64,000 nucleotides of DNA from Octopus vulgaris. Its lineage: Eukaryota. This document shows positions 1 to 64,000 of the stretch, in pieces. Position 1 is the first letter of the stretch; each line of letters starts with the position of its first letter. Position numbers and translations under genes: made by a program. The stretch spans positions 18,104,001 through 18,168,000 of the forward strand of contig OX597818.1 in NCBI GenBank assembly GCA_951406725.2, written 5' to 3'. Under the pieces are notes generated by a model. The model was not told the DNA's origin and searched no databases. It saw only the letters and a list, made by a program, of their open reading frames with translations.

Positions 1-297
1 TGACACCAACAGGATGAAAAGCCAAGTCGACCTCAGTAGAATTTGAACTCAGAATGTAAGGACCAATGAAAAGCTGCTAAACGTTTTGCCCGGCATGCTA
101 AAGATTCTGCTAGCTCACCGCTTTAATAATAATAATAATAATAATAATCCTTTCTACTAAAGGTACAAGTCATGAAATTTTGGAGGAGGGGGCTAGTCAA
201 TCACATCGACCCCAGTGTTTCACTGGTACTTAATTTATTGACCTCAAAAGGCAAAGCATTTCACCCAGCATGCTAACAGTTCTGTCAGCTTGCTGCC

Positions 298-377
<80 letters not shown>

Positions 378-600
378 CCTTTCTACTATAGGCACAAGGT
401 CTGACATTTTGGGGGAAGGGGTCTTACATCAATCACAGTGTTTGATTGACACTTCCTTTATCGACTTCAAAAATAAAATAATCCTTTCTAGAGCAGAATT
501 TGAACTCAGAATATAAAGATGAATAAAATGTCACTAAGCATTTTGTCCAATGTACTAACAATTCTACCATCTTGGTGCAGCAGCAGCAATAATAATAATA
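1..600 (-). mobile_element. Tandem chain of three family A SINEs (tail type i) separated by (TAA)n
   Basis: Repeated unit (taa)n-cctttcta..ggcacaagg...gaatttgaactcagaa...gccagct; (TAA)n at 124-147, 299-376 and about 588-603. Confidence 0.85.
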
Positions 601-860
601 ATACTAATATGGTAATACCTCACTTTACAAGAACCCAGATTTACAAGGTTTTACTAGTTTTATTTTTTGTTTGAGTTTTTGCTTTATGAGCATTCTCTAG
701 GGACAAATTAAGTCATATATTGAGGAATTACTGTAGTAGTAGTAGTAGTAGTTGTTGTTGTAGCGCAGGCACATATGCCGTCACTATGATATCCCACACC
801 TTAAGAACTGGTATGAACGCCATGCAGAGCCAGTCGCTGAGAGAGAGAGAGAGAGAGAGA

Positions 861-1201
861 GAGAATGTTACCATTCTATGGGAGTATGGGATACATAGAC
901 AGGCAAATAAATGCTAACAGACCAGACATTATCATCAAAGACCTAAGACAAAAAACATGCACATTAATTGATCTGACATTGCCTTCTGAAAGAAGCATCT
1001 CTGCAAAGGAATTAGAAAAACTTGAAATACAAGGACTTTGAGATTGAGATATCTAGTCTTGGCAATTAAAAACCAAAACCATCAACTACCCACGTTCTCA
1101 GGAAGTTTCTCTCCATCTAATACATACATGCCTTAGATTTCTGTTTGAGACCCAGTCAGGAGATGAAAGAAAATGCAAATCAATCGGATAATAATAATAA
1201 T
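861..1201 (+). mobile_element. R4/Dong-like non-LTR retrotransposon 3' relic (restriction-like endonuclease region)
   Basis: Frameshifted ENVTILWE..., NANRPDIIIKDLRQKTCTLIDLTLPSE, KYKDFEIEIS, WQLKTKTI; ends in (TAA)n at about 1189-1201. Confidence 0.8.
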
Positions 1202-2464
1202 TGTTCCTAATATAGACACAAGGCTGAGGTGTAACATATTACTGTAATAGTATATATCTTCATAATATTCTATGCATATGCCAAACAATAGCCATGCTAT
1301 CTAACATGCTTATTGCTAATGTATTCAATAAATGTTCCTAAAAATACTTGCCTTATATCACATTTACAATAAATATTATTTTCAAAGATGTATCCTGCGG
1401 CAGATACAAACACATCATATAACCAATAAACAGATATTTTATACATATTTCCAATGACTGGTATTTGTTGTGTATGTATATCCTAATTTTAAAATGAATA
1501 CACCACTTTCCAATGTGTTGTAAGAGGTGATGAAAAGAGCTTCCAGATATACAACATTGTCTCAGGAAAACAATCTGACTCGGTGCTAGCATGGAAAAAC
1601 TGGATATGAAGAAAAAAAATGCTACTGGTGACAAATTTCCACTGACAGGTATGTCACACTATATTAGCAATAAGCAAATATTCTACAGGTATTGTTACTA
1701 AGTGGTTTGATATATAACAGCATATGTTATTTCACATCTATTCTACAAATTTCCAAGTACTATTATCAACGTTGATGATGATGATAGTAGTAGTAGTAGT
1801 AGTCCAAAAGGAAAATGGTTCTGCAATTTCTTGCTGAACAACTTAAATTAATGATTTGTTTTTAATGATGAAATGTTTCTGCTGTACATTATTTCACTCC
1901 CTCCACCAAATTGATGTTACCTGAACAGCTGTAAGGTGCACTACACATCAGGTGTCAAAATGATCACAGAACAGTGTGAAATGAAATGTTTGGCTCAAGA
2001 ACACAACGCAGCACCCAGTCCAGGAACTGAAACAACAATTTCGCGATCATGAGCACATCACCTTTATCACTATTCCACACACACACAGTTAACAATATAT
2101 GCTTAACAACAGGCAAATATTTCACAAGTATTCCAATAACAGGTTCTAATCATATTGGCTTCAGATTTAGGCACAAGGCTGTAATTTCAGAGGATGGGGC
2201 TAGTTAATTACATTAACCCCAGTGCTCAGCTGGTATTGATTTTATTGGCTTCAAAAGGATGAAAGACAAAGTCAACCTTGGTGGAATTTGAACTCAGAAA
2301 TGTGAAGATGGACAAAATAACACTGAACATTTTATCTGGCATGCTAATGATTGTCAGCTCACCACTCTGGACTCTAGTTATATTAACAGCCCTTCAGCTT
2401 TCAGATTATTTTTTCCAGTGTAATGTTTATTTTGAATGCCATTTTGAATGAATCCTGCTTTATT

Positions 2465-2705
2465 TGTTGTGTGGACACCCCCAGATGAAGTAGACTAGCC
2501 CAATACGTAGATATAGAGGGAAAAGTTTAGATGTCATCAGAGTAGCAGTCAGAGAGTAGTAGGAGTCGAGTTGAGTAGAAGGTATCCGAACGTGCGACAT
2601 AACAGTGGCGATGAGGAAATCGTAGCTCACACAGCCACTGTGTAGTATTGCGATATAACAGTGGCGATGAGGATTTCGTAAAACACACAGCCACTGTATA
2701 TAACA
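2465..2705 (+). mobile_element. Solo-LTR-like element (Gypsy/Mag-like) nested in a TTAA MITE
   Basis: Termini TGTTG...TAACA; CpG-rich; two copies of taacagTGGCGATGAGGA (PBS-like TGGCGAYGAG). It splits a MITE whose ends are at about 2383 and 2846. No clean TSD. Confidence 0.55.
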
Positions 2706-3479
2706 ATTTCATAGCTTCAAGATTGATCATGTGATTGTCTATTATTAAAATAACATTGTAGGTGTGAGAAGTTGGATCCGGATAGCTTGAACATAAATAG
2801 GTAGAATTTTGGACTGGATATGCTGGCTAAAATGCTAGAGGGTTAAAGAAAGTCATTACATGTTTTACATGTTACACAAGTATTCACTAAGAGGTCATTA
2901 CAAATCACAATAGTGATAACTAACTCTTCTAAAAATATTTCAATTGAGAGATGCTGCATAATATGGCTATAATTTCTATCATAGTTATCGTTTATCACAT
3001 TATCAAGAAACAAGTGTTCCACAAATAATCATAAAGAAATATGTTCCACATCACAGAGATAAACAAGCACTGAATGAGTATTTTCCAAAGAGGGGCATGG
3101 CATATGCGTGTGCACACATATGACATCATAAGATTTTAAAACTTTAGACAGAATGTGAAACAATTTTTTTCTTCTTTGGAATTGGATGACAAAGCATACA
3201 TGAATCTATAAATAATAGCTTGTAAATATTGGGTTCAAAAGCCCCTTCTGATAGAAAAAGTTGAAGGCTGCCCATGGGACACTGATAGCCTTTGAATTTT
3301 TATATCGAAACAGTTTTTTTCAACCCAATTTTTACATGCTATTATTTATAGCTTTATATGTGTTTTGACATTCAGTTCCCCAAAAGAATTTTGTATGTGT
3401 GTATATATATGTTTACATATATGTATGTGTATGTATTTATATACTTACATGTATGCATATGTGTGTGTGTGTGTATCAT

Positions 3480-4920
3480 AATACTGAGATCACATGTCAC
3501 ATTGAAAGATATTGCATAGACTTCACAAATATTTTCATTTAAGTATTTTCATAACATAAGTATATAGTATCATTTGTAGTCCACAATATATATTTGACAC
3601 CAAGTAATATATATCACACACTTGACAAAGTTGATTCATTTCCCAATGAGAGATATTGCATACATTTCACAAATATTTTCAATTAATAAGAATTATAGAT
3701 ATATCATAATATTAGTACGTATTATCATATATATTCCAAAACATTTCTCATGATAGGGACAATATATATATCATTGGTGAGGAGCAGTACATGACATTAT
3801 TGCAACATATTAAATAAATTCCTCAAATATTTACAATTAAGAAATAATATACATCATAATATAAGTTTGTGTTATACATATTCCATAAGTATTTCAAATG
3901 ACAGGTTATATATAATATAATAATAATAAAGTGTTGATTATCAGAAATATTCAATAACTTTCTCCAGTGCTTGGTATCAAATATCAAATTGAAAATAAGT
4001 ATCAAATTGCAAATAAGTATTCCAAAAGGCATTTAAATATACATTATATCATGAAAGGTGTGTATTATCATAACTATCCAATAATGTTTCCTACAGCAGG
4101 TATTGCATATTCCATCAATATCAAACAAATATTCCAAAAGTGCTTCCAGTGACAGACTATTATTGTATGTATTCCACAGATATTTCCAATGAGATTGATG
4201 TATCAGGTGTCAAATCAATGGCAAGCAGGTATTCCACAATGTGTTTCCAACAGAGAAAAGCGTATCACAGAAAGTATGAGTTACCACTAATATTTCCAGA
4301 GGGTGGCATCCAATGTATTCCACAAGTATTCCCAATAAGAGCTTATACATGTATGTGTGTGTGTATACACACATATAGAGATGTTTGAACAAGTGTCGTA
4401 AGACAAAAAGATTTAAATTGATGTAAATCAGAAAGTAAATGCATTTCCTTCATATGTAGTTGTTAAGATCAGGTGGAGATGTCTGGCAATATTAAGTCCA
4501 GTGATAGTAGCATAAATTAGATCCAATCCAGTGTGAATTTTCACTGTTGGTGAAACTCAGAGTAATAGCTTTTAAATTACTCCAAACTGTAATTTATATA
4601 TATATATATTTTCCATGAGTATTTTCACAAGTATTTCCAATGGTAGGTATAATAACATATAAGAAGATATATATCACAAATACTCCAAAATTTATTTCCA
4701 ATGACAGATATTGCATATCACATCAGATATTGCATATCCTGAATAATGCATAAATATTTCCAATTGTGAACATTTCATATTCCAGATTGTTATTAAAGTT
4801 ATCAGATGCTGCAAATGTTCCATAGATATTTCCAAGAGATATATATGCTATCACATGTAATCCAAATGACATTTAAATATAATATTATATGTATTTCACA
4901 TTATATTTCTTTTATATTTT
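3480..4920. repeat. Ancient degenerate minisatellite (approx. cacaagtatttccaatgacaggtattgcatat); outliers at about 1225-1760, 2100-2155 and 2860-3100
   Basis: Dozens of decayed atttccaa / tattcca / acaggtat motifs at roughly 30-bp spacing. Confidence 0.75.
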
Positions 4921-5243
4921 AATTTATGGAGCACATCTGTTGCCATGGGTACCAAAGTTCTGTAACTGTCAGTATCTCAAACAATTAGTTTCATCTTCTC
5001 TACGAAGACATAAAGCCACAGAAATTCAGGGATGTTTTATGCAGATATAAATGTTTACATATATACATAATCATACACAAAAAAAAATACAACAAATAAT
5101 GAGAATCATTTCTCATATAAATTCAAACATTTTGAAGCAAACAGAGATCAACAACTTTTTTCTTCGTAATGGCCCTCACCTTAGATTTTTTTTTTTTTGT
5201 AATAGTCTACATTTTAAGCTTTTTTTTTTTTGTTTTTGTTTAG

Positions 5244-5439
5244 ATTTGACCATGGATCACATATCACCTCATATCCTACATATAAAAATATCAGTTATGT
5301 ATCTCCCACCAGCATTTCAATCACTAGCAATGCTTATGAAAGTGAAACTTCTAGAAATCATGATACAGAAAACTGTCTAAAAGTCATTAACTGCTTAACA
5401 GCCCACAAATACATTAAACCTGAAAAATCTTTAGTGAAG
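5244..5439 (+). other. Candidate plus-strand exon (196 nt, open frame)
   Basis: Poly-T tract ending tgtttAG|; frame open for 65 codons (FDHGSHITSYPTY...KPEKSLVK); possible donor AAG|GTCAGA. Confidence 0.3.
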
Positions 5440-7759
5440 GTCAGAAGCCCAAAGAGAACAAACACCTAAATAACCAACTAATGGGCCACAATCTGTCTGT
5501 TACAAAGCTCCATTTTAAAAGGTTTTGACTAGTACTGTATTTTATCACCTTGAAAGGCTGAAAGGTAAAGCTGACCCCTGCAGATTTTGGACTCAGAATA
5601 TAAAGAGCTGGGACAAATGTTGCAAGGCATTTTCCAATGCCATAATGATCCTACAAATCCACTACCTCAATAATGATTTCAAATTTTGGCTCAAGGCCAG
5701 CAATTTCAAGTGAGGGGATAAGTCAGTTACATCACCATCAGTGCTCAGCTGATATGTATTTTTATTATCTCTGAAAGAACAAAAGGCAAAGTGAACCTCA
5801 GCAGAATTTGAACTCAGAACATGAAGAGAGATGAAATACTGCTAAGCATTTCGCCCAGTATGCTAATGATTCTGAAAACTCACTGCCTTCCACAACCTTA
5901 ATAATAATAATAATGATGATATTAAAAATTATAAAAGTAGTACAAAATAACAATAACAACAATAATTATTTCTAACATAGGTACCAAATCATAAAATTGA
6001 GAGGAGAGACTAGTTGATTATATCAAACCCAAAACCTGATTGGTTTTTTATTTAATTGACCCTGAGAGGATAGAAGACAATGTTGATTTTGGTGGAATAT
6101 GAAGAACCAGAATAACTACCACAAGGAATTTGTTTGATGTATTGATCCTGTCAATTCATAGAGCAATGGATAAAGAGAGATTCCAAGGAAAAATATGAAA
6201 ATCTTCAAGGTTTTCACAGAATTTATTATGAAAAGGAAACAAAAACACATGAAGAACAATATACAAATGGAATAAAATGACAGATCCCAATATAGCCACC
6301 TGAAATCAATCAAGAACCCCCATCAAAGACAAGTACCCTCTCCCAGCTGTGTTCTCTATATTATAGGGCTCACAACACACACTGAGTGTAGCCTATTCAT
6401 CTTGGGCCAGTTATCACATAGACTTACATTTCAACAAATTTATTTGAAGAAATACCACCACTCCATTCTCTCCTCTCATCTCTCTCTCTCGCCCCCTCTA
6501 CTTTCATCTTCAATAATAATTCCTATGTCAGCTAGAAACAATATCTTAAATTTTAAGAGAAACAAAAGAATTTATGGTGTTGTAGAAATACAGTTATATT
6601 ATTTCAGGCTATTAATCACACATTTAAAGTACATATTTTACATTTATTTATACCTATACTAAGTGAAGGCATGTGACTTAGTGGTTAGGGTATTCAACTC
6701 ATGATCATAAGGTTGAGAGTTCAATTACCAGCAATGTCATGTCCTAGAACAAGACACTTTATTTCACATTGCTCCAGTCCATTCAGCTGGCAAAAAAGAG
6801 TAGTACCTGTATTTCCAAATTTTGGCACAAAGCCAGCAGTTATGAGGGAAGTATAAGTTGATTATATCAATCCCAGTACACTACTGGTACTCATTTCAGT
6901 GACCCCCACAAGGGATGAGTTCAAATTCCACCAACCTTGGTGGAATTCGAACTTTGTATGTAAAGACAGACAAAACTTAAAATATATTACAGACCTTTCT
7001 AACCCACACAAACTTTGGATAATCAACGCAAATACTATAAAAAAAAAGAAAAAAAGCAAATGCAAAAGTGAACATATCAAGACAACAATAGTGATAATGA
7101 AAACTGTGATGACAGTGAGGGTGGGGTGTGTTTTGTGGTTGTGGTTGTCATAGTGATGGTGGTGGTGGTGAAGATGATGATGATGGACAAGGGGCTGGGG
7201 CTGGAGTTTTTCTTTATCAAAATGATTAATCACAACTGAAGTCAATACATTGTGCATGTACACAGATATGAACTACAAAAGTACAAATGCACACAAGTGA
7301 ATACATGTATAGATATATGAACACATGCACATACATATTTTGTTAGTGTATGTGATTCTCCATCAGAAAAAAAAAAGAAACAAATGAAAAGAACTCAAAA
7401 TCCTCGATCATCTAACACAGTATTAATAATATGACATCAGATTTGCTGAATTCTTATCTAAATAAGTCCATAATAATGTCTAATTATGTATGGGTGACAA
7501 AAAAGATCAATGCAAGGAAAATCATTGAAATAAATGCATTGAAGAATTTAGCTTCTTCTGGATATTTTCCAAAGTCAAATCTCTATGTAGTTAACATTAC
7601 TTTCCCCCGACTACCACCATCCCACTTCATTTGAGGGCTTGGTAGAATTGGTACCAGTGCTACTGTAGGGAGGAGGAGGAGTATTTGTGTGATGCATATG
7701 AAGAAAATGTTGGAGTGAAAGATATATTGTAAACCAGTTATATCTTGTATACTACTTTA

Positions 7760-7989
7760 TTAACCCTTTCGTTACTGTATTTATTTTGAGATGCTCTGTA
7801 TTTACTTCAATTACTTTAAATATAGCAAAGAATTTAGTAAAATAACTTGGTTACCATTCAGCTAGTGTTAGGAACATAAATTGTGACTAAGGTTTGGTGG
7901 AAGATTTTTAATTAAAAACTTATGAAGACAAAGACATTTGTACTCAGAGCCAGGGCTGGTTTCAGCTGGGTTGGTAACAAAAGGGTTAA
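7760..7989. mobile_element. piggyBac-like MITE, family 1 (relatives at about 15980-16207 and 37576-37800)
   Basis: TTAA-CCCTTTCGTTAC ... GTAACAAAAGGG-TTAA. Confidence 0.8.
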
Positions 7990-8545
7990 GTAATGATTCT
8001 CTCATTGCTACTTCTACAAGTAAGGTTAAGTCTAAGATTTGATGAGGGCTAATAAGGCTGGAACATATCTGGAGTTGTTTCCTATATCTGCTGGAATTAA
8101 AGCTATTTATTTCAAACAATCCATTCATTTCTAGCATACTGTATTTAGTTGTGAGTAATGTAAAAAATTCATTAGAGATCATTGAAATTAAAATGATGGG
8201 GTGAAGGTTAAAACATAAAATATATTACTGATTTTTAAGGAGTATGTTGGGATTGCATTATACTGAAGACTGGCCATGCATGGAAATAAGTGTGGGTTAG
8301 AGACAGGAAGGGTATTAGGCTGGAGAAAATCTGCCTCAACAAACTCTGCCTGACCCTTGCAAGTGAGTTAAATGATGATAATATATACATCTGTATATAA
8401 ACTGACATATGAACCTGTTATGCCTTAGCCCATGGTGACTAAAACTAATGTTCGTGTGTAAGATTATCAGTGACTTTTAACTAATGTCAATAAAATTTTA
8501 AGTATCTGACCTGACACTTGTAGTGGATCCTCCTTACAGTTAGTG

Positions 8546-8787
8546 TTAACCCTTTGCCTGTCCCTTGCATCACATGATACACAAGACACATATTCCTGGT
8601 GTTCATGCATTTTATATGATGCACATTCTTTCTTTTTTTTTCTGGCCACCAGAGTAACTTAAGACTTATGTAAAGAAAGCATTTTACTACTCAGAACAAA
8701 AGAAACAATGGATAAACGAAAGTCTGAAAACAAGCACAGATGTTTAAGAGAAACTTTTGAAAATGCTTTGGACAGTCAAAGGGTTAC
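8546..8787. mobile_element. piggyBac-like MITE, family 2
   Basis: TTAA-ccctttgcctgtcc ... ggacagtcaaaggg-TTAC. Confidence 0.7.
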
Positions 8788-8952
8788 TGAGTTTTTATCC
8801 GTATAAAAACCTCTTTTAAATCAGTGTGTGTGTGTTTTACATACATATATATGCATATTCATACATATGTACATTTTATACTGACTTTCTGTTGATATTT
8901 ATTTACAACATATGTTAGGAGTGTAACCTAGTTTTTTTTTTTTATCTTACAG

Positions 8953-9019
8953 GTCATTAGAATATTCTTGGTCTGAGATATAAGCAGCAACAGCTGACAC
9001 CAACCTAAGATTCTGTTTG
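8953..9019 (+). other. Candidate plus-strand exon (67 nt, stops in all frames)
   Basis: T12 tract plus atcttacAG| acceptor; donor TTG|GTCAGT. Confidence 0.3.
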
Positions 9020-9786
9020 GTCAGTGTTATTGGGTTTGTATTTGTATGTGAGGAAGAGAGAGAATGAGAGAGGGGGGAGTGGAGAGATGAGAGAGCAAGA
9101 GTGATAAAGTTTGCCTGTGTGTGCATAGTTAGCAAGGAGAATCATTTATAATTTAACCCCAGGCAATAGTAGACTACTTTCTATAGTTTGTTTGATTAAA
9201 CAGGTTCCATTCCCACCTTTCGCAATTAATGAATGGTCTGCAGTAGGACAAGATGATAGTATAACTATTCCTATGAAATAATTTCTCCAGTACAAAAAAA
9301 TAATAAAAATTCTATGAGAGTGAGTACAAGAGATGTGAAACTGTAAAATATAAGATTATTTATGTGAAATGATTTATAGGTGCAGGCATGGTTGTGTCAC
9401 ACTGCATGGACCCTTGAGCAAGTGTCTTCTACTGTAGCCTTGGACTGACCAAAGCCTTGAGAGTAGATTTGGTAGACGGAAACTGAAAGAAGCCCATTGT
9501 GTGTGTGTGTCTGTCTTGGGTTGTTCCCTACTACTACTTGACAACCAGACCTATAGAAAAAGTACCAGGCTTTAAAAAATAAGTACTGGAATTGGGGTTG
9601 ATTCGTTCAGCTAAAAATCTTCAGGGCAGTGCTCTAGCATGGCTGCAGTCTAATGACTGAAACAAGTAAAAGATACAAGATAAAACGTTTTATCTTGTAA
9701 CTTTTATTCATACATATGTAATTAAACATTACTCCTCTGCAGTATGTATGTAAGTTGAGCTTCAAGGATACCAGATCAAAACTAAA

Positions 9787-10115
9787 AGACTCCCTTCAGT
9801 TATGAATGACCATAGGATTGCACCTAGAAAGTTTCCCTCCAAAGCAAAAGTCCAAGCAAGGTTACTTATGGAAGACCAGCAGCTGCCCATGCATACAAGC
9901 CTCTCTTCTCCATGCCACTGATGTTACCCAAGGGAAAGGCAAAGGTCAATACCACTTGGCACCAATGATGACACAACTCATTTCTACAACTAAGTGAACT
10001 GGGGCAATGTGAAATAAAATGTTTAGCTCAAGAACAGAACACTCAGCCCAGTCCGGGAATTGAACTCACTACCTCATGATTGTGAACCCAAAGCTCTGAC
10101 CACTGAACCATGCAC
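9787..10115 (-). mobile_element. SINE family E (tRNA head, CORE-like body, RTE-like tail); second copy at about 27640-27982
   Basis: Head gtgcatggttcagtggtcagagc...gagttcaattcccgg; tail gcaatcc.atggtcattcat.a..gaaggga. Confidence 0.8.
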
Positions 10116-10763
10116 TCTGTATGTAAGTGTATGAGTGGAAGGAGAAGTACTATATAATGCATGTCAAAATTCTTCTCTCCTCACAGTACATATGGAAACT
10201 TATCTTAGATCTGAAGTATGATTGAATCAATGGCTTGAACAATTTAAGGTTGTATTCAGTTCATTAATATTACTTATCAATTGGTTAGCTATTTAAACCA
10301 ACTAATTGATTGTCTGATTAATCATTCAGTTAATCAATCAATCAGTTTGTTAAATGTCATATAATAAAGTGAAACAGAACCAGCTTGTTTATTATTGGCA
10401 TTATGACCATCCTGATATACAACAAAATTTTTTTCAGCACAGGTTCACATCAAGAATCTTGCAAACTGAATATCAAAAAAGAAAAAAATTTAAGATTGCT
10501 CTCAAAGCAAACAGTAGGGACATCATTAAAATATCTCGAAGGACAATGTTTTAACAAAGACTTAGGTTAATTTAATTTTTTTTAAAGACTAAATTACATA
10601 TGCTAAATGTTTTCTTTAATTGGTATTCATGAAAATTTCAGATTTAAGTTTAAAAAAAATAAATAAATGGGGGGGAGGGCAGATTCTAATTTAAGAAATG
10701 TTTGTGTACATGTGTAGTAGTAGTAGTAGTAGTGATGGTGGTGGTGGTAGCAGCAGCAGGAAT

Positions 10764-10988
10764 GGGGAGGAGGAGGGGAGGAGAAAAGAGAAGAGGATAA
10801 AAGGAAGGAGGGGAAAAGGAAGAGAAAAGGAGGGGGAAAGGAAGAGAGGAAGAGGAGAGGATGAAGGGAAGGAGAGGATGAAGGGAAGGAGGGACAAAAA
10901 GGGGATGAGGAGGGATAAGGGTAGGAAAGGAGAAGGTAGGAGTGAAGGTAGGAGGGGTGAGGAAAGGAAGGGGAAGGAGGAGGAGGAA
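10764..10988. repeat. Polypurine (GGA/GAA) tract
   Basis: About 225 bp almost entirely A/G on the plus strand. Confidence 0.9.
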
Positions 10989-11529
10989 TTGTAATTTCAC
11001 AGCTTGAAATACTCATACAGAACACAGTGGCACATGCACATTTACATGCATGCACATGCAACAGAACACACACACACACAAACACACACACAATGACAGG
11101 CTTACCCCTGATATATTGCCAGCAATACCATCAGCAACACTATCACCACTACCATCGCAATCATCAATCTTATTATTATCATGATCATCATCATCAAGGA
11201 ACATGTTTGAACAACTGTCAATGGTGGTTAAAAATTCTTTTTCACCTCTTCTCTTCTCTTTCTTACAATATGTGTGTAGCTATCTCAAGTCGCACACACA
11301 CACACACACACACACATTATGCATCTCAAGTCATTACATAAATACATTCTCTCTCTCTCTCCCTCTTTCCCCTTCCACTCATACGCTTATATACAGAAAT
11401 GTTGTGTATCTGTGTGCATGTATGTCTAAGAGTGTGCACCAACCCAGAGAAAGAATTCACTGAAGAGTCAACAATGGCTACTGATTAATATGTAAGCTAT
11501 ATCTCTCAATGTTACTAAATGGACGGTGT

Positions 11530-11569
<40 letters not shown>

Positions 11570-12554
11570 GATATTGTTCTGTATGTGTGCACGCATGTTG
11601 CATCAATGCTGTCTGGGATATTGATTTGCTTTTCACCAGGCAAGACGCCAAGCCAATTTTTGTAGTGCAAGAGTATATGAAGTCGATTTAATCGACAAGA
11701 GTATATTACTGGTCTTTTGGTCTACTGACCTCTGCCCCAGGAGAAGCTGATGAAAGTCAATGTCAACATTGGCCGAGACAAAAATAAATCATCCAGTGAA
11801 TTTAGTCAAGTGTTCTCCTCTGCCAGCCTTCATCCCATTTTTGTCAAGTGAGTGCCTCTGGGTGGTTATTTGATCTGCTAGAAATGACAGCCAAACATTC
11901 CTCAGATCATATACTACTGCATTGAAAAAAATGAACATAAGGTGCAGTTGTAGCAAGAAGTTTGCTCCAGGTTCAGTACCACTTGTCTGGTAATTATGGC
12001 AACTGTCTTCTACTATAGCCTCAGGCCAACCAAAACCTTGTGAGTGAATTTGGTAGACAGAAGCTGAAAGAAGCCCATCAAGTGTGTGTGTATGTCTCTC
12101 TCTTACCACTCAACAACTGTTGTTGATGTGTTTATGTACACATAACTTAGTGGTTCAGCAAAAGAGACTGCCAGAATAAGAACCTAGCTTTAAAAAAATG
12201 TCCAGGGATTGAGTTGTTCAACTAAAATTTTTCAAGGTGCTGTCCCAGTATGGCCTCAGTCTAATGAGGCCATACAAGTAAAAGATAAAAGAAGTAAAAG
12301 ATAAAAGAAACACCAATAATTAAACGAAATTACAGTTAATTTATTAAATCATTTCTAATTCTTCAATGGATCTCCGTTAGAAAATTTCCTATCAAGAGTT
12401 TTCAGCTATTCTATCAACTAAACCTGTGATTCCCAGACCAGTATCAGGCCAAGGATCATTCATTACCTGGCTGCACAGAAAGAATGCATTTAATATTTTT
12501 ATTGACAATTGCAGTCAGTAGGTTGTTTTTGCATTAAGTACCTTCTAAAGTGAG

Positions 12555-13275
12555 TGTTGCTTTTCGCAGACTTCATTGGAACATATGAAACAGTAGCAGC
12601 ATCACTCTTGAAACAATAATCAAGGCATATAGGGTCAAAGTTCCCACGTATCTACTCTATGGCTGTGAGCCATGGATGGGCAAGCAACATCAAGCATGGA
12701 AACTGAACTACACCTTCATTACATGATACACAAAATCCTTGGCGTAAAATATCCAGAGAAAATTCCAGACACTGAAACACTCACTCATGATTGTCTGCCC
12801 AGCATCTACACCATCCTGATGCAATAACAGCTTCACTGGGCAGGTCATGTAGTTCACATGCCAAGCCACCAGCTCAAAAAACAAAACAAAAACAAACCCC
12901 TATTATGTAGCAAATTCCAACAAGGCCATAAAAAACACTTCAAACACTTCAAAAGCTCCTCTAAAGTCCGTTAGTGTCAGCTGTGTCACACGAGAACAGA
13001 TAGCTCAGGACAAAGACAAGTGGTGATCAGATGTCTGCAAGGGCATGTAAACCTGCAAAGCTAACATGATTACAACAGCTAAGCAATGCAAGCAGACAAG
13101 AAAAATCAGTGCCACTAAATCTGAAACTATCACCACCATTTCCTTTTCACACTGCCAGAGAACCTTCTGGGTCAGCTTAGCCTGATCAGTCTCCGATGCA
13201 CTCAAAAGCCAAACCACAACGCCAACTCCTAACCCCAGAATGACTAGATGATGTTCATCACTGCAAAGGACAAAT
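12555..13275 (+). mobile_element. Old RTE-clade LINE 3' fragment
   Basis: Degenerate translation LLYGCEPW, KILG, KIPDTE, LPSIYTILMQ*QLHWAGHVVHMP, EQIAQDKDKW matches the RTE C-terminal pattern. Confidence 0.85.
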
Positions 13276-13281
13276 GCTTTA

Positions 13282-13487
13282 TACGAGGGGGTACTGAAAA
13301 GTTCATGGCTTTAAGAGTATCATGAAAGGTCTGGTTGGAGGCCCCACCTTTCGAGTTCTTTTACAGGGCTTAGAAAAATTGAAGGACTGCTGCAATAAAT
13401 GTGTGAATCTGAGAGGGGAATATGTTGAATAAAATCATAATTAACAAATCTACCTGTATTTTCTTTTACCCAAAGCCAGGAACTTTC
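13282..13487 (+). mobile_element. Mariner-derived MITE with truncated right TIR
   Basis: ta-cgagggggtactgaaaagttcatggcttt...aaagccaggaactttc; internal GLEKLKDCCNKCVNLRGEYVE* is a mariner transposase C-terminus. Confidence 0.8.
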
Positions 13488-14885
13488 TGACTGGAGCCTG
13501 ATACAGCCATCCAGCTTATCAGTTCCAGTGAAACTGTCTAACCCATGCCAACATGGAAAGCAGATGTTAAATGAAGGTGATGACGATTATATACTTGTAT
13601 TATGCACCTTGTGTTTAGTTTCACACGTGATCAACTGGTCCATTTCAAAACAAGGTAGGGGGCCTCTGAACTAAACTACATACTCATTGAATTAGCAAGT
13701 GGCTGAGTATTCCACAGATGCACGAACCCTTATTTTAATTCCCAGGTAGGGTCAGCATGACACAAGACAAAGGCAGGGTCTTTGTATTGCATGTACAGTT
13801 CATCAACAGGCTTCCACAAACCCAGTTTCACTTATAAGCCATGGGTTGACTCAAAGTTATAGAAAATGATGCTTGCTCATGGTATCACATAGACTTAATT
13901 ATTCAACCAAGCTGCACCTACTAAGTATTCATTACTTACCTTTTACTTCTTTAAGACATTAGACTGTGGCCATGCTGGGGCACCACCATGAAGGATTTTA
14001 AGTCAAATGAATCAAACCCAATACTTATTTACTTTTAAAGCCTGGTACTTATTCTGTCATCACTTTTGCCAAACCTCCAAGTGACAGGGATGTAAACACA
14101 CCAACACACACATGATGGGCTTCTTTCAGTTTCCATCTACCAAATCCACTCACAAGGCTTTTGTTGACCCGAGACTATTGCCCAAGGTTCCATGCAGTGG
14201 GATAAACCTGGAACCATATGTGGTTGGGAAGCAAACTTCTTACCACACAGCTACTCCAATAATAATTAGAAGACAGGGAGTATTTTTATTGTTGTTTGAT
14301 GCATTAATATGAGGTAACTCAGTACTACTCAGAACACACAAACACACATACTTATGTATGTAAGCTTACATGGTGGAGACACATGGCTCAATGGTTAGGA
14401 CATTGCCCTCATGCTTGTAAGATTGCTTCTTTTTTTTTTTATTCCTACACTGGGTGGTATGTTGAATTCTGGAGTTAAAACTACCTCATTTTATTTTGCT
14501 CCAGAGCTCTCAGGTGGCAAAGATGAGTATTCCTGTGATAGACTGGCGTCTTGTCCAGTAGGGAAATATATACATCATAGAATCCAGGGAAAGAAACTGG
14601 TTTTATCAGTCTATGACTATGACCCAGGAATCACCTTCCATCCTTTTCTGAAGCTTACATCTGAGAAAGAGAGACTGACAGATAAAGAAAGAATGACAGA
14701 AAAACAAAGGCAGACACCCACACACAATGGGGACACATAAACACACTCATACACGCACAGACACACACACACACACACACGAAAAGACAAATATAAATTA
14801 CTACATGCATGTAAAGTTACACCCAACAACAGAGAAGCGCCACCCAAGAGAAACACACACACTCTCTCTCTCTGACTCGCTTTCT

Positions 14886-14916
<31 letters not shown>

Positions 14917-16924
14917 AACAAACAAACATGTTAACAACAAATGTAAACATATACACAGACTCATATATCATGTGGTGGTGGTGGTGAAGTGTAGTGCCCT
15001 AAATGTTTGACACGTCTTTTTATATGAGAAAGGAACAATATCATATAACACAAGATTTATTATGAAGATCTAAAATATTTCTAAATCTCTTTCTCTCTCT
15101 CTCAACCTCCCCCACCAACTTTCATAATTTCAGAAACAGTTACTAGGCACTTTAGATATATTTTGATGTCATTATATATATGTACACACGCACACACACA
15201 CACACACACACACGCACACACACACATTTCAAAAGTAAATAGACATCAACATTTTTGAAGCATTCATTTCTAGAAACAAAATAATATCCTTTGATGCATG
15301 TAAATACTTAATCTACTATTAATTAGACATATCTTGCACAGTTTTTCCTGATTTAACCTATTTGGAGCATTGTACTAATGAATTGCAGAGATAAAACAAT
15401 ATAATGAGGGATGTCTATTTATTTTTGAGCTATCTGTGCATACATAAATACATGCCAACATACATACATAACACAAACACACAACACTTTTGGTAAATAC
15501 ATGCATACATACATATGTACAGACTGTCATATGCACATACATAAACTGTCATGCATGCAGACACACACACACATTTCCAGATTATATATGTAGAATACAA
15601 ACTCATAAATATATACACTCTCACAAACACACACAAAGCAAAGTCTCAAAAGATTGTAGAAATTACCAGATCAGAGGCAATTAGATGTGAGCTATGTACA
15701 CAAGGTAATATAAAGTGGAACCTCAGCCAGACTCTTCACTGGAAAGAAATACAGGAACAAGTTCTTCTGGGTTGGTAACAATACTGAGGTGGATGGAGTA
15801 GACATACCATTGGCAGAGAAATGAATGAAGTAACTAGATAGTCAGAGCATATGATAAAATAATTTAACTTAGGTTCTTTATAGGCAACACAACAGCTACA
15901 GTAATTTCTATGTAGGTACCTCAATGAGAACTGATCAACAAACAAAAGGATAATTTCTATTAAGTCCTCTCACAGACTTCATTAACCCTTTTGATATCAA
16001 ACTGCCTGAGGCAGTCTGTAGTCCCAAGATACAAACTTTCTGTTTTAAATTACTTAGAATTAAAAAAACCTTTCATCAAAACATTAATTTATATGAACAT
16101 AAGCTTCCTAATGTCAAAATTATTTGAATAAAATTTTCATTACTATCAAAATTAATTGAAATAAAAGTAGAATATTTCAACAGGAATTCAGTAACTCAAG
16201 GATTAATAACAATAGTGACCTTGTTACTGCAGCTGGTGACTTCAATGGATAGAATGGGTTACATCATAATGTTTACTCTAATGTACATGGAGAATAGAGA
16301 TACAGTACAAGGAATGAACCAAGAATTCTGCTATGCAAATGACCTAAGCTTTTACTATTTTAACTTCAGAAAATTAGTCATCCTCCATCCTAATCACTCA
16401 CCACAGGCACATTGGGTGCCTTTAGTGGAGCCCATTCTGTTACAAGCATTTGGATTAGGTCTCCAATTAGAAGATACACAGTCTCTCTTCCATCCTTCCA
16501 AATAAAGGGTCAAACCTGCCCACACACACCACACCACCACTTCCCTTTTGATTACATGATAAAAAAAAATCAGATGAACAATATAAGCCAAATAGACTTC
16601 ATACAAACTAAGATATGGTATGGAGAACTGATTGTAGATACTAAATCTTTCTCTGGGGAAGAATGTATCACTCAATATAGACATGTAGTCAGAAACTTCA
16701 AAGCCTGTCGTTGTGTGTGTGTGTATGTATTTGTCCCCTGCCCCACTACTTGACAACTGATGTTGGTGTTTATATTCCTGTAAATTAGTGGTTCCATAAA
16801 AGAAACAGAATGAGTACTAGGCTTTAAAAAAAAGTACTGGGGTAGATTCATTATGCTAAAAGTTCTTCAAGACAGTGTCCTAGCATAACCACAACCTAAC
16901 AAGTAAAAGATAAAAGACATAAGC

Positions 16925-17075
16925 TAAACAAACTCAGAGATCCAAGACATGCTAGAGTTGGAAGTGACCGAGCAATCTGAGTGGAGAGAATGTGGAGATA
17001 AAGAAGACCAAGGAAAGCATAGAATAAAGCAAAGAAAGCTGATCTCAAGAGAATGGAACTCATAAAGGAAATGGA
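16925..17075 (+). mobile_element. Old RTE-type LINE 3' fragment (second copy at about 18762-18895)
   Basis: The two copies share gactcagaga...agaccaaggaaagcatagaa...aaagct.atctcaa. RRPRKA...KADLKR resembles the RTE GRPRK.W...V..DL motif. Confidence 0.5.
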
Positions 17076-17534
17076 TAGCATCAACAAGTAATAAGATGTT
17101 TAATAAAGAAAACCTATCCAACCCATCCAAGCATGGGAACAGAAGTTTAATGTTGAAGTTACTTCTTAACTACATGATTTCAGGTTCAGGACAATGCATG
17201 GTGCCTTGGCAAAGTGTCTTCTGCTGTGGCCTGAGGCAAACTGAAGCTTTCTGAGCTGATTTGCTAAATGGAAACTGAGAGAAGCCCAAGGTGTGTGTGT
17301 GTGTGTGTACATTTGTATCTCTATATCAACATCATGTGAGTTATCAAAAAGTGATGTCACTCATTCCAATATTCTATAAAAAGATATTTTCCTTGGGGAA
17401 ATATCTTGCTTAGAAACATGAGGTTTGGTAACAGGAACGGCATCTATCCATAGAAAATCTACCACTACAAATTCCACATAATTCATGCAAACATGGAAAA
17501 GAAAACATTAAAATGATGTTGATGGTGGTTCATA

Positions 17535-18090
17535 CATCATCATTTAATGTCTGCTTTCCATGCTGGTATGGGTTGGACGGTTTGACTGAGGACTGGCAAG
17601 CCAGATAGCTGCACCAGGCTCCAATCTGATATGACAAAGTTTCTACAGCTGGATGCCCTTCCTAATGCCAACCACTCCGAGAGTGTAGTAGGTGCTTTTT
17701 ACATGCCACTGGCACAGGATCAGTCAGTCGGCACTGGCATTAATCATGCTTGAATGGTGCTTTTTAAGCGCCACCGGCACAGGAGCCAGTCATGCGGCAC
17801 TGGCAACGAGTACACTCGAATGGTACTTTTTATATACCACCAGCACAGGAGAAGTCAGGCAGCACTGCCATCCACCACACTCGAATGGTACTTTTTTACA
17901 TGCCACGACACAGGTGCCAATTAGGCGGTACTGTCATCAGCCACGGCAACAACTTCACTTGCCTCAACAGGTCTTCACAAGAACAGTTTATTGCCCAATG
18001 ATTGAAGGGTACTCTTAAATGGGCTGGTTATGCTGCACTGGCATAGGCTATGGTTATGGTCTCACTTGGCTTGCTGGATTTTCTCCATCA
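17535..18090 (-). mobile_element. Repeat family C (SINE-like, (GAT)n tail) with an internal ~60-bp tandem expansion
   Basis: Tail catgc.agcatggaaagc.gac.ttaaa(tga)n is shared with about 20050-20272, 22275-22420, 19200-19415 and 56600-56850. Four or five copies of ggtgctttttac.tgccac.ggcacagg at 17690-17945. Confidence 0.8.
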
Positions 18091-18894
18091 TGCACAACCT
18101 TTGAGTACCAGGCGACATAAATCGCACAATAAATACACACATTAACACTCACAAATACCAATGCATTTGTAAAACCAAGTGTCTGCAAGAAATGTTACAC
18201 TGAGTAGTTTTCTGCCAGTAATTGAAAACTCTTGAAACAAATTATATGCATCTTCAAATATACAAGAACCACATTTTTATAATCTTATTTTTCAATTTCC
18301 TTTTCTCTCAGTTCAGTTTTACAAGCATTAATCTACGCTACAAAAAGTTCTAGAATTGTCAAACAGTTGTTTCTACCACTTATATATATCTTTCGTCTTT
18401 TACTTGTTTCAGTCATTGGATTGTGGCCATGCTAGGGCACCACCACCTTGATAAGTTTTAGCCAAATAAAATAGCCCCAGTACTTAATTTTTCAAGCCCG
18501 GTACTTATTCTATCAGTCTCTTTTGCTGAATTTCTACCTTACAGGAAAATAAACAAACCAACACTTGTTGGTTTGTTTACTTCCCTGTGTGGAACAAACA
18601 CAAACAGACACACACACACACATAACAAGCTTCTTTCAGTTTCTGTCTACCAGATCCCCTCACAAGAATTTTGTCAGCTTGGGGCTATAGCAGGAAAAAA
18701 CTTGCTCAAGTTGCCAGGCATTGGAACTGAACCTGGAACCTTGTGGTTGGGAAAGTAGACAGACTCAGAGACACGAGACATACAAGAATTAAAGTAATCA
18801 AAACCATCTGAATGGAAGGAATCTGGAGATAAGAAAGACCAAGGAAAGCATAGAAAGAAGCAGTAAAAGCTCATCTCAAAAGGATGAACTTCAC

Positions 18895-19200
18895 ATAGTT
18901 TAGTGCTTAGGGTATCCAGCTCATGGTCATAAGGTCATGAGTTCAATTCCTGGTGGCACTTTGTGTCCTTGAGCTGGACACTTTATTTTCAAATTGCTCA
19001 AGTTCACTCAACTGGCAAAAATGATTTTGTAATTCAGAGAGCCAACCTTGTCACACTCTGCATCATGCTAAATCTCTGAGAACTAGATTAAGGATACATG
19101 TGTCTGTGGAATGCTTAGCCACTTGCACATTAATTCCATGAACAGACTTGTTGATCAGATAAACTGGAACCCTGATTGTTGTAACTGACAGAATGTCAGT
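18895..19200 (+). mobile_element. SINE with CORE-like body and the tail of the 23562-23948 family
   Basis: gagttcaattcctgg...tgtgtccttgagc body followed by ccttgtcacactctg...gtgtctgtggaatgcttagccactt...ggaaccct. Confidence 0.75.
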
Positions 19201-21264
19201 TATATGATGCTGGTGATGTGTAAAAGGCACCTGTACCAGTGACACATAAAAGGCACCCAGTACATTCTATGGTAAGGTTGGCACTAGGAAGGTCATCTGG
19301 CCATAGAAACCATACCAGAACAGACTGGAACCTGATGCAGCTTTCCAGCTTACCAGTTTCAGTTAAACCATCTAACCCATGCCAGCATGAAAAGCAGACA
19401 TTAAATGATGATGATACACACACATGCACACAATAACATGCAGAAAACAGGTGTGGTATTCAAAGCTTTACTGGGCATAAACAGGAGCAGGATTTGAATT
19501 CAGAACACAATAAGCCTGGATGAATATCACAAGGCATTTCATCCAAATACACAAAAAGATTTTAGTTTAGCAATGGGATCTAATAGAGCACTACTTATGT
19601 AGGCATGGCTGTGAGGTTAAGAAGTTGCTATCCAACTATGTGGTCATGGGTTCAGTCCAACTACACAGCACTTTGAGCAAGTATCTTCTACTATAGCCCT
19701 GGGCTGACCAAAGCCATGTGAGTGGAGCTGGTAGACGGGAACTGAAAGAAAGCCATTGTATGTATGTGTGTGTGTGTGTTAATGTGTATTCTTCTCTAAG
19801 CAATGTGGTTCGTTTCCAATCTTTCATGAAAACACATCTTCTGATCATAGGGAAATTATTACCTTGCTTAGAAATAGGTGAGGGTTGGAAACAGGAAGGG
19901 CATCCAACCATATAAAATCTGCTTCAACAAGTTTCATCTAACTCATGCAAGCACAAAAAACAGGACATTAAATGATGATGATGATGATGAGACTGAGTAA
20001 GACTGTGGGTGTGGGCTTACAGGAACTATAGCATAATGGAGAAAATGCTTCGTTTCGTGGCCGTCGTCAGTACCGCCCAACTGGCCCTCGTGCTGGTGGC
20101 ACGTAAAAGCACCCACTACACTCTCAGAGTGGTTGGTGTTAGGACAGGCATCCAGCTGTAGAAACTCTGCCAGATCAAGATTTGAGCCTGGTGCAGCCAT
20201 CTTGTTCACCAGTACTCAAATCGTCCAACCCATGCTAGCATAGAAATCGGACGTTAAATGATGATGATGATGTACTTGGATAGTATGCACTCCAAGTTCA
20301 AATTCTGCTGGTGTTGCCTTTGCCTGTCCTCATTATGGGGGCAGGCTAATTAAATAAGTAGAAATTGTATTTTGGAATCAAATCAACAACCAATTTCATC
20401 ACCCCCGCCATCACTGATACATACAATTTGATACATACACTTCTCATACAATTTGTGGCTTTGGGCCAACATCAGAAACTAATATCATTGCTGTTTATTG
20501 CCCATATTGTTATTTTTAATGTGAGATGTAAACTCAATTGTGTGTGTGCGTGCTTGAGTGTGCACAGGTGCATGTGTGTTGCCCATATTAATGTGAGATA
20601 TCACATTTGTTGTGTGTGCATGTTTAGAAGTATGTCAGCATGCATATTTTGTATTGCTCGTATTGTTGTAACTAATGCGAAATATCAATTCCATGTGTGT
20701 ATTATTGTTTAATGTCCATCTTACATGCTGGTATGGGTTGGACGGTTTGATAGGAGTTGGCTAGCCTGAAGAGCTACCCAGGTTCCATGTCAAATTTTGG
20801 CATGGTTTCTATAGCTGGATGCCCTTCCTAATGTGAACCACTCTACAGAGTGTAGTGCTTTTACACAGCACTGGAATGGGTACATTTACATGGCACCAGT
20901 GTAAATGTGAAATATCAATTCTACATGTGCACACGTGTTTGTGTGCATGCATGTGTGTATGTGTGTGTATTCCATATTGCTATTGCTTATGTGAGATATC
21001 AATTACATAACTATCATAGGCACAGGCACTGCTGTGTGGTTAAGAAGTTCATTTCGCAATCATGGTTACAATCCCAATGGAAGTACTGGGGTCAATCCAT
21101 TCAACTATAGCTCTTCAAGATAGTGCTCCAGCATGGCCATAGTCTATCAACCAAAACAAGTATCAGATAAAGGATAGTTTTCTGCTATAGCTAAGGTACT
21201 TCTGTAGTTTTGCAATGTACTAGTAGATTATTTTAAATGGTACATGTTTTAATGCACTTATTTT

Positions 21265-21649
21265 TTCTTTTACTTGTTTCAGTCATTTGACAGTGGCCAT
21301 GCTGGGGCACTGCCTTTAGTCGAGCAAATCGACCCCAGGACTTATTCTTTGTAAGCCTGGTACTTATTCTATCAGTCTTTTTTGCTGAACCGCTAAGTTA
21401 CAGGGACGTAAACATACCATCATCGGCTGTCAGGCGATGTTGGGGTGACAAACACAGACACACAAACACACACACACATATACATATATACGACAGGCTT
21501 CTTTCAGTTTCCGTCTAACAAATCCACTCACTAGGCTATGGTCAACCCAAGGCTATAGTAGAAGACACTTGCCCAAGGTGCCATGCAGAGGGACTCAACC
21601 TAGAACCATGTGGTTCATAAGCAAGCTACTTACCACACAGCCACTCCTA
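21265..21649 (-). mobile_element. SINE family B copy
   Basis: Same consensus. Confidence 0.88.
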
Positions 21650-22581
21650 TGCCACTAAAACTTTTTCTTTTTGCTTAAATATGCACTACTGAAATTTAGT
21701 CATCAAATATGGTAAATACAGTCGAAGGGATTACAGCTTTCTCCCTTAGGTTTGAGAGTTCCTACCTTCTTTTAAAATTGATGTAAAAAAGACTGGTTTA
21801 ATTTAGGCATCCTCAGGCAGCCTGTGGCTGACAGATATATATGCCTGTCGGGTGGATTTGTGTTATACAGGATGTTAAGAGTAAGAGTTAGAATACTGAT
21901 TTCTAATTTTGGCACAATGCCAGCAATTTTAGAGAAGGGGGGAAAATCGATTGCATCAACCCCAGTGTTCAACTGGTACTTATTTTATCGATCCTGAAAG
22001 GATGAAAGGTAAAGATGACCTCAGCAGAATTCAAACTCAGAACGTAAAGACACACAAAAGGCTGCTAAGCATTTTGCCTGGCATGCTAACAATTCTGCCA
22101 GCTCGCCACCTTAGTTTATGTAAAAATATTAATAATAATTCTGCATGTGTGTGTGTTGCGTGCACATGTGCCCCGTCATATTATTATTAATGTGAGACAC
22201 AAGACAGTGAACTGTTTGAATGATTAAGGTGCCAGATGAAATGCTTAGTAGTATTTCTCCTGGCTTTTTATGTTCATCATCATCATCATCGTTTAACGTC
22301 CGTTCTCCATGCTAGCATGGGTTGGACGGTTCGACTGGGGTCTGGAAAGCCAGAAGGCTGCACCAGGCTCCAGTCTGATCTGCAGTGTTTCTACAGCTGG
22401 ATGCCCTTCTTAACGCCAATGTTCTGAATGCAAATACACTCAAGGTCAACTTTGCTTTTCATCCTTTTGGGGTTGATAGAATAAAATCAGTCAAATATTG
22501 GGGCTAATGGTATCAACTAACTCCTTTCCCGAAGGGTTAGCTGGCCTTGTGCCAAAATTTGAAAGAATTATTGATGCAAGA

Positions 22582-22628
<47 letters not shown>

Positions 22629-22724
22629 AGTTACTCATATTGTTATTGTAAATGTAGGCTATCAATTCTACATGTGAATGTGTGTCATCATATAGATTGC
22701 TGATTTAAAATATCAATTTTGTAT

Positions 22725-22975
22725 GTGGTGTGTGTATGTGTACACATGTGGGAGTGTGTGTATACATGTGGGAAAGTGTGTGCATGCATGCGGGAGAGTG
22801 TGCATGCATGTGGGAGAGTGTATGCATGCATGTGGGAGAGTCTGTGTAAGCATGTGGAAGAGTGTGTGTGTGTGTGTGCACGCATGTGGGAAAGTGTGTG
22901 TATGCATGTAGGAGTGTGTTTGTGCATGTAAGCGTGTGTGTGTGTGTGTGCATGTAGGAGTGTGTATGTGGGTGA
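22725..22975. repeat. ~20-bp minisatellite gtgtgcatgcatgtgggaga
   Basis: About 10 variant copies in tandem. Confidence 0.85.
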
Positions 22976-23561
22976 TGCCCACATTGTTACTATTAATGTA
23001 GGATATCAATTCTACATGTGAATGTGTGTTTCATATTGTTATTACTAATTTAAAATGTCAATTGTGTGTGTGTTTGTGGGAGTATGTATGTAGGTGCTGC
23101 CCACAATATTATAGTCAATGTGAAAAATTCTATATATAATGAATGTCTAACACTCATCATGATGGCATGCCACTTTAAATTACTCAACTATTTTTAGTAC
23201 TACATATTAAACAACAAAATATTCTGTCTGTCACCATGACAACAGACCACACATTTGAATTTAAATTTTATGTTTCTTTCCTTAGTGTCTTATATCAAGC
23301 CACTTATAGCAATTAAATTTCCATGTGACTTTTGATTCAATCATCATACGTTTAGAGAAGAACTCTAAGATTACTCATACTTTCAGACCATTTGGTCAAA
23401 TTTCTCCAAGTTTTACCAATGCAGGTTTACTAAACCCAAAGAAAGTCGACACATGTTTGTGCCTTTTCCTGAGCACTCCCTACTTTTCCTTGTTATATCT
23501 CTATTTTAAATACAATTGAGCCCCTTGCTCAAATCCTAAGAACTGGATTCTCTGACACAGT

Positions 23562-23948
23562 GGGAAGCACTCCGTCGGTTACGACGATGAGGGTTCCGGT
23601 TGATCCGAATCAACGGAACAGCCTGCTCATGAAATAAACGTGTAAGTGGCTGAGCACTCCACAGACACGTGCACCCTTAACGTAGTTCTCGGGGATATTC
23701 AGCGTGACACAGAGAGTGACAAGGCCGGCCCCTTGAAATACAGGTACAACAGAAACAGGAAGTAAGAGTGAGAGAAAGTTGTGGTGAAAGAGTACAGCAA
23801 GGGATCACCACCATCCCCTGCTGGAGCCTTGTGGAGCTTTTAGGTGTTTTCGCTCAATAAACACTCACAACGCCTGGTCTGGGAATCGAAACCGCGATCC
23901 TATGACCGCGAGTCCGCTGCCCTAACCACTGGGCCATTGCGCCTCCAC
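23562..23948 (-). mobile_element. Young full-length tRNA-derived SINE
   Basis: Head ggcccagtggttagggcagcggactcgcggtcataggatcgcggtttcgattccc (A and B boxes); 12-bp TSD ctctgacacagt (23550-23561, 23949-23960); CpGs retained. Confidence 0.9.
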
Positions 23949-24017
23949 CTCTGACACAGTAAAGCGCATATGACTTTCTTCGTTAATGTGGTTATGAGGG
24001 TAGTGGTGTGGTGGTAG

Positions 24018-24261
24018 AAGGGCCGGTTTTAAGCCAATTACATTTGTTTAAACTGGGCCCACCCACACACACACTTCAGTAGAGACACTATGATGAATTT
24101 TTAGTATATCATTGTAGCCAATAGTGGAGACTCAAGCCCTCAATGCTTATTGGCTGGGACTGGCATACAACACAAAGAATAAAACATCTTCAGCTTTTGT
24201 AGAGTAGAAGGCCCACTAACAATTTTCTAATTGGGCCCCGCACTTATTAGCACTGACCCTG
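24018..24261. mobile_element. hAT-type MITE
   Basis: 8-bp TSD ggtggtag (24010-24017, 24262-24269); termini (a)agggccgg / ctgaccctg. Confidence 0.75.
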
Positions 24262-25599
24262 GGTGGTAGAGATGGTGATCCTTATCAGATCCCCTTCCAA
24301 AAATACTATATTACAACTTGGTAGAGTTGTTTGTTAGTGCTCAGAAAATCTTTGTAGTATTTGTTTCCAAATATATGCAATCTGAGTTCAAAACCCACTG
24401 ATGTCAACCTTCCTTTGTCCCTTGAGGGTCAATAAAAAAAAAAGGTAGCCATGCAAGGCTAAGAACATTGAACCAGATGCCTTACATGCTTGTTCTGGCT
24501 CTTTGTGTTCTGAGTTCAAATCCTGCTACGGCCTACTATTGCCTGGTTTAAATATATCACCTGACATCTTGGGTACATTTAGTTGAGTGCATTATGTTGC
24601 AAGCATGCAGATAAGGTTTCCAGTTTGAGGATACCATCCTTCCCCTCTCTCACCAGCATTGGATGCTCTGAAAAGGCCATTGCCCTACCCTCAGATGAAA
24701 AGTTTGAAGAAAAATACAGAAAAAAAAAGTGGGGCCAAGGGCCAAAACAGTTAGCTGCTAGTTGTCATTGCAAGCTTTACCATCAGAATTCTAAGAACAG
24801 ACATCACAGGGCATCATGTGTGATACTCCAACAGTTCTTGCAATCCAAAGCCTAGACTGGTACTTTTATTTATCAACCCTCAAAAGGTTGTAATGAAAAG
24901 TTGGCAGGGGTATGTGAAGGCTAGCACTAATAGTGTAAGGAATTTTACTTAATGCTCTAATGATTCTGCTAAGACTCCTTATTTACATGTATGCAAATTA
25001 GTTTGTCCATACAAACACACCCATTGTCTAACATGTGACAGATTCAGGAAACTGGGAAATAAATCTTTTATGTTTTGTTTTAGTCACTGGATTGTTACCC
25101 TGCTGGGCCACTATCCTGGAAAGTTTAGTCAAACAAATCAACCCCACTAATTATCATAAAGTCTAGTACTTATTCTATTGGCCTGTTTTGCTGACCCACT
25201 AAGTTATGGGGACATAAACAAGCTAATGCTGGTTGTCAAACGGTGGTGAAGGGCAAACACAAAGACACATTCACACAGAAATGTACAAACACATACAACA
25301 GGCTTCTTTCAGTTTCCATGTACTAAATCCACTCAAAAGCTTCTGGTCAACCTGGGGGTTATCATAGATGTTTGCCCAAGGTACTGCACAGTAGAATTGA
25401 AGCCAAGACAACATGGTTGTGACACAGATGTAAAATTATAAAGAAATATACCACAGTAGCTAAAGTGTGGGTTGCAGGCCCTATACCTTTCTGAAAGGTG
25501 TGTGGCTCCCTAGATGATATTTTGGCTAACACTGTTCTCTAAAGATGCATCAAAGATGGAAACTTGGAAATATACACTATGTAACTATCTTCTTCTCTC

Positions 25600-25645
<46 letters not shown>

Positions 25646-25650
<5 letters not shown>

Positions 25651-25866
25651 TAATCCAAACAAGAAAGCACAAAAAAACACAACAACGCGAGGACGTGGAA
25701 CAAATATAGTATTATTAGACGCTCAGGAAAGAAGGAAAGAAGGAGGGTTTAACGTTTCGAGCGGAGCTCTTCGTCGGAAACATAGGAGAAGGAAAGATCC
25801 AGAGAAGGGAAGACAGAGGAAAAAAAAATCGCCAACGGTACACACATGGTCACATTTTGAATGGAC

Positions 25867-25867
<1 letters not shown>
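25646..25867 (-). mobile_element. Penelope-like terminal repeat fragment inserted in (TA)n
   Basis: CpG-rich 220-bp block between two (TA)n tracts, containing the acgtttcg...cttcgtcgg signature of a minimal hammerhead on the minus strand. Confidence 0.7.
25747..25781 (-). ncRNA. Minimal type I hammerhead ribozyme motif (variant core)
   Basis: GUUU-CCGACGA-A-GAGC(UCC)GCUC-GAAA-C-GUU-AAAC: stem I GUUU/AAAC, stem II GAGC/GCUC, palindromic ACGU as stem III. Confidence 0.6.
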
Positions 25868-25912
<45 letters not shown>

Positions 25913-25914
25913 TA

Positions 25915-26114
25915 TTAAAGCTACCTTCGGTTTCATGTTAAAAATAATAAACTTAGTAACTTTTCAAGCTGATCATATGGAGGAACAGTGTTCATCTCCA
26001 TTTTGGATGAAAACAAAACGGAGATGATTACACCATTCCTCCACATGATCAGCCTGAAAAATTGTTATGATATTAAGATATTTTTTTTTAACATGAAACC
26101 AATGGTAACCTTAA
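25915..26114. mobile_element. Fold-back MITE with TTAA flanks (Kolobok-like ends)
   Basis: About 90-bp imperfect inverted arms (ttaaagctaccttcggtttcatgttaaaaa... / ...tttttaacatgaaaccaatggtaaccttaa) around a short loop. Confidence 0.75.
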
Positions 26115-26190
26115 TACACAGATAAAGGAATTTTACCCACCAATGCAGTGTTGAGCACTCATTCTCATTGTCTGACATTGACACACACGC

Positions 26191-26229
<39 letters not shown>

Positions 26230-26399
26230 TATATATATGAGAGAGAGAGAGAGAGTGAGTATGTAGAGATAAATTATCCAGGTGGTTACCATAATAGCTC
26301 TCGGGCATATTGTAGGTTTCAGTTTACTGCATCAAATAGCAATAAACATCAATGATTGCTTAGTATGAGCAAACCCACTAATTGCTTGGTGTGTGTGTG

Positions 26400-26407
26400 T
26401 GGAGAGA

Positions 26408-26477
<70 letters not shown>
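26400..26477. repeat. (GA)n microsatellite, one of many; others include (GT)n 22584-22624, (CA)n 11532-11567, (GTG)n 26828-26972 and (CTA/CCA)n 48702-48835
   Basis: Read directly from the sequence. Confidence 0.97.
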
Positions 26478-26479
<2 letters not shown>

Positions 26480-27346
26480 CAGCAATATAGCTGTGTGTGT
26501 AGGCATGTGTTATCTTATTTTAAAAATGCATGTTGCAGCTTTTGAAAGTACAGAAAACATAATATGTATGTATGTAGCTCTTCTTATCAAACAGCATTAT
26601 ATTATAACATGACAAATACATAAAGAGATAAAGATATAAAGAGATTAAAGTGAACATCATAAATAATGCATTATTAAAGCAAATGCATTATTTATGTTTA
26701 AAGAATAAAGAGTATCCATCTGAGAACTTGGTTTTCTGTAACAGTCATTGACTATCACTGTTGTAGTATCTTTTAGCATGATACCCTGGAGTGGTTATCC
26801 AGTTAACTTCTCCAAGGAGGAATGAGAAGTGGTGGTGTTGATGGTGGCGGTAATAATGGGAGTGGAGGTGGTGGTGGTGATGGAGATAGTGGTAGAGGGA
26901 GTGATTGTGGTAGTGGCAGTGGTGGTTGAGGCTGTGATTGTGATAATGGTGGTGAAGGCAGTGGTGGCAGTTGATCTGATCAAACCAAGGAAACTGTTTT
27001 CATCCATTTTTTTGTTTGTTTTGTTTCTTCAAGTTGCTGATACCTTCTGTCATTCACAACTCCTGATATAAGATTCTCTATTTTTTCAGTGTCGGGGCAG
27101 GATTTGAACTCAGAATGTACAGAGTTGGAACAGATACCACAAAACACCTATCTTGATGCTCTAACAATTCCACCAATCCACTGACCTAGTACATTTTTAT
27201 TTTTATTAATCTCATAAAGGTCACAAGTACTATGTCACAATACTGACCTAGTACTTTTTACTTTTATTTATCTCATAAAGGATGAAATGCAAAGATGACT
27301 TCAACTAGATTTGAACTCATACCACACAGAGTTGGAACAAATACCA

Positions 27347-28141
27347 TTAACCTTTTAGCATTCAAACTGGCCATATCCAGCCAAAATAGTCTTCCTGTTT
27401 TATGTCCAAACTGGTCAGATCCAGCCTCTCACACCTACCCTACAATGTTAGTCTAAAAAATATACAGTCATGTAATCAAAATCTTATGGTTACAAGATAA
27501 TGCAGGATAAATTCAAACCAATGTGAATAAATAAGCATTGCATTTGATAAAATAATCTGAACGCTACAGAGTTAACCCTCTAGTAATCAGAGTATTCTGT
27601 TAAATGTAATGCTTATTCATTCATACTATATTTTGATTGAAGAGTAAAGAGTCCCTTCGATCATGAATGACCATGGGATTGCACCTACAAAGTTACCTTC
27701 TGAGGAACAAGTCCAGACAAGGTTGTTTATGGAAGACTAGCAGTTGCCCATGCATACCAGCCTCCTCACTCTATGCTACCAGTGTTATCCAAGGGAAAGG
27801 TAAAGGCTGATACAGCTTGGCACCAATGATGTTGCAACTCATTTCTACAGCTGAGTGAACTGGAGCAAAATGAAATAAAGCGTCTTTGCTCAAGAACACA
27901 ACACACATCCCAGTCCAGTCCAGGAATCAAACTCACTACCTCACGATTGTGAGCCTGACATTCTAACCACTGATCCATGCATTAATCATGCATTATCTGA
28001 AAGTTTCAAGATTTCTATGATGTGATTGTATATTTTTCAAATGATATTGTAGGATAAGTGTAAGAGGCCAGATCTGGCCAATTTGAACATAAAACAGAAT
28101 ATTTGGGCCAGATATGGCCAGTTTAAATATCAAAGGGTTAA
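27347..28141. mobile_element. Two inverted copies of piggyBac-like MITE family 3 sharing a central TTAA; the second carries a SINE at about 27640-27982
   Basis: TTAA at 27347, 27572 and 28138. aaactggccatatc at the left is mirrored by gatatggccagttt at the right. Same family at 49319-49548, about 40760-40990 and about 2383-2846. Confidence 0.75.
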
Positions 28142-29559
28142 GCCTATTTCAACATTCTGCCAATTCACCACCTTTCAAATTAAATAAATTAAGGGGAATA
28201 ACTCGAATGGATCAGTGGCACAAATTTAAAATTGATAGGTTAAGGAATAAAGTTGTATGTGAAGAACATTCTCAATTAACTGAAATTTTCCTGTGTTGGA
28301 GAAAGAAAGAAAAAATCAAATTTAACTAATGGTTGGTGACTCTCAAAGAAAAAGTGAAATATCTTCAAGTAATTTCAAGTGAAAAAAAGCCACTTGTCTT
28401 TCCCATCCACACCTTAATTCTAAGCAAATGCCCATAAGGCAAAATTCATTATCTTTGGTTTCACACTATAAAGGAAAGGATAGCTCAATAAGGGAGTCTC
28501 TACTTAGTCGTTCAACCAAATTTTCCTCCAAAACACACAATGGCAGCAGTGGCATCAACATCATCATCACAACAACAACTATTTTTCCATGCCTGGCATG
28601 GGCCAGGTGGAGTTCATTATAGCAGATTTTCTACAGTTTTATGCCCTCCCTGTCACCAACCCTCAACCGTGGGTCAGACATGTTCTCATAGGAGGCTGGA
28701 AATGAACAGCACTGCTTATATGATACCCATTTACAATTATTATATGAAGTCAAGGCAGGTAGGCAAAAACACATACATACAATTGGCTTCTTTTTGTTTA
28801 TGTATACTAAATCTACGGACAAGGTTTTAGTCAGCCTTGGATGAAAGTAGAAGATATTCACTCAAGCTATCTTGCAGTGGGACTGAACCTCAATCTTTAA
28901 AGTTGGGAAGGTAACTTCTTGACCTCACACCCATGGCTGTGCTAAAACTAACTTTAAAAAATAGGAAGGATAAACTGAATTGAATGATGTATGGGAGACA
29001 GTAGATGTACTATCTCTATAAAGGACATGATGGTTATAATTGGAATGTCTTTGATCATAAGTTCTGTTAAATGAAAGACAGCCTGGGGCTAAACAGCGAT
29101 AACAACTTTAATAACAGCTGTCATAACGGCAACATTTGGGAAACATATATTGCCATACAATAGCTTCAAACACAATAAAACAAGTGAAACTTGAATCCTA
29201 TACAGTAAAGGAAATTATTTTCTACACAAGAAATATGATTGATAAAGAAAGAAAAGAACATTTGTAAAACAAACTCAGCTTTTCTTTTGTAAATTATCTG
29301 TTAAAATCTTGATTTATGATCGTGACCATTGATAATAAACTGAGTTGATATTATAATGACTCCATAAAATTGTACCAAAAAAATTAGAGATTTACAGAAA
29401 ATTACGATTTCAACAATTGTTAATCGAGTAACAAAAAGAAAAAGAGAAAAAAATTTTCCACCGTTTAAATGATTAAACCTTTTGTTATAGGGATTTTTCT
29501 TCTATTTTTCTTTTCTTTTTTTTTTTTGTTGTTGTTTTGTTTTTGTTTTCTCTCATCAG

Positions 29560-29708
29560 ATTTAATAATCAGAAAGCTAAGTTCAGCCAAGAAATCAACT
29601 CGACTAACAAAGAGTTAGAAAAAACATTTTTGTCACCTCAGAACCAAAATAAGAAAGAGAGATCAGCTTTTTCTATCTATTGATTCTGTGGCACAATATT
29701 TCTGACAG
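29560..29708 (+). other. Candidate plus-strand exon (149 nt)
   Basis: About 60-nt pyrimidine tract ending ctctcatcAG|; donor CAG|GTATGG. One frame reads FNNQKAKFSQEINSTNKELEKTFLSPQNQNKKERSAFSIY*. Confidence 0.45.
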
Positions 29709-30302
29709 GTATGGTCTGTGTATAGAGAATAAAAATTACTGAAAATCAATAAAGCATTAAATGTCTATGGATTTAGAGACATAGAACAGTGAAAGGAAAA
29801 AAATAAAACCTAAGAGAGAATGAGAATACGAAAGTATGAGAGAAAGTTAGAACAAGTGTAAGAGAAACACTGTGTGTGTGTGAGGAGAAAGAGAGCAAAA
29901 GAGAAGTGGATAGAGAATGGAAGAGAAAAACACAAATGAAGACAGAGAAAAAAACAGGAAGAATGACTGAAAAGGATGAAATAAAAGGAAAACAAACAGA
30001 TAAGGAAAGAAAGTAAGGAACTTGTAGAGTTATTGGAGCATCGGGCAAAATACCTGTAGTATTTATTTGAATTCTTTGCATTATGAATTCTAAATACAGT
30101 TAAGGACAACATTATGTTTTGATTGTTTCAGGATCAATATACAAAGTAACCAGTCTAGGGGAGTAGGTTGGCTGAATTGTTAGAGCATCAGATAAAACAC
30201 TCTGTGATATCTGTTTTGCTCTTTGCATTCCAATTTCAAATTCTGTCTTCTATGGCTAACCTTATAATGGTGAGAAAAGGGTCTTTCAAAACCTGAATAA
30301 CA

Positions 30303-30870
30303 CAATAATAATGAATTTATTGTATACAGTGCTCAAGTGCACTACAACTCATCAGCTGTTCAGTGACTTCGAGGGCCACCTCCCAGTGATGTCGGGCGTC
30401 AACGAAGAGCCCTCGACTACAACAAGATGACCAAAGTTTTTTTTTTTCCAAGGTCTGGGGTCTCCCGTCCCTAAGCCCTAGACCATCACCTAATCACCCT
30501 TACTCGTCTTGTTGCTTAACAACAACAACAACTCATCAGAAAAAGTAACCAAAAGTGCAAGACAGTACATAGAATAATGCACAGGAAGTGAACAGTGAAT
30601 GAGTTGTTTAAAAAAGCGATGGTGGGGGGCATCAGGTGTACTGCTGGCCAATTTCAGGAAGCATGGAAGTTTTGGAGGATGAAGTATCCCAACAGCTAAG
30701 AACTGATGGGGGCAGTTCATTCAATGCTTCAGCAATCTGGTGCGTGAAAAAAATGTTTCCATAAGTCATGGGTGCTGTGTTGTTTTCGATTTTGTAAGCA
30801 TGTCCATGAGTGTTAAACAAAAATGGTACCTAAGGTTGTTGGAAAGGTGGATAATCTTGTAGGTGCCTAA
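30303..30870 (-). mobile_element. CR1/L2-group LINE 3' end, interrupted by a younger insertion at 30356-30527
   Basis: NTHGHAYKI...FFTHQIAEALNELPPSV..TSS matches the CR1 ORF2 C-terminal pattern (TRGH..K..FF..RV...WN.LP). Tail ends caataaattc(att)n. Confidence 0.8.
30356..30527 (+). mobile_element. Short 5'-truncated retroposon 3' end with (CAA)n tail
   Basis: Flanked by direct repeat acaactcatcag (30344-30355, 30528-30539). GC-rich and ends in (AAC)n. Confidence 0.7.
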
Positions 30871-31989
30871 CAGTGATGGGCATCCAATTTTATTCAAATA
30901 TTATATCATGAATCTTGAAGAGGAAGAGATACAAAGTCAATTTTGCCTTTCATTCTTTTGGGTTGATAAACAAATTAAAGTTCCAGCTTAGGAGAGTGAA
31001 TTAACAGAACTTAGAACATCAGACACCTATCAGTATTTATTCTGGCTTCTTGTAGTCCAAGTTCAAATCCTAGAGTATCCTACTTGGGCAGGAAACTTAA
31101 TCTGTTTGAATGGTTAATATCACTATGTTGTGTTTCAATGCCTTTACCTGAGCCTACCATTACTGCCAGTATTCAGGTAAGGTCTTTAATTTAAGGATAG
31201 TTCTCTCTCTCTCATACCCTTCTTCACTAATTTTGAAGGCCCTGTGCAGAGTATTATGCACTGTGTTCCCCCACTGATCATCAAACGAAAAAAAAAAAAA
31301 TTGAAGCGACATTTTGATCAAATAAAAATGAGCAGATCATACTAAAAATAAAAGTAGAATAGATCAAACACAGACAGACAGATAGCTAAGGTTAAGGAAG
31401 GAGAGAAACGAGGGAAACAGATAGTAAAAAAACTGAAATAGGGAGGGAGATAAAGTTGAAGATATAGAATGATGTAAAAATCTGAAACAAGTTCTTTTTA
31501 TCACAGATTAAATCACTATGGTAATCATGTCTTTAAAGACAAGAAGGCTAAGGCTAGAACAGCTGTTGACACAGAGCTGACCAAGGGTTAAAAAAAAAAT
31601 TATACTTAAAACAGAGTTAAATAAATGCTAAAAATAATGTAATTATCCATCAATATTCCAGCAGTTCTAGAAATGTGAAATAGCTATATTTTCACTTAAA
31701 GATGGTGGTGGTGATAGTTGTGGTGGTGGTGGTGATGTTGGTGCTGGCAGCAGCAGCAGTGTGGAGTGTGGAATAACAAAACGATTTATTGGAAATACAG
31801 AGAACATTTATTAATAAAAACAAAAAAGAAAATCAACCACAAATATCGTATTGTGGACCTTGAAATAAAGCAAGTGATGCAATAGATTTGAGGCATTATA
31901 CGTCATTTTATGGTTTCGTGTGTCATACAGAGATATGGATGAGCACAGTTGTATATTAATAATGAACTAGTTTATCTTAAAACATTCAC

Positions 31990-33450
31990 AACAACAGGTC
32001 ACTGTGACCGTATGAAGTACCAGGTCACAGTGACCATTCAGAGTACCGGGTCACGGTGACAATTCTAAGTAGCAGGTCACTGTGATCACTGGAAGTACCA
32101 GAGCCTTGTTACTATCTGAGTTTCTGACAATATTTCTCATCGCTGGTATTTTTGAGTTGTCGCCCATGCCTTTGATTCCGCAATGTTTTTGAACATTGTT
32201 TACCCCACTTCAATATAGGGCAGTATTGATTAATCGAAGTTATCATGCTTCCCACATTATACATCTAAGCATTTGCTTTTCTAACAATGGCTTAAGAATG
32301 CTTATAACAATAGGCACTATCTACATTGTTAACAACAGGTCACTGGGTACATTCCTAACAAAGAGTCCACCATTAATGTTTTTTTTACAAAAGTCAGTGT
32401 GATGGCTTCTAATAACAAGTTTGTCACATGAATATTTTTAACAGGTCACAGTGAATGCATCTAACAATAGATCGGCATGATTGTTGTTAATAGGTGGCTG
32501 TTGTTAACACTTCCAAAATAGGCCACTATGGGGGCTTCTATCAATAGGTCAGTCACCAAGGTTTTTTACAATAAGTCAGCCAACACTTCCAATAGGCCAC
32601 TGTGAAAGCTTCTAACAATAGGTCAGTCCCCATGAAGATGTTTAATAATAGGTCACTGTGAACATTTCCAACAATAGGCCACTGCCAAGGCTTCTAACAA
32701 TAGGTCAGTCACCAAGGTCTTTAACAATAAGTCAGCCAACACTTCCAATAGGCCACTGTGAAAGCTTCTAACAATAGGTCAGTTCCCATGAAGATGCTTA
32801 ATAATAGGTCACTGAACACTTCCAACAATAGGCCACTGCCAAGGCTTCTAACAATAGGTCAGTCACCAAGGTCTTTAACAATAAGTCAGTCAACACTTCA
32901 AATAGGCCACTGTGAAAGCTTCTAACAATAGGTCAGTCCCCATGAAGATGTTTAATAATAGGTCACTGTGAACACTTCCAACAATAGGCCACTGCCAAGG
33001 CTTCTAACAATAGGTCAGTCACCATGAAGGTCTTTAACAATAGGCCATTGTTGACATTTCTAACAATAAGTCACCACAAACATTTCTAAAAATAGGTCAC
33101 ACAGAATGTTTTTAATAACAAGTCACTTTAAACAATAGGTCACAGTGAACACCTCAACAACAGGTCACCATGAACGTTTTTTTAACAATAGGTCACTTCA
33201 AACAATGGATCACTGAATATGTTTAAAAATAGGACATCATAAATATTTCTAGTAATAGCTAATAGAAACATTTAAAAAAAAAAGCACTATGCCTATTTCT
33301 ATTGGTGAACTATTGTTGTAAGCAGAAATACTCCAAGCAATAGGTCACACTGAATGCTTTCCGTAATAATTTACCATTAACCTTTCCAACAATAGATATC
33401 TACAAACATTGTTAAAAGTGTCACTATGGACATTGATAACAAAAGGGTCA
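31990..33450. repeat. ~26-bp minisatellite (core aataggtca) with a 156-bp six-monomer higher-order repeat at about 32515-33050
   Basis: aataggtcagtcacc recurs at 32543, 32699, 32853 and 33009 (156/154/156 bp). Monomer lengths are 26, 27, 21, 26, 30 and 26. Confidence 0.95.
31997..32087. promoter_or_regulatory. Four phased ERE-type palindromes (GGTCAnnnTGACC); function untested
   Basis: GGTCActgTGACC at 31997, GGTCAcagTGACC at 32023, GGTCAcggTGACA at 32049 and GGTCActgTGATC at 32075, exactly 26 bp apart. Confidence 0.45.
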
Positions 33451-33629
33451 TTATGATAGTTATAACTAGGTTGCAGTGAGCATTTTGAAAAACAGAGCAC
33501 TACATATTTGCTAATAATATTTCAGTGTCTGTAAATGTAATAATATTAACCATGAAATTGTTGTGAAGAAGCTAATGATAATTTACTTTGAAGTTAGCTA
33601 GCTCAGCAGGAACTTGAGAATAATAATAA

Positions 33630-34048
33630 ATAGAAATCAGCAAAATGTGGAACCTGAAGACTAAAACAATACCTGTTGTCATAGGTGCCCTGGGAATGAT
33701 AGCAAAAGGGGCTGATAGCTACCTAACTCAGATACCAGGAAAACCAAAAATGGCAGAAATTCAAAAGATAGTGCTCATGGGAACTGCTCATATCCTACGC
33801 AAAATACTTTCTATGTAATCTCAAGGTTTAAACAAACATAATTTTCGGTTTAAAAAAAAAATTTTTTTTTTTAGACATTCATTAGTACAACACCAAAAAA
33901 AACCCCCAAATATATGGCACAGTAGGCATCACAACAACATGAACTTCCAACCTGTTGTCTCTTGAGGTCTCTGGGTGAGACTTGGAGCCAACTTGTACAA
34001 ATATAAAGCAAAAGTCAAACATAGAATAATAATAATAATAATAATAAT
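33630..34048 (+). mobile_element. R4/Dong-like retrotransposon 3' end with intact C-terminal frame, 3' UTR and (TAA)n tail
   Basis: 33630-33818 reads IEISKMWNLKTKTIPVVIGALGMIAKGADSYLTQIPGKPKMAEIQKIVLMGTAHILRKILSM*. (TAA)n lies on both sides (33619-33629 and 34025-34048). Confidence 0.9.
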
Positions 34049-34099
34049 TTAATCTAAAATCATTGGCAATAGTTTGCCAGTAACATGCTATAAGAAATG

Positions 34100-34468
34100 A
34101 TGATGATGATGATTTCAAATTTTGGAACGAGGTCAGCAATATTGGAGTAAGAGGTAAGTCGATTACATTGACCCCAGTACTCAAACTGGTACTTGTTTTT
34201 ATTGACCCTCAAAGGGATGAAAGACAAAGTCATCCCTGACAGAAGTTGAACTTAGAACATGAAGACAGAAGAAATGCCACTAAGTATTTCATCCAGTATA
34301 CTAATGATTCTGCCACTGCACCACCTTAATAATAATAATCATCCTTTCTACTAAAGGCACAAGGATGAAAGGCAAAGGCAATCTCAGCAGAATTTGAACT
34401 TAAAAACAGATGAAATACTGCAAATCATTTTGCCCAGTGTGTTAATGATTCAGCCAGCTTCTCACCTC

Positions 34469-34531
<63 letters not shown>

Positions 34532-34745
34532 CCTTTCTACTGGGGGCACAAGGACTCAAATTTGTGGAGAGGGAGCAAGTCAATTACATCGACCCCAGTG
34601 TTTTACTGGTGCTTAATTTATCAACCCTGAACAGATGAAAGGCAAAGTCGACCTTGGCAGAATTAGAACTCAGAACATGCAGACGAACGAAATGCCACTA
34701 AGCAGTCTACCTAGCATGCTAACGATTATGCCAGCTTGCTGCCTT
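34100..34745 (-). mobile_element. Second tandem chain of family A SINEs separated by (TAA)n/(TGA)n
   Basis: Copies at about 34112-34327, 34342-34468 and 34531-34745; long (TAA)n at 34469-34531. Confidence 0.85.
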
Positions 34746-35169
34746 GATGATGATGATAAAAATCATGTTGTCTGCAAACAAACACCATCAACCACTTGTC
34801 TCTAGAATTCCCTTTCCTATATTGCCTTTGATAGGTCACAATGTTTCTAGCAATAGTTAACAGGAACATTAAAAAAAAGCATTACCATGCACATTTTTGA
34901 CAGTGAACTATTGTTGTAAGCTTAAATACTCAAAGCAATAGGTCACACTAAATGTTTTTCACAAGTCATAAAAGTTAGCAATGCATGAACATTGAACAAG
35001 GGAATGCAGAATGGTTGCATTGCCCTTTGCACATCAACAGACAGGCCTGGCTGACAGATCTACCATGCTTGTAGATTTTATCCCAAACTGGTAATGCCGC
35101 AGTACCAAACCTGATAACATGTAGTTACAAAGTGAACTCCTTAATCACAAAAATATACCTCTGTCCTAT

Positions 35170-35350
35170 TATAGTGAAACTATCACCAGCAAATTACTAG
35201 TGAACTATAACAGTGAACAAAATATTAGCAAATTACAAGTGAACTACCATTAGTAAGTTAACAGTGAACTGTTATTAAAAACTTACTAGTGAAGTGTTAT
35301 TAGCAAATTCATGATAGACTGTTATTAGAAATTTACTGGTAAACTAGTTT
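35170..35350. repeat. Degenerate ~25-bp minisatellite (ttactagtgaactgttattagcaaa)
   Basis: About 7 decayed copies of agtgaact...ttagcaaa. Confidence 0.75.
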
Positions 35351-37137
35351 CAGTGACTTACTACTACTAATTCATTAGTATCGTACTAATAATTAGCCTT
35401 CATGAACTTGCTAATGAATATGATAAGTCATTATAACAGCTATTTATTTTTTAATTATATCACATTACTTACTTCTAATAATAGACCTTTCTTTGTCATA
35501 TGTTAATAATAGTCTAAACATAGACATTTTTGATAATAAGTCACAGTAAAATTGTTAATAGAGCACTAAGCTTGCTGTTACTTCAAAATGTAAAGAAACA
35601 GCTAAGTACAACGAGACCTTCACCCCTTGCTCTCTTGATTCTGCTAAGTACCACCCTTGATAATGATAGCTTCGAATTTCAGCAAATCCAAGGGAGACAG
35701 AGTTAGTCAATTACACTGGTCCCCACAGTGCTCAAATGATACTTATTTCATCAATTCTGAAAAGATGAAAGGCAAAATCAAACTCAATGGAATTTGAACA
35801 CAGAATGTAAAGAGCTGAAAGAAATGCAGCCAAGCATCTAGTCTGATGTATTAACAATTCTACCAGCTTGCCACTTTACCTTTAGTAATAATTTTTATTA
35901 GTAATAATAAAAGTCGCTGATGTTAGTACAATGTCACACATTTTGAAGGAAGGATGTAGACTCCAACATTTTGACTGTTACTTATTTACTCAGCTCTTTT
36001 GCACCCCAAGTTCAGTGCAGCAAGGACCACATTATACAATGGATTCTTTTTTAAGTCAGTAGGGTGTGATTTTAGGGAGATTTGGCAACTGCTTGTGGCA
36101 GGTAGAATAAACATGCAGAGGCCTCCTGCTCTCCAAGTACAGCACATTACCATTTTTAGGTAATTCTTTTATTTTACATTCCATGTTCAGATCTTGTACA
36201 GTTTGTGACTTTCTCTTTTATTTTTTAGAGATAAAGGAAAGTAACTGACCAGTAAATAAGATACACCTGAACTCTTTTGAAATAATTTGTAGCCTGCCTT
36301 GTGCTAATGTTAAAAACTAAGAATGGTCAACAAAGAAGTCTCTATTTGGTTGCTAAGCTGGTTAGAAATAGCCAAATCTTTCTCACATCACATTCGGCTG
36401 TCTTAAATAATAAACTGTATTATGTAGTGCAGGATTCATTGTATTTGGAGAAAAACATAGGACAAAATTTGAACTCGTAATTTCTAGGCAAAAAGTGAGT
36501 CCAATAATGCTATATCCATTCAACCATTTTATGCATGCAATTATGTTTAAAATGATGACTTGTTCCTATTCATTGAACAGAAATCTTGAAACACACACAC
36601 ACCTCAATGTAGACATGACCATCCAATCTTCACCAATAGCACAGAGTGATCAACATATATAAAGGAAGTAGCTATGCTACACTACAAAGAGCATATTAAC
36701 TCCTGAACAACACACTATTAATAACTTACACAAACTTTACACAGGCTATACTTGAAAGTGTAATATGAATATTTCATAGTAACCACATATCAATAACCTG
36801 GTCAGAAATAAAAGGCAAGTCTTTTTTTTCTTTTTTTTTTCTGCGATATAATAATGTAGTAATGGAAGAATATAAACCGTTGCCACTTGCAAGCTAAAAC
36901 AGTATTCCTTAAACTGACAAATACCAAGAACCCTCAAAAATATTAGTGAACAATTTTTGCCTTCTCCTTCTCTCTTTATTATTGAGAAGACAGAATAGGG
37001 TTTTGCATTCATTCATTTAATTTTTCTTTCTTCGTCATGATGTTGGACAAGAATAAAGTTTAAAAATAATTTTATTAACCATGGCAATTTGTCATTCCCA
37101 ACCTTTCTCAATCCACTCAGCCAGTGATATCTTGTGT

Positions 37138-37430
37138 AGGCACATGGCCTAGTGGTTAGAGCAGCGGACTCGCGGTCAAGGGATCGCGGGTTTGAATCTC
37201 AGACTGGGCGATGTGTGTGCTTATGAGCGAAACACCTAAGCTCCACGCGGCTCCAGCAGAAGGTAATGGCAAACTTCTGCTGACTCTTTCACCACAACTT
37301 TCTCTCACTCTTTCCTCCTGCATCTTGCAGCTTACCTGCGACGGACTGGCGTCCCGTCCAGGTGGGGAACCTATACGTCAAGGAAACCGGCCCTTATGAG
37401 CCAGGCATGGCTCGAGAAGGAACAAACAGT
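37138..37430 (+). mobile_element. tRNA-derived SINE with the same head as 23562-23948 but a V-domain-like 3' half
   Basis: ggcctagtggttagagcagcggactcgcggtc head; cctgcgacggactggcgtcccgtccagg in the 3' half. Confidence 0.85.
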
Positions 37431-39226
37431 GCTATCTTAAAGTATGGACACAGTGGATAGATGCTCCAGGGGCCCTATAAGTCTAGAAAGATTGCTACTA
37501 ATCTGTTTCATGTGGCTGTGTATGTTGGAATCTCAGTGCATTGCTTTGCCCACCTTATTTGGGGTGGGCATGCTTTAACTCTTCTGATACCAACCTACTT
37601 ACGTCACTCCTAGTTCTATGATACAAAATTCCTGTTTTAAAATTATTTAAATTAAAACTGTCCATCAAAATTTTGTATTAATGTTCCAAACATGAGCTTA
37701 ATAATATCAAGGTTATTTTACTAAATTATTCTTAATCTTAAAAATTAACTGAAATAAAGGCAGTGTGTTTGAACAGAAATATGGTAATAAAAGGGTTATT
37801 AATAATTTTAAGCTGACTATAAAACTGTGCAAAGTTAATAGGGAACTTGTCTGTGAGCAAATAATTCAGCTATCAAAAAGGTAAAGCATTTAGTTCAAAG
37901 ACAACCTACAGTGGTCAGAGAACATCCAAAACGTCTCAAATTGTCAAGATTGTTGCTACAGCTGATATTCAGCTCAAATAACTTTAGAGTGATATCTGTA
38001 ACGAAAATGACAAGTAGATAAGTGAATTTCAGAAGGTCTGCGAAAATGTTTAATATTTTATACTGTATGCTGGGGAAGGCGTCTCCAGATACAGTAAGGA
38101 TGATAAGAGTAGAAGTGCATACACCAGATGTGGTACTATTTGCTAATTCAGAACAGAAACAGTTAAATGACAACATTAGAAACAGAGAAAGAGGGGGTAA
38201 TTGTCACAGCATGTTGAGCTGATGATTGCTAATTAGCAAGAGGCCTTTTATTCTTTTATTTGGATGTTGTCAAAGATGTTTGTATATGTAGCAGCATGTG
38301 TTTGTAACAGCTGTGCTGTATATGCATAATATTCTCAAATAGAACATGTATGTTCTATTTGATGTGAATAACACCCTGAAATGAACACGTTTATGTTTGC
38401 TTCGACTGTATAGTCCCAAATATGTGACTGATATTTAAGCATGAGACACACACACACATCTGTATAAGCTGTGTAAGCTCAGATATGTGGATAATTCTCA
38501 AGAATAGGATATTTTGCATGTGTAGAACATTCTGTATGTTTAGTGACAGTGCAACTCCATATACCTGAATAATTCTCTAGAAAGGTCATTGAGTGTGTTT
38601 GGCAATGGTAAAATCCCAAAGTTGTTTGTTGTTGTTGTTGTTTAAAGACAGGTCAGATAAGATTATAAACTTGTCATGAAAAGCATTCTACCTATGGTCA
38701 TCTTGTCATGTTAGGAATGTTTAAGAAAACATAGTTTATCTAATGTGCCATGTTTTTTTTTTATATGAAAGCAGGATATGATTTGATGGAAAATTGTTTG
38801 CTATTCATAGCAAATCACATGGCCACATAGAAATTCCTTGAGGCGTCATACTTGTATATTTGAAAGTAACACTATCTCACGTATGTGGGAAATACTCTAA
38901 TACAGCTAAACTGCGTGCGTATATCCACTGACACTAAGATATCTTTTATCTTAAATCTTTTACTTGTTTCAGTCATTAGACTGCAGTCATGCTGGGGCAG
39001 GCCAAGAAGAACTTTTAGTCGAATGAATTACACACTTGGAGTGGTTAGCATTAAGAAGAGCATCCAGCCATAGAAACCATGCCAAATCATATTGGGAGTC
39101 TGGTCCAGCCCCTCAGCTTACCAGTCTTGGTCAAACCGCCTAACCCATGCCAGCTTGGACAATGGACATTAAGTGATGATAAATCAAACCTTTTGATGCC
39201 AGTACTATTCTTTTTTTTGAGCTAAC

Positions 39227-39619
39227 TCTCTTTACTCTTTTACTTGTTTCAGTCATTTGACTGCGGCCATGCTGGAGCACCGCCTTTAATCAAGCAACTC
39301 GACCCCGGGACTTATTCTTTGTAAGCCCAGTACTTATTCTATTGGTCTCTTTTGCCGAACCGCTAAGTAACGGGGACATAAACACACCAGCATCAGTTGT
39401 CAAGCAATGCTAGGGGGACAAACACATACACACACACGCATATATATATATACATATATACGACAGGCTTCTTTCAGTTTCCGTCTACCAAATCCACTCA
39501 CAAGGCTTTGGTCGGCCCAAGGCTATAGTAGAAGACACTTGCTCAAGGTGCCACGCAGTGGGACTGAACCCGGAACCATATGGTTGGTAAACAAGCTACT
39601 TACCTCACAGCCACTCCTG
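39227..39619 (-). mobile_element. SINE family B, young copy
   Basis: Same consensus, CpGs retained. Confidence 0.9.
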
Positions 39620-41182
39620 CTAGTTATTCTAACAATTTCTTTCACTAAGTTATAGGAATGTAAACACACCAACACCAGTTGTCAAATAGTGGTGGCACAC
39701 AAAGACACACACACATATATACATACAACGGGATTCTTTCAATTTCTATCTACCAGATTCACTCACAAGGATTTGATCAGCCCAAAGTTATAGTAGTTTG
39801 CACTTGTCCAAGGTACCATGCAGTGGGACTGAACCCAAAACAATGAGGTTGGAAAGCAAGCTTCTTACCACACAGCCATGCCCGAGCATATCTTAAACAG
39901 TGTCACTCTAAACTGTGTAACATTTGTACCATATAAAGGGGTCTGCAGGTAATCAGAGTTTAAGTATTTTCTCATCCTTAAGAGGGAGTCTAGCCTTGAG
40001 ATGCAGTTTTGGGCAGGCAATTAATGGCATGGATACCATGAAAAACTTGCCATACTCTGTCAGGCCAAGTATTTGTAAAGTTTGTTTAAGTATTAGTAAG
40101 CATTTTATCTGAGGGATAGTAAGCAGTATGCATCACTGATTAAGTAGGCCAGTAGTCAAAAGTGTTCCGGCTGTGACCATCCTGTCTAATTCCAAACTAA
40201 ACCGCACCCAAGACATTATCCAATGCACACTTTTTCTAGAGAGTAGCAAAATACATTACTACTAATTCCAGTAGGTCAAGTCACAATATGTATATTTATA
40301 TATAGGTTTCCAATTCTGGCACAAGGCCAGAAATTTCAAGGGAGGGCATAAGTTGATTACATCAGTCCTAGTGCTCAGCTGCTACTGATTTTATTGACCC
40401 CCAAAAGAATGAAAGGCAAAGTTGACCTTGGCAGAATTTGAACTCAGAAAATTAACGAAATGCTAAAGAGCATTTTATCTGGCATGCTAATAATTCTACA
40501 AGCTTACCACCTCTATGTATACTATATATTGATTTCAAATTTTGGCACAAGGCCAGCAATTTCAGGGGAGGAGTAAGTCAATTACATCAACTCCAATATT
40601 CAACTGGTACTTATTTTATCGATCCTGAAAGGATGAATGGTGAAGTCAACCTCAACAGAGTTTGAACTCAGAACACAGAGACAGACAAAACGGTGCTAAG
40701 CATTTTGCCCGGCATGCTAATCATTCTGAAAGCTCACAACCTTTATGTACATTTATATATTAACCCCTTTAGTGTTTAAACTGGTCATACCCGGGTCAGA
40801 TATTTCTGTTGTTTTATGTTCAAACTGGCAAAATTCAGCCTCTTACAACTACCCTACAATGCCATCCTAAAACTAAATAAACACATCATTGAAATCTGAA
40901 AACTACAAGATAACACTCGATCAATTCAAAATAATCAGAATAAATAAGCAATACATTTGGCAGAGTAATCTGAATGGTAAAGGAATAATGAACAGTATTA
41001 ATTTGGAGGCTGAAAACTGAAATAAAACCTTGTGTGTATGTGTGTGTGCGTGCATGTGTGTGGATTTATATCTCCTTGTCTTGACATCCATGAGAGTAAT
41101 AAACATGTGTCACTGTCATACAATCTGTGTCCCTCATTTCCAGTCTTCCATGAAAACATGTCCAGGCATAGGAGAAATATTA

Positions 41183-41735
41183 TTGGGTTGTCTGGAAAGT
41201 TCGTGCCGATTCATAGTAGCTTACCTTTCAACTTATTTTAGAACATAAAATAAGATTTGACTACACCGCCATTTAGAGCACAGTTTAAGCTATCTTTTCA
41301 TGGAAGAAGGTTTATGTTCCTATAACCTGTGTTAATTCTGTAACCCTTTAAAATGAAAGACAAGAAAGTTCATTTTCGGCACTTGACGCTTTGGAAACCA
41401 GACAAAAATTGCCTAACCTCAGCTGGGATGTGTTACCCCACCCTCCATATTCACCAGATACTGCTCCTTCTGATTTCCACTTATTCAGGTCTCTGAAGAA
41501 TAGTCTTATTGTAAAAATTTCAATTCCTTGGATGACGTAAAAAGATACCTTGATGAATTGTTTGCCATGAAACCACCCCAATTCTGGGAAGAGGGTATTT
41601 TCAAGTTAAAGGAAAGATGGAGACGCATTGTGCAACAAAATGGTTCATATTTGGTTGATTAAAAATGTAATGGCAAATATTTATTGACCTTTTTCTTTCC
41701 TTTAAAAATTGGCATGAACTTTCCGGACAACCCAA
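41183..41735 (+). mobile_element. Internally deleted mariner transposon
   Basis: TIRs ttgggttgtctggaaagttcgtgccgatt / aattggcatgaactttccggacaacccaa with TA on both sides. MKDKKVHFRH is fused to TRQKLPNLSWDVLPHPPYSPDTAPSDFHLFRSLKNSL. Confidence 0.95.
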
Positions 41736-42728
41736 TACTTTGCTTGGCATTAGGTGAGGGTTGGTGATAGGAAAATCATTCTAACCAAGAGACAATCCAC
41801 ACAAGAAACATGCCTGACTGGGTGCTTGCTTTTGAGCAGAAACATCCAAATGATCGAGTGTATTTCTCGTCTGTGTAACTTCCAGAAACCCATCTTCAAA
41901 TCAAACTATTAATACAAATGCACACACACACATGAATGCATGCATGTGTATGCGTGTGTGCATGTTCATTTAGTGTTGCTGGAAAACACTTTTGCTGTTA
42001 CAACCCACAGACAGCATATGAAAGTCTGGCCAACTGAAGTATTGTTAACCTAGCTGGGACTCATTCAGCTGCAGTGCAGTCAGAACCATATATATTCTCT
42101 CAGTCAGATGGTTGATATATTATTGATTCAGAAATGCTAAATACATGAAAAACAACAGCTAAGGTATTGTTAACAAATTTACTGCAGGGAGCAGTAAAAC
42201 AGCTAACTAGAAATAATTATGCAATGAAGGAAAAGAAACAAAACAAAACCAAACCAAAGGCTAATATCAATTTTGTTTTTCACACTGAATACAGGAAACA
42301 ACTCTACATCTGATATATTTGTGTTTTTTAACAATATACATCTATAAGAGATGTTATCTTGGGGCAAATACTGCAGTTTATCAGGTGTTCGACAAAGCAT
42401 TTGTTTTAGGTATAATACACCGATTGCTATTTTGAACTAACACTGCTGTGGTTCATAACAAATTTTTATTAAGCATGCAGGCTAATTGCAATATCTATGA
42501 TTTTTCAATCACTGCTTTACTATATCAGTAACAGCAAATTTTGTCTTAGCTTGTAGCTATCAGTAAATACTTGCCACTGATGTCTACCAAAGATGCAGAA
42601 ATGCACATTTAGCAATATCACTACTACTGTTAAACAATTTTCATTCTACTGCCGATATAGTTCCGTATTTTTTAACAATATATGTTGGTAAGAGATACTA
42701 TTTCAAGAAGATGGCATACTTCTTGAGA

Positions 42729-42961
42729 AAGGCGGAGAGCTGGCAGAAATGTTAACACGCTGGGTGAAATGTTTAGCGGTATTTCGTCTGCTGTTACATT
42801 CTGAGTTCAAACTCTGCCGAGGTCGACTTTGCCTTTCATCCTTTCGGGGTCGATAAATTAAGTACCAGTTACGCATTGGGGTCGATGTAATCAACTTAAT
42901 CCCTTTGTCTGTCCTTGTTTGTCCCCTCTATGTTTAGCCCCTTGTGGGCAATAAAGAAATA
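42729..42961 (+). mobile_element. SINE family A, tail type ii
   Basis: Near-identical to 52718-52953 and to 63535-63757 (minus). Confidence 0.9.
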
Positions 42962-44329
42962 AAAAACAAGGATAATTAAGCAACACTGGAAGGAATGGCA
43001 AACTACAGTTTATCAAGTTTTCAACAATGTATCTGCTTTAAGTATGATACACAGATTGATTGATTGATTGATGTGTGTCTATGTCGGTATATGTATATAT
43101 AAACACACACACATGTATATGTATGCATATTCTTGTGTATGCATATATTATATCCCTTCATCTTCATGTCCTCGACATAGTTGTCAACAATGGCTTAACT
43201 GTTCATGTGGATAATGCTGTTTGCTTGCAGTCCACCACAAAACTATGCCCCAGCTTCTTGACATGTCTTGACATGTTGCGTGATCTTTGTAAACAAAACA
43301 GACTCATTCAAATGCTTTTGTTTGTTTCCAGCTCTCCATGTAAATTTGTTTGGGTTGTTTGTTGTTTTATAGGTTGGAAAATTATTATTTTGCTTGGAGA
43401 AAAATAGCCTTTAAATAAATGATGATGGTGAAAAAAATGACCCAGAATGATTAATTAATGGGGGGAAAAAAAGGGGCGGGGCAGCAATTATTCTTTTACT
43501 CTTTTGTTTCAGTCATTTGACTGCAGCCATGCTGGAGCACTGCCTTAAAAGGACCTATTCTTTGTAAACATGATACTTATTCCATTGATCTCTTTTGCAG
43601 AACCATTAAGTTATGGAGACATAAACACACCAACATTGGTTGTCAAGTGATGGTGCAGGGACAAACACATACACATACACGCACACGATAGGCTTCTTTC
43701 AGTTTCTGTCTACCAAATCTACCCACTTTGATCAGTCTGAGGCTATAGCAGAAGACACTTGCCCAAGGTGCCACACACAGTGGGACTGAACCTGAATCCA
43801 TGTTGTTGGGAAGCAAGCTTCTTACCACACAGTCATGCCTGCACCTATATTTTTCCTAAATTTTTAACTTTAAAACTCTCTTTTTAACTTTCCATGCAAA
43901 ATGCACAGGTAATATGTAGTTGCTTTAAGGTGATGAACAGGTAAAACTGTTAGCATACTAGACAACATGCTTAGTGACATTTCGTCCATCTTTACATTCT
44001 GAGTTCAAATTCTGTCAAGGAATTAATCCTGAAATTCATTCTTCCAAGGTTAATGAAATAAGTAGCAGTTGAACACTGGGGTCAATGAAAATAAACTTAT
44101 CCCCTTCCTGAAAATTGCTGTCCTTGTGCCATGATGAGGAACCAGTATTTAGTTGCTTTTATCTCAAGCACAATGGTAGTACACCAGCATAGCTACAGCT
44201 GGAACCGGTACAAGAATAGAAGAGTGTTACATAAGGTCAAAAAATGATGAGAAGGATGGAAATAAATTATTGAGGAAATCTAGAATTATAGATTAACTTC
44301 CCAACACACACACATACATAATGTATACA

Positions 44330-45262
44330 CACAATTTCTTCCATTTATTCATGAATAATTACCAATATAAGTAAAGAGGTTCCATGTGAAATTGGAATCG
44401 GTTTGTAATTTTTATAAGACTGATTACTTATAATGATTAAATTCAAGTAAACAACTATCTGGAAAAAAAAAAATCTAGCTGGAAGAGTAATGATAATGAA
44501 GGCACAGCAGATTAGAATTCAATGTGTAGCAATGAACAGTGACTTTGGGGATTGATTGCAGAGGAAAAGGAACAGAACTCGAAGAATTTACCAATTCTTG
44601 ATGTGAAACATGTATAAACATCAATCAAGCAAGTCAGATGAAGATCAACAGGAAGAGCAATCCAATATTATGTAGAAGGAGGGGGGTATGGGAAAAGAAA
44701 AAAATGTCTTGTCACCATAACTGCTATTTAAAACTGATGTTATGTCCACTGTCTGACACAATAAATCCATCATATGGATACCCAGATATAGCAACAATAT
44801 TATTGCCATGAAATCATTAATAATAAATCATCAGTTGATGTTATCTTTCCCTCCCCACTTCTTCCATCCTGGATCAATAACACATCACAGTTATGTTTTT
44901 CATAGCAATCCGTCATCCATTCAATACCGAATATAAAATGGATTACAGTATTCTGAAATATGTAATTTAGGAATGTTCGACTAATACACGCCGACAAAGA
45001 ATTATACATATCTCATCTGAAGACAATCAAAGCATGAATAAAGCTTTTACAATGAAGCAGCTAAGAATCTTTGAATGATCAAGAATTTTTCCCCAAGATA
45101 AAGATAGTAATCTTATTGAGATATTCACTAAAATAAATTCCAGTAATGAATATAAAAGAGTATGACAATAACTTTCAGTAATAGCAACAAATTGAATTTT
45201 AATAAAATAGATGAAATGCCATAGAATCTGCAAATGGTTTCGGAGAGAATATATCACAATTT
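44330..45262 (-). other. Candidate terminal exon (mostly 3' UTR)
   Basis: Possible branch point and acceptor ttaacctaataaattttaaaaaacAG| at 45264-45263, about 0.9 kb of repeat-free sequence, and minus-strand AATAAA at 44349-44344. Confidence 0.3.
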
Positions 45263-45839
45263 CTGTTTTTTAAAATTTATTAGGTTAAAGAAATTGGAAT
45301 CTATTCAACTTTTTGGATCAAGAGATATTTGGATATTTATTGTTACTATTTTGTAATCTAGCTGGTTGTTCATAAAATAAAAGGAAAAAAAAAAAAGATG
45401 TTAAAAAAGAAAAGAAATGATTGCCACAATCATTGTGTGCATTGTGCATACCATCTGCTAAAGTTTAAAACACTTTTGTATACTGAACAGCAATAAATTT
45501 TAAATAACAATAGATCTAAAAGTGAGCCACCCTCAAGGTATAGAATATATGGAATGAAGGAATAATAAAAGGCTTCTCTCTCTTTATCACAACTTGGTGA
45601 GAATTTTCTTTGAGAAGAGACACATTTCAAGATAGAACAGTGGGGAAAGAATATCCGTTACAATGTCATGGTCAGTAGTATCATATCAAAGAAAGTAAGA
45701 GATCAATGAATACAACTTCTGACACAGTGTTCGTAGTCAATAGCAACCATTACATCATTCATGAATATCAGGAGGATTTTTGCATTGTGATACTTCTTAC
45801 AACCAAATTACTTATTCACACGTAGAGCATTTCTGAACA

Positions 45840-46310
45840 TTTTTCAAAGCTTATTCTAAGACTACCATTAAGTGCCGTTCACATACATCAGATGGTGCTG
45901 GTACTACATACATACAAACATTCAAGATCAAATCCAAATGAATATTATTCAACTGGTGGGAAAAGATTACTCATCATTCACCAACATAGTTCAACATTCA
46001 GTTTACTGGCTCACAGACATGCAGTCTCTTCTCTTCTCTTTCTGCATGCTACAACATCCACTGCTCCTCTGATCTAGCTAGTTACACACTCTTTCCAGAT
46101 CTACTTTTAATACCTGTCCTTCCTCCTCTTCCATCACCTTTACTGCGACTCATTTCTTATCTCCAACCCTAAACCATTTCACCAAATCCTACTCACCAGA
46201 AATTTGACGCTCTGGAATTTCTTCATTGCCCAGTTCTTCAACTTACACCAACCAGTAAAGGATTTTGGAGAGTATGCAAAGGTCACAAACATTGACTCCT
46301 CTTGTCTGAA
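45840..46310 (+). mobile_element. Highly decayed LINE ORF2 C-terminal relic
   Basis: Pieces KAY...CRSHTSDGAG, IQDQIQ, SLLAHRHAVSSL, YNIHCSSDLA resemble the EYCSH.W / L.HRR.VASL..FYRY...CSS.L pattern of invertebrate LINEs. Confidence 0.65.
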
Positions 46311-46943
46311 CTTACATTAGTATGCACTGAACTGTGTTAGAATCATAATTCAAATGCAGACATATCAAGAATATATGAAATAAATCAATTTAAGGGTGAC
46401 TACAGTAGTATATAAAAGCATTTAATATAATAAGTTTTAAAAAAGCAGAAAGCTGGCAGAATCATTATCACACGAGCTAAAATGCTTAGCGGCATTTCAT
46501 TTGTGTTCACATTCTGAGTTCAAATTCCACTGAGGTTGACTTTACCCTCCAGCTTTTCAGGGCTGTTGAAATAAGTACCAGTTAAACACTGAGGTCAATG
46601 TAATCAACTTACTAACTCCTTAGAAATTGTTGGCCTTGTGCAAAAATTTGAAATTAATATATTAAATTAAAAAACCCTTGGTTAGAAAAGAATTGCTTGA
46701 GTACAGAAGATGCAGGTTCAAATTCAACAAGTACCCTTGAACCTTTTTGCCAGTTAAAGGTCTTTTAATCAATAAATTGAATAGTATTATTCATAGCTGT
46801 CTCCACTTAAAAAATGGCCTTATAGATATTTATAATTCAAATTAAGTACCTATGAAAACTAAATTACAAAATAAGTCAATAAATGTGCAAGAAGTGGTGA
46901 CATTTTGTTGCCAAATGATTGAAATGGGTCCACGTGTATTATA

Positions 46944-47191
46944 TATTTCTTTACTACTCACAAGGGGCTAAACACAGAGGAGACAAACAAGGACAGACAA
47001 AGGGATTAATTCGATTACATCAACCCCAGTGCGTAACTGGTACTTAATTTATCAACCCTGGAAGGATGAAAGGCAAAGTCAACCTCGGCAGAATTTGAAC
47101 TCAGAACGTAACCGCAGACAAAATACCACTAAGCATTTCACCCGACGTGCTAACATTTCTGCCCGATCGACGCCTTGATATTATAATATCG
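46944..47191 (-). mobile_element. SINE family A, tail type ii, with TSD
   Basis: 14-bp TSD ccacgtgtattata (46930-46943, 47192-47205). Confidence 0.9.
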
Positions 47192-47962
47192 CCACGTGTA
47201 TTATAATACAATGTTGTGGTACAGTTTATATCAGTAGCTATAACCCATATAGAGCAAATATGACTTTGGCATTATTTGAACTCAAAACATAAAATTAAGA
47301 ACCGTAACTAAATACTGAAACATCATTTTGTGTGATGTGTTAATGATTCTACCAACATGGGCCTTTTCTCCAGAAATATATTGGTTTCACATTTTGGTAC
47401 AAGACCAGCAAATCCAAGGAAAGGAATAATCGATTGCATTGACCCCAGTGCTTGACTGGTACTTATTTTATCGATCCTAAAAGAATGAAAGGCAAAGTCA
47501 ACCTTGGTGGAATTTGAACTTAGAATGCAAAGCCAGACAAAATGCCACTAAGCATTTTGCCCAGTGTGCTAACAATTCTGCCAGCTCAATGCCTAATATC
47601 CTGAGATATATTAACAAGTCTTTTCAAGAAAAAGGCTCTAAACCTATCACCGGGTCTGTGAATACCGAAGACATTTCCCCTTCATCCAGACCCAGCAAAT
47701 AATACAAAAATGAAAACATTTAATAAGATCAGTAACAGGAAATAAAATAGCAATCTAAATCTCCAACATTCGGAAAAATCGTTACAATGATTAAATCAAA
47801 AATATAGACTCAAAACCAACTTATAGTAAGATCACATATTCCTGTAACAGTTTCGGCCCTTGTACTCTAGCCATACTGGGCACCACATTTAAGGGTTTAA
47901 GTGATTATATGGGCTTCATTACTTTGTTTTGTACTTGTTTTATTTATATTATCATTTTTATT

Positions 47963-48367
47963 TATAGGCATAGGAGTGGCTGTGTGGTAAGTAACTTGCT
48001 TACCAACCTCATGGTTCCAGGTTCAGGCCCACTGTATGGCACCTTGGGCAAGTGTCTCTACTATAGCCTCGGGCCAACCAAAACCTTTGAGTGGATTTGG
48101 TAGACGAAAACTGAAAGAAGCCCATCGTATATATGTATGTGTGTGTATATGTTTGTGTGTCTGTGTTTGTGTCCCCAGCATCTCTTGAGAACCGGTGTTG
48201 GTGTATTTACGTCCCCGTAACTTAGCAGTTCGGCAAAAGAGGCCGATAGAATAAGTACTAGGCTTATAAAGAATAAGTCCTGGGGTCGATTTGCTCGACT
48301 AAAGGCAGTGCTCCAGCATGGCCGCAGTCAAATGACTGAAAGAAGTAAAATAGTAAAGAGAAAGAGT
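47963..48367 (+). mobile_element. SINE family B (CORE-like, internal (TA/TG)n, tail gaaacaagtaaaagag-like)
   Basis: gagtggctgtgtggtaag head, ggcaccttgggcaagtgtc CORE-like segment. More than 10 copies in the window, e.g. about 9377-9685, 11937-12308, 43492-43848, 52975-53388, 55583-55980, 63765-64000. Confidence 0.9.
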
Positions 48368-48792
48368 ATTACATGAGAATATATACCAAGAGAAGACGTT
48401 AGTGTCATGGCATGGGGTTGGTAAAACTCAATTGGACATAAATAATTACAGAGTATTCTTGTTCCAATGTACTACTCTTTATTCACTTTACACTGGTATA
48501 AACATGTGAACATATCTACACACCACAGGCTTCTGCACAGTTTCTTCTAAACAAAACTCTCACTAAAGGAAGATACTGGTTAACATGGGGTTATTGTAGA
48601 AGAGACTTATGTAGGGTATCATGCAATACGATTGAACCTGGATCTACTAAGTTGCAAAACAAACTTCTTACCCACACAGCTATGCCTGTAACCAAATCCC
48701 TACTATACTACTACTACTACAGCTTCCGCCACCACTACCACCACCACCACCACTACCACTACTATTACTACTACCACCACCACTACTGCTAT

Positions 48793-48825
<33 letters not shown>

Positions 48826-49134
48826 GACTACTGCTGATGACTATTTTTATCAAAAATTTTCATAACAAAATTAAAATCAATGACCATAAAGTATTAGTCA
48901 ACAGAATCAGGACATATTTATTGATTGTTATCACTGATAATAGTTAAAGACATCTCTTATCCAATCACCTTCCTTAGATTCTGTTAATACATGCACAGAA
49001 GTTTTGGCATTCAATATTTTATCAGATAAGGCATTTAATTTTCATTGTCCAATAAAAATTAAATTATAACTAGTTGACTATATTAATGTTCCAATCTAAT
49101 TTTACTTCAGTCTTTTCCATTATTGTCATCTGAA

Positions 49135-49889
49135 CTGTGGCTCTCAACCTGGGTGATAGCACCCTTTGGGGGGCATTGTGAGCTTGCAATGGGATATAAA
49201 TTTTCAAGAGAGTACAATGAGGAATGATGATGTGTAAAGGACTCATTGGAAATTAAATATTTAAATTGGATATAATTCTTCTATTTTAAATATATTTCCT
49301 CAAAAATCTTTGTCAGAATTAACTCTTTAGCATTTAAACTGGCCATATCCAACCAAAATATTTTGCCACTTTTACACTCAAAGTGGCCAGATTCAACATC
49401 TTACACCTACCCCATAATGACATTGTAAAAAAATAAATGATCACTTTATCAAAATCTTAAAGCCACAAGACAATGCATGGTTAATTTCAAACAATATGAA
49501 TAAATAAGCATTGCATTTGACAGAATTATCTGAATGCTAAGGGGTTAATGTGTTGAGTAGGACTTTGTATGATTATCAGTAATCAAAAAAAATAATTGAT
49601 GATGCACCAATGTTCAACATAAGTTCATTATATAAATCTTGAGCTTTCTTTAATAATTTGCATAAAAATGTAACATGCAAGCCCTAGTTCACACAAATAT
49701 CTAAAAAAAAAAAAAAAGCACCTGCTGGATTGGATAGTCCAAAAACATACAGGTAATAAACCACTGCACAAGTTTGTCTTTTTGTTTTAACTGAAATAAT
49801 CAGCTTTTCTTCTTGTACAATATAAGGAAAGGGTAAAATGCTATTTGGTGAAAGAAGGTGCTCAACTTACAAAAGGTTGAGAACATTTG
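49135..49889. mobile_element. Possible old hAT/Charlie-like MITE containing a nested TTAA MITE (49319-49548)
   Basis: Ends ctgtggctctcaacct / aggttgagaacatttg; no TSD recognisable. Confidence 0.4.
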
Positions 49890-50664
49890 CCTTGTACAAA
49901 AAAAAACTTTGAAGATAATGATTTTGAATATAAATAATAAAATTGAAAATTAAGATTGGAAACAGACCATTTGATGAAACCTTTCGAAATTGAAAGAATT
50001 TTAAGACAAAGGAAGATTCTCAGACACAGGTAAAGATACAATCATTTCAAGGTCCATCTTTAAAAGAACTGGAAAAGATCAGAATGAGGCAGTGAATTGG
50101 CAAGGTTGTTAGAGCATCAGATTAACTCTTAACTTCCTGGAAGACACAGTACTGCACTGGTTGGCCAGTCCTGAAATGCAGGATATCACAAGAATCATAC
50201 TAATTTTGTTTACATCTATTGTGAAAGAGAGAAACAGGGAAACCACACTAATGTGAAGGAAAACAAGCTTTTATCTTTTCTTATATCATTCATTTTTGAC
50301 CAGCAACAGATTCATTACAGGAACGCAATTTTAACTTAAAATTGAAGGGTAAAATGCCTTGTGATATTTAATCTAGTTGTTTGTGTACCAAGTTCAAATC
50401 CCATCAAGATCACTTTGACTTTCATCTTTTTGGGCTCAATAAACGAAGTGCCAGCCTAAAACAAGGAATTGATAGAATTGTTAGAGGATGCCTTGTAATA
50501 TCTGCTTTGGCTCTGTATGTTCCGAATTCAAAATTCCATCTAGAAAACCATTACAGTGAAACAACCACTTTGAGTAGACTAATAAACACACACCACACAC
50601 ACAACAAAAACACACATACAAAGACTGGTTGATTGGCTATGTGTAGGTTCATGTTTTGGCTTAC

Positions 50665-50767
50665 CGAGTAGGAGTTGTGTAAAGAAACCGGATCTCAAAC
50701 TTGGGAAGCAAAATTTCATTTACCGGAAACATACCCCCTATGCCTGCTATTATAATGCAGTTCACAT
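50665..50767 (-). other. Candidate 103-nt exon (3' UTR exon or alternative coding exon)
   Basis: tatatatttttAG|atgtgaactg...ctactcg|GTAAGC. Unique sequence with CpGs. Confidence 0.5.
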
Positions 50768-51482
50768 CTAAAAATATATATATATATATATCAATACTTG
50801 AAGCCATTCTATAAAATATAGACGTGCTCTGGGTTAAAAACTAGCTTAATGATTAATTAATTATTTATCTAATTCATTTAAATAATTTATAAGAATTTAA
50901 TTCAGTAATCCTGCAAGTAACAATTACAGAGCACTAATTCAGTAATGATGTCACCACAACCACCACTACCATCTGCATTACATGTGTCTACATGTGAGCG
51001 TATGTACTAATAGTACATGTCTAAGTTTATCAATCATTTGTTCATATGTGCATGTATGGTTGTGTGTATGCGCATGCATAGATTAATGTGTAAGTATATA
51101 TGACTGTGAGCACATAGAACTGAGTAAGCGTGTATATGCATGTGCCATATGTGTGAAACATTAATTCAAAATTCCCAGCAGACATTGTTTAAATTAGCTT
51201 ATTTACATTAATCAAGTTTATTCCTGTGAATATCAGTGACCACATACAAGGAATAACTTGTTCACGAGAGTAAAATTTAAGATGTTCACTTAGCAATACT
51301 GTATTATGTTCAATTCCTATGCACAGGACCTTGAGCAAATGTCCTCTTCTATATTTACAGGATGACCAATGCCTTGAGGCTGGAATTTAATAAATAGAAA
51401 TAATAGAGAAGGCCATCACATACATGTGTAAGTGTATGCATGTATATATGTATACATGTGTGTGAGTATATATATATATCTT

Positions 51483-51889
51483 TCTCTTTTCTCTTTTACT
51501 TGTTTCAGTCATTTGACTGTGGCCATGCTGGAGCACCGCGTTTAGTCAAGCAAATTGACCCCGGGACTTATTCTTTGTAAGCCCAGTACTTATTCTATCA
51601 GTTTCTTTTGCCAAACTGCTAAGTGACGGGGACGTAAACACACCAGCATTGGTTGTCAAGCAATGCTAGGGGGACAAATACAGACACACAAACACACACA
51701 TACATATATATATATATATATGCATATATACGACAGGCTTCTTTCAGTTTCCGTCTACTAAATCCACTTACAAGACATTGGTCGGCCCGGGACTATAGCA
51801 GAAGACAGTTGCCCAAGATGCCACGCAGTGGGACTGAGCCCGGAACCATGTGGTTGGTTAGCAAGCTACTTACCACACAGCCACTCCTT
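51483..51889 (-). mobile_element. SINE family B, young copy
   Basis: Reverse complement of the 47963-48367 family; near-identical to 39227-39619 and 21265-21649. Confidence 0.9.
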
Positions 51890-52717
51890 ATATATATAAG
51901 TATATATATCTCATGTGCATGTGTAATCATTCTCATCATTTCAATTTTTACTTTTCCATGATTGTATGGGTCAGATAGTATTTTATGCAGATTTCCTACA
52001 GCCAGATATGCCCTTCCTGTTGCAAAGCCTTATGGCCAGACATCTTTTCATGGACAATTTCTAATGAAAGTCCCTACTTGTATGATAGTCATAAACACAC
52101 ACACACACACAAAGGGCTTCTTCCAATTTCTGTCAACCAAATCTACTCACAAAGATGTAGCTGCTGACCTGGGGCTTTAGAAGATGTCACTTATCCAAAG
52201 TGCCACAGAGAAGCTATCTTAACTACACACACACAGCATTATATTCATTTTTACATTCACTTTCCCTATGCTGGCTTGGGTTGGTTGAGTGTTTTTGAGG
52301 CAGTATTCTACAGCTGGATGCCCTTCCTGGCACCAACCTTTACTTGCTTTACAAGTAAGGTGATATATTCAATTAGTTTTTGCATATCAAAGGAGTTGAG
52401 AGGTATATAGTTGGTGTAGGGCATGAACATCACTGCACTGCAGTATCAATGCTTAGACATGCTAAGACAAACATGTACCCACACACAGACAGACACACAT
52501 ATACATGAAGGACTTCCTTGCAGGAATTTTGATTCGGTTATATAATTAAATATTCATGAGGAATTGGCTAAACCAAGGCTATATTGAAACGCACTTGTTG
52601 AAAGTGCTATGCAATGAGACCAAACTCGAAACTGTGATTGAAAAGAAAATTCGTAATTCTATAGCCATGTTTAGACTTGCATATGAAAATACTGCACATA
52701 AGATGTCTCAGCAAAAG

Positions 52718-52953
52718 GGCAGCAAGCTGGCAGAATCGTTAGCACGCCGGGCGAAATGCTTAGCAGTATTTCATCTTCAGTTACATTCTGAATTCAAATT
52801 CTGCCCAGGTCAACTTTGCCTTTCATCCTTTCGGGGTCAATGAAATAAATACCAGTTAGGCACTGAAGTTGAAGTAATCAACTTAATCCCTTTGTCAGCT
52901 CTTGTTTGTCCCCTCTGTGTTTAGCCCCCTGTGGACAATAAAGAAATAAATAC
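52718..52953 (+). mobile_element. SINE family A, tail type ii, with TSD
   Basis: ggcagcaagctggcagaatcgttagc...gcctttcatcctttcggggtc...aataaagaaata; 13-bp TSD gtctcagcaaaag (52705-52717, 52954-52966). Confidence 0.9.
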
Positions 52954-53136
52954 GTCTCAGCAAAAGATATAATAAAAACCATATGGTTCCAGGTTCAGTC
53001 CCACAGTGTAGCATCTTGGGCAAATGTCTTCTACTAAAGTCCTTGGGCCAACCAAAGCCTTATAAGTAGATTTGGTAGACAGAAACTAAAAGAAGCTCAT
53101 TGTATATATATCTATCTATCTATCTATCTATTTCTA

Positions 53137-53167
<31 letters not shown>

Positions 53168-54479
53168 ATCTGTGTGTGTGTGTATCTGTTTGTTCTCCCC
53201 CACCGCTTGACAACCAGTGTTGGTTTAACATCCATAAAACTCAGTGGTTTGGCAGAAGCGACTGATGGAATAAGTACCAGGCTAAAAGAAAAATACTAGC
53301 TCAATTTCTTCAACTAAAAACTCCTCGAGGCAGTGCCCCAGACTGGCCACAGTTTAATGACTGATGCAAGTAAAAGATACAAGATAAACATACATGAAAA
53401 ATTTGATAACCAACTGCTTTCAACAAACAACACCTTGTGTGATATTTGTTCCACACAAGTTATACAAGCACTTCCTTGTCACTGCTGTTGGAAATTGTAA
53501 CCAACACTTATTCAAAAATGCATTACAATAAAAATAACTAATTAAATAAATGAAATAAGTAGGTATACATATGAGACAGGGACTTCAACAATATATTGAA
53601 TTTAATGAAATCTGATCTGAAACTTTTACATTGCTTGACAACAATAACCTCACAATATGCAACTTCAAATGACACAAATACAGAAATGACCTGCAACAAG
53701 TTGAGGCTTGATTCAATACCTGCTGTCCATTATATGAACACAAGTGACATTACCACAATCACCACAAAGTGTCTTCAATAACAACAATCACCACCACAAC
53801 TAACTACTTCCACTATGTTAAAAAAAAAAGCATTCAAGCTAAATGGGACTCATTATGAAATCAATCAATTCACTAGACACAGCAGTTAAAATCTCTCTCA
53901 CACCACACCTAAACATTTTAGAACAGAAACAAATGCAAGGGAAGGTGGAAGGCAAAACAAAACAAATAGAAAAAAGTATGGTATGGCAAACAAAAGAGAA
54001 AAATTGAGAATCAGCATAGTTGGCATAGATGATCTGAGGTTACACAATAAATGAAAAGCAGAGCAATTTTGAACTACATAATTTTTCTAAGTCTTCATAA
54101 GCTCTCACAGAAGGAGGTGTAAATTAATAGTACATACACACGTGTGTGTGCATGTATCATAATCTTCATAATTTTAACATCCAGTTTTCTATGCTTACAG
54201 AGTTTATAAAGGCATAATTCCTATGGCCAGATGCCCTTCTTGTTGCCAAACCTCACATATTTCCAAGCAAGGTAGTGTTTCCTCATAGCCAGACATGTTC
54301 TCAGAATATTGAAAATAAATGATACTACTTGAATGACAGTGACAATCATTTTATAATTATCATGCAATATCAAGAGAAACATATACACAACCACATTCTC
54401 TTCTAAAATATGAGTAGCCATATAAATACCTCTACAACAAGAAACTAGTTCTATTTTGGCCACTTCTTTCATATTTTTA

Positions 54480-55285
54480 AACTCCTCACTCCTAGCATAA
54501 AGCTGACCTCTCAAGGTTCCTAGTCTTGCAAGATGCATAGTGACCTCCGGACATGTCGGAGGAACTCCACCCTCCCGTTGCAAAGGGGAAAAGAAAGAGA
54601 AAGAAAAACGGAGCATTGCCGGCGACAGCATGTCCCGAAATCCCTTCGGTGGGATGTGTGCCACCGGATGGGGAGAAGAAGGAAATCTTGTCAGTGTGAT
54701 GTGTGCCACCGAGCGAGGTAGTTGAGGTCCCTCTTAATGAAAGTGATGAGGAATTTGCATTCCTCTATCGCAAGGTAGGGGTGATTGAGGAGTATGTGGC
54801 AAATAATCTTGATAGTCGGGTTCTGATGGACCCGATTTTTATTGACAGTCCAGAGTGGCCTTCGCAGATGGCTGCACTGGTACTGGAAAGAAAAGATTTT
54901 TTCCATCGGTCAAGATCCTTCCCAAAGGAGGAATACAGATTACTTTTTTGGGGCTCCAATTGGTGGTTCCAGGAATGCCTGCAGGCCGCAGAAGAGTTAA
55001 TTGAGGGAGTAATGTAAGAGGTTTATCGCCTCCATATGTATAAAATTTGTTTCCTTTGTGATGGACTTCTAGTCCAACTTTTTGTATATATTTGTAAGAG
55101 GTTTAATACCTCTATATATGTTGTTTTTAACGAACAATGTTTTAGAGAAGCAGGGGGTCGGCGAGTGCTTTCTGTCTTCTCTCATCTTTATCATCTTGTA
55201 TTATTATCGTTCGCCTCATTAATGTCTTGTCCAGCCCACAGCTACTCTGTATACTGCATTTATGGCAAATAAAATGAAATAAAGA
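54480..55285 (+). mobile_element. GC-rich ORF-bearing insertion with 3' UTR and AATAAA-rich end; probable retroposon or retropseudogene
   Basis: ATG at 54553 is in frame with the ORF ending at 55017, broken by one TGA at 54697. The end ...ttgtccagccc...ggcaaataaaatgaaataaag resembles a local SINE tail. Confidence 0.5.
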
Positions 55286-55546
55286 AGCATGGTGACCTCA
55301 CTAATGTTGGGGCCATGAGAAAAGCACCTAGTAGTATTTGCTGTAAAATGGTTATGTTTGCAACAGCATCTAGTCACAGAAACCAAGCCAAAGCAGACAT
55401 TGGAGCCTGATGCAGTCCTTGGATCCATAGATTCCTATCAAAGTGTCCAGTCATGCTAGCACAAAACATGAATATTTATTGTTGTTGTTGATGATGATGA
55501 TTATGTATGCTTATGAATGTGGGTATATACATGTTACTGTGTGTGA

Positions 55547-55582
<36 letters not shown>

Positions 55583-57409
55583 TTAGGTGCAGGCATGTGG
55601 TAAGAAGATTGCTTCCCAACAAATTCTGGGTTGGTTCACTCCCACTGAGTGGCACCTTGGGCAAGTGACTTCTACTATAACCTCAGGCCGACCAAAGCCT
55701 TGTGAGTGGAATTGGTAGGTAGAGAAAAAAGCCTATCATCTGTGTGCATGTATCTAAGCATGTGTCTTTATGTCTGTTTGTGCCCCCCCCCCCCACACCA
55801 CTTGACAACTGGTGGTGGTGTGTTTACATTCCTGCAATTTGGTGGTTCGGCAAAAGAGACTGACAGAATAAGTACTAGGCTTGAAAAAAAAATGTCCTGG
55901 GGTCGATTTGTTCAACTAAAACCCTTCAAGGCACTGCTCCAGCATGGCCACAATCAAATGACCGAAACAAGTAAACGAATAAATATATATAAACACACAC
56001 ACACTTGCACATATATGTGCACACATATGTATATATAAAACAGGCAGAGTTTTTATTATTCAGGAAAGTTTAATACCATAAGCAACCAACATATGTAATT
56101 TAAGAAGTACATATTATGTAAACTGATACAATATAGAAATGGAATAAATGAAGATTAAACATAAATAAAAACCAAAATGTCTGGATAATGTTAAATATAT
56201 CGCTGTTCAACCCTCACCCTCAAGCAGCAATGAAACTGGAATTTACAGGTGTATAGCACTTTTGACTCACAAATTGTCAGAATCTTAGAATTTTTTGTAT
56301 CAATCAATTATGGAACAATGACAGCTGTTTTAAGTTGTTGACTGCTAAATGTATGGATACCACTGTAAATGGTGTGTTGTGTGTCTGTTCCCTTGAGGTA
56401 TGTATGTCTAAGCTTGCTTAGCCATTACTCAAAAGCAAGAATAACAAGTAGCTTGTACCAGGCCTTTTCTAATTGTTTTGGGTGGGTATGTTACTTTACA
56501 GTGTGGACATAAAAGCATCCAGTCCACATTGTAAAGAGGTTTATGTATGGAAGGGCATCCAGCTGTAAAAACCATGCCAAAACTGACTTCACCTGTACTT
56601 ATCATCATCATCGCTTAACGTCCACCTTCCATGCTGGCATGGTTTGACAAGAGCCAGCCAGGCAGGAGCCAACACCAGACTTCTGTAACTGTTTTAGCAG
56701 GATTTTTACAGCTGGATGCCCTTCCTAACACTAACCACTCAGCAGAATGGATTTAGGCTTTTTACATGGCACAAGCACAGACGAGGTCAGTTTTGGCAAG
56801 GTTTTTTATAGCTGGATGCCCTTCCAAACACCAACCACTTTACAGTGTGGACTGAGTCCTTTAAAGTAGCACCTACACTGACAGTCACCAAGTACTTGCA
56901 AGACAAAAAACAAAACTCTTTTAAGAGGGGAGGGGGCATTGGAGGAGGTGATCTTGTGTCAGATGATGAGAGGTTATAGCAAGACACAAACAGGTGTCTT
57001 ACTATAGAGGAGGTAGAAGGTTACCCAGCCGGGAGAGGGGGTTTTAAAGAGAGAGAGAGAGAGAGAGATCAAAAATGAGAACAGAAACAGGTGCACAGCT
57101 GCAAAGGAAATACATGGTTACCCAACCTGAGGGAAGTGCAGGGGAAGGAGAGAGAGAGAGAGAGAAAGAGAGAGAGACAGCAGGATAGAGATGATGGCAA
57201 AGTGTCCGGCATACACAAAAGGGACAGGGATCAGAATATAAATGGGATGGTTGAGAGAAATATAGATGGTGGCAAGTGCTAGGGCATACTCTTGAGGTTC
57301 GTAAGTCATGATATAAATGGCAGGATATTGTGAGGAAGCATTAGAGAATGTGGAGGGGGGAGAGGCGAAAACCTGGGTATATGTAGAGTCAGGGGGAGGG
57401 GCAGGCTAC

Positions 57410-57705
57410 CGGATAGCAATGATACAGAGGAACAGGGCCATGAGAACAAGATTGCGGAGTGAGAGATAGGCATAGTATATGAAGGAGGAAATGTGAGGAA
57501 GAGATGTAGATTGGTTTGTTAGGGTAGGGTCTGTGGAAAGTTTTATTGGTGTGTATGTGTGGAACACACAGGTTGGGGGCTAGCAGAGAGCAATGATACA
57601 GCAGGACAGGGCCAAGAGGACAGGATTGGGGAGTGTAAGGTAAGCACAGTGCATGAAGTGGAAATGCAAGGAAGAGAAGAGATGTAGTTTGGTTTGTTGT
57701 GATAG
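57410..57705. repeat. Diverged direct duplication, period about 174 bp
   Basis: agcaatgatacag...acagggcca.gag.aca.gatt...gaagagatgtag.ttggtttgtt occurs at about 57415 and 57589. Confidence 0.8.
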
Positions 57706-57831
57706 AATGCGTGAGAAGTTTTCTTGTTAAGTGTGGGTGGGACACACAGCACTTCTAGAACTCAGTTTCACTGACATGGTATGTGTGTATGTGTGCCAAT
57801 TTCATTACATTTCATTTCAGAATAGACTCAC

Positions 57832-57903
57832 CTTTCTGCTGTTGCTTGCTGCTGATGACAACACAACAAACTACGCAGTATCCGGTCAGCAGGACAGTCG
57901 AAA
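57832..57903 (-). other. Candidate 72-nt exon (3' UTR exon or alternative coding exon)
   Basis: ctactactttcactttAG|tttcgactg...gcagaaAG|GTGAGT. Unique, CpG-containing island between repeats. Confidence 0.6.
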
Positions 57904-58998
57904 CTAAAGTGAAAGTAGTAGTGATGGTGATGGTGGTACAGGTGGTGGTGGTGATGATAGTAGTAGTAGTTTTGTCCCAGGTCAACTAACAATATAGAAA
58001 GCTAGAGGAGGACCTGTAATGCTAAAAAGTGCCCCCAACCCAACTAGCTTTTGGTCTTTTTTAAGTGTGGATAGATCCATCTAGGATCACATTAGCTAAT
58101 GTGTCTTACTTTTTTTTCTTCTCAATTAAGATGTTAGAGTTTGATTTCAAAGAAAACTTCAGTGCTATTTTTTGCAGGTTAACTAACCAAGCAGTAGTAG
58201 TAGTAGTAGTAGTAGTATAGTAGTTGTTGTTGTTTGATGTTAGGATAATAAATAAAAGCACTGTAAAAGGTCATCACTATGGCAAAATAACCGATGCAGG
58301 TAATTTCTTTATTTCATACAAGGGTACTAGACATTACTTACAAACCCATAGAGCACTGGGATTTGCACTTACATAGCATGGACTGCTGTGCACATTTTAT
58401 GAAAATGAGACTACCATGTACACATAAAAAACAAAAACTAGTTAAAATATCTTCTTAGTATATAATGGTGGCAAGTTTTACACCATCTGAAAAGTCATTA
58501 GTTGAACTATTAGTCCTCTTGCATTCTGGGAGTACTGGAGCGTTTGAGCGACATTAGACCCCAACAAACGTTCATAAATTAAATGCATCTATCTCGGCCA
58601 CGATCGTGGCCTGTTGACCTGTACCTGATGGCCCATCACGCTTTATGCGTTAACAACAATAACCATTTCTACAATAGGCAAAAGGACTGAAATTTTTTTT
58701 TTTTTGGTGGGGGTCGAGTTAATTACATTGACTTCAGTCAATGTACTGGTACTTATTTTATCGACCCCTGAAAAGATTAAAAGCAAACTAGATCCCAGCA
58801 GAATAATGTCAATAATAAGTTCGGGATGGAGTCAGTCAATTATATCGACCCCAGTGCTTAACTGGTACTTGTTTTATTGACCCAGAAAAGATGAATGGTA
58901 AAGTTGACCTTGGCAGAATTTAAACTCAGAACGTACACACGGACGAAATACTAGGAAGTATTTAGCCCAGCATGCTAACGACTCTGCCAGCTCACTGC

Positions 58999-61270
58999 TT
59001 TTTTTTTAGGGCCACTTTCGGTCATGGCTGACCATGGGTATCACGTCCGTCCATTTATTGTCTAGGTTGGGCCACTTGGCTTGAGCAGCGCCTCCTGTGG
59101 CTATGGAAACCAATGTGAAAATGACAGTCTTGGTCGCATAGATCGCATTTGTGTGTGGATTCTGGTCTGTAGGCTGTCGATCCCTTACGTTAGGCTTGCT
59201 TTTCTGCAACTGCTTCTCTTCACCAATCCGTAGCAGTTTGAGAAGTGTGCTTTTCCACCTGATGCGGTCCACTACCAGGTCCCCCCCAGGAGTTGATGTC
59301 GATGTTGAGCGTCTTCATGTCCCTCTGTCCTGCTGCGAGTTCTCCGTAAAGAATGTCTTTTGGGATTCAGTTGTCCTCCATACAGTGAATGTGGCCTATC
59401 CAGCATAGTTGATGTTGCCTCAGCAAGTTTATATGGAAAGAAGGCCAGCACGAGTCAGGACGTTGGTGTTGGTAACATTGTCCTGCCAGGAGATACCGAG
59501 TATGCATCGTAGGTTTTTGAGATGGAAGCTGTTCAGCTTTTTTTGCCTGACAGGCATATGTGGTCCATGTCTCGCTGCTATACAAGAGGGTGCTGAGGAT
59601 TTAGGTACTGTACACAACCATCTTTGTTTTCACTGTCAACTTTGGGTTTGTCCACACTCTTGATGTGAGGCACGTGAGTGTAGTGGCTGCCTTCTCAATT
59701 CTGTTATCAATCTCGGCATCGAGAGAGAAGTTGTCAGTGATGGTGGACCCAAGGTAGGTGAATTGATGAACAACTTCAAGTTCGTAGTCATCGATGGTGA
59801 TAACTGGTTGTGCTGGTGTGCCTTATACCAGGACATTTATCTTCTTCGGGCTGATGATCAGCCCGAAGTCCTTGCAGGCCTGGGAGAGGCAGTCCATTAG
59901 CAGCTGCAGCTCCCGTTGGGAGTGGGTCGTAATTGCAGTGTCATCAGCAAATAAAATGTCTCTGATGACAGCTTCACAGACCTTTGTCCTCGTTTTTAGG
60001 CAGCCAAGATTGAAGAGCCTGCCATCTGATCTGGTCTGCATATAGATTCCTTCTTGTGCTGTGCTGAAAGTGCGTTTCAGAAGGAGAGAGAAGATCCCAA
60101 AGAGCATTGAGGCGAGCACACAGCCTTGCTCGACTCTGCTGTGTATGTCGAAGGGCTCAGAGAGGTTGTCATTGAACTGCACAGTTCCCTTCATATTTGA
60201 GTGAAAGGACTCAATTAAGCTATGCTGTCTTGGTGGGCAGCCAATCTTACAGAGAGCCTTGAAGAGGCTGTCTCTGCTGCTGAGGTTGAAGGCCTTGGTG
60301 AGATCGATGAATACAACATATAGGAGCCTCTGCTGCTCCCTGCACTTTTCCTGTAGTTGACGAAGGAAGATCATGACTACAGTGGACTTTTCAGCTCGGA
60401 AGCCGCATTGTGATTCTGGGTAGACATGCTCAGCCAACTTCTGCAGACAGGTAAGAAGGACCTGGGCGTAGACTTTGCCAACGATGTTGAGGAGGGAGAT
60501 GCCCCAATAGTTGTCACAGTTGCTTCTTTTGCCCTTGTTTTTGTACAGGGTAATAAATCTTTGCATCTCTCATGTCTTGCAGTACAGCTCCCTCTCTCCA
60601 GCACTGGCAGAGGACTTCATGCAAAGGGTGCAGTAGGGTAATCTTGCAGTGTTTGATGAGATCTGGTGGAATACTGTTGCTGCCTGGAGCTTTGCCAGCT
60701 GCTAGACAGTCGATGGCCTTGCTGACTCCACCCGTCTGTCCATTTGTCAGCCTTGATCAGTGATGACTTCCCCAGTGAGGGATTTGAGGGGAGCTGTCTT
60801 ATTCTGCATTGGTCCCAGCACCCTCTTGATGCCATCGTACACCCCTCTGATGTTGCCAGTTGCGGTGGCTATATGGATTGACTCACTGAGCTCTGTCCAG
60901 TATTCAATGTCACAGCGCCTGGTGGTGTGCTGGACCTTGCTCTTGGCAGTCCTCAGAATCTGCAGGTTCCTCTCAGTGGGTGACCGCTTATATTCCACCA
61001 GTGAACCTGGTTTAGCTTCAATTACAGGGGTCATCTGAAGCGACATGGCCTCAAACCAGTCATGAGACTTTGAAGTCTTCTTTCCAAAGATAGACAAGGC
61101 TGTGCATTGGATTTTCTCTCATAGAGTTTCCCATCTCTCTGTGGCAGTATCTCTGGACTGTGTTGCATCATACTCCTCCTCAAAGGCCTCTGCAAACTGT
61201 TCTACAAGGTCGGGCTGAGACATCTTGTTGAAATGTATGTGTAGGGTTCCTGATTTCTTTGCAGGGATAC
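58999..61270 (-). mobile_element. 5'-truncated, frameshifted RTE (BovB-like) LINE with reverse transcriptase domain
   Basis: ORF fragments LYKNKG..CDNYWGISLL, PESQCGFR, FIDLTKAF, VEQGCVLA, ILFADD, YSSETWT, ILGISWQD, WIGH. The ORF ends ..PMVSHDRKWP* directly into a short poly(A) at 58999-59007. Confidence 0.95.
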
Positions 61271-61433
61271 ATGCTCTCATTTGAAGGTGAACATTGCTAT
61301 TGAGAGAAACGGTGACTATGTTGAGAAGTAGGCATGTGATCCAGAGGACCAGCATGATATTGATGTGTGATACATGATCCTGTGTTAGTAATTATACCTG
61401 TCCTAAACAATATGGCATTACTTTTTGACTCAC

Positions 61434-61706
61434 CTTCGTATTATCATTATTATATACTTCACTGGTTTGGGACAATAGGACGAATAAATGAAAACGTAGT
61501 GGATTTATATTCCAGTTAAATAAAAATAAAAAACTTGTAAGAAAAAATCCCAGCAAATACGAAGTATGATGGAGGTGGGAAAAAGTTAAAAGGTAAAACT
61601 AAAGAACAACAAGAATGAGAGAGAAGCGTTGGATCGAAGCATGTCAGATTTCGAAGTTGAAAAAGAAAATAAAGGCTCCGTTGTGTATCCGCGTGTGTGT
61701 GGTGTG
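61434..61706 (-). other. 3' UTR part of the stop-containing exon, ending at a consensus splice donor
   Basis: Minus strand GAAG|GTGAGT at 61434/61433. No AATAAA seen on the minus strand between the stop and the donor. Confidence 0.6.
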
Positions 61707-61864
61707 TCAAGCAGACATTGTCGATTGGTTTAGAAGTTTGCTTTGCAAATCATGCAGACGTGGAAATCTCGGATCCATGTCTTTCAGCACAGCTTCGGGG
61801 CTACTCAAACCCTTTTTGAGGTATAGGGAGACAGAAAGCTGTGGAAGCTCGACGGACTTGTAAT
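61707..61864 (-). CDS. Last coding segment of the same gene, ending at TGA 61709-61707
   Basis: Acceptor ggtctttcaattacAG|AT TAC AAG. Reads (D)YKSVELPQLSVSLYLKKGLSSPEAVLKDMDPRFPRLHDLQSKLLNQSTMSA*. The only long open frame is the one predicted by the upstream exon phase. Sequence is unique and CpG-retaining. Confidence 0.75.
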
Positions 61865-62855
61865 CTGTAATTGAAAGACCCCCTCCACCTCTCTCTCTCT
61901 CTCACTGCAACGCAACAAACTATCATCTAAGAATTATGTTAGGGGGCGTTCCTATAAAATAGTGTCGGGAAATTCTTTGGCAGAGCACATGTTTTAAGCA
62001 TTGCAGATTACGAATCTGTATATAAAAAAAAAGTGAGGAAGGTGTCTCCCCTTCCCCGTTTTCTTTTTGCTGTTGACTTTTTTAATCGAAAAAAAATTTG
62101 TTTAGATGTATATAACACATATTTTCGAAGACTCATAATCTCAGATATTTAAAACATAAATCGGGGGAAAAAAAGTTTTTCAAAAGAAAGTCAAAACTGA
62201 AAAATTACGGAAAGTGTGGGACGACAGGGGGTGGGAGTGAGAATGCTCTAATCCGCCCTCTCAAAAAAAAAAAAAAAAAAGAAAAGAAAAATCTTCTCTT
62301 GCAGAATTGTAAATCTACGATGTTTAATTTAAAGCGTATTCGAAGAAATCATGGCTTTTGGCGCACTAGATAATTTCTGACGTTATTCCATAGGAAAACT
62401 CTTTAAGGGTAAAAGTGTTAGTAGCATTATATATTCAGGCACGTTAGTTCAATGCATAAGGCTTTTGTGCGCGCGCGTATATACATACGTACAGAGAAAA
62501 TTGTTAGAACAGAGAATAAATAGTGTTCAAAACAACCGTGGTGGTTGTTGTGATGGTAGCGGTGACGTTAGGTATGGGAGAAAATAATTGTGAAAGTGAG
62601 TGGTGGTGTAGAGACGAGACGGTTTTCCCATTTAATGTTCGCTACAAAACCAACCCAACACAATTACCGCATGTTATATACTTCCTATAACCACCCGAAC
62701 CACTTTCTACAGCCACGTCGAACCACAGAAACCAATACAACCATCATCATCATCACCACCAACAACCACTACAACGATTAAAAACCGGAACACGCACCAC
62801 CACCACTACAACACGTACCACGACTAATAACTTAACTACGCAGTGGAATTAATAC

Positions 62856-62942
62856 CTGATTCATACATGAAATCGCTAACGTTGATTTCCTTAACTATGC
62901 TCAACATGTATAGGACATCTATAGGGTTGTATCTAAACGTCC
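62856..62942 (-). CDS. Internal coding exon (87 nt, phase 1 to phase 1) of an unidentified protein-coding gene that enters from the right of the window
   Basis: Minus strand reads ccatctcatcttgcAG|GG ACG TTT...GAA TCA G|GTatta. Translation xTFRYNPIDVLYMLSIVKEINVSDFMYES is open and joins in phase with the next exon (G|AT = Asp). Confidence 0.75.
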
Positions 62943-63534
62943 CTGCAAGATGAGATGGTGATACGGTTTCTATTTCCGAATAAAGCCAATTCTCTTCACT
63001 GAAATTATGTTTGTGAAACGCATATTACAACAACGCACAGAGTTAAAAATAAATCTTCCAGAAGGTGGGGGAAATGTGTTTATCGACCGACGTAAGTTGA
63101 GCGAATTCAAAGTTTTCGACCTGGTCACACCATCAAGCTAGAAAGAGCAGCTACTATATCTACCAGGAGATTACCACCCTAGATGTGATTCTCAATATTT
63201 TAACTAACAGAGGTGAAATAATAGTAATAGTTTCCGATTCAGGTACAAGGCCAACAATTCGAGGGGAAGAGTGTTAATCGATACCAATGATTACCACCTC
63301 TGGCTGGTACTCTATTTTATCGACCTCCGGAGTTGACTCCCCGGTGGGATTTGAATTTAGAATTTAATTAACCGAACAAATACAGCAAAGCATTTTCCCG
63401 ACGCTTTAGATTCTACCAGCAATTAAATAAAATAATAATGATAAATAACAATAACAAAAAAAACCTCACTCCCTTCGCACGAAAAGCTTAAAAACTTGTT
63501 CTAAAGTTATATTTTAGAAGAAAAAAAAAATATA

Positions 63535-63757
63535 TATGTTTATTACCCACAAGGGGCTAAACAGAGAGGACAACAAGGACAAACGAATTAAGTCGATTAC
63601 ATCGACCCCAGTGCGTAACTGGTACTTAATTTATCGACCCCAAAAGGATGAAAGCAAAGTCGACCTCGGCGGAATTTGAACTCAGAACGTAACGGCAGAC
63701 GAAATACGGCTACGCATTTCGCCAGGCGTGCTAACGATTCTGCCAGCTCGCCGCCTT
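63535..63757 (-). mobile_element. SINE family A, young copy, head-to-head with a family B SINE starting at about 63765
   Basis: CpG-rich copy of the family A consensus. Confidence 0.9.
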
Positions 63758-64000
63758 CCATATATAGGCGCACAACCACATGGTTCCGGGTTCAGTCCCA
63801 CTGCGTGGCACCTTGGACAAGTGTCTTCTACTATAACCTCGGGTCGACCAAAGTGAGTGGATTTCGTATATATTTATGTGAATGTGTGTTTTTGTGCCTG
63901 TTTGTCCCCACCCCCTCACAGCTTGACAACCGGTGTTGGTGTACTTACGTCCCCGTAACTTAACGGTTAGGCAAAATAGACCGATAGCATAAGTACCAGG

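What the first reader, a model, noticed from the sequence alone, without database searches (positions are those of the whole stretch)
31990..33450. Minisatellite built from nuclear-receptor elements: four phased estrogen-response palindromes followed by a long AGGTCA array
Seen: two perfect and two single-mismatch GGTCAnnnTGACC palindromes at an exact 26-bp pitch (31997-32087). The same unit continues for over 1 kb as aataggtca/aataggcca monomers, several retaining GGTCAcwgTGAAC (e.g. 32651, 32961, about 33138). Established: GGTCAnnnTGACC is the ER/ERR-type IR3 element; the octopus ER orthologue is a ligand-independent activator that binds EREs; AT-rich-preceded AGGTCA half-sites are bound by monomeric ROR/Rev-erb (HR3/E75)-type receptors. 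Inference: repeat expansion may have created a homotypic nuclear-receptor enhancer or decoy whose strength varies with copy number. It lies about 12 kb beyond the putative 3' end of the minus-strand gene.
Basis: partly seen in the sequence, partly recalled or inferred. Interest (0 to 1): 0.72.

Follow-up and report, generated by a model that had tools for sequence, protein, structure and literature searches.

The report
Octopus minisatellite holding estrogen-response palindromes
A one-off 26-base repeat in an octopus genome carries four near-perfect estrogen-receptor DNA sites whose core letters are unchanged in a related species while the letters between them differ; it likely lies in an intron and likely arose by plain duplication, and whether the hormone-independent octopus receptor uses it as a switch is untested.

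Summary
The four palindromes at 26-bp pitch are real (two perfect, two with one mismatch). They head a single-locus, old 26-bp minisatellite that runs, with gaps, insertions and an inverted part, from 32.0 to 35.6 kb. Its long part has the consensus half-site plus a weak second half, not ROR/Rev-erb sites (strict 0 of 22). The array likely lies in a 5' intron of a SAMD3-like gene, not beyond a 3' end. For constraint: a related species about 5% diverged differs at 7 places in the block, none in the 40 half-site bases (P 0.03, inflated by ascertainment), and the GGTCA core is the best-kept G/C core among 13 degenerate arrays. Against: close pairs of perfect elements are not enriched genome-wide (3 versus 7 control), neighbouring palindromes pair into hairpins that could homogenise them, and the block has four units in every contig that spans it, so copy-number tuning is unsupported. 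Verdict: probably a duplication by-product that offers good ER sites (0.5); a working ER/ERR enhancer remains a serious rival (0.35). The genome encodes an ER-type receptor, so this is a ready test site.

The parts
31996..32099 (+). Four-unit block, 26-bp period, each unit = IR3 palindrome plus 12-13 bp linker
   Evidence: mean column identity 0.85; changes concentrated in linker and spacer
31997..32009 (.). Perfect estrogen-response palindrome 1 (spacer CTG)
   Evidence: exact reverse complement of palindrome 2
32023..32035 (.). Perfect estrogen-response palindrome 2 (spacer CAG)
   Evidence: 14 of 15 letters of the consensus probe in PMC2529310
32049..32061 (.). Palindrome 3, one mismatch (spacer CGG; CAG in organism E)
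32075..32087 (.). Palindrome 4, one mismatch (spacer CTG)
32100..32298 (.). Stretch without recognisable units between block and long array
32299..33250 (+). Long degenerate array, about 36 units of 17-30 bp; best-kept part TAACAATAGGTCA, second half-site weakly kept
32502..33042 (+). Recent 156-bp higher-order repeat (six units, 3.5 copies, 93%); 335 bp of it are missing in organism E
33242..33360 (+). Segment duplicated at 34840-34958 (81%), holding one inverted AGTTCA unit and one forward unit
33620..34766 (.). Interspersed repeats and microsatellites that interrupt the array
   Evidence: many hits elsewhere in the window for 34106-34766; very high depth
34833..34958 (+). Second copy of the duplicated segment with further units
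35193..35359 (-). Inverted 25-bp array of the same family, half-site AGTTCA
   Evidence: (pair I13)
57800..62600 (-). Predicted 5-prime end of the host gene (CpG step near 61.5-62 kb; candidate donors at 57831 and 61433); inferred only

Best explanation
This is a single-locus, old 26-bp minisatellite, likely in a 5' intron of a SAMD3-like gene, whose unit carries a nuclear-receptor half-site and whose four palindromic copies likely arose by ordinary tandem duplication of one unit that had gained a perfect estrogen-response element; it would likely bind octopus ER in a test tube but likely does little in the animal. Steps: (1) shown: one family of units spans 32.0-35.6 kb, with a near-palindromic consensus (second half TGAAC) and a sub-block with TGACC; (2) inferred: one A-to-C change made the palindrome perfect and three duplications gave the 26-bp phasing, so pitch and number need no selection; (3) inferred: the palindromes stayed alike through chance, through our picking the locus for its intact motifs, and possibly through template switching between neighbouring copies, which are inverted repeats of each other; (4) shown: later events (156-bp expansion, inversion, repeat insertions) reshaped the monomer part without regard to spacing.
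For: Single locus in 2.8 Gb (these searches skip very common words). Perfect elements 1779 against 3598 for the reversed control; pairs within 30 bp 3 against 7, the same rate per single site (0.17% and 0.19%), so such pairs are not enriched. 26 loci hold three GGTCAnnnTGA in a row (my count from the 70 matches), so motif-bearing minisatellites are common here. The array is no better conserved than its flanks in organism E: 28 of 561 and 10 of 162 letters differ inside, 3 of 152 and 13 of 308 beside it. In the long array the 13-bp kept block takes 5 of 15 differences on 117 of 289 bases (6.1 expected). Palindromes 1 and 2 are exact reverse complements and pair in the fold, as do 3 and 4; template switching homogenises arms of 7 bp or more and flips spacers in yeast (PMC8604942, passages). 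A second array 135 kb away shows nearly the same half-versus-half contrast (0.214 against 0.225).
Against: 0 of 7 differences in the block fall in the 40 half-site bases of 104 (P 0.029; P 0.13 against the 5% background); pooled 0 of 33 on 60 of 607 bases (P 0.029). Neutral simulations reached the observed core contrast in 1 of 450, the G/C contrast in 1 of 450 and the best-half contrast in 0 of 450 runs. The target ranks first of 13 degenerate arrays in 1.35 Mb on both contrasts, and a motif-blind window lands on TAGGTC. Of 12 measured loci with three motifs in a row, this one has the most diverged linkers (0.61 and 0.67 against 0.76-1.0; 14 of 26 loci not measured). The mismatches of palindromes 3 and 4 have not been corrected since before the split from organism E, and hairpins do not explain the kept non-palindromic TAACAAT.
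Confidence: 0.5

Rival explanations
1. The four-unit block is a working homotypic enhancer (or silencer) for the ligand-independent ER, or for ERR, born from a minisatellite and now held by selection; ER dimers would sit on all four sites (26 bp is about 2.5 helical turns, so on alternating faces) and act on the host gene's promoter about 30 kb away. The long array would add weak half-sites, perhaps with SOX-type AACAAT sites (motif recalled).
For: Half-sites spared in organism E (0 of 7; pooled 0 of 33); best-kept G/C core of 13 arrays; most diverged linkers of 12 measured loci; C(A/T)G spacer in 6 of 8 elements, the spacer enriched at ER-bound sites in human cells (PMC2853111, passages); receptor with P-box CEGCKA on C14 and an ERR-like one on C16 (ERR label recalled); molluscan ERs bind the element and octopus ER is constitutive (PMC2529310, passages); likely 5-prime intron position; the two other loci with close perfect pairs hold 5 elements each, against 2-3 at the 6 control loci.
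Against: No genome-wide excess of close pairs (3 against 7); motif positions were chosen for matching the consensus in this genome, and 6 of the 7 differences look like changes in this genome's lineage, which weakens the P values; no overall conservation; four units in all 6 spanning contigs, so no copy-number tuning seen; local CpG count (7 in 300 bp) is matched by 13 of 264 gene-body windows and 3 of the CpGs in the block are absent in organism E; no chromatin or binding data.
Confidence: 0.35
2. The kept letters matter in RNA rather than DNA: as part of an intron or long untranslated region the units would give repeated protein or microRNA sites, or short hairpins.
For: Likely inside a transcribed gene; the block folds better than shuffles as minus-strand RNA (z -2.16, 3 of 200); a weak Rfam match to mir-2001 lies on palindromes 1-2 (22 bits).
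Against: The fold follows from the palindromes themselves; the Rfam score is far below the cut-off of 74 (E 0.97); units occur in both orientations; site counts for three recalled microRNA words are low (5, 3 and 1 on the + strand).
Confidence: 0.08
3. The array is the relic of sub-terminal repeats of a foldback-type or other DNA transposon, the kept core having been a transposase site.
For: Units in both orientations about 2 kb apart; a degenerate 33-bp array on C9 has a similar palindrome in its consensus.
Against: No second copy in the genome; no long terminal inverted repeat and no frame of 80 aa or more with protein-like content between the two orientations (judged by eye); the C9 unit shares little beyond the palindrome.
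Confidence: 0.07

Closest known systems
Consensus estrogen response element and EREs inside repeats (PMC2853111, passages read; probe in PMC2529310, passages read)
   Same: 13-bp IR3 with C(A/T)G spacer; several elements close together; carried by repetitive DNA.
   Different: There the carriers are mostly Alu/MIR elements and binding was measured; here four phased copies come from a single-locus minisatellite in a mollusc whose ER is ligand-independent, and nothing has been measured.
Tandem-repeat enhancers with homotypic motif clusters, e.g. the MORC3-repressed IFNB1 element with 45 PU.1 sites (PMC13373173, abstract and outline read)
   Same: Tandem repeat that multiplies one transcription-factor motif, some tens of kb from a promoter.
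   Different: Nuclear-receptor motif; only 8 near-full sites and 22 half-sites; degenerate and interrupted; no functional data.
ROR/Rev-erb response element (PMC7226830, passages read)
   Same: AGGTCA preceded by A/T-rich DNA; T directly before the half-site in 14 of 22.
   Different: The stated 5-prime extension is met by 0 of 22 half-sites, a relaxed recalled form by 1 of 22; no RevDR2.
Short inverted repeats homogenised by template switching (PMC8604942, passages read)
   Same: Adjacent 13-bp arms with a 13-bp loop; spacers CTG and CAG are each other's reverse complement.
   Different: Shown in yeast; here two mismatches have persisted, and no multi-base templated change was seen.

Membership tests
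Estrogen response element (IR3) | 13-bp GGTCAnnnTGACC | tested here: met
   2 perfect and 6 single-mismatch copies in 31997-33175
Estrogen response element (IR3) | Full 15-bp AGGTCAnnnTGACCT | tested here: not met
   The two perfect 13-mers each match 14 of 15; the last base is G or A (listing)
Estrogen response element (IR3) | C(A/T)G spacer typical of ER-bound sites (PMC2853111) | tested here: met
   6 of 8; may reflect common descent of the units
Estrogen response element (IR3) | A receptor with the ER P-box (CEGCKA) in the genome | tested here: met
   First finger at G000:C14:83.08 Mb (20 of 64 zf-C4 matches were fetched)
Estrogen response element (IR3) | Bound by the receptor in cells and needed for transcription | not testable with these tools
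   No chromatin, binding or reporter data
ROR/Rev-erb monomer element | 5-prime extension TAA(A/T)NT before AGGTCA (PMC7226830) | tested here: not met
   0 of 22; relaxed recalled form WAWNTRGGTCA 1 of 22; RevDR2 0
NR4A (NBRE) and ERR/SF-1 monomer elements | AAAGGTCA (PMC7226830) or TNAAGGTCA (recalled) | tested here: not met
   0 and 0 matches
Single-locus minisatellite | Head-to-tail 10-100 bp unit at one locus | tested here: met
Single-locus minisatellite | Variable copy number | tested here: inconclusive
   335 bp missing in organism E's monomer part; a 56-bp step back in X3 and X4 may be an allele or an assembly effect; the four-unit block is constant in 6 of 6 spanning contigs
Tandem-repeat enhancer with homotypic motif cluster | Many copies of one motif made by the repeat | tested here: met
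   RGGTCA 14 and 7 per kb at 32-34 kb against 0.71 per kb over 464 kb
Tandem-repeat enhancer with homotypic motif cluster | Motif positions under constraint | tested here: inconclusive
   For: (P about 0.03, rank 1 of 13). Against: ascertainment, (5 of 15 in the long-array block)
Tandem-repeat enhancer with homotypic motif cluster | Accessible chromatin and enhancer activity | not testable with these tools
   none available
Dispersed satellite or transposon family | Further copies in the genome | tested here: not met
   Only this locus; one isolated 20-mer on C19 without an array
mir-2001 microRNA gene (RF03374) | Score at or above the gathering cut-off of 74 bits | tested here: not met
   22 bits, E 0.97, 41 bases

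The most novel reading that the evidence does not exclude
A minisatellite gave birth to a four-site, selection-maintained ER/ERR enhancer in the first intron of a conserved SAMD3-like gene: a natural, endogenous target of the hormone-independent molluscan estrogen receptor, and one of a small class of repeat-born ERE clusters in octopus (two more on C8 and C9).
Probability: 0.27. Interest if true: 0.72.

Novelty: new member of a known kind. Interest (0 to 1): 0.42.

Why it matters
Molluscan ER is described as binding EREs and, in octopus, activating without hormone (PMC2529310, passages), but my paper searches listed no natural genomic target or ERE-bearing repeat in octopus (listings only, open-access library only). 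This block is the only pair of perfect elements at a 26-bp pitch and one of three close pairs in 2.8 Gb, so it is an obvious first site to ask what the orphan receptor binds in vivo. If it proves inert, it is a clean example of how octopus minisatellites produce convincing motif clusters by duplication alone.

Tried and rejected
Expression: no RNA holder listed (no listed holder is on record as RNA). Four runs guessed to be RNA were laid on 28001-48000 and one on 31300-33620; contigs of X10, X12, X17 and X19 bridge the block, and X10/X12 had next to no cover at 44.7-46.0 kb, but type and strand are unknown, so this is not used for or against. I first read the common start of three contigs at 29558 as a splice junction of a plus-strand last exon; rejected, because the tool cuts alignments at a skipped repeat ending at 29557 and the 40-aa frame there found no relative (weak evidence) and no Pfam hit. 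A minus-strand poly(A) site near 29550 is equally unproven. Coding array: no frame of 80 aa or more over it. A strong-scoring exon candidate at L031:7507-7585 had no Pfam hit and was dropped after viewing the sequence. Nuclear-receptor gene nearby (autoregulation): nearest zf-C4 matches on this contig are at 46-48 Mb. MicroRNA seeds: the octopus list could not be read (PMC9699675 data files cut), so that test is open; a genome search for mir-2001 rang nowhere, controls included, which shows nothing. Table S2 of PMC9699675 lists no ERR in octopus, but an ERR-like first finger is present here. Local CpG retention as a sign of an unmethylated element: not unusual, and not shared with organism E. 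The literature search on ERE spacing and synergy returned nothing relevant. PMC12965858 (passages) added nothing.

Full report
Observation. Eight of the 12 window matches with up to one mismatch lie in 31997-33175; 100 shuffles gave a mean of 1.45 and none reached 12. That excess comes from tandem duplication, so shuffles are the wrong null; better ones follow.

Anatomy. The block of four is followed by about 220 bp without units, then by a long degenerate array (32.3-33.25 kb) with units of 17-30 bp and a recent 156-bp higher-order repeat of 3.5 copies at 93%. A profile built from 26 units finds the family again at 33311-33494, 34833-34940, inverted at 35270-35359 with the half-site AGTTCA, and at 35538; 33242-33360 is duplicated at 34840-34958, with interspersed repeats in between. 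An alignment not anchored on the motif gives the consensus half-site followed by a weak TGAAC; the best-kept part is TAACAATAGGTCA and the second half-site is kept at only 0.44-0.84 per column. So the long array is a half-site array, and only the four-unit block is a run of full elements. The family is confined to this locus in 2.8 Gb (these searches skip very common words).

Setting. A protein 135 kb away is 100% identical to an Octopus vulgaris entry and has relatives named SAMD3-like across molluscs. It lies on the minus strand; its first residues need an upstream exon, and the best of 4 candidates is an 11-base micro-exon with canonical splice sites 86 kb from the array, consistent with an isoform that starts 18 residues later. 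CpG observed/expected is 0.23-0.31 from that gene through the array to 58 kb and 0.85 beyond 62 kb, with a sharp step near 61.5-62 kb; A exceeds T on the + strand by 0.04-0.06 inside and 0.006 beyond. Octopus methylation sits on gene bodies (PMC9476566, passages). I infer a long methylated minus-strand gene starting near 58-62 kb, with the array in a 5-prime intron about 30 kb from the start. This is inference; no spliced read links the exons.

Who could bind. The genome has a first zinc finger with P-box CEGCKA, the ER signature given in PMC2529310, and an ERR-like one (20 of 64 matches fetched; ERR label recalled). That paper (passages) states that the characterised molluscan ERs bind EREs and that octopus ER is constitutive, and prints a consensus probe that palindrome 2 matches at 14 of 15 letters. 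Six of 8 elements have the C(A/T)G spacer enriched at ER-bound sites in human cells (PMC2853111, passages). The ROR/Rev-erb reading fails: the extension given in PMC7226830 (passages) is met by 0 of 22 half-sites, a relaxed recalled form by 1; NBRE, ERR/SF-1 monomer, IR1 and RevDR2 patterns give 0. AACAAT, a SOX-type word from recall, occurs 20 times on the + strand.

Is the motif constrained? For. Run X19 (organism E, about 5% diverged, type guessed as RNA, depth about 6) differs at 7 places in the 104-bp block: six in linkers or the base before a half-site, one in a spacer, none in the 40 half-site bases (P 0.029, or 0.13 against the background rate). Pooled over the ends-trimmed contig, 0 of 33 listed differences fall on 60 core bases of 607 (P 0.029; 5 differences near contig ends were not listed). 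Neutral simulations under three histories reached the observed core, G/C and best-half contrasts in 1, 1 and 0 of 450 runs. Among 13 degenerate arrays in 1,347,043 bases the target ranks first on both contrasts, and a motif-blind window picks TAGGTC (0.29 against at most 0.23). Of 26 loci with three GGTCAnnnTGA in a row (my count), 12 were measured; this one has the most diverged linkers.

Against. Perfect elements number 1779 against 3598 for the reversed control, close pairs 3 against 7: no enrichment. The core positions were chosen for matching the consensus in this genome, and by the unit consensus 6 of the 7 differences arose in this genome's lineage, which is the lineage the choice conditions on. 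One control array reaches a best-half contrast of 0.214 against 0.225 when scored over a longer span, so the simulations understate real unevenness. In the long array the 13-bp block takes 5 of 15 differences where 6.1 are expected (part of this compares paralogous copies). The array is not better conserved than its flanks. Palindromes 1 and 2 are exact reverse complements and pair, as do 3 and 4; template switching homogenises such arms and flips spacers in yeast (PMC8604942, passages), which would spare palindromes and not linkers without selection, although two mismatches have persisted uncorrected. If X19 is RNA, some A>G or T>C differences could be edits (one in the block).

Copy number. 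All 6 contigs that span the block (X3, X4, X10, X12, X17, X19; 5 studies, 4 organism labels) show four units without a gap; X9 has no spanning contig and the pieces of X8 there were not listed. Only the monomer part differs (335 bp absent in organism E). The tuning idea is therefore unsupported for the full elements.

Other loci. The two other close pairs are also in repeats: a young 132-bp repeat on C8 with five perfect elements and an old 33-bp array on C9 with five near-perfect ones and the palindrome close to its consensus. The six control loci hold 2-3 palindromes each. This hints at a small class but the numbers are too small to carry weight. Earlier notes of this scan describe STAT- and IRF-like arrays in the same genome; they are unchecked and cut both ways.

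Verdict. The origin by tandem duplication is secure. Whether the block is used is open: I put 0.5 on a by-product with little effect, 0.35 on a working ER/ERR element, 0.08 on an RNA-level role and 0.07 on a transposon relic. It works like an ERE cluster on sequence, is not a RORE array, and cannot be filed as an enhancer without chromatin data. Motif-multiplying tandem repeats are a known kind (PMC13373173, abstract and outline). Searches listed no report of this element or of a natural octopus ER target; only listings were seen and subscription journals are not covered. The data files of PMC9699675, which hold the microRNA site lists and a gene annotation, could not be read and bear on the RNA rival and on the gene model.

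Noticed in passing
G000:C6:40.51-40.53 Mb (no locus fetched): A 2990-aa open frame with at least nine zf-C4 matches and more beside it: a giant array of nuclear-receptor DNA-binding domains; already noted as e1-8663334.
   Followed up: no
L053:1407-1942 (G000:C8:49.57 Mb): 132-bp repeat, 4 copies at 94%, with five perfect 13-bp estrogen-response palindromes flanked by A and T (full 15-bp form); one more perfect element 3 kb away.
   Followed up: partly
L054:1277-1879 (G000:C9:46.27 Mb): Old 33-bp array (12.5 + 3.9 copies, about 60% matches) with three perfect and two single-mismatch elements; a short stretch resembles units 33137-33175 of the window.
   Followed up: partly
L019:3272-4090 (G000:C5:17.997 Mb): Degenerate 19/22-bp array whose consensus holds CCAAGGCCA, an SF-1/FTZ-F1-like word (recalled); its G/C columns are poorly kept (0.45-0.69).
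   Followed up: partly
L019:8433-9401 (-): SAMD3-like gene, 307 aa, 88-94% identical in other cephalopods and about 50-60% in other molluscs, no Pfam hit; predicted 11-base ATG micro-exon 46 kb upstream and a gene body of roughly 160 kb or more.
   Followed up: partly
L188 (G000:C16:16.27 Mb): ERR-like first zinc finger (P-box CEACKA; label recalled), although Table S2 of PMC9699675 lists no ERR for octopus.
   Followed up: no
window 44803-45012 (-): 70-aa frame with a Walker-A-like word; no Pfam hit; probably chance or a decayed mobile element.
   Followed up: partly
window 59000-61400 (-): Broken LINE reverse transcriptase (RVT_1, E 2.6e-24) next to the predicted gene start.
   Followed up: no
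window 29500-29570: Strong plus-strand acceptor-like site at 29560 overlapping a minus-strand ATTAAA and an A-rich run; two contigs of one study appear to begin at 29550. Unresolved.
   Followed up: partly
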